From Candidatus Parcubacteria bacterium (GTDB lineage: Bacteria > Patescibacteriota > Minisyncoccia > UBA6257 > HR35): a DNA stretch of 64,000 nt. The stretch covers positions 459,547 to 523,546 of the forward strand of contig AP024681.1 of NCBI GenBank assembly GCA_025999335.1. The letters run 5' to 3'. The position numbers and the translations under genes are program-made. How positions within the stretch are numbered: the first letter of the stretch is position 1; each line of letters opens with the position of its first letter. The notes under the pieces were generated by a model that was not told the origin of the DNA, searched no databases, and was given only the letters and a program-made list of their open reading frames with translations. Shown here piece after piece: positions 1 to 64,000 of this stretch.

Positions 1-1919
1 GTATGCTTTATATATTTAGCAATGTTTTGAATGCTTTTTCTACCGTAGTATATGCCTTTGACAATAGATGTTAAATCTTTATCTTTTAAAATAATATCGG
101 CTTCTTGTTTAGCTATATCACTGGCATTTTCTACTACTAACGATACATTGGCTATTTTAAGAGCCATAATATCATTAATACCTTCGCCTAGAAAACCAAC
201 AAATTTTTTCTTTTGAAGAGTTTGAATAATTCTGAATTTACTTTCTGGTTTAATTCGCGCAAAGACTTTATGATGAAAAACAATATTTTCAAAAGTTTCG
301 TCATCAAGATTATTTATATCTTCTTCAATAATTACTTTATCTTTGTCATTAATAATGCCTAACTCTAAAGCTGTTTTTTTAGCAACTTGAGGCGAATCTC
401 CGGTTATTATTTTTATATCAACATTAAATTTTTTCGCCATAGCTATTGCTCGCAAAGCGCTTTTTTTAAGAGGATCTTCAAAACTGGCAATACCTATTAG
501 CTGTTTATTGACAGCAAGAGCTAAAGTTCTTAATCCTTTAGCATCTTCTTGATAGAAAATTTTTTCCCATTTTGCTTTATGCTTAATTGTTGTTTGTTGG
601 TTATATTTACTAAAACAAATTTTTATAATTTCTTCTGGCGCGCCTTTTATGATTTCTAGTATTTGATTTTTGTATTTTACTTTTATAATTTTTATTCTTT
701 TTAAAGGATCAAAAGCAATATCTTGTATTAATTTATAAGAATGGTAATTAGCAACTTCGTTAATTAATCCAATATTTAAAGCGTCGAGAATTGCTTTTTG
801 ATAGGGTTCAATCTCGTCGTTAAAATAAATATCTATTAGAAAAAATTTAAGAAATTTTTTGCGGTTAGTGGTTATTAAATTTACAAATTTTAGGGCATTA
901 GTAGTTACCGTGCCTGTTTTATCAGTGCACAATATTTCAATTCTGCCTAGATCTTCTATAGCTGATAAACGTTTAACAATTAATCCTTTTTTGCTTAAAA
1001 TGATACTAGCAATAGTTAAAGATAAAACCGTCATTGAGGGTAATAACTCTGGCAAAGCAGCTATTAAAAGAGCGATTGAGAAGATTAATAATTCGTTAAA
1101 ATTTAATTGATTAATGCCTAAAATATTAGCAATAAATAAAGTAGCGATAGCAATAAAAGCGCCATAAGTTATTTTTTTACCTAAATCAGACATTGTTTTT
1201 TCAAAGGCGGTAGTTTTTTCTATGTCAACTGTTTTTTTAATTAATGAGCCGAAATAAGTTTTTTTCCCCGTAGCAAAAACAATTCCTTCAATAGAGCCTT
1301 TTACTAAAGATGTGCCCATAAGAGCTATATTAGAAGGGAGAGTGCTTTTATTTAAAGAATCGTTAATTTGGTTTTCAGGCGTTTTAAAAATAAAATCACT
1401 TTCTCCGGTAATAATTGATTCATCAATTAAAGCATTTTCGCTTTTCAAAATACGAATATCTGCCGGCAATACATCGCCATTAACGACTTTAATATAATCC
1501 CCAGGAACTAAATAAAAAGAATCAATCTTTTTCCATTCATTATTTCTTTTAACCAGAGCAAAGGTTTTTAGATATCTTAATAATTTCTGAGTTAATTTGT
1601 TAACCTTATAATCTTGATAAACAGAGATGGTTAAAGAAATGCTAAAAAAAGTAAAAATTAAAACAGCTTCTGCTTCGACGCCATTAATGATTAGCGAGGC
1701 TATGGTAGCTAATAATAAAAGAATATTGAAAAAATTATAAAAATTTTTTTTAATGATACTTAAAATATCAATTTTTAAATAATGCACTCTATTTAAGCCA
1801 TAAATTTTTAACAGTTCTTGAGCTGTTTTTTCATACAGTCCGTTTTTATGAGTATTAAGATTTTTTAAAAAATCTTCAACTGGTTGTTGGGCGATTTGAT
1901 TAATTTCTTCGATAGTCAT
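1..1919 (-). CDS. P-type cation-transporting ATPase (P2-like, Ca2+/Mg2+ type), N-terminal portion; gene runs off the window start
   Basis: Not in the ORF track because it is truncated by the window edge. Reverse-strand translation from the ATG at 1919..1917 reads MTIEEINQIAQQPVEDFLKNLNTHKNGLYEKTAQELL…. It contains a TGES actuator motif (IITGESD, ~1400) and the aspartyl-phosphate motif ICTDKTGTVT (encoded ~938–909). Confidence 0.8.
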   Translation of the reverse strand, partial: MTIEEINQIAQQPVEDFLKNLNTHKNGLYEKTAQELLKIYGLNRVHYLKIDILSIIKKNFYNFFNILLLLATIASLIINGVEAEAVLIFTFFSISLTISVYQDYKVNKLTQKLLRYLKTFALVKRNNEWKKIDSFYLVPGDYIKVVNGDVLPADIRILKSENALIDESIITGESDFIFKTPENQINDSLNKSTLPSNIALMGTSLVKGSIEGIVFATGKKTYFGSLIKKTVDIEKTTAFEKTMSDLGKKITYGAFIAIATLFIANILGINQLNFNELLIFSIALLIAALPELLPSMTVLSLTIASIILSKKGLIVKRLSAIEDLGRIEILCTDKTGTVTTNALKFVNLITTNRKKFLKFFLIDIYFNDEIEPYQKAILDALNIGLINEVANYHSYKLIQDIAFDPLKRIKIIKVKYKNQILEIIKGAPEEIIKICFSKYNQQTTIKHKAKWEKIFYQEDAKGLRTLALAVNKQLIGIASFEDPLKKSALRAIAMAKKFNVDIKIITGDSPQVAKKTALELGIINDKDKVIIEEDINNLDDETFENIVFHHKVFARIKPESKFRIIQTLQKKKFVGFLGEGINDIMALKIANVSLVVENASDIAKQEADIILKDKDLTSIVKGIYYGRKSIQNIAKYIKH

Positions 1920-1946
1920 TATTATATTTATTGTATAATAAAAATT

Positions 1947-2771
1947 ATGATATTAGATGGTAAAAAGTTATCTTTAGAGATTCTTGATAATTTACGTTTA
2001 CAAAGGTCTCAGTTTAAGCAATTAAAAATAGCTGCTTTTTTGATAGGCAAAGAATCGGAAAAATTAAGTTTTTTGAAAATTAAACAGAAATTCGCTGAGT
2101 CTTTAAATATAGATTTTAAAATTTATGAAATCGATGCTTCTTGGAAAAGAAAGAAGATTAGAAAATATATAAGTCAAATTATAAGACACAAAACAATTAA
2201 CGCTGGCATAATTCAATTGCCTTTAGCTAATACTTTGCCAGCACAGTATATTTTAAATTCTATTCCACCTAAAAAAGATATTGATTGTCTTTCGTCTAAA
2301 TTATTGGGTAGGTTTTATACAGATATTTATATTATTCGTCCTCCGGTAGTTGAAGTTGTTGATTTTTTGAAAAATAAATATAATTGGGATTTTAACGGCA
2401 AAGAAGTACTTGTTGTTGGTTACGGGAATTTAATCGGTAAACCATTAACCCACTATCTTGCCAAAGAAAAAGCAACAGTTATTATTGCTAATTCTCAGAC
2501 TAATTTAGATAAATTTTTAATTTCTGCAGATTTTATTATTTCCGGAGCAGGCCAGCCAAAAATAATTAATCAATGCAAAAAAGGTGCAATTTTAGTTGAT
2601 TTTGGTTATGCAATTGTTGACGGTAAAATTAGTGGTGATTTTTATTTTGAACGATTAAAAAATAAGGCGAGTTTTATTACTCCAACACCGGGAGGCACTG
2701 GACCGATTTTAGTTGCTAAACTTTTCGAGAACTTCTTTAAACTTTTAAACAAACAATGGATGGTTATTTAG
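1947..2771 (+). CDS. folD: Bifunctional methylenetetrahydrofolate dehydrogenase/methenyl-THF cyclohydrolase
   Basis: The track ORF is 1884..2771. MILDGKKLSLEIL… at the ATG at 1947 is the typical FolD start, and the C-terminus has TPTPGGTGPILVAKLFEN (the FolD PGGVGP motif). The upstream in-frame extension would overlap the divergent ATPase start. Confidence 0.8.
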   Translation: MILDGKKLSLEILDNLRLQRSQFKQLKIAAFLIGKESEKLSFLKIKQKFAESLNIDFKIYEIDASWKRKKIRKYISQIIRHKTINAGIIQLPLANTLPAQYILNSIPPKKDIDCLSSKLLGRFYTDIYIIRPPVVEVVDFLKNKYNWDFNGKEVLVVGYGNLIGKPLTHYLAKEKATVIIANSQTNLDKFLISADFIISGAGQPKIINQCKKGAILVDFGYAIVDGKISGDFYFERLKNKASFITPTPGGTGPILVAKLFENFFKLLNKQWMVI

Positions 2772-2829
2772 GCAATTTTTAATTGATTTTATAGTACATC
2801 AATAACAATTAGTTTTATGTTTTGATTTT

Positions 2830-2905
2830 TGGTGGGCGGGAGAGGACTCGAACCTCTGACCTTCTCGACGTCAACGAGACGCTCTGCCAACTGAGCTACC
2901 CGCCC
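2830..2905 (-). tRNA. tRNA-Val (anticodon GAC), CCA encoded
   Basis: The reverse complement is GGGCGGGTAGCTCAGTTGGCAGAGCGTCTCGTTGACGTCGAGAAGGTCAGAGGTTCGAGTCCTCTCCCGCCCACCA. It folds as a cloverleaf with a 7-bp acceptor stem, a TTGACGT anticodon loop (GAC) and a GTTCGAGTC T-loop. Confidence 0.85.
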
Positions 2906-3079
2906 AAATAAAATAATAATGGAGGCTGTAAAACAATTTTTGCCTTACGAACTATTTTCCTAATTAAAATAAAACAGGTAGCTAAACAATTTCATTACTT
3001 TGTTTGGATCTTTTATGATGCTAATATTTACAATAATATTTAAATTATAACATAACTAAAATTTTTTAAGTTATAAAAT

Positions 3080-4420
3080 TTATATGTTAATTTCTATTTT
3101 TTGTTTTAAATAATCTTTTATTTCGTTTATTTTTATTCTTTCTTGATAAGTAGTATCTCTATCGCGAACAGTTATAGTATCATCTTTAAGAGTTTGAAAA
3201 TCAATTGTTAAACAAAAAGGCGTGCCAATTTCATCTTGACGGCGATATCGTTTGCCAATTGATCCATTTTCGTCATAAACAGCTTGAAAATTTTGTTTGA
3301 TATCGTAATAGATAGATTGAGATTTTTTAATTAAATTCTGTTTATTGCTTAACAAAGGCAAAACCGCAACTTCTATTGGCGCTAAAAAGGGAGGGAATTT
3401 AAATATATTACGCGTTTCTTCTTTAACTGTATCTTCGTTGTAGAATTCTAAAAGAATGGCAAGCATTAGCCTTTCAACACCTAAAGATGGTTCAATGACA
3501 TAAGGGATTATTTTCTTTTTAGTTGTTTGATCAAAGTAACTTAAATCTTCTTGAGAATATTGAGAATGATTTTTTAGGTCATAGTCAGTTCTATTAGCAA
3601 TGCCTTCGACTTCATCCCAACCCCAGGGAAATTTATATTCAATATCTATGGTCGCTGTTGAATAATGCGCTAGTTCTTTTTTATTATATTTTCTTTGTCT
3701 AATATTTTTTTGGTTAAAGCCTAATTTTAAGAACCATTTATATCTTTCAGCGACCCAGAAGTTGAACCATTGTTTAGATTCTTTAGGTTTGGTAAAAAAT
3801 TCTAATTCCATTTGTTCAAATTCGCGCACTCTAAAAATGAAATTTTTAGGAGTTATTTCATTGCGAAAGGATTTGCCAATTTGAGCAATGCCAAAAGGTA
3901 GTTTTGTTCTTGTAAAGTTTAAATAATGTTTAAAATTATAAAAAATACCCTGAGCTGTTTCAGGCCTTAAATAAACTTCCGCAGCTGAATTTTCAACTGG
4001 TCCGGCAAAAGTTTTAAACATAAGATTAAATTGTTTTTCTTCAGTTAATTGTCCTTTACATAAAGGACACAAAGGCTTATTATTTTTGATTTCAATTTTT
4101 CCATACTCACCTTTTAACAAGTGGTCATTGCGGAAACGTTGATGGCATTGCTTGCATTCAACCAGAGGATCTTGAAAATTATTTAGATGACCTGAAGCTT
4201 CGTATATTTTCTTAGGTCCAATAAGAGAACTTTCAATCAGAAAAATATCATCTCTTTTAAATACAACGCTTTGCAGCCATAATTTTTTTATTTTATTTTT
4301 TAGCAAAACACCTAAATGACCAAAGTCATAAAAACCTTTTAAGCCACCGTATATTTCTGCGGCAGGGAAAACAAATCCTCTATTTTTGCTAATTTGAATT
4401 ATTTTATCCAATTTATTCAT
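3080..4420 (-). CDS. glyQS: Glycyl-tRNA synthetase (class II, alpha2 type)
   Basis: 446 aa. The N-terminus MNKLDKIIQISKNRGFVFPAAEIYGGLKGFYDFGHLG… is typical of GlyRS, and it carries a CxxC…CxxC insertion and class II motifs (FRNEITP, GVERL). Confidence 0.8.
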   Translation of the reverse strand: MNKLDKIIQISKNRGFVFPAAEIYGGLKGFYDFGHLGVLLKNKIKKLWLQSVVFKRDDIFLIESSLIGPKKIYEASGHLNNFQDPLVECKQCHQRFRNDHLLKGEYGKIEIKNNKPLCPLCKGQLTEEKQFNLMFKTFAGPVENSAAEVYLRPETAQGIFYNFKHYLNFTRTKLPFGIAQIGKSFRNEITPKNFIFRVREFEQMELEFFTKPKESKQWFNFWVAERYKWFLKLGFNQKNIRQRKYNKKELAHYSTATIDIEYKFPWGWDEVEGIANRTDYDLKNHSQYSQEDLSYFDQTTKKKIIPYVIEPSLGVERLMLAILLEFYNEDTVKEETRNIFKFPPFLAPIEVAVLPLLSNKQNLIKKSQSIYYDIKQNFQAVYDENGSIGKRYRRQDEIGTPFCLTIDFQTLKDDTITVRDRDTTYQERIKINEIKDYLKQKIEINI

Positions 4421-4459
4421 TATATTTTCAGTTACAAGTTTTATTGAGTGAGATTAATT

Positions 4460-6205
4460 TTAAGGCGTAGGTATTGTTATATTTGTAACATTAGCAGTTG
4501 TTAATGGTTGAAGAGAGCCGCTAATTGTTCTTTGCGAGAAATCACCTTTAAGTGAAAAATTAACTTCAGGAATAACCACAAAATTTTGAGGATCAGCATT
4601 AGCAGGGATGTCAACGATTACTTCAAAAACAAGATCTATCTCTTTATTAGCAAATTGATCATTAGGATCTTGACGATAGCCAGCATTAGCGGCTATTTTA
4701 TTAAGAGTGTAATTAAAAATTCCTGTTTGGGGATCAAATTTTAAGTTTTCAATAGTAGCATCACCGCTTACTTTATTGGTTAAATTAACACCTGGAGGAA
4801 ATTTAGCATTAAGATTTAATTCGCTGAAATCTTCAGCTTTAGTTTTAATTTTTACATGCCAGGCAAAATTAGTGATAGCTTCGTGAATAGGCGGGAAACT
4901 ACCTATTGTAGGGAATAAACCTTCATTATAAGTTAAAGAGTGAGTAAGCTCGGCACTACCTTTAATTTTTTTGACATCTTCTTGAAAGATAGCATATTCT
5001 TTTTCAACTTTTTCGACTTCTATAGGAATGGTTGGACTTCTAAAGTCAACTCTAACTTTTGCAGTAAAATTTTTATCGTTATTGGGATTAAAAATAGGCA
5101 AAGTTTTAAGAATAGAAGCAGAGAAATTAATAACTACTTTGTCATTAGGTTTTAAATTAAGTAATTCTGGTTTATTACGTCCATTCCAAATGATAGCTCT
5201 TTCTGCTCGAGAAAGATAACCACTAGAATTAATTGAGTCAAAATCAAATAATCCGCTAAAAGTTACTTTTACTTCATTGTTAGACATAATTGTTTCACTT
5301 TTATTTTCAATAGTTACTTCATAGGAGATATTAGCGCCACTATCAACAACATTATCATTAGGAGTGCTTCTAATCGTAAAAACTATCGGATTATTGACAA
5401 CTGTTGTTTTTGCTATTTGACTATCTAAAGCAAAGCTTTGATTTTCAAAATCAAAGTATATTTTAACCTTGAAAATCCCATCAGATCTTATATCATTAAT
5501 ATAACCATTAATAGTTATTTGCTTAGTGTCATTTTGGTCTAAAACAGGGAATTCCCAATAAAAAATATTACTTTTAGGAAAAGCATCAATTAGTTGAAAA
5601 CCAAAAGCTGGCTCAATATTCACTTTAATATTATTAAATTTTTCTTTAGTTAAATTAAAAAGATTAATTGATAATTGAAAAGGTTGGTTTATGTATATTT
5701 TATTTGGCAGAAAAATATTAGCTTGAATTGGGGCTTTATTAACTTTGACATTTAAATCGCCACCTTTTTCAAAACTGTATTCTTTGCCACTAATTTTATA
5801 GTTTAAAACTACTTTAATTTTTTCGTTCATTTCACCAGCATTGACAAAAAACAAACCAAGAGATTGTTTTTTAATATTTTTAGCTTCAACAATGCCTATT
5901 GGTATAACTCTTTCTTTTATAGATTTTTGATCATAAAAAAAAGCGCCTTCACTTAAAAAAACTTTTAGACTAACGTCTTCTAATCTTTGGTTTGATTGAT
6001 TGTCTATTTGGATAATATAATCACTTATTTCAAAAGAATTGACAATAGTTGGTCCGGTAATTGTTAGAGATAAGCCGGCGATATTAATGTTATTATTTTT
6101 AAAGAGCATAAAAATAAAAACACCGCCAATGATAATAAATATTAAAATACTAAAAATTAAAAGATAATTGCTAATTTTATTTAATGCTTTAAATAAGTTT
6201 GACAT
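4460..6205 (-). CDS. Hypothetical large beta-rich surface protein with an N-terminal membrane anchor
   Basis: 581 aa. There is a single N-terminal TM helix (YLLIFSILIFIIIGGVFIFMLF); the rest is Asn/Ser/Thr-rich with predicted beta-structure. No catalytic motif was recognised. Confidence 0.55.
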   Translation of the reverse strand: MSNLFKALNKISNYLLIFSILIFIIIGGVFIFMLFKNNNINIAGLSLTITGPTIVNSFEISDYIIQIDNQSNQRLEDVSLKVFLSEGAFFYDQKSIKERVIPIGIVEAKNIKKQSLGLFFVNAGEMNEKIKVVLNYKISGKEYSFEKGGDLNVKVNKAPIQANIFLPNKIYINQPFQLSINLFNLTKEKFNNIKVNIEPAFGFQLIDAFPKSNIFYWEFPVLDQNDTKQITINGYINDIRSDGIFKVKIYFDFENQSFALDSQIAKTTVVNNPIVFTIRSTPNDNVVDSGANISYEVTIENKSETIMSNNEVKVTFSGLFDFDSINSSGYLSRAERAIIWNGRNKPELLNLKPNDKVVINFSASILKTLPIFNPNNDKNFTAKVRVDFRSPTIPIEVEKVEKEYAIFQEDVKKIKGSAELTHSLTYNEGLFPTIGSFPPIHEAITNFAWHVKIKTKAEDFSELNLNAKFPPGVNLTNKVSGDATIENLKFDPQTGIFNYTLNKIAANAGYRQDPNDQFANKEIDLVFEVIVDIPANADPQNFVVIPEVNFSLKGDFSQRTISGSLQPLTTANVTNITIPTP

Positions 6206-6241
6206 TCTTGCTGTCTATTTTTATGTTATTTTAACATAAGT

Positions 6242-6910
6242 TTAGAAAATATCTTTATTGATTTCTTTAAATCTGTTTTTTATCATTTTTTTTAAAAAAT
6301 CAGGTATTGTTTTTATTTGAGATGTTTTTATATTATTGATGGCGAAAGCGGAATTAAGAATATTATTAGATATCTTTTGATAGTTATTTTTTGCGCAAAA
6401 ACCGCAAAAAATACTTTGTTTATTATCAAAGAAGGCAAATTTAGTTAATTTACGATTGCATTGATAACATTTTCGTAATTCTATTTCATAACCAATTTCT
6501 TTCATTAGATGAAAAATAAACCAATATTTAAATGTTTTTGGTGATTGATAAATATAATTTTCTAAATTAATTAAAATAAACCAAAGATTTGTTGGTGTTT
6601 CAAGTAAATTGATTTTTTTTATTAATTTTAAAGCCCAGAGATATTCATAAGAATAAGCGGCATAATATTGATTAGGAATTTTAATATTAATCATCGAAAT
6701 AATTCGCAGGAATTGATTTTTGACTAGAACATAGAATTTATTAATATTGCCTATTTCTGATAAACCTAAATTTTTACTTGTATGTTTAAAAGCGCTTTTT
6801 AAAAAACATTTTTGTATTCCGTATTTTTCTGTTAAAATATATATTAAAGCGTCGCTTTCTTTAATTTTTCTTTTATCAAGAATTAAACCATTAAATTTTA
6901 TAAAAAACAT
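6242..6910 (-). CDS. recO: DNA repair protein RecO
   Basis: 222 aa. The N-terminal OB-fold pattern (LILDKRKIKESDALIYILTEKYGIQKCFLKSAFK) and the C-terminal zinc motif CYQCN…18…CGFC match RecO. Confidence 0.65.
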   Translation of the reverse strand: MFFIKFNGLILDKRKIKESDALIYILTEKYGIQKCFLKSAFKHTSKNLGLSEIGNINKFYVLVKNQFLRIISMINIKIPNQYYAAYSYEYLWALKLIKKINLLETPTNLWFILINLENYIYQSPKTFKYWFIFHLMKEIGYEIELRKCYQCNRKLTKFAFFDNKQSIFCGFCAKNNYQKISNNILNSAFAINNIKTSQIKTIPDFLKKMIKNRFKEINKDIF

Positions 6911-6945
6911 TGAGTATAATTTTTTTATTAATAATTTAATTTATT

Positions 6946-8157
6946 ATGAAAAGTAAAAAGTTATCATTTGTCTTTATTATTATAATCTTTTTTGTGATTG
7001 TTTTTTATGCTTATAAAATTGGTTATGAATCAGGCATTACAGTTCTTGCTAAAGAAAGTGGTGTAGATAAATTAACTGTTCAAAAATTGATGAATATAAT
7101 TAAAATTTGGAATATTATCTCTAAAAATTATGTTGAACCACAAAAATTAAACGCTAACAAAGCTGTCTTTGAAGCGTCTCGAGGTGTTGTGAAATCCATA
7201 GGTGATCCTTACGCTGATTTATTTTCAGAACAGCAAAAGAAAATTTTTGAAGAAGATTTGCAAGGTTCATTTGGTGGCGTTGGTTTTGAGATAGGTATTA
7301 GAAAGGAGATTTTGACGGTTATTGCTCCTTTAGAGGGTACGCCCGCAGAAAAAGTTGGTTTGAAACCAGGTGATAAAATTTTAAAAATTAATGGTACCAG
7401 CACTGAAGATATGTCTTTAGATATGGCTGTTAGTCTTATTAGAGGTATGCCAGGGACAACAGTCACATTAACAATCTATAGAAGCGATTGGGTAGAACCT
7501 AAAGATTTTATTATTACTCGCGAAATAATTAATATACCTTTGGTTAAGTCAAAAATCATTGAGCAAAATGTTGGTTATCTTAAAATTAATAGTTTTGCTA
7601 ATGCTGTTGACGAAAAAGTTAAATATGCTTTGCTTGATTTAAAACGTAAAGGAGCTGATCGTTTTATTATTGATTTACGCAATAATCCGGGTGGTTTTTT
7701 AGAGGAAGCTATTAAAGTGAGCAGTCTGTTTTTAAATCCTTCAGAAGTTGTTGTAATTCAAAAAGACAAGAACAACACACAAACAGTACATTTTTCAAAG
7801 GGACCTGGTTCTTTTCGCAAAGAAAAGTTGGTAATTCTTATTAATAGCGGTTCAGCTTCAGCTTCAGAAATTTTTGCTGGCGCTTTAAGAGATAATTTAA
7901 ACATAAAACTTATTGGCGAAAAGAGTTTTGGCAAAGGAAGTGTTCAGCAAACTTTTAATGTTGATAAAAATCTTTTGAAAATAACTATAGCCCATTGGTA
8001 TACGCCTAAAGGTTTTAAGATTGAAGGTGAAGGACTTAAGCCCGATATTGAATTAAAAGAAGAGAAAAAAGAATTAGCTGATGCTGTCGATAAAAATAAA
8101 GCAGAGCAAGAAGATAAAGTTTTAAATTACGCCGTCGCTTTTATTAAAAAAATGTAA
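6946..8157 (+). CDS. C-terminal processing (tail-specific) peptidase, S41 family
   Basis: 403 aa with an N-terminal TM anchor. It has a PDZ segment (GLKPGDKILKINGTSTEDMS), FIIDLRNNPGGFLEEA and INSGSASASEIFAGALRDN, the S41 Ser/Lys dyad context. Confidence 0.8.
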   Translation: MKSKKLSFVFIIIIFFVIVFYAYKIGYESGITVLAKESGVDKLTVQKLMNIIKIWNIISKNYVEPQKLNANKAVFEASRGVVKSIGDPYADLFSEQQKKIFEEDLQGSFGGVGFEIGIRKEILTVIAPLEGTPAEKVGLKPGDKILKINGTSTEDMSLDMAVSLIRGMPGTTVTLTIYRSDWVEPKDFIITREIINIPLVKSKIIEQNVGYLKINSFANAVDEKVKYALLDLKRKGADRFIIDLRNNPGGFLEEAIKVSSLFLNPSEVVVIQKDKNNTQTVHFSKGPGSFRKEKLVILINSGSASASEIFAGALRDNLNIKLIGEKSFGKGSVQQTFNVDKNLLKITIAHWYTPKGFKIEGEGLKPDIELKEEKKELADAVDKNKAEQEDKVLNYAVAFIKKM

Positions 8158-8172
8158 TTTTTATTACTGATA

Positions 8173-8643
8173 ATGGCTAAAAAAACAGCTAAGAAAAAAA
8201 GAAAAGAAAAAAAATTACCAGTGGTGTTATTAGAAGATATTGCTAATTTAGGTCAAAAAGGTTCTATTGTTTTAGTAAAACCTGGTTTTTATAAATATCT
8301 TACCAGCCATAAAAAAGCTTTATTAGCAACCAAAGAACAATTAAAATCAGTGAAACATTTGCTTTTAGAACATAAAGTTGAAGAACGCAAACAAAAAAAA
8401 GAAGACATTGCTGAAAAACTAAAAGATGTGAAATTAAGTTTTAATCTTAATATCGGCGAAAAAAATCAAGTTTTTAATCCTATTACCAAAGAAAAAATAG
8501 CTAAAAAGTTAAAAGAATTAGGTTTTGATATTTCCAAATCACAAATAAGTTTAAATGGTAGAATTATGCGCAAAGGTAATTATAATATTCCTATTAAATT
8601 AGGATATAATATTATTAGTAATATTAAAGTTACTGTTCAATAA
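8173..8643 (+). CDS. rplI: 50S ribosomal protein L9 with a Lys-rich N-terminal extension
   Basis: 156 aa. After a KKTAKKKRKEKK tail, VVLLEDIANLGQKGSIVLVKPGFYKYL matches the L9 N-domain. Confidence 0.75.
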   Translation: MAKKTAKKKRKEKKLPVVLLEDIANLGQKGSIVLVKPGFYKYLTSHKKALLATKEQLKSVKHLLLEHKVEERKQKKEDIAEKLKDVKLSFNLNIGEKNQVFNPITKEKIAKKLKELGFDISKSQISLNGRIMRKGNYNIPIKLGYNIISNIKVTVQ

Positions 8644-8653
8644 AGGTAATTTA

Positions 8654-9937
8654 ATGTTTAGTTCTAAAAAAAATTTTTTATTTGTTAGCATTTTATTGTC
8701 TTTCTTTGCGCTTTTATTTCTTTTACAATATGGGTATATATCTTTAGCTTTTGAAAATCCACCTTCACCTCCACCGTTCGGCGGTGGTTATTTGCAAACT
8801 CAATCTAATCAATTATTAATTACTAAACCGATTATGGTGCGTTCAGGAAATGATTTGAATATAGCCAGCGGTTCTTTGCTAAATGTTAGTGGTACGAGTA
8901 AATTCTATAGCCGTATTCAAGTTTTGGGCAATGCATCTCCTACTTCAGGCGTGGGGTTAGAATTAGGTTATGATGTTGCGAGTTCTGCCGGTATTATCAC
9001 TGCGGTTGATCGTGATGCGGGTTTTAGTTCTTTTAAAGATTTAAAATTAAATGCTAATAAAATTACCTTTGAAAATAATTTAAACCCAGTTTTAATTATT
9101 GCTAATAACACTCTTGTTGTCGGTACTTCGACTTCTAATTATCCTTTAGAAATTTTTAGAAATAATACTAGCAGCGTTTTAGCATTATCAGTTAATTCTT
9201 CTTCTAATTCTTTATATCCTAAAATTGTTTTTCGTTCCGGCAATCCTTTGCAAGAATTATTTCATTTAGGTGTTGTTTATAATAGCCCAACAAATTATGA
9301 ATTAAAAATCGCTACTTTGTCTAACTTAACAACTTCTGAAAGCATTGCTATTAGCCCACAATTAGATTTAAAATTAGGAGCCGGCAATTTGATAATGAAC
9401 AAGGGTGATTTAATTATGAATAATTCTGTTGCTCAATCAATTATTAAAAATTCAGGAAATCTAAATATTAATGCCTCTAATGACATAATTTTTTTTACTT
9501 CCAGTACTCAACAAAGAATGATTATTAAACAAAATGGCAATATTGGAATTAACAATCCTAATCCTTCAGCATTATTAGATGTTGCTGGTAAGGGAAAATT
9601 TTCAGAATTAGAAGTAACGGGAACAATGACTATTCCTGCTCTTTTTAAATATGGCTCTACATCTTCTGGCTATTATTATTGCATTCAAGATTTTATTATT
9701 CAATGGGGGGAGGTTGAGATACCAGCCACCCGTAAGGTTGCTAATATTAACTTACCTAAGGCATACATAGATAATTCTTATAATGTTCAAGTTTCCTTTA
9801 AATCAAACGTAGGAACTAATCGTTCATCTGATCCAGGCGTATTTCAAATAGATAAGCAACAATTTCAAATTATAAATAATTTTGGATTTTATTCAACTTT
9901 CACCTGGCTAACCGTTGGCAGGGGTAATTGTAATTAG
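8654..9937 (+). CDS. Secreted tail-fibre-like protein (signal anchor plus beta-rich repeats, C-terminal globular domain)
   Basis: 427 aa. It has an N-terminal hydrophobic segment and the motif IGINNPNPSALLDVAGKGKF, shared with the next two genes. Confidence 0.55.
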   Translation: MFSSKKNFLFVSILLSFFALLFLLQYGYISLAFENPPSPPPFGGGYLQTQSNQLLITKPIMVRSGNDLNIASGSLLNVSGTSKFYSRIQVLGNASPTSGVGLELGYDVASSAGIITAVDRDAGFSSFKDLKLNANKITFENNLNPVLIIANNTLVVGTSTSNYPLEIFRNNTSSVLALSVNSSSNSLYPKIVFRSGNPLQELFHLGVVYNSPTNYELKIATLSNLTTSESIAISPQLDLKLGAGNLIMNKGDLIMNNSVAQSIIKNSGNLNINASNDIIFFTSSTQQRMIIKQNGNIGINNPNPSALLDVAGKGKFSELEVTGTMTIPALFKYGSTSSGYYYCIQDFIIQWGEVEIPATRKVANINLPKAYIDNSYNVQVSFKSNVGTNRSSDPGVFQIDKQQFQIINNFGFYSTFTWLTVGRGNCN

Positions 9938-9981
9938 TTTTTTAAAACAATAAAATAATATGCTAAAATAATTAAAAGAAG

Positions 9982-11061
9982 ATGATTTATGGAATTTTTA
10001 AAGATAGATTTAATTTCTCTTTATTAATAATAACAATTGTTTTAAGTTTTAGTTTATTTTTTATTTCTTCTCAAAATAATCAAGTTTTAGCTCAACAAAT
10101 TTGTTTGCCAACTGATCAATATTTAATTTGGGAAGGAGATTGGCTTGCTAACAATATACCTATGACTTCTAGCACTCAAAATATTTTAGCCCCTTCGCCA
10201 ATGTTTGTTTTTAATAATAATATAGGTATTGGCACAACCACGCCTCAGTACACTTTACATGTTATAGGTAGTGTTGCCGCTGATACAGTTTGCATTGCCG
10301 GTGATTGTCGTAATGAATGGCCCGTTGCGACCGATAGTGTTAGTGGCTCAGGCGCAGTGTCGCAAGTTGCTTTTTGGGTTGACACAAAAAGAATAAGCGG
10401 AGATTCTAATTTTATTTGGAATACTTCTTCTCATACTTTAGTTGTTAATGGTACAGTAAGTTCAACAAATTTAATTGGTGCTTTAGATGTTGGTTATGTG
10501 CAAGCAGGTGTTTTTGGTAGTAAAGTTGGGATTGGCGATTATACCTTTCCATCTAATTTAACTATTAATAATAATTTATATGTAACTAATACTATTTTAG
10601 CAATGGCAACTATTACGACTAATAAAGCTTTTTGCATAAATAATAGTTGCATAAACGCTTGGCCCGAAACAGACTATGTTAGAGGTACAGGAACAACGGA
10701 TCGTTTAGTTAAATGGATTAATACTTCAACAGTAGGCAATTCAATTATCTATGAAAAAGACAACAAAATAGGTATTAACTATATTAATCCTGAAGCGACA
10801 TTAGACATAAACGGTTCTTTGCAAGTGTTATCATTTATTATGCCTCCAGGCGCGCAAGATGATTATGTTTTAACTTCTGATGATTCTGGTAGGGGAACGT
10901 GGCAACCAAAAGCATCTTTACCTGTGGGTGCTTGCGTTTTAGCTAGTTCTACTGATGCTATACCTCCAAATTCTGGTTTTTATATTGATGCCAGCGTTGA
11001 AGTTATTCAGCAAAACACTGCTACGGGTACATATTATTATATTTTTTGCAAAACTCAATAA
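9982..11061 (+). CDS. Secreted tail-fibre-like protein, a paralog of the N-terminal part of 11070..14318
   Basis: 359 aa. It has a signal peptide and NNNIGIGTTTPQYTLHVIGS; its ~250-aa core (VAFWVDTKRISGDSNFIW…NKIGINYINPEATLDINGS) is collinear with residues ~120–370 of the next protein. Confidence 0.6.
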   Translation: MIYGIFKDRFNFSLLIITIVLSFSLFFISSQNNQVLAQQICLPTDQYLIWEGDWLANNIPMTSSTQNILAPSPMFVFNNNIGIGTTTPQYTLHVIGSVAADTVCIAGDCRNEWPVATDSVSGSGAVSQVAFWVDTKRISGDSNFIWNTSSHTLVVNGTVSSTNLIGALDVGYVQAGVFGSKVGIGDYTFPSNLTINNNLYVTNTILAMATITTNKAFCINNSCINAWPETDYVRGTGTTDRLVKWINTSTVGNSIIYEKDNKIGINYINPEATLDINGSLQVLSFIMPPGAQDDYVLTSDDSGRGTWQPKASLPVGACVLASSTDAIPPNSGFYIDASVEVIQQNTATGTYYYIFCKTQ

Positions 11062-11069
11062 TTTAAAAA

Positions 11070-14000
11070 ATGAGTGTTAAAATAAAATTTATCTATATTT
11101 TTACTCTTTATTTAATTTTTCTGTTTCTGTTTTTTTTAGTTTTTTATACCATTACTCCATTAGAAAAAGTTCCAGCTCAATTAAGCTGTCCTTACGATGC
11201 CAAGAGATTAAAATTTGTTGGAGAATGGGGTTCGAATAATATAGTTATAACTACTAATAATGATAAATATTTATCAAAGTTAATATTTTTTCAAGCAAAT
11301 AATAATCAAGTGGCAATTAATAAAAGCATATCTTTAGCTAATAAAAATTTAGATATCATTGGCACTTTAGCTTTAACAGGTAATCTATGTCTTAATGGTG
11401 TGTGTCGTTCTGGTTTAAACGAAGTTCGTGGTTTAATTGGCGAGGGAGTTACAGGTTCAGTTGCTTTTTGGGTTGCTAATGATGAAATTCGAGGTGATTT
11501 TAATTTTATTTGGCAAACTTCAACAAGAAATTTGATAATATCTAATCTTGTTACTTCTACTCAGCTTAAAGGAACTTTAAAAGCTGACTATGTAAAAAGC
11601 GGTTCATTTTTAAATAATTTTTTTACTTTTCCGCGAAATTTGAGTATCGGCAATAATTTATATGTAACTAATACTATTTTAGCTAAAGCAACAATTACTT
11701 CTAATAGAGCTTTTTGCATAGGCACTGATTGCAAATCTTTCTGGCCCTGGTTATTGCAAAATTTTGTTCGTGGCAGTGGGACTATTAATTATATAGCTAA
11801 ATGGATTAACCTTGATACCATTAGTAAGTCAATTGTTTATGAAAATAACAATAAAATAGGCATCAACACAACATCATTAATTAGCGATGTAAATGTTGCT
11901 GGGTCTTTAAAATTAAGATGTCTTTTTTCTCCGACAACTACTTGTTTTATTTTGCCAACAACAACTCAAAGGGGCTTTGTTTTAACTTCAGACAGTAGCG
12001 GCAAAGCTTACTGGTCTTCATTTAGCCCAATTCCTCGAAATACATTTATTTTAAGTTTATATCCTGATTTAGATAAAAAATATCCTAATAATTGGAAATA
12101 TGCTAATGCTTATATTTTGTTAAAGTCTAAAGGTGCATGGCTTATACCAAGTTCTCAAAATTTTAAAGAACCAGATGATATATATGACAACATTGATCCT
12201 ATTCGTTTAAGTCAAAAAAGAAGCAATGCAACCGGAGTTCTATATGATTATGCAATAAATAACATAAACATAAAAAGGATATATATATTTGGAGGTAATG
12301 GTGGTGTGTCAAGTGGTAATAATGCTTTAAATACTATTGAATATTTAGATTTAAATTCTAGTACATATCAATTTATTAGCAGTACTACTGTTTTGCCGCG
12401 GAAAATAACTGATTCAAGCGCTGTTTTTAATTCAAACAATGGAGATGTTTATATTATTGGTGGTCGCGATCATGATAGTCTTGACTCAGATCAGCATATT
12501 TCAAATTCTGTTGTTATATGTAAGTTAAACTCGCAGAATCAACAATTAACATGCGGTGAAGATACGAATATTATAAAGCCTATGAATTATCGCCGTAGAT
12601 CTCATAAGGCTATTTTATATAATAATAAAATAATAGTTATTGGAGGGAAGGGTAGGCTTGCAAACGAACCTGATGCAAATAATAAAATTTTAAATACTAT
12701 TGAATATTTAGATTTAACGTCTGCTTCAAGCCAGCGAATATGGAAAATTGCGTCTGCAACTTTAACTGTACCACGAATAAATTTTGATATAGTTTTATGG
12801 CAAGATCCTAGCACCGGAAAGGATGTTGTTTATGTTATTGGCGGCAATGATGAAAACAATAAATGTTACAAAGACATAGAAAAAATTACTTTATCTACAG
12901 GAACAAATCCTATTAGTTCAGTAGAACGCCTAAATGATTTTATTTATTATGTAAGAGATCATTCCTTGGAGATTTTTCAAAAAAGAATTTTTTTGATAGG
13001 TGGTTCAGTCAATAGTCAGATTGGTTGCTATAATGCTAATTTTAGATCTGATCGCGCTTATTATACAGAATCAATCTCATCGTGGTCCTTACTTCCCGCT
13101 CGTTTAAAATATAATGTTTCAAAGCATGTTAGTATAAGTCTTTTTCAAGATAAACCCTATATTTTTGCAATCGGTGGCATCGCTCCTGGAGGAATTACAA
13201 GTTCTATTCAAATATACGATCCTTCTTATCCGGCTTTTATTTTGAATAGCGATTACGATTTACTTTATGATAATAGATCACAAGGAGCAGCTTCAGTGAT
13301 TGTTGATGATAAAATTTTTTACATAGGTGGCAATAGGTTGTCAAACTCATTCAATAAAGTGGCTATTTTATATTTAAATACTACTTCTCTAAAATGGGTT
13401 AATAGTCAACCTATTAATAAAGAGAGAACTTATGCGCAGGCAGTAGTTGCTCAGGGTTATGGTCTTGGTAATAATACTACTAAATATATTTATTTAATAG
13501 GTGGTCACACCGGCAATGCTGCTAATGTTAATAATAGTTTAAAAAGTGTAGAAATACTTGACTTAGAACAATTTAAGTCAAACACAAACACGCCATGGAG
13601 AGAAGTCGCCACCGCTTTTCAATTACCTGAAGAAAGAACTCATCATGGAGCCATAGTAGTTAAAAATAAAATATTTGTTGTTGGTGGTTTTACGCCTCGT
13701 GGTACTGGCTATGAGGTTACTACTTCTATTATAATGCTGAATCCAACAAGTAGTCTTATTGGAGGAAATAAATGGAAGTATGTTGGCAAATTGCCTAATC
13801 CACGTGCGAGATTTGCTATCGCGCCATTTCATAATGATGATAATAATGGTGACGGTTTTTATATTATTGGTGGCGTTACTGATGATATTAATTCCGTTTA
13901 TAAAGATTATACTAATAAGCGAGATGAAATAGTTAGGTGTACTATAAAAAATATCGATACACTTGATCCTTCTGTTGATTGCAAAGGAGCATTGAATATG

Positions 14001-14318
14001 TACTATCAGCGCATGGATGCAAGAGCTAATCTTCTTAATAATGAAATAATAATCATAGGTGGACGTAATCGGGGTACTTTTGATAGTATTGAAAAATTCG
14101 ATTGGCGAAATGTCACTTCTAGCAATACTGCTAGTAGCGTAAAAACTATATATTTGCCTTCAGTTTTGAATTTAGCAAGACATAGCCACATTTCTCATGT
14201 ATACAGGAATAAAATTTTTGTTATAGGTGGACATAGCGGTAGCAATCTTTTGACAGAGACAGAAATTTTTGACAATCCTATATATTACTTATATTATTAT
14301 ATCTATGGCAGTCAATAA
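11070..14318 (+). CDS. Large secreted protein: tail-fibre-like N-terminal domain followed by a 12-blade Kelch beta-propeller region
   Basis: 1082 aa with a signal peptide. Its N-terminal domain is homologous to 9982..11061. Twelve Kelch-like blades are marked by IYIFGGNGG, VYIIGGRDH, IIVIGGKGR, VYVIGGNDE, IFLIGGSVN, IFAIGGIAPGG, IFYIGGNRL, IYLIGGHTGN, IFVVGGFTPRG, FYIIGGVTDD, IIIIGGRNRG and IFVIGGHSGS. Confidence 0.7.
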   Translation: MSVKIKFIYIFTLYLIFLFLFFLVFYTITPLEKVPAQLSCPYDAKRLKFVGEWGSNNIVITTNNDKYLSKLIFFQANNNQVAINKSISLANKNLDIIGTLALTGNLCLNGVCRSGLNEVRGLIGEGVTGSVAFWVANDEIRGDFNFIWQTSTRNLIISNLVTSTQLKGTLKADYVKSGSFLNNFFTFPRNLSIGNNLYVTNTILAKATITSNRAFCIGTDCKSFWPWLLQNFVRGSGTINYIAKWINLDTISKSIVYENNNKIGINTTSLISDVNVAGSLKLRCLFSPTTTCFILPTTTQRGFVLTSDSSGKAYWSSFSPIPRNTFILSLYPDLDKKYPNNWKYANAYILLKSKGAWLIPSSQNFKEPDDIYDNIDPIRLSQKRSNATGVLYDYAINNINIKRIYIFGGNGGVSSGNNALNTIEYLDLNSSTYQFISSTTVLPRKITDSSAVFNSNNGDVYIIGGRDHDSLDSDQHISNSVVICKLNSQNQQLTCGEDTNIIKPMNYRRRSHKAILYNNKIIVIGGKGRLANEPDANNKILNTIEYLDLTSASSQRIWKIASATLTVPRINFDIVLWQDPSTGKDVVYVIGGNDENNKCYKDIEKITLSTGTNPISSVERLNDFIYYVRDHSLEIFQKRIFLIGGSVNSQIGCYNANFRSDRAYYTESISSWSLLPARLKYNVSKHVSISLFQDKPYIFAIGGIAPGGITSSIQIYDPSYPAFILNSDYDLLYDNRSQGAASVIVDDKIFYIGGNRLSNSFNKVAILYLNTTSLKWVNSQPINKERTYAQAVVAQGYGLGNNTTKYIYLIGGHTGNAANVNNSLKSVEILDLEQFKSNTNTPWREVATAFQLPEERTHHGAIVVKNKIFVVGGFTPRGTGYEVTTSIIMLNPTSSLIGGNKWKYVGKLPNPRARFAIAPFHNDDNNGDGFYIIGGVTDDINSVYKDYTNKRDEIVRCTIKNIDTLDPSVDCKGALNMYYQRMDARANLLNNEIIIIGGRNRGTFDSIEKFDWRNVTSSNTASSVKTIYLPSVLNLARHSHISHVYRNKIFVIGGHSGSNLLTETEIFDNPIYYLYYYIYGSQ

Positions 14319-16029
14319 AGAATTGGCAAAGGCCTTAAGATTGATAGCTTATTATTTGGCTTTAAAAAATATTCCTTTTAAACCTCAGGCTTATGAAAAG
14401 GCGGCTTATGTAATTGAATCCTTAGAGGAGGATATTGGTGAATTAATAAATAAACAAGGTAAGTATTTTTTAGAACAGCTACCGGGTGTAGGCAAATCTA
14501 TTGCTGAAAAAATTATTGAATATTTGCAATCCGGTAAAATTCAAGAATTAGAGAATTTAAAAAAAGAATTACCTGTTGATATCGAATCTTTGTTAAGAGT
14601 AGAAGGTATTGGTCCAAAGATGATTTATCGTTTATATAAAGAATTGAATATCAAAAATATCGATGATTTAAAAAAAGCTTGCCAAAAGCATCGTCTTAGA
14701 AATATTTATGGTTTTGGAGCTAAAAAGGAAGAAAAAATTTTAAAGAGTTTAGCTTTTTTAGATAAAACCGGTAATCGTTTAATTATTAGCGAAGCTTATT
14801 TTTTGGTTAAGGATCTAACTGATTATTTACAAAAAAGTAATTTAGCAGAAAAAATCGTTGTTGCTGGTTCTTATCGGCGTTTTAAAGAAACAATAGGCGA
14901 TATTGATATTTTAGTTGTTACTAAAAATATAAAACAATTTACAGATTATTTTCTTAATTATAAGGATATTCAGGATGTTTATGCTAAAGGAGATAAAAAA
15001 ATAATGGTTAGATTAGAAAATAATGTTGATGTTGATATTCGTGTTTTTGATAAAGAAAGTTTTGGAGCAGCATTGTGTTATTTTACTGGTTCCAAAGATC
15101 ATAATATTGCTTTGCGCAAGTTGGCTCTTAAAAAAGGTTGGAAATTAAATGAATATGGTTTGTTTGATAGAAATAATCGTAAAATTGCTGGCGCAACCGA
15201 AGAAGAAATTTATGCTAAACTTGGCTTACAATTTATACCACCGGAATTAAGAGAGAATAAAGGAGAAATAGAGCTAGCCTTAGAAAATAAATTACCTCAT
15301 TTAGTAGATTATGATGATTTAAAAGGTGATTTGCAGGTTCAAAGTGATTGGAGTGATGGCCAAGATTCAATTGAAACAATCGCAAAGGCGGCTATAAAAT
15401 TTGGTTTAGAATATGTTTGCATTACTGATCATACTAAATCATTAAAGGTTGCTAATGGCTTAGATGAGGAAAGAATTTTAAAACAAATGGCTGAAATTGA
15501 TAGAATAAATAAAAAATATCGCGGTAAAATTGTGATTTTAAAAGGCGTTGAGCTTAATATCCTTAAAAACGGTTCTGTTGATATTACTGATGATGTTTTG
15601 TCTAAATTAGATTTTGTCGGCGCTTCCGTGCATAGTTATTTTAATTTAGATAAAAAAACACAAACAGAAAGAATTAAAAAGGCAATGGCTAACAAAAATA
15701 TTGATTGCATTTTTCATCCTACGGGCAGATTAATCAATAAAAGACCTCCTTATGAAGTTGATATTGTTGATTTAATTGATTATGCAAAAAAAACTAATAC
15801 TTTACTCGAAATTAACGCTTATCCTGATAGACTTGATTTAAATGATGAGTATATTCGTTTATGCGTTGATAAAGGAGTTAAGATGTTGATTGACAGCGAT
15901 GCTCATTCAACTTCGCATTTTTCTTTTTTGAAATTTGGCATTGCCCAGGCAAGAAGAGGTTGGGCTTCAGCGGCTGATATTTTAAATACTTTAAAATTAA
16001 AAGACTTTTTATTATCTTTAAAACAGTGA
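14305..16029 (+). CDS. DNA polymerase X family protein with a C-terminal PHP phosphoesterase domain
   Basis: The track ORF starts at 14269 inside the previous gene. MAVNKELAKALRLIAYYL at the ATG at 14305 is the likely start. It has HhH motifs, a Pol-beta nucleotidyltransferase motif (GSYRRFKETIGDIDILV) and a PHP domain (CITDHTKS…HSTSH). Confidence 0.8.
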   Translation: MAVNKELAKALRLIAYYLALKNIPFKPQAYEKAAYVIESLEEDIGELINKQGKYFLEQLPGVGKSIAEKIIEYLQSGKIQELENLKKELPVDIESLLRVEGIGPKMIYRLYKELNIKNIDDLKKACQKHRLRNIYGFGAKKEEKILKSLAFLDKTGNRLIISEAYFLVKDLTDYLQKSNLAEKIVVAGSYRRFKETIGDIDILVVTKNIKQFTDYFLNYKDIQDVYAKGDKKIMVRLENNVDVDIRVFDKESFGAALCYFTGSKDHNIALRKLALKKGWKLNEYGLFDRNNRKIAGATEEEIYAKLGLQFIPPELRENKGEIELALENKLPHLVDYDDLKGDLQVQSDWSDGQDSIETIAKAAIKFGLEYVCITDHTKSLKVANGLDEERILKQMAEIDRINKKYRGKIVILKGVELNILKNGSVDITDDVLSKLDFVGASVHSYFNLDKKTQTERIKKAMANKNIDCIFHPTGRLINKRPPYEVDIVDLIDYAKKTNTLLEINAYPDRLDLNDEYIRLCVDKGVKMLIDSDAHSTSHFSFLKFGIAQARRGWASAADILNTLKLKDFLLSLKQ

Positions 16030-16041
16030 AATATTTATTTT

Positions 16042-17247
16042 TTAATTTTCTTGATCGTTGTTGTTTTTAGTTGCTGGTGAACGAGCGGTGATTAATTTAT
16101 AACTTAAAAAGATAATAACTATAAAAGCAATTGTAATCATAATCCATGGTAGAGATTTATATTTTTCTGTAAAGCGACTTTCTTCATTGTCGCAAGCATT
16201 GCCTAACTTATCTTCATCGTCATCTGTTTGATCAGGATTATAATTTAAAGGACAATTATCAAAAGCATTAATAACATTGTCATAATCATCGTCGTCACAA
16301 GCATCACCACGCCCATTATTATTTAAATCTTTTTGATCGGGATTATAAATATTGACACAGTTATCTTTAATATCAGGTATGCCATCTTTGTCGTCATCAT
16401 TTGGTTTAAATTGAGAATTAGAATGAATATTTTCTGGAGTAATGTTGAGAGAGTAAACATTCTTTTCGTTGATTAAATTTGCATTAATATACCCAGTATT
16501 ACCTATATAAATTTCAGGGTTATAGTACAATTTATAATTATGCCCAGGTTTTGCTAAAAATCTTATAAAATAATCTGTTGTTTGAAGAACATTATTTTGT
16601 TGCAAAATTAATTCCGTAATTCTTAAAGGCTGGCTAAAAAAGAAAGTTATAAGCCATTGATTACTTTTTGTTAGGGGGAAATTTATAGTATTATCATTAA
16701 TAGCTTCTTTGGCTAAAACTATTTTTTCTTGTTGACCTTCTATGACTTTAATTTCTATAAATTCAGGCATTTTTGTAAACCTATCTAAATAAAAACTTAT
16801 GCCTGATGATTCCAAAGGTTGAGCTGCTGATATTTTTAAAGTTACGCTATTATTAACTTTACTTACAGGAAATTCAACAAAAGTTTCGTAATTTTTATCA
16901 AAAGCTTTTTGTAATTCTTCTTTAGGTGTTTGATTATTGTATTCTTCGACAGTAAGAGGTATTTCTTGAACAGTAGAAACTTGGTTAAGATAGTAAGGTT
17001 CTAATTTTTTTTCAGTTTCATCAATAAGCAAAATAACATTAATAACATTCTTTAATTCATTAAATTTTAATTCAACAACTTTTGGTTGCGACAGAGGAAT
17101 ATTCTTAATATCAAGATAATGTCTAAATTTTGATATAAGATTATCGTAATTTTGACCGTAGACTGTTGAGAAAAATATTAATAATAAAATTAGAATTAAT
17201 CTATGATTGTTTTGAAGAAGATTCATAGCGATGTTTTTTAATTTCAA
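16042..17247 (-). CDS. Secreted protein with thrombospondin type-3 (calcium-binding) repeats and a C-terminal TM anchor
   Basis: 401 aa with an N-terminal signal. DDDKDGIPDIKDNCVNIYNPDQKDLNNNGRGDACDDDDYDNVINAFDNCPLNYNPDQTDDDEDKLGNACD is a classic TSP3 DxDxDG/NCP…NPDQ repeat run. The C-terminal hydrophobic helix is WIMITIAFIVIIFLSY. Confidence 0.65.
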   Translation of the reverse strand: MKLKNIAMNLLQNNHRLILILLLIFFSTVYGQNYDNLISKFRHYLDIKNIPLSQPKVVELKFNELKNVINVILLIDETEKKLEPYYLNQVSTVQEIPLTVEEYNNQTPKEELQKAFDKNYETFVEFPVSKVNNSVTLKISAAQPLESSGISFYLDRFTKMPEFIEIKVIEGQQEKIVLAKEAINDNTINFPLTKSNQWLITFFFSQPLRITELILQQNNVLQTTDYFIRFLAKPGHNYKLYYNPEIYIGNTGYINANLINEKNVYSLNITPENIHSNSQFKPNDDDKDGIPDIKDNCVNIYNPDQKDLNNNGRGDACDDDDYDNVINAFDNCPLNYNPDQTDDDEDKLGNACDNEESRFTEKYKSLPWIMITIAFIVIIFLSYKLITARSPATKNNNDQEN

Positions 17248-19129
17248 AAATAGCGCTTAATAATAAAATTAAACCGACGATGAAGAAAATAATAATTCTG
17301 CGTTCTATTTCTAATGCCCAGGTTTCAACAATTAGTATTCTTGCAATGACTAATAAAATTAAAGCCGCTCCTGTCTTTTTAATTATAGAATGATCAAACC
17401 TTAAGCCGTAAATATACAATCCTAAACCAATTAATACATAAATAGTCAAACTAACAACTGTGCCTAAGAAATAACCAGGATAATTGTTTATATCATAGGT
17501 GTTTCGTACGCTTTCTAAATTAGTTGTTATTAATAAAGCGTGAGAAATTGACCATATTAAATACAAAAATATAACCAAAGCTACAAGAGAATGTATGGTA
17601 GATATTTTTTGACCGATATTGATTTTTTTAAAGAATAAAGCAACAAGAGTAAAGCCTAACATAAGAACCGTTATTAAAAAAAAGCTATCGTGGAATATTC
17701 TTTCATCCCATGAGGTAAATTGCCGTTTTGGTAGATCATAGATATCGTGATAAGCGTAAGTATAAACTTTATACCATCGACCAGTTATAAAATAAGGCAG
17801 AGAAAACATTAAAAGAATAAACAGCATATAACTTAGAAATGTTGTCAGTTTCGTATTTTTTAAAGCTGCGTAGCTGGCAAAGCATAAACCCACTACTTCA
17901 ATCACCAAGGTTATAAGCAAAGAAACATCAGTTAAAAGAATATAGAAGGCATTATTTATAGTTATAAGGCTCATTAGGCTATAAATATAAACACCTAATT
18001 TTTGTTTTGTTGCTTGGAAAAGATAATAGGCTGCTATTATAAACAAGATAGACCATATGACTAAAACAAAAACTTGCCATTGCTCAGCAGTTACTTTGTT
18101 TATCCAATAAATAAGAAGTAGGGAATTGAGAATTGCTGAAATAAATATATTCCTTAATTCATTATTGGAATAATCTTTAATGCTGGCTCTAATAATTTCT
18201 ATTGTATTAGCAATAAAGAATATAAAAACTAATAAATAGGCAAATTTTAAGATTCCTTGTAGTTGAATTGCTGGTAAGTAAGAAGAGAACATTCCATCAA
18301 TATTTATAAAACTATATAAGAAAATAATCAGGATATTAATAATACCGAGAAATTTATTTTGCGTTGTTACCGATAACCAGAGATAGCCAATGGTTATTAT
18401 CGTTAAATAACTAAAAATGAAATAAATATTATAAGTTGAATAATTTAAAATTAAAGGCGCTATTGAACTAATAATTAAACTTAAAGCAGCGAGAAAAGGA
18501 CTATTGTATATATAACTTGTTGCAGTAACATATACTGAAGTTAAGAATATAAACGATAATGAAGCGATAGAATTAAAAAATTCATATAATATTTGCCCAG
18601 CGTAACTTGTGATAATAATGATAGCTAAACCTAAAATCGTCAGAACAGTTCCTTGCATTGAATATTTTTTGATTACTTTAGAGCCTATAAACAAAAAGAG
18701 TAAACCGGAAATAAAACCAATAGCAATTCTTCCTTGAGGACCAATAAGATTGTTTTTGAAAGCATAGGTTATAAACCATAAAAAGGCTAAAATTAATAAA
18801 AAAGCTCCGGCTTTCATTATCCAATTTTCTTTAAGCCAATCAATAAATGATCCTATGTGGCGATATTCTGGAAATTCTTCGGGAGCAGGTATTATTGGTG
18901 GTGGCGGTGGTGGTGGCGGTGGCGATGATATTAATGTTGGAATAGTTGAAGTCGGCGTTTGTTCAGGAGTTGGTTTTTCAGTTATTTCTTTAGTTTTAAG
19001 ATTAAGAGTTAATTCTTGAAGATTCTTTTCAAGTTTGTTCAGTCGATATTTTAGTGTGTTTATTTCTTGAAAGAAAATATAAGCAAAAATAATAATAATT
19101 ATTATTATAATAATCACTCCTATGTCCAT
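17201..19129 (-). CDS. Polytopic membrane protein with an N-terminal coiled coil and poly-proline linker (resembles DUF2339)
   Basis: 642 aa. It has a TM helix, a coiled coil (LKYRLNKLEKNLQELTLNLKTKE) and PPPPPPPPPIIPAP, followed by ~16 predicted TM helices. Confidence 0.55.
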   Translation of the reverse strand: MDIGVIIIIIIIIIFAYIFFQEINTLKYRLNKLEKNLQELTLNLKTKEITEKPTPEQTPTSTIPTLISSPPPPPPPPPIIPAPEEFPEYRHIGSFIDWLKENWIMKAGAFLLILAFLWFITYAFKNNLIGPQGRIAIGFISGLLFLFIGSKVIKKYSMQGTVLTILGLAIIIITSYAGQILYEFFNSIASLSFIFLTSVYVTATSYIYNSPFLAALSLIISSIAPLILNYSTYNIYFIFSYLTIITIGYLWLSVTTQNKFLGIINILIIFLYSFINIDGMFSSYLPAIQLQGILKFAYLLVFIFFIANTIEIIRASIKDYSNNELRNIFISAILNSLLLIYWINKVTAEQWQVFVLVIWSILFIIAAYYLFQATKQKLGVYIYSLMSLITINNAFYILLTDVSLLITLVIEVVGLCFASYAALKNTKLTTFLSYMLFILLMFSLPYFITGRWYKVYTYAYHDIYDLPKRQFTSWDERIFHDSFFLITVLMLGFTLVALFFKKINIGQKISTIHSLVALVIFLYLIWSISHALLITTNLESVRNTYDINNYPGYFLGTVVSLTIYVLIGLGLYIYGLRFDHSIIKKTGAALILLVIARILIVETWALEIERRIIIFFIVGLILLLSAIFEIKKHRYESSSKQS

Positions 19130-19217
19130 TTTATTTATGGGGTTTTTATTAACAATTTAATTATAAATTATATTTAAATTTATTTTTAGTTTACAGTGTG
19201 GATTACGGAATCAAATT

Positions 19218-19901
19218 TTAAGCAATAGTTAAAGCGATAATATTTTTTGCGCCAGCTTTTTTTAAAGTTTCAGCGCATTCTTTTAAAGTAGCGCCAGTTG
19301 TTTTTATATCGTCAACAAGAATAATATTTTTAGGCGGAAGAGATTTAAGATTAAAACTATTTTTTAAATTTTCTAAACGTTCTTTAAGATTTAAGCCAAC
19401 TTGATCTGGTGTATCTTTTATTTTTATTAAAATATCAGCTATAGGTATAGCCGCAGTTTGATTTATGGCTTGAGCTAAAATATTGGTTTGATTAAAGCCT
19501 CGATGTAGTAATTTTTTTTGAGTAATGGGAACTGGAGTTAGATAATAATTATCAAAATTAAGATTTTGTGTTTGCAATAGTAATTTACCAATTAGACAAC
19601 CTAAATCAAAAATTATCTGTGAGGCGTTGTTTTTGCCATATAAAATTATTTTTTTTAAAATTTCGTCTTCGTAATTACCAAAATGGAGATGTAATTTTAT
19701 AGGATTGCGATGGTTAGTAATATCACATTGTTCGTTAAGACGTTTGCCACATTGAAAACAGTTAATATATAATCGGAAATTTATTTTTTGAAGGCAGATC
19801 TCGCATAAATATTGATTTTTATTTTCGAGGCAGCTTAAACAGTATTTAGGTGATAGAATTTTTTGAATTAAATGATATAATTTAACTAATGATTTTTTCA
19901 T
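19218..19901 (-). CDS. comFC: ComF family competence protein (phosphoribosyltransferase domain)
   Basis: 227 aa. It has an N-terminal 4-Cys zinc finger (CLSC…CEIC…CFQCGKRL) and a C-terminal PRTase motif (IILVDDIKTTGATL). Confidence 0.75.
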   Translation of the reverse strand: MKKSLVKLYHLIQKILSPKYCLSCLENKNQYLCEICLQKINFRLYINCFQCGKRLNEQCDITNHRNPIKLHLHFGNYEDEILKKIILYGKNNASQIIFDLGCLIGKLLLQTQNLNFDNYYLTPVPITQKKLLHRGFNQTNILAQAINQTAAIPIADILIKIKDTPDQVGLNLKERLENLKNSFNLKSLPPKNIILVDDIKTTGATLKECAETLKKAGAKNIIALTIA

Positions 19902-20929
19902 TTTTAGAAAATAAGTTTTTAGTTATTGATTTTGGTTCGGTTAATATCAAGGTTATAGAAGCGATAAAAAAAGGATCAACAATTGAAGTAACTAATTTTG
20001 GCATTGTGCCGATTATTAATTTTAAAGAAGTTATATCGTCTTCGTATATTTTAGAAGAGAACATTGCTTTAATTTTAAAAAATTTTTTGCAAGAAACTAA
20101 TATTAAAACAAAGCAAGTTTATTTTAGCGTGCCATCTCCTTATATATTCTCAACTAATTTTATTGTTCCTAATATTCCTGAAAGAAATTTACCGCAAGTT
20201 ATTACTTTTGAATCACAAAAACAGTTGCCTCTATCGGTTAGCGATATTGAGATAGAATATCGATATTTTTTAAGTCAAGGAGAAGATCAAGCTAATCAAT
20301 GGTTGATCTTTTTAGTTGCGACACCAAAAAGTTATATTAAGAAGTTAGAGAATATTTGTAATTTCACACAACTAAAATTTGCTGGCTATGGCGCTGAATA
20401 TTTTAATGTGGAATCATTTTTTAAAGATAAGCCTGGTAATTTTGTGGTTATTGATATTGGACATGCTTATGGCAATATATGTTTGATTAAGAATGGCAAA
20501 ATTAATTATGCTAACAAATTAAAAATTCGTGCTTATGATTATCTTAATTCCATAATGAATGCTACTCAATATCCCGAATCTCAGGTTTTAGATTTTGTTG
20601 CTAAAAAAGGTTTTGCTTTTAATCCAGAAGAAAAAGATTTAAAAAATTTAGCAAATGTTTTTTTAGATTCTGTAGCTTCGACTGTTCAATCAGAAATTAC
20701 AAGACTAGAAACAAGCTTTTTAGCAAGGGTGGATAAAATTTATTGGACAGGGGGAGCGGTTATTTTAGATAATTTTTTCGATGAAATGTTGAAAAGATTA
20801 TTGCGTTATCAACAAGAAATTTTAACGCCTGCTAATTTTGTTTATGGTGATAAATTTAAAATGCTGAAAGAAAAATCAACACTTTTTACTCAAGTTACAG
20901 GACTTCTTTTGAAAAAAATAATCGGTTAA
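19889..20929 (+). CDS. pilM: Type IV pilus assembly protein PilM (actin-like ATPase)
   Basis: 346 aa. LVIDFGSVNIKVIEA is the PilM/FtsA-like N-terminal phosphate-1 motif. The annotated start overlaps the divergent comFC start by 13 bp, so the true start may be slightly downstream. Confidence 0.65.
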   Translation: MIFSFLENKFLVIDFGSVNIKVIEAIKKGSTIEVTNFGIVPIINFKEVISSSYILEENIALILKNFLQETNIKTKQVYFSVPSPYIFSTNFIVPNIPERNLPQVITFESQKQLPLSVSDIEIEYRYFLSQGEDQANQWLIFLVATPKSYIKKLENICNFTQLKFAGYGAEYFNVESFFKDKPGNFVVIDIGHAYGNICLIKNGKINYANKLKIRAYDYLNSIMNATQYPESQVLDFVAKKGFAFNPEEKDLKNLANVFLDSVASTVQSEITRLETSFLARVDKIYWTGGAVILDNFFDEMLKRLLRYQQEILTPANFVYGDKFKMLKEKSTLFTQVTGLLLKKIIG

Positions 20930-20994
20930 AATATAATTATAAGTTTAGAGTTTATGATTTATATTAAATTTTTCGTTATTGATCTTTAATTTAT

Positions 20995-21519
20995 ATGCCA
21001 GACATTAGCACTAATATAAAAAATATTATTCCTGTGGGTTTAGTATTTCCTTTTTTGTTGATTTTAATCATAGAATTCGGTATTGATATGGGTTTACAGT
21101 CTTACAATAGTAAGTTAGAGAATACTAAAAATAGCTTAATTAACGAAATTAAAGATATTAAGAATAAATCCGGCGATGAAATAAATAAAAGACCTGAATT
21201 TAATTTCTTCTCGCGGTTCGTTAATGTCGCTACCTTGATTAAAGAAAGAAAAAGAATTAAAGATGTTATTGATTCTTTTAATAGAATAATGCCTACTTTT
21301 GTTGATATAAGCAATTTTAATTACGATGCTGAAAAGCAACAGATAACCTTTCAAGCATCGGTATCTAATTGGAGAGATTATGTTAGGCTTTATAAATATT
21401 TATATAGTCAAAATAAAATTCGAGTTGAATCATTTTCATTGCCAACAGGCGATGAAGCCACAGGAAAAATAAATTTTTCAATTGCGATTATTTTAAACAG
21501 TAATTTTTTTGAAAAGTAA
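20995..21519 (+). CDS. pilN: PilN-like pilus assembly protein
   Basis: 174 aa, bitopic with a single TM near the N-terminus, located immediately after pilM. Confidence 0.5.
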   Translation: MPDISTNIKNIIPVGLVFPFLLILIIEFGIDMGLQSYNSKLENTKNSLINEIKDIKNKSGDEINKRPEFNFFSRFVNVATLIKERKRIKDVIDSFNRIMPTFVDISNFNYDAEKQQITFQASVSNWRDYVRLYKYLYSQNKIRVESFSLPTGDEATGKINFSIAIILNSNFFEK

Positions 21520-21521
21520 TA

Positions 21522-22064
21522 ATGGGACTTATATTTAAACTTTTGCCAATTTTGCTTATCGTAGCTGTTTTATATGTTTTAATGTATAATCTTATTCCTA
21601 CTTTTAAAACGACAATTAATTTAGCCAACGAACTTAAAAAATTAGAAGCTGAAAAAAAGAGTTTGAAAGTAGCTGAAGAATTTGTTAATTCTTTGTCAGC
21701 AAAAATTCCTATTCAAAGTACTAACATCCAGGAATTTCAGAAAAGTTTATTAAAATTTTTACCCGCTGATCCTTTGGAAGAAGAATTAATTTATCAATTA
21801 TATGTTTATCACAAGGATTTTGGTTATAAATTTTCAGGTTTGAGCATTGGCAAAGGAGGTGAAAAATCATTAAATGATCAAATTTTACCAGTGAAAACAT
21901 TAACTTTTTCTTTATCTTTGAAAGATGATTTGGACAAGATCGTTAAATTTATTTCTACTTTGGAAGAAAATGTGCGTATTTTATCAATAAAAAATTTTAA
22001 TGTTGATCGTAATGGCAATGCAAGTTTTAACGTCGAAGCTTATTTTATGCCTTTGGCATATTAA
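21522..22064 (+). CDS. pilO: PilO-like pilus assembly protein
   Basis: 180 aa with an N-terminal TM and a coiled coil (ANELKKLEAEKKSLKVAEEF), in the canonical position after pilN. Confidence 0.5.
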   Translation: MGLIFKLLPILLIVAVLYVLMYNLIPTFKTTINLANELKKLEAEKKSLKVAEEFVNSLSAKIPIQSTNIQEFQKSLLKFLPADPLEEELIYQLYVYHKDFGYKFSGLSIGKGGEKSLNDQILPVKTLTFSLSLKDDLDKIVKFISTLEENVRILSIKNFNVDRNGNASFNVEAYFMPLAY

Positions 22065-22070
22065 AAGCGA

Positions 22071-22577
22071 ATGAATAAAAGTTTTTTAACCATCATAATT
22101 AATTCTCTATTTTTAGTAATGTTGCTGATAGGTGTTTTTTACTTTCTTTTTGTTAGATTTGTAAAAAGTATTCCTGATATGGAAGTGCCTCCTGAATTAT
22201 CTTTTGTTAATAGAAAAGCTACTTTTTTTCAAGAATACACAAAATCTAATGATTGGACGAATACAATAGAGACATTACAAAAATCACTTGGTATTTCTTT
22301 TAAATTACTTGCTGATTTAGATAATAAAAATTTTTTCGCTATTAGTTCTAATGAATTAACTAGGACATCTTTATTTACTAAAAATATTCAATTACCGCCT
22401 CCAACATTAACAACTTCATTACCACCTCAGTCAGACAACCAGCCAACACCATCAACGACTTCGACGGCAACTTCAACACCAACTTCAACGACTACAACAT
22501 CGACAGCGACTTCAACTAATTTTCCTACAACAACAAAGGTTAGCACATCTTCTAAAAGTAATGCTCCGAAAAGATAA
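22071..22577 (+). CDS. Membrane-anchored protein with a Ser/Thr/Pro-rich tail, encoded within the pilus operon (possibly a PilP analogue)
   Basis: 168 aa with an N-terminal TM. The C-terminus is PTPSTTSTATSTPTSTTTTSTATST. Confidence 0.5.
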   Translation: MNKSFLTIIINSLFLVMLLIGVFYFLFVRFVKSIPDMEVPPELSFVNRKATFFQEYTKSNDWTNTIETLQKSLGISFKLLADLDNKNFFAISSNELTRTSLFTKNIQLPPPTLTTSLPPQSDNQPTPSTTSTATSTPTSTTTTSTATSTNFPTTTKVSTSSKSNAPKR

Positions 22578-22676
22578 GATTAATTCAAATGATAAAATTA
22601 ACATTGATTAATCATTATTTATTCTTATAAAATAAATAAGAGCGTTAGTGAATAGCAAATTATTAAAATTTTTAAA

Positions 22677-24383
22677 ATGAAAGACGAACAAATAATAAAT
22701 TTTTTTTCAAGCAAATACCCAGAAATTAATAATTGGCTTATTGATGCAAAAATTAATAACATTTCTTTTGAAGATTATATTTTTAATAAAAGCCTTATTC
22801 CAATTGAAGAATTTTTAAATTTTAAAGCGTCAATTTACAATTTACCTATCAAGGTTTTTCAAGTTGACGAAACAATCCCTAAAGATATTTTAAATAAGAT
22901 ACCCGAAGCAGTAGCTCGTAACTATAAAATTTTAGCTTTGGAATTAAGAAATAATGTTTTGTACATTGGTGTTGTTGATCCAGAAGTGCCTGATTTGCAT
23001 AATAAAGTTTTAGAACCATTAAAAAATAATTTAAAATTAGAACCTCAATTAGTATTAATTTCCGTTAAAGACTTCTATTTACATTTAGAAGATTATTCTG
23101 ATTTTGAAAATGAAATGAAAAAATATGTTTTAGATTTTCGAAGTAGTAGTGGACGTAAGCTTGACACCGATAAACCTTTAGCTTTTCAACAGGAAGTTAT
23201 TAGTAGCGAAGAAGGTCCTATTATTAGATTGTTTGAGTTGTTAGTTAGAAAAGCTGTTGCTATTCGAGCTTCAGATATACATTTAGAACCTTTACCGGAT
23301 AAAGCGCGTATTCGTTTTCGTTTGTTTGGTGATTTAAAAACTATAGCTTATTTTCCTAAAGATGTTCATAATCCTTTAGTTAACAGAGTTAAAATTTTAA
23401 CCAATTTAAGATTAGACGAAACAAGAGTTACGCAAGATGGACGTTTTCGAGCGGTTGTTCATGGAAGAGAAATTGATTTTCGTGTTGGTATTTTGCCAAC
23501 TATTAACGGAGAAAAAGTTGCCATAAGAATTTTAGACCCCTTGGTTGGTCTTAAAAAGATTAAAGATTTAGGGTTAGCTGATTATCATATAGATATGATG
23601 TTAAGAAATATTTCTAAAACATTTGGAATGATTCTAGTTACCGGTCCAACTGGTTCAGGAAAAACAACAACTTTATACGCTTTAATTCAAGAAATTAATA
23701 ACGATAAAATTAATATTATTAGTTTGGAAGACCCTGTTGAATATAAAGTTTTTGGCATTAACCAATCACAAATTAGACCTGAAATTGGTTATTCTTTTGC
23801 TAAAGGTTTACGGGAAATTTTAAGACAGGATCCTGATGCTATTTTGGTTGGTGAGATTCGCGATGAAGAAACAGCTGAATTAGCTACTCATGCTGCTTTA
23901 ACAGGACATATAGTTTTTTCAACTTTGCATACTAATACTGCCCCAGGAGCGATACCTCGTTTGATAGATATGGGGGTCAAGAATTATTTTTTGCCATCAA
24001 CTTTAAATTTAGTTATTGCTCAACGATTAGTTAGAGATTTATGTCAAAATTGTTTAGTTGAAAAATCCTGTCCTAAAGAAATTATTAGCGAAGCTGAAAA
24101 AGCCTTACAAGATTTACCTGATAATTTGCGTAATTTTGAAATTAAATGTTTTGACGCTAAAGGTTGCGATAAATGTCACAATCGTGGTTATATAGGTAGA
24201 ATAGGTATTTTTGAAATGTTTGAAATGACGAAAGAGCTTTCTGATATAATATTAGAACATAAAGGAGAGGGTGAGATTTTAGAGATTTTAAAAAAGCAAA
24301 ATTTTATTTCTTTACGAGCTGATGGTATAATTAAAGCGAGTAAAGGATTGGTTTCTTTAGAAGAAGTATTTAAAGTTACTTAA
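22677..24383 (+). CDS. pilB: Type IV pilus assembly ATPase PilB (GspE family)
   Basis: 568 aa. It has the Walker A motif VTGPTGSGKTTTLYA, Asp/His boxes and the tetracysteine motif CQNC…CDKC typical of PilB/GspE. Confidence 0.85.
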   Translation: MKDEQIINFFSSKYPEINNWLIDAKINNISFEDYIFNKSLIPIEEFLNFKASIYNLPIKVFQVDETIPKDILNKIPEAVARNYKILALELRNNVLYIGVVDPEVPDLHNKVLEPLKNNLKLEPQLVLISVKDFYLHLEDYSDFENEMKKYVLDFRSSSGRKLDTDKPLAFQQEVISSEEGPIIRLFELLVRKAVAIRASDIHLEPLPDKARIRFRLFGDLKTIAYFPKDVHNPLVNRVKILTNLRLDETRVTQDGRFRAVVHGREIDFRVGILPTINGEKVAIRILDPLVGLKKIKDLGLADYHIDMMLRNISKTFGMILVTGPTGSGKTTTLYALIQEINNDKINIISLEDPVEYKVFGINQSQIRPEIGYSFAKGLREILRQDPDAILVGEIRDEETAELATHAALTGHIVFSTLHTNTAPGAIPRLIDMGVKNYFLPSTLNLVIAQRLVRDLCQNCLVEKSCPKEIISEAEKALQDLPDNLRNFEIKCFDAKGCDKCHNRGYIGRIGIFEMFEMTKELSDIILEHKGEGEILEILKKQNFISLRADGIIKASKGLVSLEEVFKVT

Positions 24384-24393
24384 TTTAAAATTT

Positions 24394-25455
24394 ATGGATC
24401 AAAGATTAAAAGATTATTTACTTTTTGTAGCTCAACAAGGAGGTTCTGACTTGCATATCTTGCCGGGAAGTTTTCCGGTAATGAGAAAAGACGGGGATCT
24501 TTTTCCGATGACGCAATTTGATATTATTAGCGGCGAAGAAAGTAAAAAAATGTTATTTTCTTTGCTTAACAATGACACTGAAGAAAAATTAAAAACTTTT
24601 AAAGATGTTGATTTTTCTTTTTCTCTTGACGAAAAAGTACGATTTCGAGTAAACATTTATTTGCAAGCCAATGGTTATGCCGGTGCTTTTAGATTTATAC
24701 CCAATGAAATGAAGAGTATTGAAGAATTGAATTTGCCTGTTATTTTAAATGAATTTATTGAAAGAAGACAAGGATTTATTTTGTTAACCGGACCCGCGGG
24801 TACTGGTAAATCAACTACTTTAGCTTCATTGATAGATACTATTAATCACCAAAGACAAGACCACATTATTACCATTGAAGAGCCAATTGAGTATTTATTT
24901 GTTTCTGATAAAGCTGTTATTTCTCAAAGAGAAATTCCTACTCATGCACCTGATTGGCATAGAGCTTTGAAAGGAGCTTTGCGTCAAGATCCCGATGTAT
25001 TGATGATTGGTGAATTGAGAGATGCCGAGTCTATTTCTATTGCTTTAACCGCAGCGGAAACAGGACACTTAGTTTTAGCAACAATGCATACTAACTCCGC
25101 AGCACAAACAGTTGATCGTATAGTTGATGTTTTGCCAGAAAATCAAAAAAACCAAGGAAGGTTACAGCTAGCTTCGACTTTAATAGGTATTGTCTCTCAG
25201 AGATTAGTACCTCGTATTAAAGGAGGTCGTATTCCTGCTTGTGAAGTGCTAATAGCTAATAATGCAGTCAGAAACTTGATTCGTGAAAATAAAATATACC
25301 AAATAGATAGTGTTATCGATACAAGTTTAAGCGAAGGAATGTTTTCTTTAGAGCGTTCTTTAGTTAATTTAATTCAAATGGATGAGATTACTTTAGAAAA
25401 AGCGATTGAATATAGTCTCAAGCCAAGCAAGTTGAAGTATTTATTAGAAGAATGA
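24394..25455 (+). CDS. pilT: Twitching-motility retraction ATPase PilT
   Basis: 353 aa. It has LLTGPAGTGKSTTLASLID and the PilT-type motif GHLVLATMHTNSAAQTVDRIVDV. Confidence 0.85.
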   Translation: MDQRLKDYLLFVAQQGGSDLHILPGSFPVMRKDGDLFPMTQFDIISGEESKKMLFSLLNNDTEEKLKTFKDVDFSFSLDEKVRFRVNIYLQANGYAGAFRFIPNEMKSIEELNLPVILNEFIERRQGFILLTGPAGTGKSTTLASLIDTINHQRQDHIITIEEPIEYLFVSDKAVISQREIPTHAPDWHRALKGALRQDPDVLMIGELRDAESISIALTAAETGHLVLATMHTNSAAQTVDRIVDVLPENQKNQGRLQLASTLIGIVSQRLVPRIKGGRIPACEVLIANNAVRNLIRENKIYQIDSVIDTSLSEGMFSLERSLVNLIQMDEITLEKAIEYSLKPSKLKYLLEE

Positions 25456-25495
25456 TATTTTGTAATAAATTATTAAATTATCTACTTAACAATAG

Positions 25496-26698
25496 ATGAA
25501 ATTTGAATTCAAAGCTTTTACTCAAGATGGTAAATTAAAAGAGGGTATTATTACTGCCAACGATAAAGATGCTGCCATTAAATTATTGCAAGATCAAGGT
25601 TTGTTGGTAACATATTTACAAGAGAAAAAAATTTCTTTGCTGTTTTTATTTAGAAAGCCTGGCTTAAACGATTTGTATCTTTTTACAAAACAGTTATCTT
25701 ATCTTTTAAAAGCTCGTACTCCTTTAGATGAGGCTATTAAAACATTATCGCAGTCTAATGCTAATCCTATTTTTAAATCTATCTTAATAGAGATTTATAA
25801 TGATCTAGTTGCGGGCGTAACTTTTTCTCAATCGTTATCAAGATTTCCTGAAATTTTTAATTCTTATTATGTTGGTATGGTTATTGTTGGCGAATCAGTT
25901 GGTACTTTAGATGAAATTTTAGATTATTTAGCTAATCACTTAAATGCTCAAAGAAGATTTAAAAGTAGGTTATTGCAAGCAGCTATTTATCCAATCGTAG
26001 TTGTTTCTTTGTTTATTGGCGTAATGATTGCTTTATTTTATTTTGTTATTCCGCAGATAACTAAATTATTTACTGACAATGGCATTCCTTTGCCTGGGGT
26101 TACTAAATTGTTTCAATCAATTTCTGATTTTATAATAAACTTCGGATTGTTTTTGTTGATTATTTTTGGTTTTATGATTTATTATTTTGTTCAGTATGTG
26201 CAAACAAGAGAAGGTAGAGCAGCATTGTTTAGAATTAGCAACGGTTTGCCGATTTTTGGTAGTTTAATTAAAAATTTGTATACAGCTCAATTTTTAGAAT
26301 CTCTTTTTTATCTTTTAAAAGGTGGCGTGCCTATTGTTGAGTCTTTGCAAATTATTAAAACAAGCATTAACCATCCTTTATACGAAGATGTTTTAGAAGT
26401 TATTATCGAAGATGTAAAAAAGGGAATGCCATTAAGTCAGAGTTTAAGCAATTTTCCTGATCTATTTCCTAATTTAGTTATTGAAGGTATGAGAACTTCA
26501 GAGAAAACAGGACAGTTAGCTGAAGTGACTCTTACAATATACGGTTTTTATAACGAGGCTATTGAAGCTCAAGTAGCTGGTTTAGCAGAAAGCTTACAAC
26601 CAATTTTAATTATCTTTTTAGGTGCGGGTTTAGGTATTCTTGAAGCTTCCTTATTAATTCCTCTTTTGGAATTGACAAAATATGTTCAAACTTTTTAA
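25496..26698 (+). CDS. pilC: Type IV pilus inner-membrane platform protein PilC (GspF family)
   Basis: 400 aa with two GspF-like repeats and 3–4 TM segments. Confidence 0.8.
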   Translation: MKFEFKAFTQDGKLKEGIITANDKDAAIKLLQDQGLLVTYLQEKKISLLFLFRKPGLNDLYLFTKQLSYLLKARTPLDEAIKTLSQSNANPIFKSILIEIYNDLVAGVTFSQSLSRFPEIFNSYYVGMVIVGESVGTLDEILDYLANHLNAQRRFKSRLLQAAIYPIVVVSLFIGVMIALFYFVIPQITKLFTDNGIPLPGVTKLFQSISDFIINFGLFLLIIFGFMIYYFVQYVQTREGRAALFRISNGLPIFGSLIKNLYTAQFLESLFYLLKGGVPIVESLQIIKTSINHPLYEDVLEVIIEDVKKGMPLSQSLSNFPDLFPNLVIEGMRTSEKTGQLAEVTLTIYGFYNEAIEAQVAGLAESLQPILIIFLGAGLGILEASLLIPLLELTKYVQTF

Positions 26699-27542
26699 TG
26701 ATGTTTTTTTCTTTGTTTTTGGGCTTTTTTGGGGATCTTTTTTGAATAATGTAGCTTTACGTTTGGAAAGTGGTGAAGATTTTTTATATTCTCGCTCTAA
26801 ATGTCCTGCTTGTCAAAAGAATTTACGCTGGTATGAATTAATTCCTATTTTAAGTTTTATTATTCAAAAAGGTAAATGTCGGCATTGTTCTAAAAAGATT
26901 TCTTGGCGTTATCCTTTGATTGAAATTCTTACAGGTTTATGGGTTATGCTGTTAACTAAAAATATTCTTGGCTATAGTTTAAATTATTTTTTTCTTGTAG
27001 AGTTTATTTTTTATTTTTTATTTTTAAGTATTATTTTTGTTTTGGGTTTATACGATTGGCGAACCTTTCTTGTTGATGATCGTTTTGTGATTGTTGGCGG
27101 TATTGTGGGTTTAATATTTAATATTTGGCATAAATTTTTTAATATTCCTTATAGAGATTTTACGGATTTATATTTGTTAAATAATTATTTTTATTCTTTA
27201 TTTTTTTCTAATAGTATTTTTGATTTTTTAATATCGCCTTTATTGATGTTTTTTTTGTTTTTGCTGATTTATTTATTAAGTAAAGGACAAGGTCTAGGCT
27301 TTGGTGATGTTAAGATTATTTTTGTTATCGGTTTATTTTTAAGATTAGGAGATATTTTGCTGATGTTGATTGTTAGTTCTTTTTTAGGTTTTTTATATGG
27401 ATTAGGGATTATTATAAAATATAAAAATTTTAAGCAACCAATACCTTTTGTGCCTTTTTTCTTTTTAGGTATAATTTTAATTATATTTTTTGGTAAATAT
27501 TTATCTCAATTCTATTTGAATACTTTACATCTATCTTTGTAG
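26682..27542 (+). CDS. pilD: Prepilin peptidase (A24 family)
   Basis: 286 aa. It has the N-terminal CPAC…CRHC zinc motif, a polytopic membrane topology and a GFGDVK motif. Confidence 0.8.
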   Translation: MFKLFNDVFFFVFGLFWGSFLNNVALRLESGEDFLYSRSKCPACQKNLRWYELIPILSFIIQKGKCRHCSKKISWRYPLIEILTGLWVMLLTKNILGYSLNYFFLVEFIFYFLFLSIIFVLGLYDWRTFLVDDRFVIVGGIVGLIFNIWHKFFNIPYRDFTDLYLLNNYFYSLFFSNSIFDFLISPLLMFFLFLLIYLLSKGQGLGFGDVKIIFVIGLFLRLGDILLMLIVSSFLGFLYGLGIIIKYKNFKQPIPFVPFFFLGIILIIFFGKYLSQFYLNTLHLSL

Positions 27543-27591
27543 TTTTAAGAGAGCATTATCATTTTTTAGACTTTTTTAAAAAGAGTGTTTA

Positions 27592-27600
27592 TGTTATAAT
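27592..27600 (+). promoter_or_regulatory. Extended -10 element (TGtTATAAT) 9 bp upstream of the gatC start
   Basis: The sequence tgttataat ends at 27600 and the ATG is at 27610, which implies a very short or absent leader. Confidence 0.5.
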
Positions 27601-27609
27601 TTTTTTATA

Positions 27610-27915
27610 ATGTTAAACATTGAAAATGTTAAATATTTAGCAAAATTAGCACGTTTGGATATTAGCGATGATGAGGCGTTAGAATTGAAAAATGATTTAG
27701 ATAAAATTTTAAAGTATGTTGAAAAAATTAATGAATTAAAACTAGATAGTTTAGATACTTTGACAAATATTATAGAAAGATTAGAATTGCGTGAAGATAA
27801 AGATTTGGCGAATATTAGCAATGATGATTATCAAGATGAAGTTGAAAGAATTATTAATAATTTTCCTGATAAAGATAATCGTTATCTAAAAGTACCTAAA
27901 GTTTTAATAAAATAA
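27610..27915 (+). CDS. gatC: Asp/Glu-tRNA(Asn/Gln) amidotransferase subunit C
   Basis: 101 aa. MLNIENVKYLAKLARLDISDDEALELKNDLDKIL matches the GatC N-terminus. Confidence 0.75.
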   Translation: MLNIENVKYLAKLARLDISDDEALELKNDLDKILKYVEKINELKLDSLDTLTNIIERLELREDKDLANISNDDYQDEVERIINNFPDKDNRYLKVPKVLIK

Positions 27916-27974
27916 ATTTTTATTACCTTTTAATTATTTTCTGTTTAATTTTTAATTTTTTATTTTTTTAAAAA

Positions 27975-29450
27975 ATGCTTATTAAAAAACCACCAATAGT
28001 TGTTATTTTAGGGCATATTGACCATGGTAAAACTACTTTATTAGATGCTTTACGAAAAACAAATCTTGCTGCTAAGGAAATAGGTGGTATTACTCAAAAA
28101 ATCGGCGCTTATGAAATAGTTTACAAAGATGAGAAAATAACTTTTATTGATACTCCAGGACATCAAGCTTTTAATAAATTGCGTGAACGTGGTGTCAAGG
28201 TTGCCGATATAGCTATCGTTGTTGTTGCTGCTGATGAAGGTTTAAAGCCACAAACTTTAGAAAGCTTTGAATATTTAAAAGTATCTAAAATGCCTTATAT
28301 TGTTGCTTTAACAAAAATAGATAAGAAAGACGCTGATGTTCAGAGAGTAACTTCGCAGTTAGTAAATATTGGCATTATACCTGAAAAGTTTGGAGGCGAT
28401 ATTCCCATTGTCGAAGTTTCGGCGGTAACTAACGAAGGATTGAATGATTTATTAGAAATTATTATTTTGCTTCGTGATATTAACGATTGGAAAGTTGACA
28501 CCGATGTCGCTGGCAAAGGATTTATTCTTGAATCTTTTAAAGATGAAAAGAGAGGATTTTGTGCTTCCGGCATTATTACTGAAGGCTCTTTAAAGTTAGG
28601 CGATTTATTGATTACTAAAAGTTCTTTTTGTAAGATAAAATTTTTAGAGGATGATCTTGGCAGAAAAATTGATTCCGCTTTACCTTCCAAGCCGTTTTTA
28701 GTTGGTAATTTTAATAATTTAGTTTTTGCCGGGGAAGCCTTTATGATTGGAACTCCCGATGCTTTAAAGGATTTTCAGGATCAGCTAGCTAAGCAAGAAA
28801 CTAATTTTAGACAACAAGTTATTATTTCTTTGCCAACCGAAAATATTGATAATAAAACTAACGGAAAACAATTTCTACTTATTGTTAAGGCTGACAATTT
28901 AGGAAGTTTAGAAGCGTTAGAAAAAATCCTTTTAAATATTATTGAGACTAAGAATATTGATTGTAAAATTATTAAAAGTGACGTTGGCGCAGTTACTATT
29001 GATGATATTAATTTAGCTAAAAATTTTCAGGGAATTATCTTAAGTTTTAACCTGAAAACTTCTAAACATATTTTAGAAATCATAAAAAACTATAATATAG
29101 TTTTTTTTGAAAGTAATATTATTTATGATTTAGAAGAAAAATTTCTTAATTATATTCTTAATTTAGACAATAATTTGCAAAAAAATAAAGGGGTTTTAGA
29201 AGTGTTAGCAACCTTTGGTGTAGCTAAAAATAAAAAAACCATAGGTGGAAAAGTAATTGAAGGTGTGATTAAATTAAACAGTCGAGTTATGATTCAAAGT
29301 GTTAATGGCGAAGAATTAGGTTATGGCAAGATTATTAGTTTAGAAAAAAATAAAGTACCTGTAAATGAAGTAAAAGCAGAAGAATTATGCGGTTTAATAA
29401 TAGATACTAATACTACTATTAGCAAAGGAGATAAAATTATATGCTTATAA
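27975..29450 (+). CDS. infB: Translation initiation factor IF-2, minimal form starting at the G domain
   Basis: 491 aa. It begins PPIVVILGHIDHGKTTLLDA (G1), followed by DTPGH and NKID. No N-terminal domains are present upstream of the G domain. Confidence 0.8.
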   Translation: MLIKKPPIVVILGHIDHGKTTLLDALRKTNLAAKEIGGITQKIGAYEIVYKDEKITFIDTPGHQAFNKLRERGVKVADIAIVVVAADEGLKPQTLESFEYLKVSKMPYIVALTKIDKKDADVQRVTSQLVNIGIIPEKFGGDIPIVEVSAVTNEGLNDLLEIIILLRDINDWKVDTDVAGKGFILESFKDEKRGFCASGIITEGSLKLGDLLITKSSFCKIKFLEDDLGRKIDSALPSKPFLVGNFNNLVFAGEAFMIGTPDALKDFQDQLAKQETNFRQQVIISLPTENIDNKTNGKQFLLIVKADNLGSLEALEKILLNIIETKNIDCKIIKSDVGAVTIDDINLAKNFQGIILSFNLKTSKHILEIIKNYNIVFFESNIIYDLEEKFLNYILNLDNNLQKNKGVLEVLATFGVAKNKKTIGGKVIEGVIKLNSRVMIQSVNGEELGYGKIISLEKNKVPVNEVKAEELCGLIIDTNTTISKGDKIICL

Positions 29451-29471
29451 ATTAAAACTATTGTAGTTTTA

Positions 29472-29480
29472 TGTTATAAT
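29472..29480 (+). promoter_or_regulatory. Extended -10 element (TGtTATAAT) upstream of tRNA-Lys
   Basis: Same 9-mer as at 27592, lying 34 bp before the tRNA. Confidence 0.45.
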
Positions 29481-29514
29481 TTATTAAGGGTTTTTAATGT
29501 TGATGACAAATTCC

Positions 29515-29587
29515 GCCCTCATAGCTCAATCGGTAGAGCAACGGCCTTTTAAGCCGGTGGTTGGAGGTTCGAGTCCTCCTGGGGGCA
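29515..29587 (+). tRNA. tRNA-Lys (anticodon UUU), CCA not encoded
   Basis: The sequence GCCCTCATAGCTCAATCGGTAGAGCAACGGCCTTTTAAGCCGGTGGTTGGAGGTTCGAGTCCTCCTGGGGGCA folds as a cloverleaf. It has a CTTTTAA anticodon loop and a GTTCGAGT T-loop. Confidence 0.85.
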
Positions 29588-29634
29588 CTTATGATATTTA
29601 ATGGTCATTAAATTTCTAAATTATTTTTACTATC

Positions 29635-30234
29635 ATGGAAATTTTTATTAGAGATATTAAAACCGCCCCAGATTCTTATCGACGTAATGGTAAAGTGCCG
29701 GGAGTAATCTATGGTTTTAATGTTAATTCATTGCCTGTTTATGTTAATGAAAAAGATTTAGCAAGATTAGTTAAAGAACATGAGGGTGGTTTAATTAAAA
29801 TTAAACTATTTGATGACGAAAATAAACAAAATTTCAAAGAAATTCAGTGTATTTTACGCGATATTCAGATTCATCCTTTAACAGAAAAAATTATTCATTT
29901 TGATCTTTATGTGCCATCGTTAGAGAGAGTGATTACAGCAAAAGTGCCTTTGGAGTTTATTAATGAAGCACCAGCAGTTAAAAAAGGAGGGATGTTAAAT
30001 ATTGGTTTGCATGAGTTAGAAGTTAAATCGTTGCCAATGAATATACCGGAAAAAATATTTGTCGATTTGAGTGTTTTAACTGATTTGGATCAAAGTATCT
30101 ATGTTAAAGACTTGTCTTTACCTAAAGGCGTTGAAGTTTTACTAGAGTTAACGACACCGGTTGTTTCCATTGTGCGTGAAGAAGTAGTTGAAGCATCATC
30201 ACAAAGCGAAGAAACCCCAACGACTACTTCTTAA
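29635..30234 (+). CDS. rplY: 50S ribosomal protein L25 (Ctc form)
   Basis: 199 aa. RRNGKVPGVIYGFNVNSLPVYV is the L25 N-terminal signature. Confidence 0.75.
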   Translation: MEIFIRDIKTAPDSYRRNGKVPGVIYGFNVNSLPVYVNEKDLARLVKEHEGGLIKIKLFDDENKQNFKEIQCILRDIQIHPLTEKIIHFDLYVPSLERVITAKVPLEFINEAPAVKKGGMLNIGLHELEVKSLPMNIPEKIFVDLSVLTDLDQSIYVKDLSLPKGVEVLLELTTPVVSIVREEVVEASSQSEETPTTTS

Positions 30235-30258
30235 TTAATCAATATTTATTAAAAAAAT

Positions 30259-31704
30259 TTGCCAATGGATTTAATTAAAGATATATACGAAAAAGATTAC
30301 AAACAATTTTTCACGAAACATACGCCACCGCAAAAATTTTTTCTAAAATCACCATTATCGTCAATTGTTGCTTTTGCTAAAGCACCAGTTATTTCGATAA
30401 TGATTTTTTTAGCAGTTTTTTTTAATGTTGTTGCGGCGCCATTGCAGAATCCTAAAAATACTTCAACACAGCCATTAGTTTATTTAGATCCCGAAAAGCA
30501 AAAAGCTAAAGAAGAATTAGAAAACGAGTTACAAAAAGTTTTAAAACAAATTGATAATTACAAAAAAACTATTTCAGGCATTGTTAGAGAAAAAAATTCT
30601 ATTAAACGTGATATTAATTTAACTGAAGCAAATATTCAAAAAATTTCTTTGGAAATAAAAGCGATTAATTTAAGTCTTCAAAAATTAAAAACAAAAATTA
30701 ACGATACTCAGAAATCAATAGCTTTAACTGAAAATAAAATTAGTCGTTCGCAAGAAATTTTAGCTTCGTCTTTAAGATCTTATTATAAATTAAGACAGAG
30801 AAATATTGTTGAAGTATTTTTAGCTGAAATTCAAGTATCTGATTATTTTAATAATTTCTTTTATTTACAAAAATTACAAGAACAAATTAATGATGAATTG
30901 CGTAGCTTAAAAGATTTAAATATTAAATTGAGTAATCAAAAAGAAAGCCTTGAAGAACAATTTGGAGAACAAAATGGTTTATTATCTTTATCAAAAATCA
31001 AATATAGTGAACTTCAGGATTTGAAAAATAAAAAACAAGCTTTATTAGCTCAAGCAAGCAAAAAAGAAACCCAATATAATGCTTTATTAAGACAAGCCGA
31101 AAAGACAGCAGCTGAAATTAGAGAACAGATTTATCGTTTAGCTGGTGGTGTTGGGCCAATTACTTTTGGCCAAGCTTATGATCTTGCTAAAATAGCCGAA
31201 AAGCACACAGGCATTAGACCAGCGTTTTTGTTAGCTATTTTGCACTATGAATCTAAAATAGGTCAAAATGTTGGTAATTGTAATTATAAAGATGCTATGA
31301 AACCAAGTGAACAGCCAATATTTGAGAAAATTGTAAAAGAATTAGGATTAGATCCTAATAAAATGGTTGTTTCTTGTAAGCCGTGGTATGGTTGGGGCGG
31401 AGCAATGGGTCCGGCACAATTTATACCGTCAACATGGATGGCATACAAAGATAAAGTTGCTGCTATTACTGGCAATAAACCTCCTTCTCCTTGGAATAAT
31501 TTAGATGCTTTTATTGCTGCCGCTTTACTTTTGACTAATAACGGCGCTGATGCGCGCACTTATGAGGCTGAATGGAAAGCGGCAATGATGTATTTTGCTG
31601 GTTCTAATTGGAACAAACCTTCTTTAAGTTTTTATGGCGATGATGTAATGGCTATTGCTTCTCGTTTTGAAAAGGATATTCAAATTTTAGAGAAAAAGAA
31701 TTAA
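30259..31704 (+). CDS. Membrane-anchored coiled-coil protein with a C-terminal lytic transglycosylase (SLT-like) domain
   Basis: 481 aa. It has an N-terminal TM, ~250 aa of coiled coil and a C-terminal domain with the Glu-Ser context (ILHYESKIGQ) and GAMGPAQFIPSTW, resembling the GLMQ…PxT SLT motif. Confidence 0.6.
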   Translation: MPMDLIKDIYEKDYKQFFTKHTPPQKFFLKSPLSSIVAFAKAPVISIMIFLAVFFNVVAAPLQNPKNTSTQPLVYLDPEKQKAKEELENELQKVLKQIDNYKKTISGIVREKNSIKRDINLTEANIQKISLEIKAINLSLQKLKTKINDTQKSIALTENKISRSQEILASSLRSYYKLRQRNIVEVFLAEIQVSDYFNNFFYLQKLQEQINDELRSLKDLNIKLSNQKESLEEQFGEQNGLLSLSKIKYSELQDLKNKKQALLAQASKKETQYNALLRQAEKTAAEIREQIYRLAGGVGPITFGQAYDLAKIAEKHTGIRPAFLLAILHYESKIGQNVGNCNYKDAMKPSEQPIFEKIVKELGLDPNKMVVSCKPWYGWGGAMGPAQFIPSTWMAYKDKVAAITGNKPPSPWNNLDAFIAAALLLTNNGADARTYEAEWKAAMMYFAGSNWNKPSLSFYGDDVMAIASRFEKDIQILEKKN

Positions 31705-33340
31705 AACTCGCCATTGACCATAATTGAGCTATAGTACCTTCGCTTCTTCGCTCTTTGGCGCTGCTAATTTCGCTACTAAAACCTAAAGCACCGTCTTTTA
31801 ATAAATCATCTAAACTACTTAAGTAAATTTTTTCTATAATCTCTTTATATTTGATTATATTAATTTCACATAAAGAAATAGCTAAAAGGTTATTAAGAAA
31901 ATACCAGGAATTACCTCTATGATAAGCGCTATTTTTTTCTCCATCGTCTTCGTTTTGGAAATGAGGATTGTCAGTATTTAAAGTGGCCAACCCTCCCCAT
32001 AATAAATAATTATTTTTAAGTAATTTATCAAATACTTGGGTCCAGGTTTCTTGGGGAAGAATGTATTTTGTAAATAAAAAAGCGAAGATAATATTTGGAT
32101 CATTATCGCGGTTTATAATTTTTTTCTTTAATTCATTTTCTCTAACCTCTAGCTCGGCTTTTAATCTAATTTTTACTAATTCATCTATATTTTTTAAAGA
32201 TATTAATTTATTTAAAGCATTGACATATAAAGATTCAATTTCAATAGCTTCTTGACGGTTTAAAGTATCCATCCAGGTGCTATAAGATGGTAAATGAATA
32301 ACATTATTTTTCATAAATTTCTTTTGCCATAGTTTAAAGCAAGCAATTATTCTTTCTGCATTGTTTTCTAATAACTTTTGTTCAGCTGTGGCTATAAAGA
32401 GTAATAAAGTATCCGCTCCATCCCATTGCCATTGTTGATATTGACTATTGACAGGTTTGTTTTTATCCCAAATGGTTTCTAAATTATTAAGATAAAAATT
32501 TAATTTTTGTTTATAAATATTTTTATCTATATTTTCTTTTAAAAGATACAAACTTAGTAGTTCATCTCGATACCAGTGTTCATAAAACCAAGGAAAGCCA
32601 GCAGCAAAATATTGATTTGTTTCAAAAAGCATTATTCTTTTTACTAAAAAATTATTTAAAGGTGATTGATTTTGATGACTAGGATTGTGATTAAGTATAA
32701 ATATAGAATTTTGGTGATCAGTTTTTTCATTAGGATTAAAATCTTGACTGTCGTTAGGGAGAAGATTTATTTTTAATTCGCGAATTTTTCCTTCAAAACA
32801 TTCATATGTCCACCATTCGTAAGGATAAGAATTACGTTTTTTATCAAAATTCATATCTTGCTTAACCCACTGTTTTTTTATTTGAACATTAGAATCTGTT
32901 TCTATTAAAAGTTGATTGATTAATTGATCATTAAAATATTGTTTAACAAAAATATGATTTACTTTTGGTGTTTCAACAATGATATTGCGGGCAAAGGCAT
33001 TATTGTTAAATATATATTTACTGTCCAAATTAAGTTTAACATTAGTCCAATATGAGAAAATTAAGTGAATACTTTTTTCTTCTAATTTTAGATAACAATG
33101 ATTATGCCAGAATTCAATGATAATTTCATTAGGGTTCAAAATAATTATATTTTTTATTTTTTCGCCGAATTCAATATTATCTAAAAATCTAAAAGCTTGT
33201 CCGTCTTTTAAAATAAAACCACCAAAATATCTACTTCTTTTTTCCTGCGAGAGGATTAACCAGACATCATTGTTCTTTAAAAATAAAATATCACTCTCAG
33301 TTTCTTTTTCTATATTTAACTCTAAGTATTTGACTTTCAT
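31652..33340 (-). CDS. GDE_C-family glycoside hydrolase (amylo-alpha-1,6-glucosidase / glucoamylase-like six-hairpin glycosidase)
   Basis: 562 aa. AAGFPWFYEHWYRDELLS matches the aGyhWF-x-WGRD motif of the debranching-enzyme C-terminal domain. It overlaps the convergent 30259..31704 gene by 53 bp. Confidence 0.6.
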   Translation of the reverse strand: MKVKYLELNIEKETESDILFLKNNDVWLILSQEKRSRYFGGFILKDGQAFRFLDNIEFGEKIKNIIILNPNEIIIEFWHNHCYLKLEEKSIHLIFSYWTNVKLNLDSKYIFNNNAFARNIIVETPKVNHIFVKQYFNDQLINQLLIETDSNVQIKKQWVKQDMNFDKKRNSYPYEWWTYECFEGKIRELKINLLPNDSQDFNPNEKTDHQNSIFILNHNPSHQNQSPLNNFLVKRIMLFETNQYFAAGFPWFYEHWYRDELLSLYLLKENIDKNIYKQKLNFYLNNLETIWDKNKPVNSQYQQWQWDGADTLLLFIATAEQKLLENNAERIIACFKLWQKKFMKNNVIHLPSYSTWMDTLNRQEAIEIESLYVNALNKLISLKNIDELVKIRLKAELEVRENELKKKIINRDNDPNIIFAFLFTKYILPQETWTQVFDKLLKNNYLLWGGLATLNTDNPHFQNEDDGEKNSAYHRGNSWYFLNNLLAISLCEINIIKYKEIIEKIYLSSLDDLLKDGALGFSSEISSAKERRSEGTIAQLWSMASFNSFSLKFEYPFQNEKQ

Positions 33341-33367
33341 TATAATGAATTTATATCTAAAAAATTT

Positions 33368-35128
33368 TTATAGTAGTTTGTAATAAAGAGCTATATAATG
33401 ATTGATTAGTTTACTCCAGTCACAAATATTAGCTAATTTTTTTGCTTCGTATTTATTGTGGATTCTTTCAATGCGCGACATATTGACAATTTTTAATAAT
33501 AAATTGTAAAGATCATTAACAATATCTTCACGTTGTTTGCTATAACGTTGTAGGATGTATAAGCCTTTTTGATTATTCATATCAATATGCTTATGTTCTT
33601 GCAGGTAACTAGCAAAACCGGTAAGATCAGTGGTAATAGCAATTGTTCCGGCGGCTAAAGTTTCTAAAGGAGTATAACCCCATGGTTCGTATAATGAAGG
33701 GAAGATTCCTAAATGACAACCATTGATAACATTATAATAATCTAAATTAATTAAGCTATCAGCGGCGTGAGCATAGATAGGATAAAAAATAATTTTTACT
33801 TTATCTTCTTGACGATTTAATAAATTTGCTGCTTGGCATAATTTAATTATTTCATTATCATTGTTAAAGATATGTGTTGATAAAGGCGCAGACATTGGCA
33901 ATGGTTTTTTGATAATATTTAATATTTGATAAATATCTATCATTTCTTCTTGACTGAAAATGAATTCAGGTTGTTGTTGATGAATCAATGAATGCAAAAT
34001 ACGTGATTTTATTTCTTCAGTTAAATTATCTATGTATTCTTCTAAACTTCGATAACTTAAAATATGTTGCATTATTTGTGGATTAATGCTATTGAATTCA
34101 TCAGGAATCATTAGAATCATATAAACATTTTTATCTATATCTTTTGCTTTCATTTCATTGTTTAATTTACCTAAAGCTTCAATAGTGATATCAAATCCTT
34201 TGTTAGTTATTTCCTTTCTTCCGCTGGTAAAGAATATAAGAGAATTTTTAATAGGACAACTTTTTGTAAAATAAGGCGTAAAGTAATATAAAATAAACTC
34301 TAAAAGTTGATATTTATTGCGACGATGAAGAAAAGCTATTTCTTCAAAAGTAGGGAAGCGATTAATATCAATGCCGTTAGGTAAAATCGCATCGACTTCT
34401 CGGTTTAATAATTTTGCTACTTCTTTGGCGGTAATATTACTAATGGTAGTTAGCAAGGTTGCTTGTTGAGCGGCATTTTTTTCAACGCCATACTTTGCTT
34501 CTATAAAAAAATCATAAGCGCTTTGTTGAGGGTTAATATCTATGTCCCAAAAATTAATATTATTAGCCATTAAAGTTCTGCCTAAAATAGTAGCATGAGT
34601 TGTAAAAATTGTTTTTAAATGATAACCTTCAGCTTTTAAAAATAAAATAGCACCTCCGCTTAACCATTCATGAAAATGAAAAATAGAATCATTAAAACGA
34701 TTAGCGGCTAATTCTTTTATAAAATCACTAACAGCTTTAGACCAAGCTATAGGTTCGTCGTAATCTTTGCCAGTTCTTAAACTGTCAATTTGAAATTTTT
34801 CCCACAGTATGTGTTTTAAGACATTAACATTTTCTAAATATCTACTAAAATCTATTAGAAAACCGTTGATCTGCCCTTCAATTATCCATTCGCCATAATA
34901 AACATTAATGCCTTTTTGTTTTAAATTGTCGATGATTAACGCAAATTGACTAGGAGGATTAGAGATTTTAAATTCTACTTCACTTTTGTTGGCAATATAA
35001 GGACCAATAACTAAATAATTATCCTGATAATGATTTTTTAAATACTTAGCTTTACTTTTAAGAACTGTATGAATGCCGCCAACTTTATTAGCTATCTCCC
35101 AGCTAATTTCGAAAATATACTTTGACAT
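33368..35128 (-). CDS. Glycogen synthase, GT3 (eukaryotic/archaeal-type)
   Basis: 586 aa. The N-terminus IFEISWEIANKVGGIHTVLKSKAKY closely matches the GT3 glycogen synthase start (FEVSWEVANKVGGIYTV). Confidence 0.75.
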   Translation of the reverse strand: MSKYIFEISWEIANKVGGIHTVLKSKAKYLKNHYQDNYLVIGPYIANKSEVEFKISNPPSQFALIIDNLKQKGINVYYGEWIIEGQINGFLIDFSRYLENVNVLKHILWEKFQIDSLRTGKDYDEPIAWSKAVSDFIKELAANRFNDSIFHFHEWLSGGAILFLKAEGYHLKTIFTTHATILGRTLMANNINFWDIDINPQQSAYDFFIEAKYGVEKNAAQQATLLTTISNITAKEVAKLLNREVDAILPNGIDINRFPTFEEIAFLHRRNKYQLLEFILYYFTPYFTKSCPIKNSLIFFTSGRKEITNKGFDITIEALGKLNNEMKAKDIDKNVYMILMIPDEFNSINPQIMQHILSYRSLEEYIDNLTEEIKSRILHSLIHQQQPEFIFSQEEMIDIYQILNIIKKPLPMSAPLSTHIFNNDNEIIKLCQAANLLNRQEDKVKIIFYPIYAHAADSLINLDYYNVINGCHLGIFPSLYEPWGYTPLETLAAGTIAITTDLTGFASYLQEHKHIDMNNQKGLYILQRYSKQREDIVNDLYNLLLKIVNMSRIERIHNKYEAKKLANICDWSKLINHYIALYYKLL

Positions 35129-36293
35129 TTGGTTTAATTCTTAATTTAAAATCTTCAATAATATTTCTAAAATTTAAATAAGCATCATAAGGAGTTTCAT
35201 AAGGATTAAAGTATTTATGCACATCACCATCGGCAAACCATTTTGTACACATATAATAAAAATGATCAGCTATTTGTAATTTTCGCCAAACATTTTTAAG
35301 ATAAAAAGGGACTTCTTTTTCTAGAGAAAATAAAAGTTGGGCGCATTCTTTTTGCATTTCATTACCAAGCCACGCAGTAAGATCTCTTTCAGTATCTGCC
35401 CAGGTAATTGGTTTTTCACTAGAAAAAATTCCTTTACTTGAATATGTTTTAATAGCTTCTGAAGGCAAAAGAAAATTAAGATGTTTTTTTCTTAAAATTG
35501 CTCGCGGTAATTCAGCGAGAAAATCAAAAATTCCAGTTTCTTGCCATTGATGTTCGCCAAAAGTTTCAAAATCCATAAATAAATTAATAACTTCGCCGTT
35601 GCCATTATAATTTTCTAGCCATTGAGCAAATTTGTCAGCAGTGAGGGGCCATTCTTCCCACCATTGCGCTGAAAAGCGAAAACTTATGTCATCAGATAGT
35701 TGATAATTTCTTAAGAGGATTTTTAAATTGTTAGACGGATCATTGTAGACGAAATTTGGCGAGCGCCATTCGAGAATCCAAGGCACACCTTCGGTGATCA
35801 TACCTTCAAAGCCTAAGTCTTTAACGATTTTGGTTAAGTCATCAAAATATATTAATTCAGTGTTAGCAAAAACAGAACTTTCTTGATTAAATAATTGCTT
35901 GATAATTTTTTTATGCAATATTACTTGTTCTTTAAACTCTTTAAGAGAAAACAGACTTGATAGTGAATGATAATATGTTTCGCCGACGAATTCAACATTT
36001 TTACTCTTACTTAATTCTTGAAACATTTTTATTATTTCCGGATGCCATTTTAGGAGTTGCTCAATGAGATTTCCAGTTAAGCCAAAACTAACTTTGAAAG
36101 GCAGTTTATCCTTAATAATTAATTTTATTAAAAGTTCTAAAGCTGGTTTATAACATTTATGAACAATTCTATCAAGATAAAATTTATTCATTTTATCATC
36201 AAAATAATTTTTATCTTGAGCAATATCAAAAAAGGTATAATGTTTAAGGCGATCTGGTTGGTGTGTTTTAAAATAAAAAACAACTGAAGGCAT
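35103..36293 (-). CDS. Glycoside hydrolase family 57 protein (alpha-amylase or branching enzyme)
   Basis: 396 aa. The N-terminus is FYFKTHQPDRL (GH57 HQP-R motif). Region GMITEGVPWILEW contains the likely nucleophile Glu. Confidence 0.7.
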   Translation of the reverse strand: MPSVVFYFKTHQPDRLKHYTFFDIAQDKNYFDDKMNKFYLDRIVHKCYKPALELLIKLIIKDKLPFKVSFGLTGNLIEQLLKWHPEIIKMFQELSKSKNVEFVGETYYHSLSSLFSLKEFKEQVILHKKIIKQLFNQESSVFANTELIYFDDLTKIVKDLGFEGMITEGVPWILEWRSPNFVYNDPSNNLKILLRNYQLSDDISFRFSAQWWEEWPLTADKFAQWLENYNGNGEVINLFMDFETFGEHQWQETGIFDFLAELPRAILRKKHLNFLLPSEAIKTYSSKGIFSSEKPITWADTERDLTAWLGNEMQKECAQLLFSLEKEVPFYLKNVWRKLQIADHFYYMCTKWFADGDVHKYFNPYETPYDAYLNFRNIIEDFKLRIKPNVKVYFRN

Positions 36294-37456
36294 TATTTAA
36301 TAATTTTATAATAAATATTATTTATTTGATTAGCAGTTTTCTGCCAACAAAATTTTTTTTGAGCTTCTGCTTTGCAATTATTTAAATAAGTTTTTTTTAA
36401 TGTTTCGTAATTTAAAATGCCTAATATTTTATTAGCCATTTCTTTAATATCCCAAAAATCAAAGCGAAGAATATTATTTAAATAATAGCCCATTCCGGTT
36501 GTTTTTGAAATAACAGGAGCTAAATTATTATTTAAAGCTTCTAAAGGAACTAAACCAAAAGGATCATTAACTGAAGGCATAACCAAAACATCGGCATTTT
36601 GATAAACTCCCCATAATTTTTCTTCTCGTAGAAAGTTAGCAAAGGAGATATATTTTTCAACTTTTAACTCATAAGCTAATTTAACTAATTGAGGAAACAT
36701 ATCGCCTGAACCAACAAAAACAAATTTTGTTTTAGGTTGTTTGTTGATTATCATTGGTATGGCACGAATAAGATAATCAGGTCCTTTTTGAATAGTTAGC
36801 CTACCAACGAAAAGAACTATTTTCCATCCATCTTTTTTTAGTTCCGCTAAGTAGTTGGGCATTTCGCCTTTATTCTCTGACCAAAAAAATCCATTGGGAA
36901 CAACAAATATTTTTTCCGGTTTTATTTTGTAGTCATCGATTAAAACATTTTTAGTTAAATCGCTAACAGGCAATAAGTAATCAACTTTTTGAAAATATTT
37001 TTTTTCTATATCAAAGATAAATTGATTAGGATTTTCATTGGTTCTTTCTATTTCTGTGGAATGAACATGAACCAAAGAAGGTGTGCGATAATGTTTGCTT
37101 AATGAATAAACAGCCGGTGCTGTAAACCAATCGTGCCCATGGACAATAGTTGGTTTTGTCTTATAATTTAAAAGGATTCTTTTATGGTAACCAAAAATTA
37201 AATCAAGTATTTGACTATTAAAATAAAAATTTTTATGAAAATAACTTTCTAATCTTTTAGGTTTTGATTGATTATTATTACTAGGAATAGCAAATAAGAC
37301 TTTAAAAGGAGGAGAGGTAATATTTAATTTAATTGGTAAAGTGAAAGTTAAATCTTCAACTAATTGGCTTAGTTCTTTTGCTAAATAAAAGCAGGCAACG
37401 CCTAAACCACCGCTATTAAAAGGCGGTAATTCCCAGCCAATCATTAGAACTTTCAT
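36293..37456 (-). CDS. GT-B glycosyltransferase (GT4/GT5 alpha-glucan synthase-like)
   Basis: 387 aa. The N-terminus IGWELPPFNSGGLGVACFYLAKEL resembles the glycogen-synthase GGL motif. The C-terminus has the GT4 motif DPFGLVPLEALNNNLAPV. Confidence 0.65.
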   Translation of the reverse strand: MKVLMIGWELPPFNSGGLGVACFYLAKELSQLVEDLTFTLPIKLNITSPPFKVLFAIPSNNNQSKPKRLESYFHKNFYFNSQILDLIFGYHKRILLNYKTKPTIVHGHDWFTAPAVYSLSKHYRTPSLVHVHSTEIERTNENPNQFIFDIEKKYFQKVDYLLPVSDLTKNVLIDDYKIKPEKIFVVPNGFFWSENKGEMPNYLAELKKDGWKIVLFVGRLTIQKGPDYLIRAIPMIINKQPKTKFVFVGSGDMFPQLVKLAYELKVEKYISFANFLREEKLWGVYQNADVLVMPSVNDPFGLVPLEALNNNLAPVISKTTGMGYYLNNILRFDFWDIKEMANKILGILNYETLKKTYLNNCKAEAQKKFCWQKTANQINNIYYKIIK

Positions 37457-37471
37457 TATAATTACATTTTA

Positions 37472-38398
37472 CTACAAATTTTCTATAAATTTTTTGCTTA
37501 TCACATATAAATCACGTTTATTTTTAAAATAATACACTTCCGGTATTTTGTTTAATTCTTTTATTTGCCTTTTGGCAAAATTTTTTATATCCTGGAGACA
37601 ACGATTGTAGATAAAATTTGTATCAGCATAGATATTATTTTTGTTTTGATTAGAAACATATAACCCGAACCACCGATATTCCAAGCCAAAATTGATAATT
37701 CGTTTAAAAGATAATCCTAAAGTTTTTAATTTTTTTACTTCTTTGATGATAAATGGGAGTCTTTGTTTTAGTCTAATTTCTATTTTATGAAATAAATTTT
37801 TTTTATCTATTTGCGGACAAAGAATTAAGATTTGGTATTTAGGTTTTTTAATTAAAGGTGGCACTTTGCCTAAAACATAGATTATTTCTAAAGCTCGAAT
37901 TAATCTTTTTTTGTTATGACGATCTATAGTTTTAGCTCGCAGTTTATCTAATTGTTGTAGCTTTTTATATAAATCTTCAGATGATAGTTGAGATAATTTT
38001 TTTCTGAGGTTGTAATTTGGCTTAACAGCCGGCAAAAGCCAACCTTCTTTTAGAGCTTTTAAATACAATATTGTTCCACCACAGAAAATAGGTATTTTAT
38101 TTTTTTGCATTATTTTTTTTACAGCTGCTTCCGCTGCTTTGAGCCATTGTCCAAGAGAATAATTTTTACGTGGTGAAGCGACGTCAATAAGATGATGGGG
38201 TACAATTTTTAATTCTTGTTTTGATAATTTACCGCTACCTATATTAAGATATTTATAAACTTGCCTTGAGTCAGCATTAATGATTTCACCATTTATTTTT
38301 TGCGCTAAATAGATGGCATTTTCTGATTTGCCTATAGCTGTTGGTCCAGTAATAAAGATTATTTTTTTTAATTGATTGTTTGGGGACTTATTGACCAT
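37472..38398 (-). CDS. miaA: tRNA dimethylallyltransferase
   Basis: 308 aa. It has the P-loop IIFITGPTAIGKSENAIYLA and INADSRQVYKYLNIGSGK. Confidence 0.8.
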   Translation of the reverse strand: MVNKSPNNQLKKIIFITGPTAIGKSENAIYLAQKINGEIINADSRQVYKYLNIGSGKLSKQELKIVPHHLIDVASPRKNYSLGQWLKAAEAAVKKIMQKNKIPIFCGGTILYLKALKEGWLLPAVKPNYNLRKKLSQLSSEDLYKKLQQLDKLRAKTIDRHNKKRLIRALEIIYVLGKVPPLIKKPKYQILILCPQIDKKNLFHKIEIRLKQRLPFIIKEVKKLKTLGLSFKRIINFGLEYRWFGLYVSNQNKNNIYADTNFIYNRCLQDIKNFAKRQIKELNKIPEVYYFKNKRDLYVISKKFIENL

Positions 38399-38421
38399 TT
38401 TTTATTATCCACATTTTTAAT

Positions 38422-38451
38422 TTGACGTAATAATATTTTATATGTTAAAAT
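38422..38451 (+). promoter_or_regulatory. Sigma-70-like promoter for the pilin gene (-35 TTGACG, extended -10 TGtTAAAAT)
   Basis: TTGACG lies at 38422–38427 and tgttaaaat at 38443–38451, about 35 bp upstream of the pilin ATG. Confidence 0.45.
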
Positions 38452-38485
38452 TAATTTAACTAAAATTAAGTTTCAATTTATTTAA

Positions 38486-39106
38486 ATGAAAAAAGAAATA
38501 TCAACCAACAGGGGATTTACTTTAATTGAATTATTAATAGTTCTTGCTCTTATTTCTATTTTAGCCGCTATTTTAATTGTGGTTATCAATCCGACGGAAA
38601 TTTTTAAAAAGAGTCGCGATGCTAAAAGAGTTGGCGATTTGAAAAATGTAGCTCAAGCTATTCAGGCTGCTTTAACCGATAAACCCAATTTAGGCTTAGG
38701 TCGTAATGGCAATACTGAATGCATAGGAGGGAGTCAGCCAACAATATTTTCTTCACAATATATATCAGGAACCAGCAGTTTTGCTACTTTTACAGCGGTA
38801 ACCGGGAGTCCTTCACAAGCTATTGATGGCACTGGATGGATCCCTGTTAATCTAACTAATGTTGCTATAGCTAATTTATCTTCTTATCCAATTGATCCTG
38901 TCAATAGAACAACTACACCTGCCTATTATTATACTTATGCTTGTGATGCCCAGAAAGGTTTTTTTGAAATTGATGCTCGTATGGAATCTAATGTTGACGC
39001 TCATACTACTGACGGCGGAGATAATCCTTTATTATACGAAGAAGGTTCAGGTAAAAAAGGCATCTTACCAACTGCGACAGGAACTAATTTTTATCAGAAC
39101 TATTAA
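38486..39106 (+). CDS. Type IV pilin (class III signal peptide, N-terminal methylation motif)
   Basis: 206 aa. MKKEISTNRG|FTLIELLIVLALISILAAI has a Gly at −1, Phe at +1 and Glu at +5. The mature domain has paired Cys residues. Confidence 0.85.
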   Translation: MKKEISTNRGFTLIELLIVLALISILAAILIVVINPTEIFKKSRDAKRVGDLKNVAQAIQAALTDKPNLGLGRNGNTECIGGSQPTIFSSQYISGTSSFATFTAVTGSPSQAIDGTGWIPVNLTNVAIANLSSYPIDPVNRTTTPAYYYTYACDAQKGFFEIDARMESNVDAHTTDGGDNPLLYEEGSGKKGILPTATGTNFYQNY

Positions 39107-40124
39107 AAATTAGTTTACGAAAACCGTTTAGAAATTCTTTACCACTCATAATTTTTCGATTTTCTAATTGAACTTTTTGAAGAATAATATAAGCATCTTT
39201 TAGTTTTAAGCAGAGATTGTTTTTGAAAGTGAAAAATTGTCCAGTTTGGGTTTTATCTTTAATATCTTTTTTTAAGAAGTTGTCAGGTAATTTTTCAATG
39301 CTAAATATTTTTAAGATTTTATCATTAATTTTTATAAAAGTTCCGGGCCAAGGGTTATAAGCGCGTATTTTTTTGTTCCAAATTTCAAAGTCGTCAGTTA
39401 AATTTAAAAACCCATCGTCTTTTTTAAGTTTTTTTGTATAAGTTGCTAAATCATCATTTTGTTTTTTAAGTTCGATATCTTTGTAGAGATAATTTTCTAT
39501 AATTTCAGTTAAAGTTTTACCTCCCAAAATTCCAAGTTCTAACTCTAATTCTTCATAGGTGATATTTGCTTTAAGTTTATATTTTTCTTGTACGATTATT
39601 GGTCCGTGATCTATAAGTTCGTCAATTTTGAAGATAGTTATCCCTGATTCATTATCGCCTTGTAAAATTGTTTCTCTTAAAGGATTAGGACCACGGTATT
39701 TAGGTAATAACGAAGGATGAACATTAATTATTCCTTTAGGAAAAAGATCAATGATATTTTTAGGAATTATTTTTGAAAAAGCGGCTACAATACCAGCAAG
39801 AGGTTGTATTTGATTAATAATTAACTTAATATTTTGCCATTGCTCGGTGTTGGCATTGTGATGATTATTTTTGTTATTAAAAGTTGTTTGTTTGTTTTGT
39901 TGTTGATTTTGATGGTTTTGGCTGGTATTTGGTAATTCAATAACTTCTAATTTATGTTGAAGGCAAAAACTATAAACTTCATTTAATTTTATTTTTAACC
40001 CCCTACCAGCAGGTTTAGCTTGATTAGTGATAATTAAAAGAGGTTTGTATTTTTTAATAAATTCTTTTAAAACATAAACAGAAAAACGACTTGAACCAAA
40101 GAAAAATACAGGTAAATTTTTCAT
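39084..40124 (-). CDS. fmt: Methionyl-tRNA formyltransferase with an inserted Gln/Asn-rich low-complexity segment
   Basis: 346 aa. It has FFGSSRFSV and the formyltransferase core INVHPSLLPKYRGPNPL. The insert NTSQNHQNQQQNKQTTFNNKNNHHNANTEQ lies between the N-terminal lobe and the core. Confidence 0.75.
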   Translation of the reverse strand: MKNLPVFFFGSSRFSVYVLKEFIKKYKPLLIITNQAKPAGRGLKIKLNEVYSFCLQHKLEVIELPNTSQNHQNQQQNKQTTFNNKNNHHNANTEQWQNIKLIINQIQPLAGIVAAFSKIIPKNIIDLFPKGIINVHPSLLPKYRGPNPLRETILQGDNESGITIFKIDELIDHGPIIVQEKYKLKANITYEELELELGILGGKTLTEIIENYLYKDIELKKQNDDLATYTKKLKKDDGFLNLTDDFEIWNKKIRAYNPWPGTFIKINDKILKIFSIEKLPDNFLKKDIKDKTQTGQFFTFKNNLCLKLKDAYIILQKVQLENRKIMSGKEFLNGFRKLIFNSSDKN

Positions 40125-40591
40125 TATTCTTTTAAGGTAAACACTTCTTGAGCTTTATCAATGAATAATATTCCTTGAAGGTGATCAATCTCATGTTGAA
40201 TGATATGAGCTAACAATCCTTTGGCTCTGATTTTGCGTTTTTTATTCCATAAATTAGTATATTCTATTATGACTTGCGGATAACGCTTAACATAACCCCA
40301 AACATTAGGTACGCTTAAGCAACCTTCTTCTTTTAATTCTTCTTTACCGATATATTTTATAATTTTTGGATTTATAAAAGTTTCAATTTTTCCTTTTTGT
40401 TCATCAATTGCTATAAATATTGATAAATTTTCACCTATTTGATTAGCAGCTAAACCAACGCCTTTGTGTTGTTTCATCATTTTTTTCATTGTCTCAATAA
40501 TTTTTTTGATGGCATCGTTTATTTCTGCAACCTCTTTAGTTGTCTTTTTTAAAATTTGGTGAGGATAAGTAATTAATTTGGTTTCAGGCAT
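40124..40591 (-). CDS. def: Peptide deformylase
   Basis: 155 aa with GVGLAANQIG, EGCLSVP and HEIDHLQG motifs. Confidence 0.85.
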   Translation of the reverse strand: MPETKLITYPHQILKKTTKEVAEINDAIKKIIETMKKMMKQHKGVGLAANQIGENLSIFIAIDEQKGKIETFINPKIIKYIGKEELKEEGCLSVPNVWGYVKRYPQVIIEYTNLWNKKRKIRAKGLLAHIIQHEIDHLQGILFIDKAQEVFTLKE

Positions 40592-40634
40592 CGTTAATTT
40601 AATTTTTATATTTATGCTATAATTTATATTATAA
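40592..40634. promoter_or_regulatory. Divergent promoter region between def (−) and the nuclease gene (+)
   Basis: On the + strand, TGcTATAAT (40615–40623) lies 11 bp before the ATG at 40635. On the − strand the region reads tttataatat (TATAAT) upstream of def. Confidence 0.45.
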
Positions 40635-41417
40635 ATGAAATACCAAAATTTAGAAGATTTTAAAAAAGAGCAGGGTTATTATATTGATAATGTTTGGTAT
40701 CCTCGAGTAACTAAGATATGCGATGTTAAAAATAAACCGGGGTTGTATTATTTCTATGGGCAAGCTTTAAGCTTTCAACATGCTAATTTGCAAAAACAAA
40801 AAGCAGCTGACGAAGGTAAAATTGTTCATGAGTTGATAGAAAGTTTTATTAGCCATCGTTCTGTTATTGTGCCTGAAGAATACCAGGGTATTCATAAAGC
40901 TTTTACTGATTTTTTGCGTAATCACTCGTTTTTTTCTAAAATGGAATGGCTTGAAAAACGAATTAAGCATGATGGTTATCGCTATGCTGGCACTTTTGAT
41001 ATTATCGGTGAATTAGATGGTTATTTTGCTTTAATTGATATTAAAACCTCTTCAGCTGTTTACGATGATTATCGTTTGCAAACTTCTGCTTATTTTTGGG
41101 CTTTAAGAGAAGAGCCTTGGCTTTTGACTGATAATGGGCGTAAAATTGTTTTACCTCGCGAAATCGAAAAAAGATATATTTTAAGAATTAATCAAAAAAG
41201 AATTTGCGAGAAATGTGGAGTGACGATGAAAGTTCGCAAGATAGGCGATAAAATAGAAGGTAATAATAATTGCGAGCATAAATTTGGAGAATTAATAGGC
41301 GAATGGGAATTAAAAGAATTTAATGGTCATGAAGAAGATTTTAAAGGTTTTTTACATTGTAAAGGTTTATGGGAATGGGAATATAGAGATTATTTAAAAG
41401 AAATAGGTTATTTATAA
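40635..41417 (+). CDS. PD-(D/E)XK superfamily nuclease (Cas4/RecB-like fold) with a C-terminal Cys cluster
   Basis: 260 aa. GTFDIIGELDGYFALIDIKTS gives the D…(D/E)xK motif, followed by the QTSAYFWAL (QxxxY) motif. The C-terminus has CEKCG…CEHK. Confidence 0.55.
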   Translation: MKYQNLEDFKKEQGYYIDNVWYPRVTKICDVKNKPGLYYFYGQALSFQHANLQKQKAADEGKIVHELIESFISHRSVIVPEEYQGIHKAFTDFLRNHSFFSKMEWLEKRIKHDGYRYAGTFDIIGELDGYFALIDIKTSSAVYDDYRLQTSAYFWALREEPWLLTDNGRKIVLPREIEKRYILRINQKRICEKCGVTMKVRKIGDKIEGNNNCEHKFGELIGEWELKEFNGHEEDFKGFLHCKGLWEWEYRDYLKEIGYL

Positions 41418-41447
41418 AATAATATAATTTAAATTAATTTTATCATT

Positions 41448-42857
41448 ATGCAAAAAATTTGGATTAAAGAGACAAAAAATTTAGTTAACAAGTATGTGAA
41501 TTTATTTGGATTTGTTACTAATATAAGAGATCATGGAAAAATTATTTTTATTGATTTAAAAGATAGAAGTGGAATTATTCAGTGTGTTATTGATCAAAAT
41601 AATAATAAATTTTCGCAATTTAAACTTCTCAAACCTTTTTCAGTTATAAAAGTTTCTGGCTTAATTAAAGATAGACCGGCGCATTTAGCTAATCCTCACT
41701 TAGAAACAGGTAAAATTGAATTAGCCATAGATAATTTTGATATTCTTTCTTTGTCAGAGACATTGCCTTTTGATTTAGATGGCGATGGTTATGATTTAGA
41801 CGAAGCTTTAAGATTGAAATTTCGTTATCTTGATTTAAGAAGAGATCGTTTGCAAAAAAATTTAAGACGTCGCCATGAATTTTTGTTATTTTTGAGAAAT
41901 TTTTTAGATGCTTATGGTTTTATAGAAATTGAAACTCCTATTTTAACTAAATCAACTCCTGAAGGCGCACGTGATTATGTTGTGCCTAGTCGTTTATACC
42001 CAGGTAATTTTTATGCTTTACCGCAATCACCACAGCAATATAAACAATTATTAATGGTTAGCGGCATAGAAAGATATTTTCAGATAGCTCGATGTTTTAG
42101 AGATGAAGACCCTCGTATGGATAGACAACCAGAATTTACGCAATTAGACATTGAGATGAGTTATGTGACTAAAGAGGATATTTTATCATTTATTGAAAAA
42201 ATGTTTGTTGAAGCTATTACTAATTTATATCCCCATAAAAAAATTACTAAAATTCCTTTCCCGCGTTTGACTTACAAAGAAGCAATCGAGATTTATGGTT
42301 CCGACAAGCCTGACTTAAGAATTAATAATAACGATAATGATGAATTAGCTTTTGTTTTTATTGTAGATTTTCCAATGTTTGAATGGGATCAAAAAAATAA
42401 TAAATGGGATGCTATGCATCATCCTTTTACCCAGCCAATATTACCCAATGGCGAATATAACAAAGAAGAAATCCTTAAGTTATTAGATAAGAATCCCGAA
42501 TTATTATTTAGCGAGCAGTATGATTTGGTTTTAAATGGTTTTGAGATAGGCGGAGGAAGCATCCGAACAACTGATAAAGATATATTATTAAAAGTTTTTG
42601 AAGTTTTAGGTTATAATAAAGATGATATTGCTGATAAATTTAAACATTTATTAGAAGCTTTTTCCTTTGGTGTTCCGCCTCATGGTGGCATTGCCCCTGG
42701 CATTGATAGAATTTTAATGATTTTAGAGAATGAAAAAAGCATTCGAGAAGTGATAGCTTTTCCTAAAACAGGCGAAGGTCGAGATTATATGATGGATGCG
42801 CCAAGCGAAATTTCGAAGGAACAATTAGCTGAATTAAAAATACGTATTATTAATTAA
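41448..42857 (+). CDS. aspS: Aspartyl-tRNA synthetase, short bacterial-type form lacking the GAD insertion
   Basis: 469 aa. Motif 2 is FRDEDPRMDRQPEFTQLD, followed by QSPQQYKQLLM. Motif 3 is GGGSIR…GIDR. Confidence 0.8.
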   Translation: MQKIWIKETKNLVNKYVNLFGFVTNIRDHGKIIFIDLKDRSGIIQCVIDQNNNKFSQFKLLKPFSVIKVSGLIKDRPAHLANPHLETGKIELAIDNFDILSLSETLPFDLDGDGYDLDEALRLKFRYLDLRRDRLQKNLRRRHEFLLFLRNFLDAYGFIEIETPILTKSTPEGARDYVVPSRLYPGNFYALPQSPQQYKQLLMVSGIERYFQIARCFRDEDPRMDRQPEFTQLDIEMSYVTKEDILSFIEKMFVEAITNLYPHKKITKIPFPRLTYKEAIEIYGSDKPDLRINNNDNDELAFVFIVDFPMFEWDQKNNKWDAMHHPFTQPILPNGEYNKEEILKLLDKNPELLFSEQYDLVLNGFEIGGGSIRTTDKDILLKVFEVLGYNKDDIADKFKHLLEAFSFGVPPHGGIAPGIDRILMILENEKSIREVIAFPKTGEGRDYMMDAPSEISKEQLAELKIRIIN

Positions 42858-42892
42858 TTTGGTCGTTATTAGGTTAGTTGTAATTTTTAACT

Positions 42893-43405
42893 ATGAATCA
42901 TCACAAAGAATCTAAATATATTATTGGTTCTGTTGTTTTAGGTATTGTTATAGGAATATTTATTTTTGTTAGTGGTCGTTATTTGTCAAATTTTACCGCT
43001 GGTAAGTATGTCGGCGTTTTTTTTAATAACGGCAATGTTTATTTCGGTAAATTATCTGTATTTCCTCAATTAAAATTAAAAAACGCAATTTTTCTTACTC
43101 AAGGAAATAATGGCGGATTGTATGCAAATAAACTATCAGATATACAATGGGCACCTGTTGGCGATATTTATTTTGATAGAAGCGCTGTGGCTTTTATTAT
43201 GCCTTTAAAAGAAAATTCACCATTGATTCAGGTTATTGAAGGTACGCCAGCAAATACTCCGACAACTCAACAAACAACGCCGCTAAATACTCAATCCGTT
43301 AATCAAAATCCAAATAATACCAATACTAACCCGAACGTTCCTGCAAATCAGCAAAATACGCAAACTCAAGGAGGTGCCTCGCCAAATGTTGTGCCTACTG
43401 AATAA
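42893..43405 (+). CDS. Small membrane-anchored protein with a Thr/Gln/Asn/Pro-rich C-terminal tail
   Basis: 170 aa. It has an N-terminal TM (IIGSVVLGIVIGIFIFV) and the tail TPANTPTTQQTTPLNTQSVNQNPNNTNTNPN. Confidence 0.5.
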   Translation: MNHHKESKYIIGSVVLGIVIGIFIFVSGRYLSNFTAGKYVGVFFNNGNVYFGKLSVFPQLKLKNAIFLTQGNNGGLYANKLSDIQWAPVGDIYFDRSAVAFIMPLKENSPLIQVIEGTPANTPTTQQTTPLNTQSVNQNPNNTNTNPNVPANQQNTQTQGGASPNVVPTE

Positions 43406-43467
43406 CAAAAAATATATTTCTGTAAAGTTTATAAAAAATTATAATTATTTTTAGAATTTGAAGATGC

Positions 43468-43476
43468 TGATATAAT
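43468..43476 (+). promoter_or_regulatory. Extended -10 element TGaTATAAT
   Basis: The sequence tgatataat is identical to the 9-mer at 45831–45839. It lies upstream of the 43592 gene. Confidence 0.4.
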
Positions 43477-43591
43477 CTTTTAGCTATTTATATTGTGATT
43501 TAACTATGTTGATAATTTAACGCAATTGTTAAGATAATTATAATATATTTAAAAGATTGAGAATGATAATTAATTAAAATTTATATAATCG

Positions 43592-43861
43592 ATGTATAAA
43601 AATTTTATCGTGACTATTATTCTAGTAATAATTTTTATATTATTTATTTACTATTTTGTTATTTTGCAGAGAAAATCATTCTTAACACCACAGTTACCAG
43701 TTTTAATCAATGAAGAAGAATTAATAACAATACCGACAACAACGACAGTAACCTCAACGCCATCGTCAGATACTTTATTAAAAACACAGCAACCAACTTC
43801 ATCAGCCTCAGATACAGAGTTATTAAAAATTACATCTACCTATACAACTTCATCTTTTTAG
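43592..43861 (+). CDS. Small membrane-anchored Ser/Thr-rich protein
   Basis: 89 aa. It has a TM (IVTIILVIIFILFIYYFVIL) and then TTTTVTSTPSSDTLL…TSSASDT. Confidence 0.45.
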   Translation: MYKNFIVTIILVIIFILFIYYFVILQRKSFLTPQLPVLINEEELITIPTTTTVTSTPSSDTLLKTQQPTSSASDTELLKITSTYTTSSF

Positions 43862-44040
43862 GTAATTTAATCTTTTGTAAAAATGAATTTAAGAAAAAAC
43901 AAAATGTATTAAATTACATAAGTACTTTTTTATATAATTTTTACAATTCAACTGGTATTATCATTTTAAAATATCCACATTTTTATTTAAATTTGATATC
44001 TAAATTTGTTATAATAAATTTTGATTAGACATTAGAAATA

Positions 44041-45735
44041 ATGGTTTTAAAAGATTTTGCATCTTTTAATTTTTTTATTGTTTTGCTAATTGCTTTGCTT
44101 TTTATGTTACCTTCATTTCTTTATTCTCAATCATTGCAACATCAAGGTAAAATAGGTTCTTATCCTATTGTTATTGAAGCTTTTAATCTTTTAGATGATA
44201 ATCAAACAATAGAAGGAAGATACAGGTATCAGAATAAAGATGTGTGGTTAATCTTAAAAGGAAAGATTGACTTAAAAAATAATTCTGTGTCTATAGATGA
44301 ATACGATGAAAATAATGTTAAAACTGGAGTTTTTAGTGGAACATATTTTAAGAAATCAAAAACAATAAAACTAACTAAATGGACTTCAGCTAAGAAAAAA
44401 ACATCATTAAAAGTATATTTACCTTCTATAAAATTATTAACCACTAAGAAAACAATTTCAACAACAAGATTACAATCAGAAAAAATTTATACCATACCTC
44501 AAGGATATGAAATTGCAGGAACAGTATTTTCAAAAGATTCAACCCGATATGCAATTTTACTAAAAACTCCAGAAGGAAAATATACAGTTGTTTTAGATGG
44601 AAAAGAAGGGAAGAAGTATGATCGTATTGAAAATCTCACTTTCTCTCCCGACAGTCAACATCTCGCTTATGTAGCTGGGGAAGATTGTAAAGATAATAAA
44701 ATATGCTCAAAACATTTCGTAGTATTAGATGGAAAAGAAGGGAAGAAGTATGAGTATATTGATAGTCTTACCTTTTCTCCTAAAGGTCAACGTTTTGCTT
44801 ATGTAGCTACGGAAGAAGATAAATATACAGTTGTTTTAGATGGAAAAGAAGGAAAATGGTATGATAATATTTATACTCTAACTTTCTCTTCTGATAGCAA
44901 GCGTTTCGCTTATGTAGCTAACGAAAAAGGAAAAAGACAATATACAGTTGTTATAGATGGAAAAGAAGAAAAAAGACATGGTTATGTTTCTGATTTCTCT
45001 TTTTCTCCTGATAGTAAACATTTTGTTTATGTAGCTGGAGAAGATTGTGAAATTATTACCTGCTCAAAATATTTCGTAGTTATAGATGGAAAAGAAGGGA
45101 AGAAGTATGATGACGTTGACCCTTTTGATTTCACTCTCTCTCCTGATGGTCAACATTTTGCTTATCTAACTACTAGAGAAGAAGATAAATATACAGTTGT
45201 CTTAGATGGAAAAAGGGGGAAGAAATATGATTATATTGAAAGATACGGCTTTTCTTTCTCTCCCGATAGTCGACATTTTGCTTATATCGTTGGAGAAGAT
45301 TGTAAAAAATATGAAAAAAATAGGTGTTTAAAATATTTCGTGGTTTTAGATGGAAAAGAAAGGGAGAGGTATGATTATATTGATAAAAATAATCTCATTT
45401 TCTCTCCCGACAGTCAACATCTCGCTTATGTAGCCGGAGGAGATTGTAAAGATAAAATATGCTCAAAATATTTAGTAGTTTTAGACGGAAAAGAAGGAAA
45501 GAAGTATGAGCGTGTTTATAATCTAACTTTTTCTCCTAACAGTCAACATTTTGCTTATGTAGTTGGAGAAAATTGCAAATATGATATATGCTTAAAATAC
45601 TTCGTGGTGTTAGATGACAAAGAAAGTGAAAGATATGATAAAATATATCAGTTTAATTTTCTTGAAAATAATAAAAACTTAATTTACTTTGTTTTAAAGA
45701 ATAATGAGATTTGGAGAATTGTTGAAGAGTTGTGA
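44041..45735 (+). CDS. Secreted tandem-repeat beta-propeller-like protein (PD40/TolB-like blades)
   Basis: 564 aa with a signal peptide. It has ≥9 degenerate repeats of the form YTVVLDGKEGKKYD-I-x-LTFSPDSQHFAYVAGEDCK…C-KYF, where FSPD-x-x-x-AYV is the PD40 blade motif. The repeat is visible at DNA level (tagatggaaaagaagggaagaagtatga recurs). Confidence 0.65.
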   Translation: MVLKDFASFNFFIVLLIALLFMLPSFLYSQSLQHQGKIGSYPIVIEAFNLLDDNQTIEGRYRYQNKDVWLILKGKIDLKNNSVSIDEYDENNVKTGVFSGTYFKKSKTIKLTKWTSAKKKTSLKVYLPSIKLLTTKKTISTTRLQSEKIYTIPQGYEIAGTVFSKDSTRYAILLKTPEGKYTVVLDGKEGKKYDRIENLTFSPDSQHLAYVAGEDCKDNKICSKHFVVLDGKEGKKYEYIDSLTFSPKGQRFAYVATEEDKYTVVLDGKEGKWYDNIYTLTFSSDSKRFAYVANEKGKRQYTVVIDGKEEKRHGYVSDFSFSPDSKHFVYVAGEDCEIITCSKYFVVIDGKEGKKYDDVDPFDFTLSPDGQHFAYLTTREEDKYTVVLDGKRGKKYDYIERYGFSFSPDSRHFAYIVGEDCKKYEKNRCLKYFVVLDGKERERYDYIDKNNLIFSPDSQHLAYVAGGDCKDKICSKYLVVLDGKEGKKYERVYNLTFSPNSQHFAYVVGENCKYDICLKYFVVLDDKESERYDKIYQFNFLENNKNLIYFVLKNNEIWRIVEEL

Positions 45736-45830
45736 AAATTTTGTATTGCAAAATGAATGATTATTAAAAGTTAATTATCTCTTTTATCCACTTAATGATT
45801 ATGTGTATTAAATAAATTTTATTTTTTTTG

Positions 45831-45839
45831 TGATATAAT
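45831..45839 (+). promoter_or_regulatory. Extended -10 promoter element TGaTATAAT upstream of the ribA-like leader
   Basis: The sequence tgatataat lies ~175 bp upstream of the 46013 ATG. Confidence 0.45.
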
Positions 45840-45913
45840 ATTAATTAAAGATGACATTACTTGCGAAACATAATTACAGTTTAGGTTTGTCAATTATTTT
45901 GCGCCGAGGTTTT

Positions 45914-45961
45914 CCGGCTGAGGTGATTTGATTTACAGAAAGTATATATCACTTCAGCCGG
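45914..45961 (+). promoter_or_regulatory. Long leader hairpin (14-bp stem, 20-nt loop), a candidate antiterminator or ligand/protein-binding element
   Basis: CCGGCUGAGGUGAU (45914–45927) pairs with AUCACUUCAGCCGG (45948–45961) with one G·U pair. Its 3' arm overlaps the 5' arm of the downstream terminator. Confidence 0.4.
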
Positions 45962-45979
45962 GGCAACCCGGCTTTTTTT
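45956..45979 (+). terminator. Intrinsic terminator in the 5' leader of the ribA-like gene
   Basis: AGCCGGG-GCAA-CCCGGCU (7-bp GC-rich stem with a GNRA loop) is followed by UUUUUUU. It lies 33 nt before the start codon. Confidence 0.6.
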
Positions 45980-46012
45980 GTTTTGATTTACTTTTAATAA
46001 ATATTTCAAAAA

Positions 46013-46630
46013 ATGACCTTGAAGCCAGTAATTACAAAAATACCAACTGATTACGGTAATTTTTGGTTTTTTGGTTTTAAAATTGACAATCAAGAGGTTT
46101 TAGTAATTGCCACCAAAAAGAATCCTAAAAATGGGGCTAATATAAGGTTGCATTCAAGTTGTTTTACAAGTGAAATTTTCGGTTCCTTAAAATGCGATTG
46201 CGCTGACCAATTAAAAGAATTTATGATTTTAATGAACAAGAATAGACGCGATGACTATTTATTAATTTATTTCTTAAATCATGAAGGTAGGGGCATAGGT
46301 TTGTTTAATAAATTGAGAGCCTATGAAGCGCAGCGAAAATTTAATTTAGATACTTATCAAGCGAATGAATATCTTGGCTTACCACACGATATGAGAGATT
46401 ATAGTCCAGTAATTGAAATTTTACGATATTTTAATCTAACAAAAGTTAATCTTTTTTCTAATAATCTTACAAAATTAGAGTTTCTTAAAAAAAATGGAAT
46501 CATTGTAAATATTAAGAATTTTTTTGTTAAACCAAAATCACAATATGCTTTTCAATATTTACTTGCAAAAGCAAAAAAGGGTAGTTATATTATAAAAAAC
46601 ATTAATTTAAAATATTCAAGGTTAAATTAG
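46013..46630 (+). CDS. GTP cyclohydrolase II family protein (RibA-like)
   Basis: 205 aa. It has RLHSSCFTSEIFGSLKCDCADQL (the three zinc-ligand Cys in RibA spacing), HEGRGIGLFNKLRAYEAQ and DTYQANEYLGLPHDMRDY. Confidence 0.7.
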   Translation: MTLKPVITKIPTDYGNFWFFGFKIDNQEVLVIATKKNPKNGANIRLHSSCFTSEIFGSLKCDCADQLKEFMILMNKNRRDDYLLIYFLNHEGRGIGLFNKLRAYEAQRKFNLDTYQANEYLGLPHDMRDYSPVIEILRYFNLTKVNLFSNNLTKLEFLKKNGIIVNIKNFFVKPKSQYAFQYLLAKAKKGSYIIKNINLKYSRLN

Positions 46631-46637
46631 GCAAATT

Positions 46638-47627
46638 ATGCCAATCAAAAAGCAGACAACAAAAACTTTTTTATTCGATCTTCATCTAGATTTAGAAGTT
46701 TATTTGAATAAAAATTTAAGAAAAATTTTAGGAATGAATTTTTACAAATTAGATCGACTTTATGTCGAACGGCATTTTGATTTAGTTCAAGCGAGAAAAG
46801 TTGGCTTAAAATATTTTGTAACCCAAGTTCAAGCAGTAAAATACAATTCTAAAGAAAAAATAATTTTTTCTCTTAATGATTTTGATGAATTTATTGCAAA
46901 TTATGAAAATTTTTTGAAACAAATTAAAAAATATCCCCAGCTTAAAATTATAAAAAGTTTAACTGATTTCAATTCTTTGTCTGAAGATCAAATAGGGGTA
47001 TTTTTAGGCGTTGAGGGTTTGAATTTTATAAATAAAATTGACGAAGTAGAATTATTGATTGACTTAGGCTTTAGAGTCTTTGGTTTAACATGGAATTTTG
47101 ACAATAAAATTGCCGGTGGTCTCAATAGTCATAAGCCATTAACAAAATTTGGCAAAAAAGTTGTTGAACTTTTAGTCGCTAGGGGGTGCATCATCGATTG
47201 TGCTCATTTAAATCATATTTCTGCTTTGGAGGTAATTGATTTAGCGCCTTCTAATTTTATTTTCTCTCATAATAATCTAAATAGCGTTGTCGCTTTTAAG
47301 CAAAACCTAAGCTCAGAAATACTATCTAAAATAAAAACAAAAGAGACATTGATAGGTTTAACTTTTCTTCCTTCATCCTTGACTACTTCTGGTCAACAAC
47401 CTACTTTTAAACATTGGTTTCAGCATTATAAGGAACTAAAAAAAATTAATCCTCAATTTTTAGCTATTGGTACTGACTATTTCGGTTTTGCTTTTAAAGA
47501 TACAGCTTTAGGAGCAAAGAATTATATTGAATTTAATAATAGTTTAATGAAATTTAAAATAAGTAAAGCAAAAATATTTTTTAATACTTTTAACTACTTT
47601 TATAATAAAATTAAGATATGGCAATAG
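46638..47627 (+). CDS. Membrane-dipeptidase family (peptidase M19) protein, cytoplasmic form
   Basis: 329 aa. It has the M19 metal-ligand pattern LFDLHLDL (HxD), GVEGL, GFRVFGLTWNFDNKIAGG, IDCAHLNH, FSHNN and AIGTDYFG. Confidence 0.6.
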   Translation: MPIKKQTTKTFLFDLHLDLEVYLNKNLRKILGMNFYKLDRLYVERHFDLVQARKVGLKYFVTQVQAVKYNSKEKIIFSLNDFDEFIANYENFLKQIKKYPQLKIIKSLTDFNSLSEDQIGVFLGVEGLNFINKIDEVELLIDLGFRVFGLTWNFDNKIAGGLNSHKPLTKFGKKVVELLVARGCIIDCAHLNHISALEVIDLAPSNFIFSHNNLNSVVAFKQNLSSEILSKIKTKETLIGLTFLPSSLTTSGQQPTFKHWFQHYKELKKINPQFLAIGTDYFGFAFKDTALGAKNYIEFNNSLMKFKISKAKIFFNTFNYFYNKIKIWQ

Positions 47628-49402
47628 AAAATTTTGATTCTTTGCGTGCTAACTATTTAAAAGATAATTTGCGTTATAAAAATTATTTAGAGTTTTTAAA
47701 AGAAAGAAGAGAACAGTCAAAGGCAGATTTAGAAAATTTGGCGCAAAATTTTAATATTCCCTTAGAAAAATTACAACAAATACGCACTGATATTAGAAAG
47801 CAGTTATTAAGTACAGAGGATAAAGATTATGCTGCTATTACAACAACATTTCATCTTTTGCCTTGGGAGTTGGAATATTATCTTTTGGCTAAAAAAAGAA
47901 TAAATTTATTAGATTATAAACCTACTCATATTTTTGATATTCCTATTGGTTATATGCAGTCCAAAGATGAAAAACCTCATCAGCTTACAATTGGCGATCG
48001 TTCTTTTAATTACTTAGAATTGATTTTTAATGTTAAAAAAGTTCCTAAAACTTCATATGAATTTTATTTATTGTTAAAAGAAGAATTTAAGAAATTTTTA
48101 GATTTAGAAGAAGTTGATTTTTCTAATTTAAAAGAGATAGTTGACGGATTATTTGCAAATCAACAATTTATTAATTCAAAAATTAAACCTATTTGCAATC
48201 ACTTAAAATCAAAGAATTTACTGAGATTAAATAAACAAGAATTACGAATCAGAGATAATGCTATAGACAAGTTATACGAAGATATTGTTAAAGAGATTAT
48301 ATATTTAATAGTTGACTTTTTAGTTTTTTTTGAAAATGATATTAAGATTAACGAAAAGCGAGAGAAGTTTTTAAAAACAGTTAAATATCTTTTTTCTCAA
48401 GAAGATTTACGTCCAATTTTTAATGCTTTGGGTTTATCATTAAATGTTAATATTGATGATTTTTTAGCTTTTAACGATTATGGGAAAATAATTTTTCTTA
48501 TAGTTATTTTAGGAGGTTTTGATCATATAGGCGCTGAATGGCCCGAAAAAGATAAATTAGGCAAATATAATTTAATAAGAAAATCATTAGGATTAAATTT
48601 AATTACCGAAGTGCCGCCAAATACGTTTGCAGAAAGATTTTTGCTATTTTCTGAATCATCTTTGTCTTCAGAAGCTAATTTTAAGCTTGTAGATTCGTTA
48701 ACCTTGCGTTTGCTTTTTTCTGAGGCGATGCCATCAATTACTTATCTAGCATCTTTTCAGGGTCCTTTTACTGGCACTTTTTCGCCTCTTGCTAAAGAGC
48801 ATCGAGATATTATACGTATTATTGATTTTGTTAGTACTTATAAATTATTTTTACAAGAAATAAAAAATGGAGATATTAAATTTAGCAATAAAATGTTGAT
48901 TGATATTATTAAAAAATATTATGAGACTGTTTTTAAAGGTGGCATTAAGGAAATGTTAAAGAATAAAATTGAAGAGTTTGAAAAAAATTATTTGACAGAT
49001 AATAATTTAGAATATGACTTATTTTTTAGCATAGAACAATTTAATAAATTTTTAAATGAATCAGGCATTAAAGATTACTCTATTAATTTACCTCTTTTAA
49101 TGAGTATCATTTTAGAAAATGAGATTTTTAACGCTTATTTTAAAACTGATATTCAGCGATTAGTTTCTAAAGAAGGCGGAGAACTATTAAATAAATTTTT
49201 AGCTACTGGGAGAAAAATAAAACGTTTAGAAAATTTTTTTGAGCATTTAAATGATAAACAGTTAGTTGGTAATCAAGACGAAAACACAACAATGATGTTT
49301 GGAGGAATCTCTTTGCCGTTTAATTTGCAAACTATTGATAGTGATTTTATAGGTTTAGTTATGCATTTTCGTAGAAAATTAATGTTTGAATCAAGGTTGT
49401 AA
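47618..49402 (+). CDS. Hypothetical cytoplasmic protein with no recognisable motif
   Basis: 594 aa, predominantly helical and Lys/Glu-rich. It is translationally coupled to both neighbours (10-bp and 1-bp overlaps). Confidence 0.5.
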   Translation: MAIENFDSLRANYLKDNLRYKNYLEFLKERREQSKADLENLAQNFNIPLEKLQQIRTDIRKQLLSTEDKDYAAITTTFHLLPWELEYYLLAKKRINLLDYKPTHIFDIPIGYMQSKDEKPHQLTIGDRSFNYLELIFNVKKVPKTSYEFYLLLKEEFKKFLDLEEVDFSNLKEIVDGLFANQQFINSKIKPICNHLKSKNLLRLNKQELRIRDNAIDKLYEDIVKEIIYLIVDFLVFFENDIKINEKREKFLKTVKYLFSQEDLRPIFNALGLSLNVNIDDFLAFNDYGKIIFLIVILGGFDHIGAEWPEKDKLGKYNLIRKSLGLNLITEVPPNTFAERFLLFSESSLSSEANFKLVDSLTLRLLFSEAMPSITYLASFQGPFTGTFSPLAKEHRDIIRIIDFVSTYKLFLQEIKNGDIKFSNKMLIDIIKKYYETVFKGGIKEMLKNKIEEFEKNYLTDNNLEYDLFFSIEQFNKFLNESGIKDYSINLPLLMSIILENEIFNAYFKTDIQRLVSKEGGELLNKFLATGRKIKRLENFFEHLNDKQLVGNQDENTTMMFGGISLPFNLQTIDSDFIGLVMHFRRKLMFESRL

Positions 49403-50562
49403 TGAATTTAAATATTAAACAAGTTAAAGATCAATTAATTAAAGAATTAAATCAATTAAAAACTCCTCAAGGTTTTCTTTTGGCTGGTTTTCCTCATTTT
49501 AACAAGCTTTTTGGTAGAGACTCTTTAATTGTTTCTTGGCAGCTTTTAAATTATGATGTTGAGATTGTCAAAAATACTTTAGAGATTTTATCTAAATTTC
49601 AAGGAGTGGCAGTTAGCGAGATGTCTGAAGAAGAACCGGGGAAAATATTGCACGAGCATATAATAGGTTTTGATAAACATTCTAAAGGAAACTGGCCCTT
49701 TCCTTATTATGGTTCAATTGATTCAACATTGCTTTATCTAATTTTATTTTATTTTTATTTTAATAAAACCAAAGATGCTGATTTTATTAAACAATTTTGG
49801 GCAAACATTGAAAAAGCGGTTGATTGGATTCTTAATTACGGCGATAGGGATAACGATTTATTTATTGAATATAAGAATAAAAACCCTAATGGGCTTTATA
49901 ACCAAGGTTGGAAAGATTCAAATTTTATAAAATCAAAACTGCCAATTGCTATTGTTGAAGTTCAGGGTTATGAATATTTTGCTTTAGTTAAGATCAGCGA
50001 ATTGATTAAAGTTCTTAATATTAATAAAGAATTTTTAGATGTATTAAAAGAACGCGCAGATAAACTTCAAGAAAAATTTAATCAAAATTTTTGGATGGAT
50101 GATAAAAAATATTTTGCTTTAGGTTTAGATGGTGATAAAAAACAAATAAAATATATAACTTCAAATCCCGGGCATTTACTTTTTACAGAAATTGTTGATA
50201 ATGATAAGATTGATTATATTGTTAAAAAGTTATTTTCGGAAGAATTATGGACTGAATATGGTATAAGAACCCATTCAATTTATGAAGAAAATTTCAATCC
50301 TTTGTCTTATCATTTAGGTTCTATCTGGCCCCATGATAATTGGATTATTGCTCAAGGTTTAAAAAAATTAAATTATTTAGAAGAATACAACAGAATTAAA
50401 TCTGCTCTTTTAAATGCATTTAAAACAATTGGTTATTTGCCTGAGTATTACGGAGTAATTAACAACGAAATCAAATTAGAAAATTTGGAAAAAACTCCTG
50501 ATTATCCTCAAGCTTGGTCGTCAGGTGCTTTGTTAAATTTTATTTTAGAAGATGAAAAATGA
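49402..50562 (+). CDS. GDE_C-family glycoside hydrolase (second paralog, catalytic domain only)
   Basis: 386 aa. LAGFPHFNKLFGRDSLIVSW matches the aGyhWF…GRD motif, and GWKDSNF…VEVQGYEY is present. Confidence 0.6.
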   Translation: MNLNIKQVKDQLIKELNQLKTPQGFLLAGFPHFNKLFGRDSLIVSWQLLNYDVEIVKNTLEILSKFQGVAVSEMSEEEPGKILHEHIIGFDKHSKGNWPFPYYGSIDSTLLYLILFYFYFNKTKDADFIKQFWANIEKAVDWILNYGDRDNDLFIEYKNKNPNGLYNQGWKDSNFIKSKLPIAIVEVQGYEYFALVKISELIKVLNINKEFLDVLKERADKLQEKFNQNFWMDDKKYFALGLDGDKKQIKYITSNPGHLLFTEIVDNDKIDYIVKKLFSEELWTEYGIRTHSIYEENFNPLSYHLGSIWPHDNWIIAQGLKKLNYLEEYNRIKSALLNAFKTIGYLPEYYGVINNEIKLENLEKTPDYPQAWSSGALLNFILEDEK

Positions 50563-51880
50563 AGTTATAAAATTTTTTTCTCAGTTTATTTCCATTCCAT
50601 CGGTTTCAACGCAAAAAGATAGGTTTAACGATATTTTAAAAGCTGCTCATTTTTTGAAAGACAAATTTTTGTCTTTAGGATTTAAAGTTAAATTAATTCA
50701 AGATAAAAATTGTCCGCCTTTAATTTTAGCTTTTAAATTTATCGGTAATCAAAAGACAATTGGAATTTACGGTCATTACGATGTTCAGCCTGAAGATCCG
50801 CTTAAAGAATGGAAAACCGAACCGTTTAAATTAATTTTGAAAAATGGAAAATTTTATGGTCGCGGCAGTGCTGATAATAAAGGTCATATTGTGCAAAATA
50901 TTTTTGCTCTTGAAGAATTAATTAAAGAAAATAAGCTAAAAAATAATATTGTTTTTGTAATTGAAGGTGAAGAAGAATCAGCTAGTTCTAATTTTGAAAA
51001 ATATGTTTTAAAAGCTAAAGATATTTTATCCAAAATCGATGTTTTTTATTTAACTGATGTAGGTATGCGAAAAAAGAATATGCCAACAATTTATTATGCT
51101 CTGCGAGGAATTGTTTATTTTGAATTGAAAATAAAAATCGGTGAATACGATCTTCATTCAGGTAGTTATGGTAATTTAGCTTTAAATCCTGCTCAATTTT
51201 TAGGAGATCTGTTTTCAAAAATGAAGGATTTAAAAACAGGAAAAATTTTAATTTCTGGATTTTATGATGATGTAAGAAAAATTGACAATAAAGAAAAACG
51301 ATTATTGAAATTAGCTAGTCAAAAAGTAAAGGACATTTTAAAAGAGTCAAAACTTTATTTTCTTTGTTCTGTGGATAAGAAAAATCCATCATTTTCGACT
51401 AAAATTTATCCTTCCTTGGATGTCAATGGAATTAGCAGTGGTTATGTTGGCGAAGGGGCGAAGACAATTATTCCTAAAGAAGCAATTGTAAAATTTTCTT
51501 TTCGATTAATTGAATATCAAAAACCAGAAAAAATTATAAAATTAGTTCAAAATTTTATTAAAAAAAACATACCTCAAGGAATGAAATATGAATTAAAAAT
51601 TTTAGGTGCTTCTAGTCCCTTTTATACTCCAATAAATAATGAATATACCATGAAAACAAAGGCGATTTTAGAAACTATCTTTAAGAATAAAGTTATTTTT
51701 GATAGAGTTGGGGGTTCTATTCCAGCTGCAGAAATTTTACAAAGAGTTTTCAAAAAAACAATAATTTTAACAGGTTTTATGTTGCCAGATTGTAATATTC
51801 ATGCCCCTAATGAAAATTTCGATGAAGAAATGTTTTGGAAAGGCTTAAAAACTTTAAAATTAATTTATTCTTCAATTTAA
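50552..51880 (+). CDS. M20 family metallopeptidase (dipeptidase/deacylase)
   Basis: 442 aa. It has GIYGHYDVQPEDPLKEWKTEPF, GRGSADNKGHIV and EGEEES (M20 metal-binding His/Asp/Glu motifs). Confidence 0.7.
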   Translation: MKNEVIKFFSQFISIPSVSTQKDRFNDILKAAHFLKDKFLSLGFKVKLIQDKNCPPLILAFKFIGNQKTIGIYGHYDVQPEDPLKEWKTEPFKLILKNGKFYGRGSADNKGHIVQNIFALEELIKENKLKNNIVFVIEGEEESASSNFEKYVLKAKDILSKIDVFYLTDVGMRKKNMPTIYYALRGIVYFELKIKIGEYDLHSGSYGNLALNPAQFLGDLFSKMKDLKTGKILISGFYDDVRKIDNKEKRLLKLASQKVKDILKESKLYFLCSVDKKNPSFSTKIYPSLDVNGISSGYVGEGAKTIIPKEAIVKFSFRLIEYQKPEKIIKLVQNFIKKNIPQGMKYELKILGASSPFYTPINNEYTMKTKAILETIFKNKVIFDRVGGSIPAAEILQRVFKKTIILTGFMLPDCNIHAPNENFDEEMFWKGLKTLKLIYSSI

Positions 51881-51899
51881 TTTTTTAATTTAATCTGAG

Positions 51900-52730
51900 A
51901 TGAATATTTTTTACATTAACGGAAAATTTATTCCAGAAAAACAAGCTAAAATTTCGATTTATGATTTAGGATTTTTGCGAGGATATGCTGTTTTTGATTT
52001 TCTAAGAACTTATCAAGGAGAGCCATTTTATTTAAAAGAACATTTACAAAGACTTTTAAACTCAGCGAAATTAATTGGTTTAAAGCATAATTATAGTTTA
52101 AATTTATTGATAAAAATTGTTTTAAAAACTTTAAAGAAAAATAATCTTAAAGAAGCAAGTATAAGAATTTATTTAACTGGTGGTTATTCAAAAGATTTTA
52201 TTTTGCCATCAAAACCACAATTAATTATTATTATTACTCCGATTAAAAAACCCCCTGATTATCTATATATTAAGGGCGGCAAATTAATTACTAAAATTTC
52301 CGAAAGGATTCTTCCTCAAGCGAAAACAATTGTTTATACTGAAGGAATAAAATTTTTACAAGAAGCAAAAAGAAAAAATGCAATTGAAGTTTTGTTAATC
52401 AGCAAAGACGGTAAAATTTTGGAATGCACAACTTCAAACTTTTTTGCCGTTATAAATAAAAAATTAATCACACCACCGACAGAGCAAATTTTAGCTGGCA
52501 TAACTCGCAAAGTTGTTATTCAATTAGCTAAAAAATTAAAAATTCCTGTAATTGAAAGAAATATTAATTTTAAAGAAATTAAAAATTTCGATGAAGCTTT
52601 TATAACAGCAACCAATAAAGAAATCCTGCCGATTGTAAAAATTGATAAAATAAAAATAGGCAAAGGTAAAGTTGGCGAAATAACAAAAATTTTAATGATC
52701 GAATTTAAAAAACTAACTGAGAATTATTGA
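51900..52730 (+). CDS. Class IV PLP-dependent aminotransferase (D-amino-acid or branched-chain aminotransferase-like)
   Basis: 276 aa. INGKFIPEKQAKISIYDLGFLRGYAVFDFLRTYQGEPFYLKEHLQRL matches the class IV fold N-terminus. Confidence 0.65.
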   Translation: MNIFYINGKFIPEKQAKISIYDLGFLRGYAVFDFLRTYQGEPFYLKEHLQRLLNSAKLIGLKHNYSLNLLIKIVLKTLKKNNLKEASIRIYLTGGYSKDFILPSKPQLIIIITPIKKPPDYLYIKGGKLITKISERILPQAKTIVYTEGIKFLQEAKRKNAIEVLLISKDGKILECTTSNFFAVINKKLITPPTEQILAGITRKVVIQLAKKLKIPVIERNINFKEIKNFDEAFITATNKEILPIVKIDKIKIGKGKVGEITKILMIEFKKLTENY

Positions 52731-52762
52731 TGAAAAATAAATAAAAAAATTTTATTCAAAGT

Positions 52763-53113
52763 TTGAAATATGCAATTAAAGGTTTAAATTATGCTTTTAA
52801 ACACCATCGTCATTTTAAAATAGAACTTTTCGTTGTCATTTTAGTAATTATCTTAAGTTTTATTTTTGATCTTAATACCCTCGAATTTCTTTCAATTCTT
52901 TTTGCCATAGTTTTAGTTTTGATTTCTGAAATTTTTAATAATTTAATTAAAGAAACTTTGAATTTTGTCTATCAAGAATATCATCAAAAAGTAAAATTCA
53001 TTAAAGATTTATCAGCAAGAGCTGTTTTAATTGCGGTTATTTACAGCTTAATTGTCGGAATAATAATCTTTTTACCAAAGATATTTAGCTTGTTTATATA
53101 TCCCCTTAGTTGA
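52763..53113 (+). CDS. dgkA: Diacylglycerol / undecaprenol kinase (DgkA family)
   Basis: 116 aa with a TTG start. It has three TM helices and AIKGLNYAFKHHRHFKIE…SEIFNNLIKE (the DgkA E-x-xN-x-IE motif). Confidence 0.65.
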   Translation: MKYAIKGLNYAFKHHRHFKIELFVVILVIILSFIFDLNTLEFLSILFAIVLVLISEIFNNLIKETLNFVYQEYHQKVKFIKDLSARAVLIAVIYSLIVGIIIFLPKIFSLFIYPLS

Positions 53114-53147
53114 ATTTATCTAAATATCGCTTTCAAATTATGATAAA

Positions 53148-53948
53148 ATGAATTCAATGATAAAAAGATTAATTAAAAAATCAATTTTTGTTTTAAGAAA
53201 TTATGGTTTAAAGGTTTTTTTAATTAAAGCTTTAAAATTTCCTCTCAATAGGATAAATCTTTTAAGACAAAAGTTAGGAGAAAAAAGAGCTTATAAAAAT
53301 TCCCAAAGAGTTATTTACAAATTAAAACAATTCAATTCTAATAATCCTGAAGAAGTTTTTAATTTTGCTTGGAAATTCTATTTTGGTTTAATTAGACCAA
53401 TGCAAATTAAAGAAGAATTCCTTGAACTTTTAAAAATCTTTCAACAGCTAAACCCCCAATATATTATGGAAATCGGAACAGCTAATGGCGGAACTCTATT
53501 TTGTTTTTGTAAATTAGCTAAAGATGATGCTACGATAATATCTATTGATCTTCCAGAAGGACCATTTGGCGGAGGTTATCCCAAATGGAGAATTCCAATT
53601 TATCAAGCTTTTGCTAAAGAAAATCAAAAATTATATCTCATAAGAGAAGATTCCCATAAAGAAGAAACCTTAAATAAAGTAAAAGAAGTTCTTAATGGCA
53701 ATCAATTAGATTTTCTTTTCATTGATGGTGATCACAGTTATGAAGGAGTTAAAAAGGATTTTGAAATGTATTCCCCTTTAGTTAGAAAAGGTGGGATAAT
53801 TGCATTTCATGATATTAATATTCATTTAAATGCACCAGAAATAGGCGTTAATAAATTTTGGAATGAGATAAAAAATCGCTTTGTCCATAAAGAAATGATT
53901 AAAGGCCATATTTCAGGTTGGGCAGGGATTGGTGTTTTATTTTTATAA
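53148..53948 (+). CDS. Class I SAM-dependent methyltransferase (CmcI/TylF-like sugar O-methyltransferase)
   Basis: 266 aa. It has MEIGTANGGTLFCF (a glycine-rich SAM loop) and FLFIDGDHSYEGVKKDFE…GGIIAFHDI. Confidence 0.6.
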   Translation: MNSMIKRLIKKSIFVLRNYGLKVFLIKALKFPLNRINLLRQKLGEKRAYKNSQRVIYKLKQFNSNNPEEVFNFAWKFYFGLIRPMQIKEEFLELLKIFQQLNPQYIMEIGTANGGTLFCFCKLAKDDATIISIDLPEGPFGGGYPKWRIPIYQAFAKENQKLYLIREDSHKEETLNKVKEVLNGNQLDFLFIDGDHSYEGVKKDFEMYSPLVRKGGIIAFHDINIHLNAPEIGVNKFWNEIKNRFVHKEMIKGHISGWAGIGVLFL

Positions 53949-53962
53949 TTAGTTTATAACTA

Positions 53963-54907
53963 ATGAATAAGCAACAATTAATAGAAAAATTAGATTATTC
54001 AGCACGAAAATATTTGTTTCCTTTAAAGACAAGGTTTTTAAAATTTCCTTTTATTACCTTAAGAGATGCTTTTATAACTATTTTGTTTAACAAAGTTTTA
54101 AGACAAAAAATTTATTTTTTAGTAAAAGCAAAAACCTTTTTTGAAGAAGATTTTTATTGCATTTTCCCCGAATCAACAGATGTTTATTTTTATGGAGCTT
54201 ATGTTTATTGTAATCCTGAATACAGATTGACCAGGTTTATAATAAAACATAACTTTAAAGATAATTTAATATTTTTTGATCTCGGAGCTCATTATGGATA
54301 CTATTCAGTTTTAATGAGCAAACTATATCCTCAAAGCAAAGTGTTTGCTTTTGAACCAGATAGAGGTGTTTTAGAAATTTTGAAAAAAAATAAAAGAGAA
54401 AATATCGAAATAATTCCTAAGGCAGTTGGTTCTTTTAATGGCAAAACAAAATTTTATTCTTTTGACTTATTAAGTTCAGGAGTCTCAACTTTAAATATAG
54501 AAAACTTAAAAAAAATTCCCCTTACTCAACAAAAGCCGAATGAATACGAAGTTGAAGTTATTACCTTAGATAGTTTTTGTGAAGAAAATAAAATAATTCC
54601 TGATTTTATCAAAATTGATGTTGAAGGAGCTGAAGAAGATGTTTTAAGGGGATCAACTAAGTTATTAAAAAATAAATCACCAATTATTGCTCTTGAAATT
54701 TGGTTTCGACCCACACCTCCCGAAAATTATCTTAATGCTGTTAATATTTTAAAGAATAATGAATTTAAAATGTTCGCCATAACTGAAAACGGTGATTTAG
54801 AAGAAGTAAATTATGACAATATTTTTGAATATTTTAAAAAACTTGAAGAAAGATATAAAAAAATAAATCAAGGAATTGTTTTTGATAATTTAATTTTTCT
54901 TAAATGA
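53963..54907 (+). CDS. FkbM-family methyltransferase
   Basis: 314 aa. IFFDLGAHYGYYSVLMSKLYPQSKVFAFEPDRGVLEIL is the FkbM domain signature. Confidence 0.65.
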   Translation: MNKQQLIEKLDYSARKYLFPLKTRFLKFPFITLRDAFITILFNKVLRQKIYFLVKAKTFFEEDFYCIFPESTDVYFYGAYVYCNPEYRLTRFIIKHNFKDNLIFFDLGAHYGYYSVLMSKLYPQSKVFAFEPDRGVLEILKKNKRENIEIIPKAVGSFNGKTKFYSFDLLSSGVSTLNIENLKKIPLTQQKPNEYEVEVITLDSFCEENKIIPDFIKIDVEGAEEDVLRGSTKLLKNKSPIIALEIWFRPTPPENYLNAVNILKNNEFKMFAITENGDLEEVNYDNIFEYFKKLEERYKKINQGIVFDNLIFLK

Positions 54908-56052
54908 AAAAAATTCTCTTTATTGGAGATAATTGGTTTGGAGATTTAGGTGGGAGAAAGAAAATAGTTTTGGCTTTAATGAATTTTTTAATCAATGACT
55001 ATAATATTTATTTACTCACCATAGATACTAAAATTAAAAAGGAATCAATTAAAGATTTTAAAAAAGATTTAGAAGAAGACATCAACATTTATCCTTATTT
55101 TTTTCCAAGGAATGTATTTTTTTATTTCAAACTTTTAATCCTCTTCGGAATAAAAATTTTAAAGATAAGACCCAACCTTATAATTTCTTTTGGCGGGGGA
55201 CCTCATTCTAATGCGAATTTTTTCTATATAAGTAAAATCTTTGCACCAAAAAGTAAAATAATTTTTATTGAACAAGGAAATACAAGGCATTTATTCAATA
55301 AACAAAATCTGATAGTGAAACTTTTAACTAAAATAGCATTTAAAAGTGTAGATAAAATAATTACGGCAGGCGAGGGAGTAGCTGAGGATGTAAAAAATTT
55401 ATTTAATTTAAGAAACAATCAAGTAACTTTTGTTTATAATTTTGTTGATTTTGAAAAAATTAAAAATTTAAGCTTGGAAGCAATTGAAGAAAAAATTTTT
55501 GCAGATAAATTCAAACCAATAATATTAGCAGTTAATAGGTTAGATTTATATCAAAAAGATATTTTAACTTTATTAAACGCCTTTTCTGTTGTTGCTCAAA
55601 ATGTAGATGCGTATTTAGTAATCATAGGTGAAGGACCTGATAGAGTCAAAGTAGAGAACAAAATTAAAGAATTAAATTTAGAGTCGAAAGTTTTTTTGTT
55701 AGGTCATAAAAATAATCCCTATAAATATATGAAAAATTCAGATGTTTTTGTTTTAAGTAGTTTCCATGAGGGAATGCCTATTGTTTTAATTGAAGCTATG
55801 GTTTGCAATCTACCGGTTGTTGCTACTGATTGTGATTTTGGACCAAGAGAAATAATTAAAGATGGACATAATGGATTTTTAGTTAAGGTCGGCGATTATG
55901 AAACTATGGCAAAAAAAATAATTGAATTAATCAAACACAAGGAGTTAATAAGAAAATTTGTAGAAAATTCGTTTTCGATTTTACCTTACTTTTCTTCTAA
56001 TTATGCTTTAGAAAAATATAAAGAAATTATAAATTCAGTAATGACACAATGA
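54904..56052 (+). CDS. Glycosyltransferase family 4
   Basis: 382 aa with the C-terminal motif EGMPIVLIEAMVCNLPVVATDCDFGPREII. Confidence 0.75.
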   Translation: MKKILFIGDNWFGDLGGRKKIVLALMNFLINDYNIYLLTIDTKIKKESIKDFKKDLEEDINIYPYFFPRNVFFYFKLLILFGIKILKIRPNLIISFGGGPHSNANFFYISKIFAPKSKIIFIEQGNTRHLFNKQNLIVKLLTKIAFKSVDKIITAGEGVAEDVKNLFNLRNNQVTFVYNFVDFEKIKNLSLEAIEEKIFADKFKPIILAVNRLDLYQKDILTLLNAFSVVAQNVDAYLVIIGEGPDRVKVENKIKELNLESKVFLLGHKNNPYKYMKNSDVFVLSSFHEGMPIVLIEAMVCNLPVVATDCDFGPREIIKDGHNGFLVKVGDYETMAKKIIELIKHKELIRKFVENSFSILPYFSSNYALEKYKEIINSVMTQ

Positions 56053-57020
56053 AAATAGTTTTAATTTTTAACAAATCGTTTCCTTGTACAACAGGGCAAT
56101 ATATTTTGAAGATTTTAGAAAAAGAAAATGAAGTTTTTGTTTTATCACCAAAAGATAATTTTCAAAAAATTCACGAAATCCAACCAGATTTTATTTTAGT
56201 AATCGATGATAGTAGTCATTATATTCTAGATGTTAATTATCATCCTAAGGTAATATGGATTATTGATTCACATACTTCTTTTATCTGTGATAAAGTGATG
56301 GTTAAGAGTTTTGATATTGTTTTTGTGGCTCAGAAAGAATACGTTGAGAAATTTAAAAAATATAATCAACATGTTTATTGGCTTTCTTTAGCTTGTGATC
56401 CAGATTGGCATAGTAAACAGAATTTAGAAAAAATTTATGATGTTGCTTTTATTGGACAAATGGGAAGAGGCTGGCGGAGGAAATTATTAATAAATTTAAA
56501 AAAAGATTTCCCTAACTCTTTTATTTCTTCAGCTGACTGTAAAGATATTGGCAAAATCTATTCTCAAGCTAAAATAGTTGTTAATTATAATGTTAATAAT
56601 GATATTAATATGCGGGTTTTTGAGGCTTTGTGTTCTGGAAATTTACTTTTAACAAATAAAATAAAAGATAATGGTTTTAATGAATTATTTGAAGATAGAA
56701 AACATTTAGTGGTTTATAATGGGACTTATAGAGATTTAAAAGAAAAAATTAAATATTATTTAGAAAATGAAGAAGAAAGAGAAAAAATGGCTGAAAATGG
56801 AAGGAATTTAGCTTTATCTTTACATACTTATCAACAGAGAGCAGATTTTATGGTTAAAAAAATTTTAGAACTCAAAAACGAAAAATTTTATGATTATTCA
56901 AATTTAAGCTATTCTCTAATGAAATTAAATTTATTCATTAGATTTTTATTTTGGAAAGTGATTTATTTAAGGGTTTGGCAAGTTTTAGCCGAATTAAATG
57001 CTCTTTTAAGATTTAAGTAA
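56049..57020 (+). CDS. CgeB/DUF3880-like glycosyltransferase
   Basis: 323 aa with VAFIGQMGRGWRRKLL and MRVFEALCSGNLLLTN. Confidence 0.55.
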   Translation: MKIVLIFNKSFPCTTGQYILKILEKENEVFVLSPKDNFQKIHEIQPDFILVIDDSSHYILDVNYHPKVIWIIDSHTSFICDKVMVKSFDIVFVAQKEYVEKFKKYNQHVYWLSLACDPDWHSKQNLEKIYDVAFIGQMGRGWRRKLLINLKKDFPNSFISSADCKDIGKIYSQAKIVVNYNVNNDINMRVFEALCSGNLLLTNKIKDNGFNELFEDRKHLVVYNGTYRDLKEKIKYYLENEEEREKMAENGRNLALSLHTYQQRADFMVKKILELKNEKFYDYSNLSYSLMKLNLFIRFLFWKVIYLRVWQVLAELNALLRFK

Positions 57021-57022
57021 TT

Positions 57023-58030
57023 ATGCCTAAAGTTTCTATTATTACCCCAACTTATAATGTAGAAAAATTTATTGAAAGAGCTATTAAAAGTGTATTATGG
57101 CAGACATTTCAAGATTGGGAAATGATTATTGTTGATGATGGCTCAAAAGATAAAACTGTAGAAATAGTAAAAAAATATGTTGAAAAAGATCCAAGAATAA
57201 AACTTATTGAACGAAAAGAAAATACAGGAGGGCCAGCAATTCCAAGAACAATAGCTTGCAAGGAAGCTAAAGGAGAATACATAGCTTTTTTAGATCAGGA
57301 TGATATTTTTTATCCAGAAAATTTAGAAAAGAGGGTAAGATATTTAGACGAACATCCTGAAATAGACATTTTATTTACGATGGCTTGGACTTTTGATGAA
57401 GATACTAAAAAAATAGTTAATTATGAACACGGTGGTCCGGTTAATTTAATTGTTAGAAGAAAAGTTATTGAAGAAGCTGAATATTTTAAACCTGAACAAA
57501 ACGGAGTTGATGAAATAGGAATGCTTTATAGATATTTTTTAAAAGCCGAAAACAATTTTTCTAAGCAAGTTATTCTAACTAAAGAACCCTTGTCTTTATA
57601 TTCGAGACATCCCGGTCAAGGTTCTTATGTTGAAAATAAAGACCCGATTAAATTTGTCAAAAGAATCGAGTCTTTAATAGACGAATTTTCGGAAGAAAAA
57701 ATAAGTAATATCAAGATAGATGAAAAATTTAGGAACTACATAAAGAAGATTAGATATATTTGGTATTCAAGGTTGGGTAATTTTTATTGTTTAGCGGGTG
57801 ATTTTAAAAAAGGAAAAGAGGCATTTAAAAAATCTTTGAGATTACATTTTAATCTTTTTTCTTTGTTTTTTTTGATTCTTTCTTTTTTAGGATATAAAAA
57901 TTATAGGAAAATTGAATTTTTATTGAGAATGATTCAAAGAAAAATTTTATGGAAATTAAAAGTTTTTGTTTATAAGAGAAAATTTAAAGAAAGTTATGAT
58001 AAAGCCTTAAAAATACTTCAAGAATCATGA
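57023..58030 (+). CDS. Glycosyltransferase family 2
   Basis: 335 aa. It has VSIITPTYNVEKFIERAIKSVLWQTFQDWEMIIVDDGSKDKT and a DxD (FLDQDD). Confidence 0.8.
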   Translation: MPKVSIITPTYNVEKFIERAIKSVLWQTFQDWEMIIVDDGSKDKTVEIVKKYVEKDPRIKLIERKENTGGPAIPRTIACKEAKGEYIAFLDQDDIFYPENLEKRVRYLDEHPEIDILFTMAWTFDEDTKKIVNYEHGGPVNLIVRRKVIEEAEYFKPEQNGVDEIGMLYRYFLKAENNFSKQVILTKEPLSLYSRHPGQGSYVENKDPIKFVKRIESLIDEFSEEKISNIKIDEKFRNYIKKIRYIWYSRLGNFYCLAGDFKKGKEAFKKSLRLHFNLFSLFFLILSFLGYKNYRKIEFLLRMIQRKILWKLKVFVYKRKFKESYDKALKILQES

Positions 58031-59124
58031 AAAGCAAAATTCTTTTAATTTTAAGCAGTGAACAATTTTCCGGAGGAGAAAAAGTAGCTTTAGAAATCGC
58101 TAAAAACTTAAAATCAAATTTTGATTTTATCTTTTTTTTACCTGGAAAACCACAAAAAGAATTTGAAGAAGAACTAAAAAATTTTGAATTTTATTATTCC
58201 CCCCAAAAATCATTTTTAGAGATAATTAAAAATTTAAAGAAAACAATCACTTTTTTAAAGCCGTCAATTATCAATACCCATGGTACAAGAGCTAGCGTTT
58301 TTTTGAAACTTGTTCTTTTTCTCACTTTAAAGAAAAAGTTTAAATTTATTTATACTCTCCACGGTGCTCATTTTGTAAGAAGAAAATTTTCTGTTAATTT
58401 TATTTTTTTGATTTGGGAATTAATTACGAATTATTTGTTTGTAGATTATTTAATTTGCGTCGGTAAAGATGATTATGACCTCATTAAGAAACTAAAATTA
58501 ATTAATAAAAATAAATTGTTTTTAATAGAGAATGGAATAAATTTTGAAGAGTATCAAAACATAGAAAAAGGATATTTAAGAAAAAATTTTAATTTAAAGA
58601 ACGAAATAATTTTAACTACTATTTGTAGACTTCACTATCCAAAGGATCTTAAAACTCTTATTAATGCAGTTAATTTAATCAAAGACGAAAATATAGTTTT
58701 ATTTATAGTTGGCGATGGTCCTGACAGAAATGAATTGGAAGATTTAGTTAGAAATTTAAATTTGGAAAATAAAATAAAATTTTTAGGATTTAGAAAAGAA
58801 ATAAAAGAAATCTTACAAGACACTGATATTTTTATTCTCTCAACCCGTTGGGAGGGTTTACCTTTAGTTATTTTAGAAGCCTGGGCGACAAAAAAACCGG
58901 TTATTGCTTCAGATGTCCATGGTATTAGAGGCTTAATAAAAAATGAAGAATCAGGAATTTTGTTTAAATTTGGTGATCTCGAAGATTTGAAGAAAAAAAT
59001 TTTGCTATTGATCAAGAATGAGAATTTGAAATTCAAAATAGCGAACAATGGTTATGAATTAGTTAAAAAGAAATATAATATTTTTCAAATGGCCCAGAGT
59101 TATAAAGAAATTTATAATAGATGA
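58027..59124 (+). CDS. Glycosyltransferase family 4
   Basis: 365 aa with EGLPLVILEAWATKKPVIASDVHGIRGLI. Confidence 0.75.
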   Translation: MKSKILLILSSEQFSGGEKVALEIAKNLKSNFDFIFFLPGKPQKEFEEELKNFEFYYSPQKSFLEIIKNLKKTITFLKPSIINTHGTRASVFLKLVLFLTLKKKFKFIYTLHGAHFVRRKFSVNFIFLIWELITNYLFVDYLICVGKDDYDLIKKLKLINKNKLFLIENGINFEEYQNIEKGYLRKNFNLKNEIILTTICRLHYPKDLKTLINAVNLIKDENIVLFIVGDGPDRNELEDLVRNLNLENKIKFLGFRKEIKEILQDTDIFILSTRWEGLPLVILEAWATKKPVIASDVHGIRGLIKNEESGILFKFGDLEDLKKKILLLIKNENLKFKIANNGYELVKKKYNIFQMAQSYKEIYNR

Positions 59125-59972
59125 AAAACTTAAAAAAATTACTTTTAAATTACTTTCATTTTATAAGATCTCAGCTCCCTCTTACTAAAATCAAAACTAC
59201 ACCTTTTACTAAAATAAAAATAATTTTGGGAGCAATTTTCAATATTTTCCTTAAACCTCTTCAATTAATTAACCAAAATTTTTATTTTCGATTAAGAAAA
59301 TTCGTTCTAAGTGAAATATATAAAAATATTCAGATAGAAATTCAAAATAAAAAATTTAAGATTAGAGATGATATTGATTTAATGACTCTGTTAGCTGATG
59401 AGGGAATAGATGAATTTTTTAAAATAAGAGACAAGATTTTTTTAGATATAGGAGCTCACATTGGCAAATACTCTATTTTATATTCAGATTTTTACGAAAA
59501 AATTTATGCGTTTGAACCTGAACCCGATAATTTTAATTTATTAAAAGAAAACATTAGATTAAATAACTTAAAAGGAAAAATATTTCCCTTTCAATTAGCG
59601 CTTTCAGACAAAACCAGTAAAATAGAATTTTATTTATCTCCCTATTCAGTTGCCAATTCTCTTATTAAAAATGAAGGATATAAAAAAATTTTAGTTGATA
59701 CAATTACTTTAGATGAATTTTTGAAACAGGAAAAAATTAATTTTAACAACATCTCTTGTATCAAAATTGATGTCGAGGGAGCCGAAGATATGGTTATAAA
59801 AGGCATGGAAAAATCATTCTCATTTTTAAGATGTAAAATAATTATTGAAATTTTGGAAAACAATTCAGAAAATTTTAAATTTATTTCAGAATTTATTAAA
59901 AAGTACAATTTTAAAATAAAAAAAATTAAAGGTGATTATTATTTAGCTTATTATGAAAATTCTTCAAGTTAA
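59121..59972 (+). CDS. FkbM-family methyltransferase (second copy)
   Basis: 283 aa with FLDIGAHIGKYSILYSDFYEKIYAFEPEPDNFNLLKENI. Confidence 0.65.
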   Translation: MKNLKKLLLNYFHFIRSQLPLTKIKTTPFTKIKIILGAIFNIFLKPLQLINQNFYFRLRKFVLSEIYKNIQIEIQNKKFKIRDDIDLMTLLADEGIDEFFKIRDKIFLDIGAHIGKYSILYSDFYEKIYAFEPEPDNFNLLKENIRLNNLKGKIFPFQLALSDKTSKIEFYLSPYSVANSLIKNEGYKKILVDTITLDEFLKQEKINFNNISCIKIDVEGAEDMVIKGMEKSFSFLRCKIIIEILENNSENFKFISEFIKKYNFKIKKIKGDYYLAYYENSSS

Positions 59973-61059
59973 TAAACTTTATTATCCTTGGATAGGTGGA
60001 GTAGAAACAATTGTTAAACAGATTGCTGAAGGGTTGAATAAAAAAAATAGTTTAGAGATTGATGTTTTGGTTTGTAATGATAAAAATGAAACTGTTATTG
60101 AGGAAATTAATGGAGTGAAAATAATGCGGGTCCAAAGTTTTGGTATATTTTGGAGTATGCCAGTTTCTTTTTATTTCTTAAATTTTTACAGAAAAATTGC
60201 TAAAAATTATGATTTAATATTTTTACACTATCCTTTCCCTTTAGGTTTCGTTGCTTACACTTTGTTTTCAAGAAACAAAAATTTAGTTGTTTGGTATCAT
60301 TCAGATATTGTTAGACAAAAGCTTTTAGAAATTTTCTTTCGTCCATTTCATCTTTATGCTCTTAAAAAATCAAAAAAAATTTTTGTTTCCAATCCTAATT
60401 TAATCAAAAGTTCAGATTATTTAAAAAAATTTAAAGAAAAATGTATAGTTATTCCTTTTGGCATTGATTTAAATTATTTTAGAGAAAATGAAGAAATTAA
60501 AAAAGAAGCCGAAGAAATAAGAAAAAAATTTGGCACCCCTCTTATTCTCTCAATCGGAAGGCTTTCTTATTATAAAGGATTTACCTATTTAATTAGGGCT
60601 AGTAAAGAAATTGAGGGGAAAATTTTAATAATCGGGGAAGGGAAATTGAAAAACAAACTTTTAAGATTGATTAATGATCTCAACTTAGAGAATAAGGTTT
60701 TTATTATCCCACCTGTTAATGACTTAAGACCCTATTATTTAGCTTGTGATATTTTTGTTTTACCATCGATTCATAAATCAGAAGCTTTTGGTATTGTGAT
60801 TTTGGAATCAATGGCTTTTGGGAGGCCAGTAATTTCAACAGAATTAGGAACAGGTACAAGTTGGTTAAATATTAATAATGAAACAGGTTTTGTGGTTCAA
60901 CCTAAAAATGAAAAAGAATTAGTTGAGAAAATTAATTTACTTTTGCATAACAAAGAACTTTGTCAAAGATTTAATCAAAACGTAAAAGAAAGGGTAAGGG
61001 GTTTTTCTTTGGATAATTTTTGGGAAAACTTAAAGAAAGAATTAATATCTATTTTTTAA
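59953..61059 (+). CDS. Glycosyltransferase family 4
   Basis: 368 aa with SEAFGIVILESMAFGRPVISTELGTGTSWL. Confidence 0.75.
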   Translation: MKILQVNKLYYPWIGGVETIVKQIAEGLNKKNSLEIDVLVCNDKNETVIEEINGVKIMRVQSFGIFWSMPVSFYFLNFYRKIAKNYDLIFLHYPFPLGFVAYTLFSRNKNLVVWYHSDIVRQKLLEIFFRPFHLYALKKSKKIFVSNPNLIKSSDYLKKFKEKCIVIPFGIDLNYFRENEEIKKEAEEIRKKFGTPLILSIGRLSYYKGFTYLIRASKEIEGKILIIGEGKLKNKLLRLINDLNLENKVFIIPPVNDLRPYYLACDIFVLPSIHKSEAFGIVILESMAFGRPVISTELGTGTSWLNINNETGFVVQPKNEKELVEKINLLLHNKELCQRFNQNVKERVRGFSLDNFWENLKKELISIF

Positions 61060-61456
61060 ACACTAAAAATCTTGAAAAAAGAAAATTGAAAATATAAACC
61101 AAAGCGCTACTTAAAATTATTGAAAGTAGATAGAAAATTTTAAACCACTCTGTAAATACAAAGACTAAAATTGAGTACAACAAAAGCCCTAGAGTTTGGA
61201 AAGAATAAAAACCAACTAATCTTTTAAAAAATAACTCTCTTTTTGTTTTAAAGGTAATAAAAGCTTGAAAGAAAAAATTAAAAATTAAACTTAAAAGATA
61301 ACTACAAATTGCTGAAAGAAGGTAAAACAATCTTAATTTTTCAGTAAAGATGTAAGCTAAGGATAGATTTATTAAAAGAGCCACCAATCCGCCAATTCCA
61401 TACAAAACAAATTTTTTAAACTCTTCTTTTAATTTCATTTTTGTAAAAGACACCAT
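61049..61456 (-). CDS. GtrA-family membrane protein (polyprenyl-phosphate-sugar translocation)
   Basis: 135 aa with four TM helices. FVLYGIGGLVALLINLSLAYIF is the GtrA-like N-terminal pattern. Confidence 0.6.
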   Translation of the reverse strand: MVSFTKMKLKEEFKKFVLYGIGGLVALLINLSLAYIFTEKLRLFYLLSAICSYLLSLIFNFFFQAFITFKTKRELFFKRLVGFYSFQTLGLLLYSILVFVFTEWFKIFYLLSIILSSALVYIFNFLFSRFLVFKK

Positions 61457-63576
61457 ACATCAGCACAACCTATAGGTTTAAAACCTTTGTTTATAAAATT
61501 ATTCGCCTCACTTAAATAAAATTCTCCAAGTTGAGGATGGAAAACTATGGCTAATTTTAAACTTTTTAATTTATTTTCATCTTCTAAACATTTTGGAGAA
61601 AGTTGAATATTTTTCCTTAAATACCACATTGCGATTCCACCATAATATAACCCCATTTGATTTTGTCCTAAGCATATTTCATTATGTTTTAATTGATTTT
61701 TTAACTCTTTTAACACCATAATATCTTTCTCGCCTAAAATCGAATATTTATTTATAAAGAAATCTAATTTTTGGTAAGAGAAATAAAAAGCAATAATTAA
61801 TAATAAAGTCGAAACAAAAATTCCTGTATATTTCAATTTTTCATAAAGATAAATAAATAATAAACTATTAAAAACAGCAACGATTGGCAAAAAGAAAACA
61901 ACGCCAAAAGGATGGGTTGACCATTGAAAAAAAACTAAAGTGTTAATAATTGGCATTAAAAGTAAGGGCAAGAAAATTTTATATTTTTTAAAGTAATTGA
62001 AAAGATAAACAAAGAAACCCAAAACACCTAACCAAAGAAAAACTTTACTAAAATTAAGTTCCATTCTTCCATAAATATCTCTAATCCAAGATTGGAAAGA
62101 AGACCTTGCCGCTCTTCCTTTAAAAGCTTCTATTAGATCAATGAAACCATCAAAGCTTCTTAAAATATAGATGTGCAAAAGATTAAGAGCAAAAACAAAA
62201 ATTGAAACAATTGGCAAAACAATTAATAAAATTTTTCTTTCTTTGTTAAATTCTCTTCTTTTGTCAAATAAAAGATAAAACCAAATTGATGCTGGCATAA
62301 AGAAATAAAACCAAGCCATCAAACCTCCTAAAAATATTGAGGCGATCAGAAAATATAAATAAATATTCTTTTTAGAATAATAGTAAAAAATAAAAAGCGC
62401 AAAAGTAATTAAAGCTGTTGGTAGTCCAAAAACAGATAATTCAAAAGTTGTCCCATAATGTATTGTTCCGGGAAGAAAAATAAAAATTAAAGTAATGATG
62501 GTAGGGAGGAGTAAATTTTTAAAAATTTTTTGTAAAGCAAAATAGAAAAATATTATACCGATAATGAACATTAAAAAGATGCCAGCTCTGGTTGTAAGCT
62601 CCGAAATACCAAAAATTTTATAGAGAAAATAAGTTGGCAAAAGGTAAAACATTGGATGGTGAGTATAAAAAGTATCTTCTTTGCTGTTTTTCAATTTTTC
62701 AAAATCAAAATTATCTTTAGTTAAATAGCCATTAACATATTTACCAAATTTCATTTCTAATGGACCAATATTTAACCAATTTAAAACAGCTAAACCGCTT
62801 TCTCCATTTTGATCGGATGTAACATTAATAAAGAGTTTATTAAGATTATTTAAAGCTAATAGAAAATATATTGCCAACAATAAAAGCAAAATAAAACTAT
62901 TAATTTTCCATCCCCAGCCAATCTTATTTTTCAAATCTATTAGAAACTTTATAGTAATTAATCCATGTTTTAAAGGAAAAAGTTTTGATTCGCCTTCGCG
63001 AGGAGAGTAATTGATGTGCGTTTCTTTAAATTTAAATCCAGCTAAAATAGTTTTTATCTTTAATTCTTGAGATAAAGGCATATCACCGGATGCAAGGTTG
63101 ATTTTTTTTAGAATATCTTTTTTGAAAATCATCATACCTGACCAGGAGTCTTTTAAGCTTATATTAAAAAGAAGTTTGACTATAAAATTAAAAAATTTAT
63201 TGCCCCAAATTCTTGAAAAGCTAAGTGCATTTTTATTTTGCAAAGGAAATCTTGAACAATTTAAAAAATCTAAATTGTTTTTCTCAAAATAATCTACTAA
63301 TTCTAAAATTTTTTCTCCAGGATATTGACCATCAGCATCTAAAGTAACAATAACATCTCCTTTTGCTTCTCGAAAACCTTTTTGCAGTGCATAGCCATAA
63401 CCTTGTTTTGTTTCTTTGATAACTCGAGCACCTAATTTTTTAGCAATATTCGCTGTTTTATCAGTTGAATTGTTATCTACAACAATAATTTCGAACACCT
63501 CTTTAGGTATTTTTTCAATTGTTTTGGCTATGCCTTTTTCTTCGTTGTAGGCAGGAATTATTACTGATATTTTCAT
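61435..63576 (-). CDS. Fusion protein: N-terminal GT2 polyprenyl-phosphate glycosyltransferase (GtrB/DPM1-like) plus a C-terminal ~480-aa polytopic membrane domain (GT-C-like)
   Basis: 713 aa. The N-terminus is MKISVIIPAYNEEKGIAKTIEKIP…VVDNNSTDKT…TLDADGQYP (GT2 with DAD). The C-terminal half has ≥11 hydrophobic helices and a first-loop acidic motif (FDFEKLKNSKED). Confidence 0.7.
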   Translation of the reverse strand: MKISVIIPAYNEEKGIAKTIEKIPKEVFEIIVVDNNSTDKTANIAKKLGARVIKETKQGYGYALQKGFREAKGDVIVTLDADGQYPGEKILELVDYFEKNNLDFLNCSRFPLQNKNALSFSRIWGNKFFNFIVKLLFNISLKDSWSGMMIFKKDILKKINLASGDMPLSQELKIKTILAGFKFKETHINYSPREGESKLFPLKHGLITIKFLIDLKNKIGWGWKINSFILLLLLAIYFLLALNNLNKLFINVTSDQNGESGLAVLNWLNIGPLEMKFGKYVNGYLTKDNFDFEKLKNSKEDTFYTHHPMFYLLPTYFLYKIFGISELTTRAGIFLMFIIGIIFFYFALQKIFKNLLLPTIITLIFIFLPGTIHYGTTFELSVFGLPTALITFALFIFYYYSKKNIYLYFLIASIFLGGLMAWFYFFMPASIWFYLLFDKRREFNKERKILLIVLPIVSIFVFALNLLHIYILRSFDGFIDLIEAFKGRAARSSFQSWIRDIYGRMELNFSKVFLWLGVLGFFVYLFNYFKKYKIFLPLLLMPIINTLVFFQWSTHPFGVVFFLPIVAVFNSLLFIYLYEKLKYTGIFVSTLLLIIAFYFSYQKLDFFINKYSILGEKDIMVLKELKNQLKHNEICLGQNQMGLYYGGIAMWYLRKNIQLSPKCLEDENKLKSLKLAIVFHPQLGEFYLSEANNFINKGFKPIGCADVWCLLQK

Positions 63577-63640
63577 TGATTAATTATAAAATAAAAATTA
63601 ATTTTTAATTTTCATTATTTTATTTTAGCAAAGTTAATTA

Positions 63641-64000
63641 TTAAAAAAGTTTATGTTTTCTAAGCCAATGTTTTATAGCTTTTTCCACTAATTTAGAGCT
63701 TGAATTAATTTTGCCACCCCCAACGCCAAAAACCATTTTACAACCTATTTTTTTGCAAACCTTAACTTCAGGAATATTTTTTCTTGTGCGATCGCCACCA
63801 TTAACGAAAATGTCAGGCGTTAATTTTAAAAGTTCTTGAGACACGCTCATATCTTTAGGATGGCGAGGGTGTTTAGTCAAAATCACTTTATCAACCCATT
63901 TAATTGATCCAATTAAAGCTTTTCTGTCTTTTTGGGGTATTAAAACATATCCCTTTTTAGCCTTTAGCCAATTATCATTATTTAAAATAACAACTAATTC
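63641..64000 (-). CDS. Cytidylyltransferase-like nucleotidyltransferase (RfaE domain II / TagD-like), C-terminal part; gene continues beyond window end
   Basis: The track shows an 81-aa ORF, but the frame stays open upstream to the window edge (…ELVVILNNDNWLKAKKGYVLIPQKDRKALIGSIKWVDKVILTKHPRHPKDMSVSQELL…). The motif FVNGGDRT and the layout resemble sugar-phosphate nucleotidyltransferases. Confidence 0.55.
   Translation of the reverse strand, partial: ELVVILNNDNWLKAKKGYVLIPQKDRKALIGSIKWVDKVILTKHPRHPKDMSVSQELLKLTPDIFVNGGDRTRKNIPEVKVCKKIGCKMVFGVGGGKINSSSKLVEKAIKHWLRKHKLF

Follow-up and report, generated by a model that had tools for sequence, protein, structure and literature searches.

Three closely spaced and intact open reading frames of 427, 359 and 1082 amino acids follow one another on the + strand of the 64-kb stretch of Parcubacteria DNA that we analyzed (the window). 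They encode the putative fibre proteins P1 (8654–9937), P2 (a short fibre; 9982–11061) and P3 (a long fibre; 11070–14318), and these coordinates match exactly the three consecutive genes that had been recognized in a sequence-only reading of this DNA. That reading had also proposed that each of the three proteins starts with a signal or anchor peptide. In agreement with this, each possesses one strongly hydrophobic N-terminal window of 19 amino acids (Kyte-Doolittle mean 2.35–2.79), and our hydropathy scan of the three proteins detected no further transmembrane-like segment. The locus is flanked by rplI (ribosomal protein L9) on the upstream side and by the gene for PolX on the downstream side.

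P1 comprises an N-terminal hydrophobic segment, a leader (AFENPPSPPPFGGGYLQ), a beta-rich stalk, one capping loop (IGINNPNPSALLDVAG; 9542–9589, + strand) and a small C-terminal tip. The hydrophobic segment (8675–8731, + strand; amino acids 8–26; mean hydropathy 2.35 over 19 residues) may serve either as a signal peptide or as a signal-anchor, and a possible signal-peptidase site (S-L-A, with cleavage ahead of F) follows it. We found only two relatives of P1, with amino acid sequence identities of 99 and 66%, respectively. The P1 tip (9692–9919, + strand; amino acids 347–422) is probably a Gp53-like_C beta domain, a match that stays under the Pfam threshold: when PF21882 was compared with the tip alone it scored 23.1 bits, and it scored 22.9 bits with P0052 (the relative with 66% identity), against a cut-off of 24.9 bits; both matches span model positions 6–83/84.

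P2 is composed of an anchor, a conserved N-terminal domain, two capping loops (IGIGTTTPQYTLHVIG, 10222–10269; IGINYINPEATLDING, 10768–10815; both + strand), two C-x4-C-xxWP motifs and a minimal tip of about 50 amino acids (10909–11058, + strand; amino acids 310–359). Its second loop, found like the first by a motif scan, lies within the repeat unit G(T/S)GTxxxLxKW...IYE...IGIN...YVLTSDxxGxGxW. The tip is the Kelch-less counterpart of that of P3, and its C-terminal strand (YYYIFCKTQ) resembles the corresponding strand of P3 (YYYIYGSQ). P3, in turn, is built from an anchor, a stalk paralogous to P2 (11166–12119, + strand; amino acids 33–350), two six-bladed Kelch propellers and a Tyr-rich, conserved C-terminal strand (NPIYYLYYYIYGSQ; 14268–14315, + strand). 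P2 had been regarded as a collinear paralog of residues ~120–370 of P3; the collinearity stands (38% identity, E = 8e-60), but the BLASTP alignment covers residues 33–349, that is, the whole P3 stalk and thus everything past the anchor.

The loop IGI(G/N)…P…L(D/H)V…G is shared by the three proteins, and all four instances quoted in the initial reading were recovered. When the window was scanned in all six frames, the full pattern occurred three times, exclusively in P1 and P2; the loose IGI[GN] core additionally caught a degenerate P3 copy, and no comparable site was found outside of P1–P3. The loop agrees with the published capping-loop consensus of MAT/S74 fibres, V-G-G/N-pi-x-x-P-x-x-x-L (PMC10769870), and it corresponds to the "capping loop" known from trimeric beta-helix fibres. 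The resemblance is not fortuitous because a profile of the P1 family reaches the Bdellovibrio protein Bd2133 through this very loop, with HMMER aligning the P1 copy to three Bd2133 loops, and because a profile of the P2/P3 stalk retrieves 4,027 representatives at E ≤ 1e-3. The P1-family profile matched the Bdellovibrio MAT structures 8OND (Bd2133; E = 1.1e-8), 8OML, 8OJN and 8ON4, and a P2 profile extended with canonical relatives matched, PDB-wide, five MAT fibres only (2e-13 to 6e-3). A profile built from P2 and P3 alone had no match in the PDB, so the link of these two proteins to the MAT fibres is transitive; in addition, the capping loops of P3 itself are degenerate (e.g., IGINTTSLISDVNVAG; 11856–11903, + strand). 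P2 relatives carry 1–8 canonical VGIGTxxPxxKLxV loops apiece (at least two in all except two of them), and they include Peptidase_S74 "tail fiber domain-containing" proteins. Taken together, these profile matches support the placement of P1–P3 in the tail-fibre-type (S74/MAT) beta-helix fibre superfamily, in line with the tail-fibre or adhesin character initially ascribed to the motif. Domain scans of P1–P3 themselves detected no S74 domain, and the C1q-like C-terminal domain that had been considered was not found in any of the three proteins. Since monomer models based on shallow alignments gave pLDDT values below 50 for the P1 and P3 stalks, we infer the beta-helix fold of the capping-loop stalk from homology only.

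The distal part of P3 consists of two six-bladed Kelch propellers, as the twelve blades noticed at the outset had implied. Propeller 1 (12243–13277, + strand; amino acids 392–736) contains blades 1–6 and propeller 2 (13278–14267, + strand; amino acids 737–1066) contains blades 7–12; Pfam matches, blade markers, the AlphaFold model and Foldseek agree on both. P3 matches PF24681 (E = 1.9e-49) and Kelch_1 (E = 1.4e-39), and it displays twelve "hhhhGG" blade markers spaced by 51–66 amino acids. An HMM of the P3 blades recognized 12–13 stretches in each of four P3 orthologues; in P0047, the only one of the four for which the table was inspected blade by blade, one of the 13 stretches was a spurious match in the stalk, which leaves 12 blades. 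The P3 model (pLDDT 70–91 over residues ~380–630) aligned in Foldseek with six-bladed Kelch domains, those of KLHL12, Keap1 and SAKe6, with TM-scores to the target of 0.78–0.81. P3 thus shares the six-bladed Kelch fold with KLHL12, Keap1 and bacterial NanM; it differs from these proteins in its export signal and in the fibre stalk that bears two tandem propellers, and from KLHL12 and Keap1 in that a domain scan revealed no BTB or BACK domains.

The ~200-amino-acid N-terminal domain of P2 and P3 is common to about 19–21 representative proteins, whose tips are of the Gly_rich_2, S74, Gp53-like_C (2 of 21 proteins), DUF5122 propeller, H_lectin or Kelch type. DUF5122 is another type of propeller seated on the same N-terminal module. 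On contig L003, an independent contig with housekeeping neighbors, P0080 (582 amino acids) adjoins P0199 (854 amino acids, six Kelch repeats); 512 of 523 stalk residues are identical, and P0199 differs from P0080 by a Kelch propeller inserted ahead of the common LYWFQKQ end. P0108 and P0210 behave as a pair in the same way. Pairing of a short with a long fibre is hence recurrent and the tips are mosaic. The view that the combination of a fibre with a Kelch propeller is unusual needs to be qualified, as Kelch propellers sit on the same stalk in at least two other lineages of the cluster (P0199 and P0210), the N-terminal module can also bear a DUF5122 propeller, and jumbo-phage virion proteins contain Kelch propellers. 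Distant P3 orthologues have a conserved stalk (67–79% identity) and a variable tip (propellers 40–49%); their C-terminal strand is 75–81% identical (75–100% conserved). In the closest P3 relative the pattern is reversed (stalk 84%, propeller 2 99%), a sign that modules may have recombined.

One could envision that P3 is a stalk-tethered extracellular enzyme whose propellers act on sugars for nutrient scavenging, for instance as a NanM-like sialic-acid mutarotase or in a galactose-oxidase-like manner, with P1 and P2 as structural companions. P3 weakly matches the Pfam family NANM (25.9 bits; cut-off 45) and the NCBIfam models TIGR03547 (YjhT mutarotase; 25.7, cut-off 243) and TIGR03548 (24.4, cut-off 256), and the analogous proteins P0199 and P0210 bear the JGI product name "N-acetylneuraminic acid mutarotase". 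A precedent is provided by the endosialidase tailspikes (phage K1F endoNF), in which a trimeric fibre is combined, as in P3, with a six-bladed propeller that is catalytic; the K1F propeller is of the sialidase type and lies upstream of the stalk, while that of P3 is of the Kelch type and distal. However, the NanM-type scores fall far below the family cut-offs, with generic Kelch models scoring highest on the P3 propellers, the rapid divergence of the propellers suits a recognition surface better than a conserved active site, and relatives bear lectin and other non-enzymatic tips on the same stalk. We therefore regard an enzymatic role as quite unlikely.

The locus could alternatively be viewed as the tail-fibre module of a prophage that has been domesticated or is decaying, a leftover of phage receptor binding without a cellular role. 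Capping loops and S74-ended relatives are typical of phage tail fibres (PMC10769870), the P1 tip shows a weak match to a "gp53-like" C-terminal domain of phage tail fibres, and Kelch propellers are known in virion proteins of the jumbo phages PhiPA3, Noxifer and Phabio, a likeness to P3. P1–P3 also share the triple beta-helix capping-loop repeat with S74-type phage fibres and tailspikes (T5 pb1 L-shaped fibre, K1F endosialidase), in which Peptidase_S74 is an intramolecular chaperone that also terminates distant P2 relatives. Yet the three proteins differ from these fibres by their missing S74 domain, their non-phage location and their N-terminal export segments; to our knowledge, phage fibres lack export or anchor segments. 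Over some 15 kb to each side of P1–P3 we detected no genes for an integrase, capsid, terminase, baseplate or tail, the GC content of the region is not deviant, the reading frames are unbroken and the stalk has been conserved. Gene order is kept in related genomes: a contig (L002) encoding a 99% identical P1 carries recO, an S41 peptidase gene, rplI, the P1 gene and a P2-like gene, and another (L001), whose P3 is only 54% identical, carries a P2-like gene, a P3-like gene and the PolX gene. A tblastn search of 50,697 phage genomes with P1 and P2 yielded no match, and scanning the viral contigs of IMG/VR with the stalk profile yielded no confirmed relative. These data support a chromosomal rather than a prophage nature of the genes, as originally suggested, and render the prophage scenario highly improbable.

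We also considered that P1–P3 might be structural parts of the envelope or of an appendage, such as a surface-layer spike or a type IV pilus accessory, without recognition of a specific ligand. Genes for a type IV pilus (PilM, two T2SSE ATPases) are clustered 5.5 kb downstream of the locus, which is also flanked by predicted surface proteins (DUF11, TSP_3); two N_methyl pilin-like genes are found 3.5–5 kb upstream of the P0080/P0199 pair, and one relative contains a Shufflon_N (PilV-type) domain. Against this stand the lack of a prepilin leader and of an N_methyl motif in P1–P3 (sequence and domain scans), the PolX gene and other unrelated genes that separate the fibre from the pilus genes, and both the swapping of lectin, propeller and S74 tips on one stalk and the fast-evolving head, which favor recognition over scaffolding. 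A purely structural function thus appears unlikely to us.

The closest known counterparts are the mosaic adhesive trimer (MAT) fibres Bd2133, Bd1334, Bd2439, Bd2734, Bd2740 and Bd3182, with which the predator Bdellovibrio bacteriovorus recognizes its prey (Caulton et al., 2024; PMC10769870); MAT fibres are the only PDB sequences matched by our profiles. Like P1–P3, they are encoded on the chromosome of a cell rather than by a phage, with several paralogues per genome; they begin with an export signal, continue with a conserved N-terminal domain (a likeness of layout) and have the same capping-loop motif in the stalk and interchangeable C-terminal tips, non-S74 ones included. Bdellovibrio lives on other cells, as may the Parcubacterium. 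P1–P3, however, stem from a member of the CPR and not from a diderm predator, their stalks are shorter (~300 versus ~600–1000 amino acids), their N-terminal domain features a conserved Cys and C-x4-C-xxWP motifs, and their genes are arranged in tandem as pairs of a short and a long member. None of the six MAT tips with a solved structure (beta-sandwich, TNF-like, C-type lectin and S74; PMC10769870) is a Kelch double propeller within a minimal cap.

We consider it rather probable that P1–P3 are chromosomally encoded, exported surface adhesin fibres of a Parcubacteria (CPR) bacterium that belong to the capping-loop superfamily. The N-terminal hydrophobic segment would mediate export, whether it is a signal peptide that is cleaved off or an anchor that stays in place, and the conserved N-terminal domain would keep the fibre on the cell surface, while a stalk of capping-loop repeats, probably an intertwined trimer, would project a variable tip. 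P1 would carry as its tip a small beta domain of the Gp53-like type, P2 a minimal ~50-amino-acid cap and P3 a P2-type cap with the two propellers placed just ahead of the last strand. The propellers may serve as heads that bind a ligand, either a glycan or a protein, on the surface of a host cell, of another cell or of a particle, and specificity would evolve by rapid divergence and exchange of tips on a constant stalk. Such a role in adhesion or host recognition is suggested by analogy with the MAT fibres and by the pattern of a conserved stalk and a fast-evolving tip. P1–P3 are good candidates for how an ultrasmall Parcubacteria cell grips its host or a particle.

The three fibre genes, encoding P1 (427 aa), P2 (359 aa) and P3 (1082 aa), lie on the + strand at positions 8654-9937, 9982-11061 and 11070-14318, exactly where the sequence-only reading had placed them. 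They are tightly packed, with gaps of 10 nt between rplI and the P1 gene, 44 nt between the P1 and P2 genes and 8 nt between the P2 and P3 genes; a promoter and terminator scan performed no better than on shuffled sequence. Each protein starts with one highly hydrophobic segment (19-aa window; Kyte-Doolittle mean 2.35-2.79), and a hydropathy scan revealed no further transmembrane-like segment in P1, P2 or P3, which agrees with the signal or anchor peptides originally proposed for all three. A small-x-Ala site follows each segment (SLA before F in P1, VLA before Q in P2, VPA before Q in P3), suggesting that the N-termini may be either cleaved signal peptides or signal-anchors. Lipoprotein anchoring of P2 and P3 was rejected because inspection of the sequences found no lipobox before their conserved Cys. 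The automatic open reading frame for the downstream PolX gene begins at a TTG codon at 14269, within the P3 gene (14269-14318); translation probably starts at the ATG at about 14305 (MAVNKEL...), giving an overlap of about 14 nt with the end of the P3 gene. At L001, one of the loci of relatives, the overlap between the PolX homologue and the P3-like gene is 11 nt.

Upstream of the fibre genes we found, in this order, folD, a class II tRNA synthetase gene, recO, an S41 peptidase gene and rplI, and downstream the genes for PolX, a TSP_3-repeat protein, a DUF2339 protein and a phosphoribosyltransferase, followed by a type IV pilus cluster. These neighbours include no gene for an integrase, capsid, terminase or tail, and the three genes (GC content 0.29-0.32) differ little in composition from the remainder of the window. 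At L002, the locus of a strain whose P1 is 99% identical, recO is likewise followed by the S41 peptidase gene, rplI, the P1 gene and a P2-like gene, and at L001, the locus of a relative with a P3 of only 54% identity, a P2-like gene, a P3-like gene and PolX stand in the same order. Tblastn searches with P1 and P2 against 50,697 phage genomes returned no match, and neither GTDB genomes nor IMG/VR yielded a confirmed relative when scanned with the stalk profile, an HMM derived from the stalks of P2 and P3. Housekeeping neighbours, conserved gene order and the lack of relatives in the phage genomes and IMG/VR thus sustain the initial view that these genes are not a prophage remnant; since the export signals on P1-P3 speak against such an origin as well, we regard it as very improbable.

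The mosaic adhesive trimer (MAT) fibres of Bdellovibrio are described (Caulton et al., 2024; PMC10769870) as surface-displayed trimers in which a signal peptide is followed by a conserved β-rich N-terminal domain of ~130 aa, a β-helix stalk with capping loops of the consensus V-G-G/N-pi-x-x-P-x-x-x-L, and interchangeable C-terminal tips (an S74 chaperone, novel β-sandwiches, TNF/C1q-like domains or a C-type lectin). According to the same text, the tip of Bd2439 binds GlcNAc and Proteus LPS, and the capping loop is also found in the S74 fibres of phages T5 (pb1) and K1F. The loops of P1 and P2 fit this capping loop of MAT and phage S74 fibres, as anticipated when the motif shared by the three proteins was assigned to a tail-fibre or adhesin type. 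All four motif instances quoted at that stage are present, and a six-frame scan of the whole window recovered the full pattern only in P1 (one copy) and P2 (two copies), the copies in P3 being degenerate, for instance through loss of the Pro. The common part of P1 and P2 is the loop region only (31 aa, E=7e-4).

A profile made from P1 and two relatives matched only fibre proteins of Bdellovibrio bacteriovorus in the whole PDB (8OND, Bd2133, E=1.1e-8; 8OML; 8OJN; 8ON4), and the HMMER alignments fall exactly on the GN(I/V)GI(G/N)xxxPxxxL(D/E)VAG loops of these proteins. A profile of P2 with its canonical relatives likewise matched MAT fibres only (PDB, E=2e-13 to 6e-3), here too with alignment to the loops of Bd2133, and one of P2 and P3 alone matched nothing in the PDB at E<=10, a pattern that points to a real but transitive link of P2 and P3 to the solved MAT fibres. 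In another profile (A3), built from full-length sequences, the Kelch signal predominated for that reason. The 46 relatives found with P2 carry one to eight canonical VGIGTxxPxxKLxV loops each, with at least two in all but two of them; several are 'tail fiber domain-containing' proteins with a C-terminal Peptidase_S74 domain. Their repeat unit, G(S/T)GTxNYLxKW...IYE...IGI(G/N)...L(D)V.G...YVLTSDxxGxGxW, is kept in P2 and P3. Judged by capping loop, mosaic tips and similarity to solved fibres (direct for P1, transitive for P2 and P3), the three proteins are MAT-like; with respect to the MAT N-terminal domain, the comparison is bounded by PDB constructs that cover only the C-terminal parts of the Bdellovibrio fibres. 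P1-P3 differ from the S74 tail fibres of phages: PF13884 (Peptidase_S74) has no match in P1, P2 or P3 at E<=0.1 and occurs only in distant relatives, and because the S74 domain and a phage context are both lacking, we do not class them as S74 tail fibres.

At E<=1e-3, an exhaustive HMM search with the stalk profile retrieved 4,027 representative proteins, and 687 of these pass E<=1e-10; many are giants, the longest measuring 7,185 aa, in which the repeat unit recurs up to 32 times. In about 19 representatives the N-terminus itself aligns with the first ~200 positions of the profile; one of these is from another Parcubacteria genome, KatS3mg096, of the same study. The N-terminal domain that they share with P2 and P3 has a Cys right after the hydrophobic segment and a C-x4-C-xxWP motif. 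Behind it stand different C-termini, namely Gly_rich_2 (three proteins), Peptidase_S74 (two), Gp53-like_C (two), a DUF5122 'delta-60' β-propeller, an H-type lectin (H_lectin) or Kelch. These proteins combine one conserved presenting end with a swapped, putative recognition end, which is the logic of the MAT fibres. The leader that follows the anchor of P1, AFENPPSPPPFGGGYLQ, is unlike that of P2 and P3 and common to other family members, such as P0012. The tip of P1 aligns with nearly all of the Gp53-like_C model (positions 6-83/84) at 23.1 bits, just under the Pfam gathering cut-off of 24.9, and P0052, a 66%-identical relative of P1, does so over the same stretch at 22.9 bits against the same cut-off; the P1 tip alone has no PDB match. 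The small tips of P2 and of P0080, a Kelch-less relative, gave no Pfam match even at E<=10, and a likeness of these tips to the phage 'tail collar' was dropped for this reason.

Among the relatives of P2, capping-loop stalks also occur in fusion with a T6SS Hcp domain (P0016), a Shufflon_N/PilV-type domain (P0006) and DUF2341/PA14 (P0027), and the fibre module has therefore been combined with several other surface or secretion systems. C(I/L)GxDC(R/I)xxWP, a second repeat signature that contains a conserved C-x4-C pair, occurs in P2 (10291-10323 and 10633-10665) and P3 (11715-11747), in 58 of the 216 fetched fibre-family proteins overall and in up to five or more copies in giant proteins; the available text of the MAT paper (PMC10769870) contains no mention of it. 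The C-x4-C pair could serve as a disulphide hairpin or as a metal site on the trimer axis.

The sequence-only reading had taken P2 for a collinear paralogue of residues ~120-370 of P3. The two are indeed paralogues, but the collinear stretch is the whole region after the anchor, residues 34-339 of P2 and 33-349 of P3 (38% identity, E=8e-60). Beyond it, P3 matches PF24681 (168 bits, E=1.9e-49; cut-off 50) and Kelch_1 (134 bits, E=1.4e-39; cut-off 20.1), and these scores, together with twelve 'hhhhGG' blade markers spaced 51-66 aa apart, substantiate the twelve Kelch blades first proposed. A blade HMM built from P3 matched 12-13 stretches in each of four orthologues; one of the 13 in P0047, the closest relative of P3, is spurious and lies in the stalk, so that its blades number 12. 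In the AlphaFold2 model of P3, pLDDT is 70-91 for residues ~380-630 and ~730-930, which make up most of the Kelch region. Values below 50 for the stalk (residues 29-378) are expected because the model is a monomer of what would be an intertwined fibre, computed from an 8-sequence alignment; a monomer model of P1 (3-sequence alignment; mean pLDDT 33.7) was unusable. Foldseek, the check suggested at the outset for Kelch propellers, matched the P3 model to the six-bladed Kelch domains of KLHL12, Keap1 and the designed SAKe6 (TM-score to target 0.78-0.81, rmsd 3.6-4 Å, ~320-340 columns), and the predicted structure is consistent with two six-bladed propellers.

Full-length relatives of P3 fall into four 90%-identity clusters of 1060-1083 aa, one at 92% identity to P3 (three members, presumably including P3 itself) and three at 51-54%; among the best 150 of the 4,027 stalk-profile matches, Kelch is present only in these. 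The clusters of two representatives that lack Kelch also contain longer proteins that have it, namely P0199 (854 aa, six Kelch_1 repeats) and P0210 (659 aa, six repeats). P0199 is encoded next to P0080 (582 aa) on a 201-kb contig (L003, 8229-12565), amid def, fmt, aspS and serS, and the genes flanking the pair are unrelated to P1. The two stalks are identical at 512 of 523 positions (98%) up to '...GFVYTGVIE', both proteins end in 'LYWFQKQ', and the difference between them is the propeller just before the last strand. P2 and P3 mirror this pair in that they are collinear up to the tip, P2 ending in '...YYYIFCKTQ' and P3 in its 12 blades followed by NPIYYLYYYIYGSQ. The C-terminal strand of P3 is 75-100% conserved in orthologues, though their propellers are only 40-49% identical. 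From these alignments we conclude that a minimal tip cap accommodates the propellers immediately ahead of its last strand, and that tandem pairs of a short and a long protein are a recurrent arrangement. The 98% stalk identity of P0080 and P0199, set against about 41% for P2 and P3, would imply a very recent duplication or ongoing gene conversion in the L003 lineage. A HEPN/nucleotidyltransferase pair resembling a toxin-antitoxin system is located at L003 13453-14211, ~0.9 kb downstream of the Kelch fibre gene with one 287-aa gene between.

P3 and its distant orthologues share 67-79% identity in the stalk and 75-81% in the C-terminal strand, but 40-49% in the propellers; the double Kelch head evolves about twice as fast as the stalk. 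The comparison with P0047 (alignment A1) gives the reverse, with 84% identity for the stalk, 92% for propeller 1 and 99% for propeller 2, and this reversed pattern suggests that the stalk and head modules recombined recently. Conservation of the stalk alongside a head that changes fast and can be exchanged would be typical of receptor-binding proteins, whether of phages or of the MAT type as far as the available text describes it (PMC10769870). P3 might instead be a stalk-tethered enzyme of the NanM type. Its scores are far below the NanM/YjhT family cut-offs (TIGR03547, 24.4 versus 256 bits; TIGR03548, 25.7 versus 243; PF24996, 25.9 versus 45) and its head evolves fast, so that we consider an enzyme of this kind quite unlikely.

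Fibre and virion proteins with propellers are not without precedent: Kelch also occurs in virion proteins of jumbo phages, endosialidases carry a sialidase propeller, and a further example is the platform of the phage phi11 receptor-binding protein. The literature searched discusses MAT fibres only for Bdellovibrio-like predators and, among the papers listed, had no mention of both Kelch and CPR. P3 differs from the MAT tips in the available part of the published description (PMC10769870) in having a Kelch head, and the available supplementary text mentions neither Kelch nor propellers nor CPR.

Two predicted surface proteins are encoded nearby on the - strand, one of 581 aa with an N-terminal transmembrane segment and a DUF11 domain (4460-6205) and one of 401 aa with calcium-binding repeats of the thrombospondin type 3 kind and a transmembrane segment at the C-terminus (16042-17247). 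The type IV pilus cluster (19889-25455, + strand) begins 5.5 kb downstream of the fibre genes and comprises PilM, three small unannotated open reading frames, a 568-aa PilB-like and a 353-aa PilT-like T2SSE ATPase; at L003, two N_methyl pilin-like genes are found 3.5-5 kb upstream of the P0080/P0199 pair. This presence of pilus genes near both loci would suit a role of P1-P3 as a pilus accessory or a structural component of the envelope, which we nevertheless deem unlikely, as the three proteins lack pilin features.

The reading that we favour, and hold to be reasonably probable, is that P1-P3 are exported and then retained at the cell surface by their N-terminal ends, where they would assemble into short, probably trimeric, β-helix fibres with three different tips. 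The propellers of P3 would be the heads that bind a glycan or protein, be it on a host cell or on a particle. A bolder and decidedly more tentative proposal is that P1-P3 are the host-recognition fibres of this Parcubacterium, a CPR counterpart of the MAT repertoire of Bdellovibrio; P2 and P3 might then co-assemble or pair, setting the number of Kelch propellers per fibre, and host range might evolve through divergence and recombination of the heads.

Little is known about the way in which ultrasmall CPR/Patescibacteria locate and attach to their hosts, as stated in a 2024 preprint on Saccharibacteria, and type IV pili are the only structures so far implicated in host binding there. In this Parcubacterium, MAT-like fibres whose tips have been swapped form a conserved chromosomal set, one of the tips being a double Kelch head, and P1-P3 are thus concrete, testable candidates for host or particle recognition by CPR cells. 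They carry the principle of mosaic fibres with interchangeable tips into a new major lineage and add a new type of tip, a propeller within a minimal cap. If the host-recognition proposal is true, such fibres would be a general, phage-independent device for cell-to-cell recognition by predators and episymbionts.

Follow-up and report, generated by a model that had tools for sequence, protein, structure and literature searches.

What do four neighbouring genes on the minus strand of Candidatus Parcubacteria bacterium KatS3mg097 make, and is the pathway that they encode a new one? An earlier note on the 64,000-nt stretch of DNA in which they lie (hereafter the window) read them as an operon for a glycogen-like alpha-glucan, with a eukaryote-type synthase among its products. 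The cluster is a tight operon, its four products could each be assigned to a family, and the catalytic motifs of the GT3, GT4 and GH57 enzymes are intact. It is likely to be a cytoplasmic module for alpha-glucan (glycogen-type) synthesis and turnover, of a kind common to CPR bacteria and DPANN archaea. The module is real and conserved, and it is one more case of an already described alpha-glucan gene set.

Organisation of the gene cluster

The four ORFs are co-directional, and the ORF listing of the window gave their coordinates and overlaps exactly as the earlier note had them (Table 1). The GT4 and GH57 genes share a single nucleotide (position 36293), the GH57 and GT3 genes overlap by 26 nt (35103-35128), and GT3 and ORF1 are 27 nt apart. 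On the same strand, miaA lies 15 nt upstream of the four genes. The public record already has names for two of the products, 'glycosyl transferase' for GT3 and 'alpha-amylase' for GH57. No hydrophobic segment, whether N-terminal or internal, is present in any of the four proteins (maximum 19-residue Kyte-Doolittle mean at most 1.18), so all are probably cytoplasmic.

Table 1. Genes of the alpha-glucan cluster and related features of the window.
Feature	Coordinates	Strand	Length	Remarks
miaA	37472-38398	-		Upstream neighbour of the GT4 gene
GT4-family retaining GT-B glucosyltransferase, archaeal GlgA-like	36293-37456	-	387 aa	Opens the module
GH57, predicted alpha-amylase (AAMY) subfamily	35103-36293	-	396 aa	Record BCX15591.1, 'alpha-amylase'
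GT3 glycogen synthase	33368-35128	-	586 aa	Record BCX15590.1, 'glycosyl transferase'
ORF1, putative divergent GDE_C-type (GH133-like) glycosidase	31652-33340	-	562 aa	Record BCX15589.1, 'hypothetical protein'
Canonical archaeal-type GDE catalytic barrel	49402-50562	+	386 aa	Outside the operon

The cluster shares its purpose, alpha-glucan synthesis and mobilisation, with the classical bacterial glgBXCAP operon. Unlike the latter, it holds no GT5 GlgA that passes the model cut-offs; GlgC, GH13 GlgB or GlgX and GT35 GlgP are missing from both cluster and window. The remark in the earlier note that no glgC, glgB or glgP is visible holds for the 64 kb of the window, on a contig about 680 kb long: the Pfam annotations of the scanned window ORFs included no glgC/galU (NTP_transferase), PGM, GH13 or GT35. 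The scan covered window ORFs of at least 110 aa, apart from ORF 52763-53113 and two antisense ORFs inside larger genes, and drew on Pfam scans and on the Pfam tables already computed for loci L001 and L088. No NDP-glucose pyrophosphorylase, branching enzyme or phosphorylase was thus found within the window, and the NDP-glucose supply and the branching step of the proposed pathway appear not to be encoded there.

Recurrence in CPR bacteria and DPANN archaea

The cluster is not a chance assembly, because its genes turn up together again around GT3 in dozens of independent genomes. The order GT4-GH57-GT3-GDE is retained together with the flanking genes in Parcubacteria (loci L002, L003 and L006). 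Among 13 other CPR GT3 loci, GT4 was found in 8, GH57 in 9, an ORF1-type GDE in 11 and all three in 8. The DPANN and other archaeal GT3 loci (n = 42) include 27 with GT4, 29 with GH57 and 16 with GDE, and GT4 together with GH57 was present in 2 of 30 loci from other bacteria.

The glycogen gene sets of DPANN archaea (Woesearchaeota, Ca. Nanohalobium constans) comprise the same four families, with GT4 and GH57 adjacent and a GDE_C-type gene after GT3, and their mean identities to the window proteins are approximately 38% (GT3), 49% (GH57), 33% (GT4) and 28% (GDE). The window cluster differs from them in being bacterial and in forming one compact co-directional unit of all four genes, and it is not accompanied by DUF5752, GalT-like, PGM and GH15 genes, which are frequent in archaeal clusters. 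Reading the cluster as an alpha-glucan operon is supported both by the conserved synteny and by loci that add a phosphoglucomutase, GH15, a GalT-family nucleotidyltransferase or a fused GT35 phosphorylase. Locus L087 consists of a GalT-like gene, GT4, GH57::DUF5752, GT3, GDE_C, PGM, PGK and GAPDH; L005 has an additional GH15; and a Syntrophaceae contig (L086) carries GDE, GT4, GH57 and a GT3::GT35 fusion. Gene sets with GT3 and with GT4, GH57 and GH133 have been described in archaea, in a review of prokaryotic GT3 that does not mention Patescibacteria (PMC11046441), and glycogen storage has been called a hallmark of DPANN archaea (PMC7443923). As the module is common among ultra-small bacteria and archaea, the find is sound yet unsurprising.

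The two glucosyltransferases

The GT3 call, which the earlier note had made dependent on alignment, held up. PF05693 matches residues 7-579 (Pfam scan, 2.3e-123), residues 4-581 align with residues 28-608 of human GYS1 (1.8e-96), and the alignment with the solved glycogen synthases of human, yeast and C. elegans runs end to end. The K-x-G-G, GR..KG and E-x7-E motifs of eukaryotic glycogen synthases (human GYS1, yeast Gsy2p) are kept as K15-x-G-G, R304, K310 and E481-x7-E489. The likeness of the N-terminus to the eukaryotic motif was borne out as well, FEISWEIANKVGGIHTV and its human counterpart FEVAWEVANKVGGIYTV sharing 13 of 17 residues. The term 'eukaryote-type' fits the family but goes no further: the protein is 30.8% identical to GYS1, and a rough neighbour-joining tree places the window GT3 with DPANN sequences inside a CPR/DPANN clade, apart from eukaryotes. 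Among the prokaryotic sequences sampled, those of Planctomycetota are nearer to human GYS1 (47.5%) than those of CPR.

Most residues of the glucose-6-phosphate (Glc6P) phosphate site are retained, namely H268, K272, H472, R552 and R555 (H297, K301, H501, R579 and R582 of human GYS1) and K559. Features tied to phosphorylation in eukaryotic GT3 are missing: there are no N- and C-terminal phosphorylation tails, R580, R588 and R591, which sense phosphorylation, have no conserved counterparts, and R586 is replaced by Lys in 52 of 55 CPR/DPANN sequences. Control is probably exerted by Glc6P binding, not by phosphorylation. The enzyme would lengthen alpha-1,4-glucan chains with glucose from an NDP-glucose, by analogy perhaps UDP-glucose. 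No GT3 of the CPR/DPANN clade and no product of its partner genes is known to have been characterised biochemically, as the review states explicitly for archaeal GT3 (PMC11046441).

A second GT-B alpha-glucan synthase had also been claimed, and this protein proved to be a GT4-family, archaeal GlgA-like enzyme. Its Pfam matches above cut-off are Glycos_transf_1 (1.8e-28), Glyco_transf_4 (1.2e-15) and Glyco_transf_5 (5.2e-12), and its top PDB match is P. abyssi GlgA (7.6e-20), followed by MshA and GlgM; against the NCBIfam GlgA and GlgM models it stays under every cut-off. G16-G17, R219 and K224 are invariant among 32 homologues; in the E/D-x7-E motif, position 298 is occupied by E in 28 homologues and by D in the other 4. 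The protein would be another alpha-1,4-glucosyltransferase and might initiate the chains that GT3 extends, since no glycogenin, the partner in the eukaryotic system, is evident here.

GT4 members make up about a third of 'GlgA' homologues, and such 'GlgA-like' enzymes may be maltose-1-phosphate or oligoglucan synthases, not glycogen synthases; the mycobacterial GT4 GlgA is really GlgM, and the product of Rv3032 is oligomeric glucans (PMC4981310). The cluster might by the same token have two products, a polymer from GT3 and, from the GT4-GH57 pair, maltose-1-phosphate (GlgM), short oligoglucans (Rv3032) or a glucosylated small molecule. This seems unlikely, even though the window GT4 aligns full-length with the GlgM-type model TIGR02149 (2e-28, residues 1-386 of 391, under the model cut-off) and matches the GlgM structure 6tvp (3.5e-13). 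In relatives GT4 always lies directly upstream of GH57, the two form an adjacent pair in every locus in which both were scored complete, and their transcription in Woesearchaeota diverges from that of GT3-GDE. However, the best structural relative of GT4 by sequence is the bona fide P. abyssi glycogen synthase, the window holds no GlgE (GH13), and the pair nearly always stands beside GT3 in CPR and DPANN, which suggests a shared pathway.

The GH57 and GDE_C-type enzymes

Within such a shared alpha-glucan pathway, GH57 had been proposed to be a branching enzyme or an amylase. It matches PF03065 (Pfam scan, 5.9e-78), and its AF2 model (pLDDT 87) has T. litoralis 4-alpha-glucanotransferase as the best fold match (2.6e-16), other GH57 structures coming next. 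Its E146 and D241, both invariant, fall on the catalytic Glu/Asp regions of 1k1w in the alignment. Two published fingerprints favour the amylase option and speak against branching. Besides the catalytic Glu/Asp, the protein resembles the alpha-amylase subfamily (M. jannaschii type) in length (about 414 aa in the subfamily), in Thr at logo position 23 and in Tyr-Tyr at 35-36 (scheme of PMC6037648). It differs at position 12, which is Ala (Arg in most of its family), and at position 1, which is neither Glu nor Gln. The HxHLP and ELF(Y)GHW fingerprints of branching enzymes (PMC11206854) are absent from it; therefore no branching enzyme is identified, and a branched product in need of debranching is hypothetical. 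GH57 would cut or rearrange alpha-1,4 chains, as an enzyme of the alpha-amylase/4-alpha-glucanotransferase type; its reaction in vivo is uncertain, because characterisation of this subfamily is limited to one member so far (PMC6037648).

The GDE_C label given to ORF1 holds indirectly, at the level of its family. ORF1 itself matches no Pfam or NCBIfam model, but 23 of 25 homologues match GDE_C (best 2e-29), and its family profile aligns with the canonical GDE_C profile over 318 columns (hhalign, 99.7%, E 7e-26). The AF2 model (pLDDT 87.4, pTM 0.89) predicts an N-terminal beta-sandwich (strands in residues 1-194), which has no Pfam match, and a C-terminal (alpha/alpha)6 barrel (helices in 227-553); Foldseek matched it to GH94/GH63/GH116-type barrels and C. 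glabrata GDE (2.4e-6). Conserved motifs are AGFPWF..RD, W-M-D358, E367, H474..W479 and Q539-W541, with E524 and D512 as candidates for the general base. The barrel, the GDE_C motifs and the W-x-D acid motif are shared with eukaryotic GDE (GH133 glucosidase domain) and archaeal-type GDE (7vma), although sequence searches matched no solved GDE, 7vma included, to ORF1 or its DPANN counterpart. ORF1 with GH57, a relative of 4-alpha-glucanotransferase, recalls the transferase-plus-glucosidase logic of eukaryotic GDE (PMC11046441, section 3.4.4), except that the transferase partner would be GH57 instead of GH13. ORF1 would remove alpha-1,6-linked glucose stubs during mobilisation, the two enzymes providing an indirect debranching route.

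The two hydrolases could instead degrade starch or glycogen of the host or the environment and feed a sugar-fermenting episymbiont, synthesis being secondary. The secretome of Ca. Nanohalobium contained GDE, alpha-amylase and GH15, and starch and glycogen supported growth of the co-culture (PMC7443923); among nanohaloarchaeal loci, L048, L052 and L057 combine GT3, GT4 and GH57, and L048 and L057 have an ORF1-type GDE as well. External digestion is nevertheless quite improbable for the window enzymes: GH57 and ORF1 have neither signal peptide nor hydrophobic segment, there is no room for a leader in GH57 because residues 11-13 (HQP) already belong to the catalytic barrel, and both genes overlap or abut the genes of the two synthases, with which they share a transcription unit. 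That GT3 glucosylates some other acceptor (a cell-envelope glycan, glycolipid or protein) and makes no storage polymer is very hard to credit: the literature holds no biochemical data on the CPR/DPANN clade and an active surface-glycan cluster lies at 53148-61059, but that cluster is 16 kb off on the opposite strand, the similarity to glycogen synthase is full-length with the Glc6P site included, all partner genes are from alpha-glucan-acting families, and the Syntrophaceae homologue is fused to glycogen phosphorylase.

The 'second GDE_C paralog' of the earlier note is indeed GDE_C (1.1e-11; MGH1-like_GH 5e-13, both above Pfam cut-offs), but of the two it is the canonical one and barely similar to ORF1 (BLASTP E 0.036). 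It consists of the catalytic barrel without the N-terminal domain, matches archaeal-type GDE (PDB 7vma_A) at 6.8e-66 over residues 227-573 of 620, and is likely an additional alpha-glucan hydrolase outside the operon.

Layout of the cluster and its GT3 and GDE_C-type proteins

The four ORFs of the alpha-glucan cluster are all encoded on the minus strand at the positions claimed in the earlier note, with junction overlaps of 26 and 1 nt and a single gap of 27 nt. Upstream, miaA is separated from the cluster by 15 nt and has the same orientation, and the 3' end of ORF1 is overlapped by a convergent, lytic-transglycosylase-like gene. The G+C content of the window is approximately 28%. Promoter and terminator counts between 31000 and 39200 were those of the background (55 vs 44.6 ± 7.1 and 5 vs 4.0 ± 2.2) and uninformative. 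In the public annotation ORF1 (BCX15589) is a "hypothetical protein", the GT3 enzyme (BCX15590) a "glycosyl transferase" and the GH57 enzyme (BCX15591) an "alpha-amylase".

Features of the alpha-glucan cluster and of other regions of the window
Feature	Position	Strand	Source
ORF1, GDE_C-type, 562 aa	31652-33340	-	ORF list
ORF2, GT3, 586 aa	33368-35128	-	ORF list
ORF3, GH57, 396 aa	35103-36293	-	ORF list
ORF4, GT4, 387 aa	36293-37456	-	ORF list
ORF, 594 aa	47618-49402	+	
Canonical-type GDE	49402-50562	+	
Type IV pilus genes	19889-27542		
Type IV pilus genes	38486-39106		
Surface-glycan cluster, eight genes	53148-61059	+	
Surface-glycan cluster, continued	61049-61456	-	
Surface-glycan cluster, continued	61435-63576	-	
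Kelch-repeat protein, 1082 aa	11070-14318	+	
PolX-type polymerase	14269-16029	+	

The GT3 assignment of ORF2 survives alignment. The protein matches PF05693 (Glycogen_syn) at 2.3e-123 and 413.5 bits (cut-off 27), its residues 7-579 covering positions 1-576 of the 639 in the profile, and it aligns end to end with the solved eukaryotic glycogen synthases (1.8e-96 to 9e-93), including human GYS1 (1.8e-96; residues 4-581 vs 28-608), the Caenorhabditis elegans enzyme (2e-94) and yeast Gsy2p (3e-94). The catalytic motifs K-x-G-G, G-R-x5-K-G and E-x7-E are present (K15, G17-G18, R304, K310, E481 and E489), and the motif residues other than K15 are invariant or nearly so across the CPR and DPANN homologues. 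The residue at the K15 position (K-V-G-G) is Lys in the human enzyme and in 52 of the 55 CPR/DPANN GT3 sequences, and Gln in 28 of the 29 GT3 sequences sampled from other bacteria, mostly Planctomycetota and Bacteroidota.

Since ORF2 spans residues 28-608 of human GYS1 (737 aa), it lacks the N- and C-terminal phosphorylation tails of the human enzyme. The human glucose 6-phosphate (Glc6P) contacts (PMC9287172), when mapped onto an alignment of 85 GT3 sequences, are largely kept around the phosphate: human H297, K301, H501, R579 and R582 correspond to H268, K272, H472, R552 and R555 of ORF2, and R586 is replaced by Lys in 52 of the 55 CPR/DPANN sequences. Three human arginines that sense phosphorylation, R580, R588 and R591, are not conserved, and the full arginine cluster is absent. 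Because the phosphate-site residues are retained while the tails and the phospho-sensing arginines are missing, control by Glc6P without covalent regulation is plausible. Where the text of PMC9287172 gives "His287" among the Glc6P contacts, human GYS1 has Phe at position 287 (PDB 8cvx numbering); the conserved His equivalent to ORF2 H268 is human H297.

The description of ORF1 as a GDE_C protein holds for its family, but not for a direct match of the protein itself: ORF1 gave no match to PF06202 even at an E-value of 10, nor to any other Pfam, NCBIfam or PDB sequence. Besides the representative of its own cluster it has 75 homologues, mostly from Patescibacteria, nearly all of which carry a precomputed GDE_C match, and 23 of the 25 aligned family members match PF06202 directly (best 2e-29). 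Searches of PDB sequences with ORF1, with its family profile and with the Woesearchaeal counterpart found nothing, and the homology is therefore argued through the Pfam matches of the homologues and through a hand-built canonical GDE_C profile (built from the second GDE of the window, two GDE_C proteins of related loci and the portion of PDB 7vma that could be aligned), to which the ORF1 family aligned in hhalign with 99.7% probability (E 7e-26, 318 columns). The AF2 model of ORF1 (pLDDT 87.4, pTM 0.89) has an N-terminal beta-sandwich followed by an (alpha/alpha)6 barrel (helices at 227-553). Foldseek related the model to (alpha/alpha)6 glycosidases of families GH94, GH63 and GH116 and to the Candida glabrata GDE (2.4e-6). 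In human GDE the catalytic acid/base pair is D1261/E1502. D358 of ORF1, invariant and part of a W-M-D motif, is aligned with W-K-D in the canonical paralog; depending on the alignment, the candidate general base is the invariant E524 or D512.

The protein that the earlier note had listed as a second GDE_C copy is indeed a GDE (PDB 7vma, 6.8e-66, residues 227-573 of 620), but it is of the canonical archaeal type and consists of the catalytic barrel alone. The GDE proteins linked to GT3 look like a separate GDE_C clade, as the Woesearchaeal protein following GT3 also fails to match 7vma. The usual GDE N-domain is missing or replaced in the canonical copy. A 594-aa ORF on the same strand ends 1 nt into its start; having no Pfam or PDB similarity, it is unsupported as the missing N-domain.

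Distribution and gene neighborhoods

Across the GTDB species genomes, at least 598 stretches encode relatives of the GT3 protein, among them stretches from Patescibacteria, many DPANN lineages, Planctomycetota, Bacteroidota and Bdellovibrionota. A 2024 review lists GT3 in DPANN, Euryarchaeota, PVC bacteria and Bacteroidetes, and describes GT4, GH57 and GH133 clusters in archaea, with Patescibacteria unmentioned (PMC11046441). Glycogen metabolism has also been termed a hallmark of DPANN (PMC7443923). Our literature search retrieved no paper joining GT3 with the Candidate Phyla Radiation, and glycogen metabolism in CPR or Parcubacteria was mentioned only in passing.

ORF2 shares 30.8% identity with human GYS1, and one Planctomycetota homologue 47.5%. 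In a rough neighbor-joining tree, only indicative because it has no bootstrap support and includes a single eukaryote, ORF2 falls within a CPR/DPANN clade in which the CPR sequences form two separate groups, and the Planctomycetota and Bdellovibrionota sequences are nearer to the human enzyme than ORF2 is. On the low identity together with this placement, a recent eukaryotic origin of the GT3 gene was rejected.

The gene order GT4-GH57-GT3-GDE, together with the flanking genes, is repeated in three other Parcubacteria loci (L002, L003 and L006). Among 13 CPR loci with GT3, the window excluded, GT4 was present in 8, GH57 in 9 and an ORF1-type GDE in 11; the corresponding figures were 27, 29 and 16 for the 42 loci from DPANN and other archaea, and 2, 2 and 0 for 30 loci from other bacteria, all of these being lower bounds since many contigs are short. 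Of the four proteins, the GH57 enzyme shows the strongest conservation, with 75% identity within the clade and approximately 49% to DPANN.

Several loci link the module to glycogen metabolism. In a Syntrophaceae locus (L086, 8226-12455) a 1409-aa fusion of GT3 and a GT35 phosphorylase directly follows GDE, GT4 and GH57 genes; an archaeal-type contig (L087) carries a GalT-family gene, GT4, a GH57::DUF5752 fusion, GT3, GDE_C, PGM, PGK and GAPDH; and GH15 is added in Woesearchaeota loci. Overall, GT3 is accompanied by DUF5752 in 25 loci, by GalT-like genes in 15, by PGM in 6-7 and by GH15 in 7, none of which occurs in the window. The DUF5752 proteins are small (~100 aa) and lie beside or are fused to GH57 in many DPANN and some CPR clusters (e.g., L005, 4154-4780; L087, 7001-8479); they are missing from the closest relatives of the window as well. 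The GalT-family genes (GalP_UDP_transf; L010, L018, L024, L026, L039, L045 and L087, among others) are mostly directly downstream of GT3 and could provide the NDP-glucose-forming or -phosphorolysing step of such clusters.

As the earlier note had observed for glgC, glgB and glgP, no NTP_transferase (GlgC), GH13 (GlgB/GlgX) or GT35 (GlgP) is encoded among the window ORFs of at least 110 aa. Compared with the classical GlgC-GlgA-GlgB-GlgP-GlgX pathway, the GlgC, GH13 and GT35 components were thus not found within the 64-kb window; nor was PGM found among its ORFs.

The GT4 and GH57 enzymes and their possible role in priming the glucan

The earlier reading was correct in outline and the finding is real: the cluster adds a new bacterial example to a type of gene cluster that is known and widespread. 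Its function as a cytoplasmic module for the synthesis and turnover of an alpha-glucan is supported, and what each enzyme does within it is inferred.

ORF4 is a retaining GT-B enzyme with a starch-synthase-type N-domain (Glyco_transf_5, 46.4 bits, cut-off 22.7). Its GG loop, R219 and K224 are invariant, and the E-x7-E motif reads D298-x7-E, Glu being found there in 28 of 32 relatives. The best PDB match is the Pyrococcus abyssi glycogen synthase GlgA (7.6e-20), followed by MshA and then GlgM, and ORF4 scores below the cut-off of every NCBIfam GlgA/GlgM model (TIGR02149, 99.7 bits vs 302; TIGR02095, 82.8 vs 328). The sequence evidence points both ways, to GlgA and to GlgM; a polymer synthase, a primer synthase and a GlgM-like enzyme are all candidates.

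ORF3 matches PF03065 (5.9e-78, 262.6 bits), and alone it had no match among PDB sequences. In a 26-sequence GH57 profile two invariant residues, E146 and D241, fall on the regions around E123 and D214 in the Thermococcus litoralis 4-alpha-glucanotransferase (1k1w), that is, on those of the nucleophile Glu and the proton-donor Asp. Structure comparison of the AF2 model (pLDDT 87) confirmed the GH57 fold, with the T. litoralis enzyme as the best match (2.6e-16), followed by the Aquifex aeolicus amylopullulanase and then GH57 branching enzymes; identities were 12-16% throughout. The earlier note had left the choice between branching enzyme and amylase open, and two published fingerprints together with the length speak for the amylase subfamily and against branching. 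Members of the alpha-amylase subfamily carry Thr at logo position 23 and Tyr-Tyr at 35-36, lack Trp at 12 and are approximately 414 aa long (Martinovicova and Janecek, PMC6037648), a pattern that ORF3 fits with its FMDFETFGEH, ADHFYY and (R/A)NTELI motifs and its length; by these fingerprints it is a predicted member of that subfamily. GH57 branching enzymes have HxHLP in CSR-I and ELF(Y)GHW in CSR-IV (PMC11206854), Leu at position 23 and approximately 520-550 aa (PMC11206854, PMC6037648), and ORF3 was rejected as one of them on account of its THQPD, ETFGEH, Thr at 23 and 396 aa.

Archaeal GT3 enzymes are uncharacterized, and their primer and the role of GT4 have been described as open questions (PMC11046441). 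The window showed no gene of family GT8. One possible, though doubtful, answer is that the conserved GT4-GH57 pair supplies both functions that seem to be missing: a self-priming GT4 resembling archaeal GlgA would furnish the primer that glycogenin gives in eukaryotes, and the highly conserved alpha-amylase-type GH57 would transfer or branch chains in vivo. CPR and DPANN would then possess a version of the "eukaryotic" GT3 plus GH133 pathway that uses neither glycogenin nor GH13, and this would explain how prokaryotic GT3 synthases are primed. Alternatively, the pair may make a different product, e.g., maltose-1-phosphate or oligoglucans, which we consider unlikely; among the matches of ORF4, GlgA ranks before GlgM. 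The hydrolases might also be directed chiefly at external glucans, an activity reported for Ca. Nanohalobium (PMC7443923); this is quite improbable, and no hydrophobic leader was found in any of the four proteins.

Approximately 5.8 kb of a contig of ~680 kb is devoted to glucan storage, suggesting that buffering of energy is important for such cells, which are ultra-small and probably depend on a host. Compact and biochemically unexplored, the module occurs widely in CPR and DPANN and is therefore a convenient handle on the questions raised in the literature, namely the donor and primer of GT3, the role of the recurring GT4 and whether GH57 acts as a hydrolase, transferase or branching enzyme. 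The value of the four-gene set is that the primer and branching questions become testable. In addition, two hallmarks of glycogen metabolism in eukaryotes, GT3 and a GH133-type enzyme, are here genetically linked in prokaryotes, which bears on the origin of the eukaryotic pathway; current views are not overturned by the cluster.

Other genes of the window

Type IV pilus genes are found in two parts of the window; they encode PilM, two T2SSE ATPases, T2SSF and a prepilin peptidase, and a pilin gene flanked by miaA and fmt is located a short way upstream of the glucan genes. The Parcubacteria locus L003 is syntenic with the whole neighborhood. A surface-glycan cluster begins with eight co-directional genes for a CmcI-like methyltransferase, two FkbM methyltransferases, three group-1/GT4 enzymes, one Glyco_trans_1_2 protein and one GT2, and continues on the minus strand with a GtrA-like gene and a 713-aa GT2. 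Elsewhere, the gene for the Kelch-repeat protein is followed by that of the PolX-type polymerase, which combines pol-beta domains with PHP.

Follow-up and report, generated by a model that had tools for sequence, protein, structure and literature searches.

A probable leader-peptide transcription attenuator upstream of a ribA-like operon in Patescibacteria

The leader of a ribA-like operon in the 64-kb stretch of Patescibacteria DNA analysed here (the window) appears from its sequence to be a conditional transcription terminator, or attenuator, that serves this operon. It is probably a ribosome-mediated attenuator of the trp/leu/ilv type with a 26-codon leader peptide, and folding with modelled ribosomes suggests that the choice between its structures is most likely set by a ribosome translating the leader open reading frame (uORF). 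The original prediction had proposed a riboswitch or an attenuator; the second half of this proposal was borne out by a conserved switch and a geometry suited to read-through, but the first was not, as neither an Rfam match nor an aptamer was found. Patescibacteria (candidate phyla radiation) have tiny genomes and few recognisable regulators, and depend heavily on their hosts for amino acids. Our literature searches on leader peptides or attenuation in Patescibacteria found no paper. If the proposed reading is true, these bacteria use coupled transcription-translation as a sensor, by way of nearly leaderless uORFs free of Shine-Dalgarno sites, to turn on genes for peptide scavenging (M19 and M20 dipeptidases and a branched-chain aminotransferase (BCAT)-like transaminase) along with those for an uncharacterised protein and an orphan GTP cyclohydrolase II, which would offer a physiological handle on an operon of otherwise obscure function.

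Leader architecture and the downstream operon

The extended −10 promoter, a 14-bp hairpin, an overlapping GCAA-loop terminator with its U7 tract, and a distance of 33 nt from the tract to the ribA-like ATG (46013) were all in place as originally predicted (Table 1). The hairpin pairs 45914–45927 with 45948–45961, including one G-U pair, and the terminator (AGCCGGG-GCAA-CCCGGCT, 45956–45973, with T7 to 45979) was also picked up by a consensus scan. As both strands of the window hold only two sites with a GC-rich hairpin and a T-run, this one and another inside an ORF, the leader terminator is not background. Compared with shuffled sequences, the leader folded with z = −5.7 (141 nt) or −6.4 (91 nt), and equally stable shuffles were not found (0/200). 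The predicted competition between hairpin and terminator held in so far as both helices exist. However, the minimum free energy (MFE) structure is neither of them alone but a single rod spanning 45903–45972, because GCCG-A-GG (45903–45909) pairs with CC-CGGC (45967–45972). A repeat or mobile element was rejected as the origin of the hairpin: its arm occurs once in the window, and a covariance model of the leader (R1) found no second copy there.

Table 1. Features of the leader and of the operon downstream (window positions).
Feature	Position	Strand	Remark
Extended −10 promoter TG-A-TATAAT (TGATATAAT)	45831–45839	+	From sequence; without a −35 match
Leader ORF, 26 codons and TGA, MTLLAKHNYSLGLSIILRRGFPAEVI	45851–45931	+	
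Hydrophobic codon run SLGLSIIL (codons 10–17)	45878–45901	+	Holds predicted regulatory stall positions, P-site I15–L17
Two Arg codons, CGC CGA	45902–45907	+	Rare in the genome; overlap S1
S1 (GCCG-A-GG)	45903–45909	+	Pairs with S4, closing the rod; weak pairing with S2 possible
S2 core CCGGCU (45914–45919) and distal antiterminator 5' arm	45914–45927	+	Translated P-A-E-V-I
Antiterminator 3' arm including S3 (AGCCGGG, 45956–45962)	45948–45962	+	S3 doubles as terminator 5' arm
Terminator loop GCAA	45963–45966	+	
S4 (CCCGGCU, 45967–45973) and U7 tract (45973–45979)	45967–45979	+	Putative intrinsic terminator 3' arm and release site
Rod, S1:S4 stacked on S2:S3	45903–45972	+	MFE of ribosome-free leader; ends directly at U-tract
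GTP cyclohydrolase II-like (ribA-like, orphan) gene	46013–46630	+	
M19 dipeptidase gene	46638–47627	+	
594-aa protein gene	47618–49402	+	No Pfam, NCBIfam or PDB match
GDE_C/MGH1-like glycosidase gene	49402–50562	+	
M20 dipeptidase-like gene	50552–51880	+	NCBIfam matches below curated cut-offs
Class IV (BCAT-like) aminotransferase gene	51900–52730	+	NCBIfam matches below curated cut-offs

The ∼75 nt between promoter and hairpin, originally read as plain leader, hold a conserved ORF that had been missed. Transcription would start at about 45846. The ORF begins shortly past the promoter, its ATG only 11 nt past the −10 hexamer, so that the mRNA would be nearly leaderless, and its stop codon lies just 3' of S2 and ∼25 nt ahead of S3. 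As Shine-Dalgarno sites are nearly absent from the genome (3/51 ORFs), the start of this uORF resembles any other start in it. Behind the hydrophobic run, the ORF enters S1 with two Arg codons of the CGN type; in ten window genes, Arg is encoded by AGA (56), AGG (20), CGA (16), CGT (12), CGC (6) and CGG (1).

We followed the operon over 46013–52730, with more genes on the + strand beyond. It is not an amino-acid biosynthetic operon. Only three homologues of the 594-aa protein were retrievable, and its AlphaFold model has a pLDDT of 46. The M20 dipeptidase-like and BCAT-like genes are known from the window, as the other loci of the comparison set end too early.

Conservation and co-variation of the leader

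The window and 11 other Patescibacteria loci (L005, L012, L013, L015, L016, L018, L019, L020, L021, L102 and L104) gave 12 leaders from ∼7 lineages. Promoter, short ORF, S1–S4 and U-tract come in the same order in all 12, whichever gene lies upstream, and the ribA-like, M19 dipeptidase and 594-aa-type genes are syntenic in 12/12 loci. Checking related genomes for leader conservation, as had been suggested, thus spoke for the prediction: the layout is kept, GC-rich segments co-vary between lineages, and the two mutually exclusive structures ahead of the ribA-like gene are conserved with compensatory changes. It also argues against a terminator that belongs to a convergent or upstream transcript, as the downstream genes share the leader's strand in every locus and the upstream gene of L102 is divergent. 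A terminator of the upstream gene was likewise rejected: in L005, L013 and L015 the leader is preceded by a consensus promoter, ahead of which stands another, separate terminator. At the position of the window promoter, L016 carries the same TGTGATATAAT, and TTGACA-N16/17-TATAAT or TAAAAT is found in L005, L012, L013, L015, L020, L102 and L021.

In every leader (12/12), a single ORF starts with ATG, spans at least 15 codons and has a stop that begins 0–10 nt past the S2 core. With the S2 cores fixed, shuffled leaders held such an ORF in 3–22% of cases per leader, and the product over seven lineages is 8.6e-8, a figure whose factors are not truly independent because the 12 leaders are homologous. 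These ORFs have 17–30 codons, and their ATG lies 8–13 nt past the −10 hexamer in 9/12 leaders. The frame in which S2 (CCGGCU) is read differs, being CCG-GCU in the window group and (C)CC-GGC-U(AA) in L005, L013 and L015. In the eight codons before the GC-rich tail, L, I, F, V, M and C make up 82% (12 leaders pooled) versus 35% in ten window genes, and T stands at codon position 2 in 80% in frame versus 64% and 51% out of frame. An Arg CGN codon falls at S1 in 11/12 leaders. The ORFs end in RRGFPAEVI, CRRFPAEVI, SRGVPAEVI, NRGYPG, SRNFPG, FRHFPG, CGRFRRP, CGRARRP or GRRRP, each directly before the stop codon, and likewise in GRRLLT (L020) and KPGPPANL (L018). R-x-(F/Y/V)-P tails occur in 6/12 leaders and RRP-stop in 3/12, counts that are confounded by the GC-rich stems, and these motifs are absent or different in L018, L020 and L102. 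As GC-rich stems encode R, P, G and A in any frame and U-rich tracts lean towards codons for hydrophobic residues, the conservation of the peptide is weak independent evidence only.

All three helices can form in every leader, with −20 to −41 kcal/mol for the rod, −15 to −31 for S2:S3 and −7 to −15 for S3:S4. The S2:S3 helix is more stable than S3:S4 in 12/12 leaders, and the rod is the MFE in 11/12. S3:S4 is followed by T5–T7, which is degenerate in L015 (TATTT). Although the segments diverge between lineages, they stay complementary, as in GCCGGG/CCCGGC, UGGCCGGC/GUCGGCCA, GGGCCGG/CCGGCCC and GGUCGGC/GCCGACC. On alignment A5, 82.5% of cells in the rod are paired versus 69.6% in shuffled alignments (0/500 reach this value), and 10/15 of its pairs have changed on both sides; compensatory changes were also counted for the antiterminator S2:S3. 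MAFFT with covariance-model realignment kept the S2:S3 core in register across lineages, with S3:S4 and S1:S4 out of register. Because the alignments lose their register there, the terminator and S1:S4 were assessed per sequence (RNAduplex versus shuffles) instead of by column counts. By this measure the upstream partner of S3, which is S2, had p ≤ 0.034 in every leader, and a partner of S4, which is S1, was found 0–4 nt upstream of S2 in 12/12 leaders (p 0.000–0.072). Outside these segments, the hairpin's distal stem and loop differ freely between leaders in both sequence and length, the U-rich tract ahead of S1 keeps its composition, and upstream of the hairpin there is conservation only as an open reading frame.

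Ribosome position and the proposed attenuation mechanism

In a thermodynamic scan with a ribosome placed along the uORF, the probability that S4 is paired was ∼1 without a ribosome or with one at or near the stop codon. It fell to 0–0.57 only at two to four P-site codons that end the hydrophobic run, and this narrow window of read-through held for footprints of +10 to +16 nt. In five leaders the minimum was 0.40–0.57, which corresponds to a predicted read-through that is only partial at equilibrium. Within the sensitive window, the A site is occupied mainly by codons for I, L, F, V and R.

These results suggest a model in which a strong promoter yields a transcript that opens with the short ORF, has almost no 5' UTR and continues into four GC-rich segments. 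S3:S4 with the U-tract would be the intrinsic terminator, S2:S3 the more stable antiterminator, and S1 a further partner of S4. On a leader free of ribosomes, S2:S3 would form and S1 would clamp S4, so that the rod ends at the U-tract and, if it acts as a terminator as we assume, transcription stops. A ribosome that has reached the stop codon would cover S1 and S2 and leave S3:S4 to form, again with termination. When a ribosome is held at the last codons of the hydrophobic run, S1 would be covered with S2 free; S2:S3 would then form, S4 would be left without a partner and RNA polymerase would read into the ribA-like/dipeptidase operon. The signal is most likely, on this modelling, too little tRNA charged with Leu, Ile, Phe or Val, and low levels of hydrophobic amino acids would thereby switch on genes for peptide scavenging and transamination. 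The rare CGN Arg codons after the run may contribute to the signal. As the trigger itself, stalling at Arg codons was rejected: it fits the window group and L005, but in L013, L015 and L019–L021 a ribosome with Arg in its A site covers S2, and such a trigger would be possible only with a short (+10) footprint.

Alternative readings and known leader systems

The same leader could be an attenuator in which arrest of the nascent peptide, not tRNA charging, is the signal, which we consider unlikely. Arrest at the R-x-F/Y/V-P or RRP-stop tail might be triggered by a small molecule inside the ribosome's exit tunnel, as in TnaC and SpeFL, or by elongation stress or antibiotics, as in the Erm and Cat leaders. 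Tails with R-x-x-P or RP-stop are present in many leaders, the first with the same spacing as the RAGP arrest motif of SecM and, for RP-stop, a likeness to the end of TnaC, and peptides of 17–30 aa would sit wholly inside the exit tunnel, like the short regulatory peptides of TnaC, SpeFL and SecM. As the operon is not biosynthetic, one can conceive of a metabolite signal tied to the orphan GTP cyclohydrolase II. The narrower version, in which the hydrophobic run and the R-x-Φ-P or RRP-stop tail sense, within the ribosome tunnel, a metabolite linked to the GTP cyclohydrolase II-like enzyme or to its 500–600-aa partner, is quite improbable in our judgement; the S1:S4 clamp would there ensure that only an actively stalled ribosome opens the operon, and, if true, an ultra-small symbiont would be using a sensor like TnaC or SpeFL to control an intrinsic terminator. 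However, translation of GC-rich stems is expected to yield R, P and G, and the motif is not universal, being absent in L020 and different in L018. In the scan, moreover, a ribosome at the tail codons covers S2 and gives termination, not read-through. Arrest at the tail would therefore turn the operon off, either constitutively or in response to a ligand, and after release the rod would still terminate. The predicted effect of a tail stall is thus to terminate and not to induce, unlike in TnaC, SpeFL and SecM, and the output here would be an intrinsic terminator with an alternative hairpin instead of Rho access or the unmasking of a Shine-Dalgarno site.

Translation might also play no part. An RNA-only, protein-controlled or sRNA-controlled attenuator, with the ORF incidental and the decision taken by a trans-acting factor or ligand on the U-rich tract, S1 or the rod, is improbable too, even though the four-segment switch shows conservation of its own, the U-rich tract is conserved in composition and nucleotide constraints confound the conservation of the peptide. 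What argues against it is the frame itself: ATG and stop keep a fixed geometry in 12/12 leaders despite strong divergence of the ORF and a differing frame relative to S2, and the ATG keeps a fixed short distance from the promoter. Nor does the conserved three-gene core encode a candidate RNA-binding regulator, and there are no conserved unpaired nucleotides for a protein or ligand to read. For T-box, TRAP, PyrR and LicT control, we found no T-box or related Rfam match and no repeated motif in the 12-leader alignments. A metabolite-binding riboswitch, with an aptamer for GTP, guanine or a flavin in 45840–45961 controlling the terminator, is highly improbable. An expression platform is present, with mutually exclusive antiterminator and terminator ahead of a metabolic gene, but from the transcript start to S1 there is no conserved sequence or structure beyond the ORF. 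Conserved internal loops or junctions are absent, the distal stem and loop vary, and the conserved nucleotides lie in co-varying helices and not in unpaired pockets. The Rfam scan that had been proposed for assigning a riboswitch class gave no family match on any of the 12 leaders (E ≤ 10 for the region, gathering score for the whole window, E ≤ 0.1 for the 11 other leaders); the best matches were hairpin noise (mir-23, Gut-1) and a sub-threshold Termite-leu match on the L013 terminator. The locus is a cautionary case: put forward as a candidate riboswitch, it finds a better explanation in a uORF.

A leader without a regulatory role is very unlikely; in that case the short ORF would encode an independent small protein, or the transcript would be a small RNA, ending at a constitutive terminator of its own, and the operon would be expressed from elsewhere. 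In favour of this, promoter, short ORF and strong terminator add up to a complete minimal gene, and the rod has high stability. In a plain terminator, however, the double complementarity of S3 to S2 and S4 would be purposeless, and the hydrophobic stretch, at five to nine residues, could not span a membrane as a helix. In L016, L102, L019, L104 and L020, the ribA-like ATG lies 8–12 nt past the U-tract, which leaves no space for another promoter, and expression of the operon must therefore depend on read-through. The leader also always travels with the ribA-like operon and with nothing else: covariance model R1 found it nowhere else in the window and in none of 87 other ribA loci. A metagenome scan with the protein-family alignment retrieved 80 ordinary ribA loci (32–45% identity), which served as negative controls only, and no new leaders, the patterns being too generic.

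With ribosome-mediated attenuation as the preferred reading, the leader is most likely a variant of a known attenuation mechanism. In E. coli and Salmonella, ilvL and leuL are promoter-proximal short ORFs rich in Leu, Ile and Val with a G/R/P-rich tail, followed by alternative hairpins and a U-tract between which the position of the ribosome selects, and the ilv operon includes the BCAT gene ilvE. The window leader shares with the ilvGMEDA and leu attenuators the hydrophobic short ORF, the stem-encoding tail, the alternative hairpins with a U-tract and a BCAT-like gene in the operon. It has no sequence or Rfam relationship to them, however, and Phe is as frequent in its hydrophobic run as the branched-chain residues. 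The targets also differ, being a GTP cyclohydrolase II-like enzyme, dipeptidases and an uncharacterised protein and not biosynthetic enzymes, and the uORF starts almost at the 5' end, with no Shine-Dalgarno site ahead of it. The S1:S4 clamp, which nests the antiterminator in a long terminator rod, largely stands in for the 1:2 protector hairpin. A pyrBI-type coupling, in which the leader ORF runs through the terminator hairpin, does not apply, as the stop codon lies 41–50 nt before the U-tract in 12/12 leaders.

In E. coli trpL, four segments pair as 1:2, 2:3 or 3:4; a ribosome that has reached the stop codon hides segment 2 and leads to termination, and a stall in segment 1 leads to read-through. 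The thermodynamic scan points to the same four-segment logic and placement of the stop codon in the Patescibacteria leader. Unlike trpL, it has no tandem codons for one amino acid, the regulatory codons at the stall position being mixed (four amino acids) with no single-residue repeat, and default termination would come about by 1:4 pairing. Pairing of 1:2 is weak here because S1 and S2 are adjacent (0–4 nt apart). An antiterminator nested in a larger terminator rod would be a variant of the four-segment scheme in which read-through strictly needs a stalled ribosome.

A precedent is the Corynebacterium ilvB-II motif, a candidate non-coding RNA that was judged to be a uORF attenuator as all representatives have an in-frame start and stop and encode peptides enriched in branched-chain amino acids (PMC10272879), criteria similar to those applied here. 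An attenuator peptide is also reported for the S. aureus ilv-leu operon (PMC5794164). Both cases differ from the Patescibacteria leader in phylum, sequence and regulated genes and have support from reporter assays, whereas the leader described here was studied by its sequence. They resemble it in that a conserved non-coding RNA motif upstream of an operon is, or in the present case probably is, a uORF-based attenuator.

A leader shared by ribA-like loci

Pfam identifies the ribA-like product, encoded at 46013-46630, as homologous to GTP cyclohydrolase II (E = 7e-37). Both the EGRGIG motif and the Zn-binding cysteines are retained, and the score of 152.3 bits is just above the NCBIfam RibA subfamily cut-off of 148. 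A Pfam scan of 15 window ORFs (42893-56052) found no further riboflavin genes. Patescibacteria/Parcubacteria MAGs and assemblies contain about 15 close relatives (50-72% identity), beyond which the matches are ordinary RibA. We analysed the DNA of 11 distinct relatives (loci L005, L012, L013, L015, L016, L018, L019, L020, L021, L102 and L104), and in all of them, as in the window, the ribA-like gene is followed by genes for an M19 dipeptidase and an unknown 500-600-aa protein. Upstream neighbours differ by locus (WD40-like protein, SecA with a 126-aa ORF, SOD, LTD-domain protein, Na/Ca exchanger or, in L102, a divergent glutamyl-tRNA synthetase).

All 12 leaders share one layout: a strong promoter (TTGACA-N16/17-TATAAT or TAAAAT, or an extended -10), an ORF of 17-30 codons, four GC-rich segments (S1-S4) and a U-tract, degenerate in L015 only, with the structural-gene ATG following after 8-60 nt. 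These leaders, used to build a covariance model, score 52-81 bits with it; the model detected no further copy in the window, among 86 other ribA loci or in L103, a more distant homologue in another gene context that has no leader. Conservation and co-variation among relatives, which the original prediction had named as a check, were found across the 12 leaders. In the window, the -10 element, 14-bp hairpin, overlapping terminator, T7 run and ATG all lie exactly where it had placed them.

Features of the leader in the window
Feature	Position	Strand	Basis or remark
Extended -10, TG-A-TATAAT	45831-39	+	sequence
uORF, MTLLAKHNYSLGLSIILRRGFPAEVI-stop	45851-45931	+	start 11 nt past -10 hexamer; end within hairpin 5' arm
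Rod (S1:S4 stacked on S2:S3)	45903-45972	+	minimum-free-energy fold
S1, GCCG-A-GG	45903-09	+	pairs with S4 (CC-CGGC), the terminator 3' arm
14-bp hairpin, one G-U pair	45914-27 with 45948-61	+	sequence
Terminator, AGCCGGG-GCAA-CCCGGCU	45956-73	+	sequence; also in consensus scan
T7 run	ends 45979	+	sequence
ribA-like ATG	46013	+	sequence

At L021, the database call of the RibA-like protein P0013 (252 aa) begins inside the leader (L021:2501-2600), which adds an N-terminal extension of ~30 residues translated from the attenuator hairpin; translation probably begins instead at the ATG ~13 nt past the U-tract, at ~2598. In L005, L013 and L015 a conserved cluster of three tRNA genes, encoded on the other strand, precedes the leader by a few hundred bases (L005:1993-2218, L013:1589-1813, L015:1605-1830).

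Competing helices

The window leader is far more stable than its dinucleotide shuffles (z = -5.7 and -6.4; 0/200 shuffles equally stable). The 3' arm of the hairpin overlaps the 5' arm of the terminator, and the proposed mutual exclusion is borne out in all 12 leaders, where S3 is complementary to both S2 (antiterminator) and S4 (terminator). As a full picture, however, competition between two hairpins was incomplete: at minimum free energy the leader folds into one rod, in which the 14-bp hairpin is nested in a longer, previously overlooked helix, S1:S4, whose end abuts the U-tract.

The GC-rich segments vary between lineages yet keep their mutual complementarity, S3/S4 reading GCCGGG/CCCGGC in the window group of leaders, CCGGG/CCCGG in L005, CCGGGGG/CCCCCGG in L013, UGGCCGGC/GUCGGCCA in L019, GGGCCGG/CCGGCCC in L020 and L102, and GGUCGGC/GCCGACC in L021. 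Compared with shuffles, the second, upstream partner of the terminator 5' arm, S2, is significant in 12/12 leaders (p <= 0.034), and the terminator 3' arm can pair with S1, whose position is 0-4 nt upstream of S2 (p 0.000 to 0.072). Across the leaders the rod has an energy of -20 to -41 kcal/mol, S2:S3 alone -15 to -31 and S3:S4 alone -7 to -15. In the model-based alignment, rod pairing was 82.5% versus 69.6% in shuffles, none of 500 reaching 82.5%, slid registers gave at most 51%, and 10 of 15 rod pairs had changed on both sides. Because this alignment is out of register for S3:S4 between lineages, support for that helix comes from the per-sequence tests.

A strict scan of both strands of the 64 kb found GC-rich hairpins followed by a T-run at only two sites. 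One is the leader terminator, which is thus no ordinary gene-end terminator for this genome; the other, 42997-43016, falls within ORF 42893-43405. Canonical GC-rich intrinsic terminators are nearly missing from the window.

A leader ORF and the readings of the leader

The spacer between promoter and hairpin holds a short ORF (uORF) that the original prediction missed, and together with the S1:S4 rod this changes the interpretation of the leader. In each of the 12 leaders a single ATG-started frame spans 15 codons or more and has its stop 0-10 nt past the S2 core, whereas shuffling the upstream part yields a qualifying frame in 3-22% of cases; the product over 7 lineages, using the largest value per lineage, is 8.6e-8, which overstates independence because the lineages are homologous. 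S2 (CCGGCU) is read CCG-GCU in the window group and (C)CC-GGC-U(AA) in L005, L013 and L015, indicating that the stop position relative to S2 is kept and a particular codon phase is not. The stop codon lies 41-50 nt from the U-tract in 12/12 leaders. The uORF ATG is 8-13 nt past the -10 hexamer in 9/12, implying nearly leaderless translation, and the genome appears to start translation without Shine-Dalgarno sites, an SD-like 4-mer occurring at -20 to -4 in 3/51 window ORFs (>=150 aa) versus 10% of random 17-nt stretches.

To model ribosome position, we masked the mRNA from its 5' end to 10-16 nt past the first base of the P-site codon and computed, per P-site position, the probability that the last five S4 bases are paired. 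This probability was 0.74-1.00 without a ribosome and 0.97-1.00 with a ribosome on the tail codons or stop. It dropped only at 2-4 consecutive P-site codons ending the hydrophobic run, reaching 0.00-0.20 in seven leaders but 0.40-0.57 in the other five; these are equilibrium values, and as S2:S3 forms ahead of S4 transcription, co-transcriptional folding should favour read-through beyond them. Overall, the leader is probably a ribosome-mediated leader-peptide attenuator: a ribosome stalled on segment 1 would leave S2:S3 to form and allow read-through, one at the stop would permit S3:S4 and termination, and without a ribosome termination would be the default, S1 clamping S4 beneath the antiterminator. 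S1:S2 pairing is weak, as these segments adjoin.

The original interpretation was partly right: of the two options offered, riboswitch or attenuator, the latter stands. A metabolite-binding riboswitch is scarcely credible given that an Rfam search, proposed as a check, returned no family match for any of the 12 leaders and that their alignments contain no conserved unpaired core. (The L013 leader terminator, L013:2443-2500, resembled Termite-leu RNA, RF01730, below threshold; at 28 bits, where the gathering score is 51, and E = 0.055, the hairpin probably matched by chance.) A switch worked by RNA alone or by a protein, the ORF being incidental, is unlikely: GC-rich stems and a U-rich tract do confound the peptide composition, but the fixed ATG and stop geometry would go unexplained. 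We likewise doubt an arrest-peptide sensor, as the tails carrying R-x-Phi-P or RRP-stop are not universal among leaders and a stall there predicts termination instead of read-through. That the uORF is an independent small gene with a constitutive terminator is very unlikely, the U-tract being just 8-12 nt from the structural ATG in five loci and S3 having two complementary partners.

The predicted leader-peptide attenuator would share its mode of working with ilvL, leuL and trpL, including the trp logic of 2:3 upon stalling on 1 and 3:4 at the stop; it differs from trp in its weak 1:2 and in default termination via the S1:S4 clamp. Similar criteria led to reassignment of the Corynebacterium ilvB-II candidate ncRNA motif to a uORF attenuator (PMC10272879). 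By structure the leader qualifies as a leader-peptide attenuator; judged by sequence, it belongs to no described family. The attenuators compared here come from other phyla, and this leader also stands apart in its mixed hydrophobic codon run, its nested S1:S4 clamp, a uORF that is nearly leaderless and Shine-Dalgarno-free, and a non-biosynthetic operon. A full-text literature search did not find 'leader peptide', 'attenuation' and 'Patescibacteria' together, and Patescibacteria are unmentioned among the matches listed for riboswitch or attenuator queries.

Candidate signal and operon content

Of the eight codons ahead of the GC-rich tail, 82% encode L/I/F/V/M/C (L 27, I 23, F 17 and V 6 of 96), versus 35% in ten window genes. 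Within the sensitive window, I, L, F and V make up most of the A-site residues, and at the shortest footprint the first Arg joins them; leader Arg codons are CGN, rare in this genome. If the leader is a leader-peptide attenuator, we give about even weight to hydrophobic amino acid supply being its signal, such that poorly charged tRNAs for these residues would turn on dipeptidases and a transaminase.

Downstream of the leader, the window scan found no GC-rich terminator within the operon, which after a GDE_C-like glycosidase continues with an M20 dipeptidase-like gene and a class IV aminotransferase (best NCBIfam matches branched-chain aminotransferases, below cut-off); the last two are a window observation, gene order in other loci being seen up to the third gene, and the L021 operon ends after three genes. 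Patescibacteria are generally regarded as auxotrophic symbionts, and a tRNA-charging response involving dipeptidases and a transaminase would be coherent with such a lifestyle.

The third core gene (47618-49402) encodes a 594-aa protein, 500-600 aa in 12/12 loci, with no Pfam, NCBIfam or PDB match and a mostly helical AlphaFold2 model of low confidence (pLDDT 46). Upstream of the leader, 44041-45735 encodes 564 aa with many near-identical repeats of ~45 residues containing ...FSPDSQHLAYVAGEDCKD...YFVVLDGKEGKKYD... and weak PD40/WD40-like Pfam matches. Past the aminotransferase gene, 52763-61059 holds tightly packed same-strand genes for a DAG kinase, two methyltransferases and a GT1 glycosyltransferase, with further ORFs.
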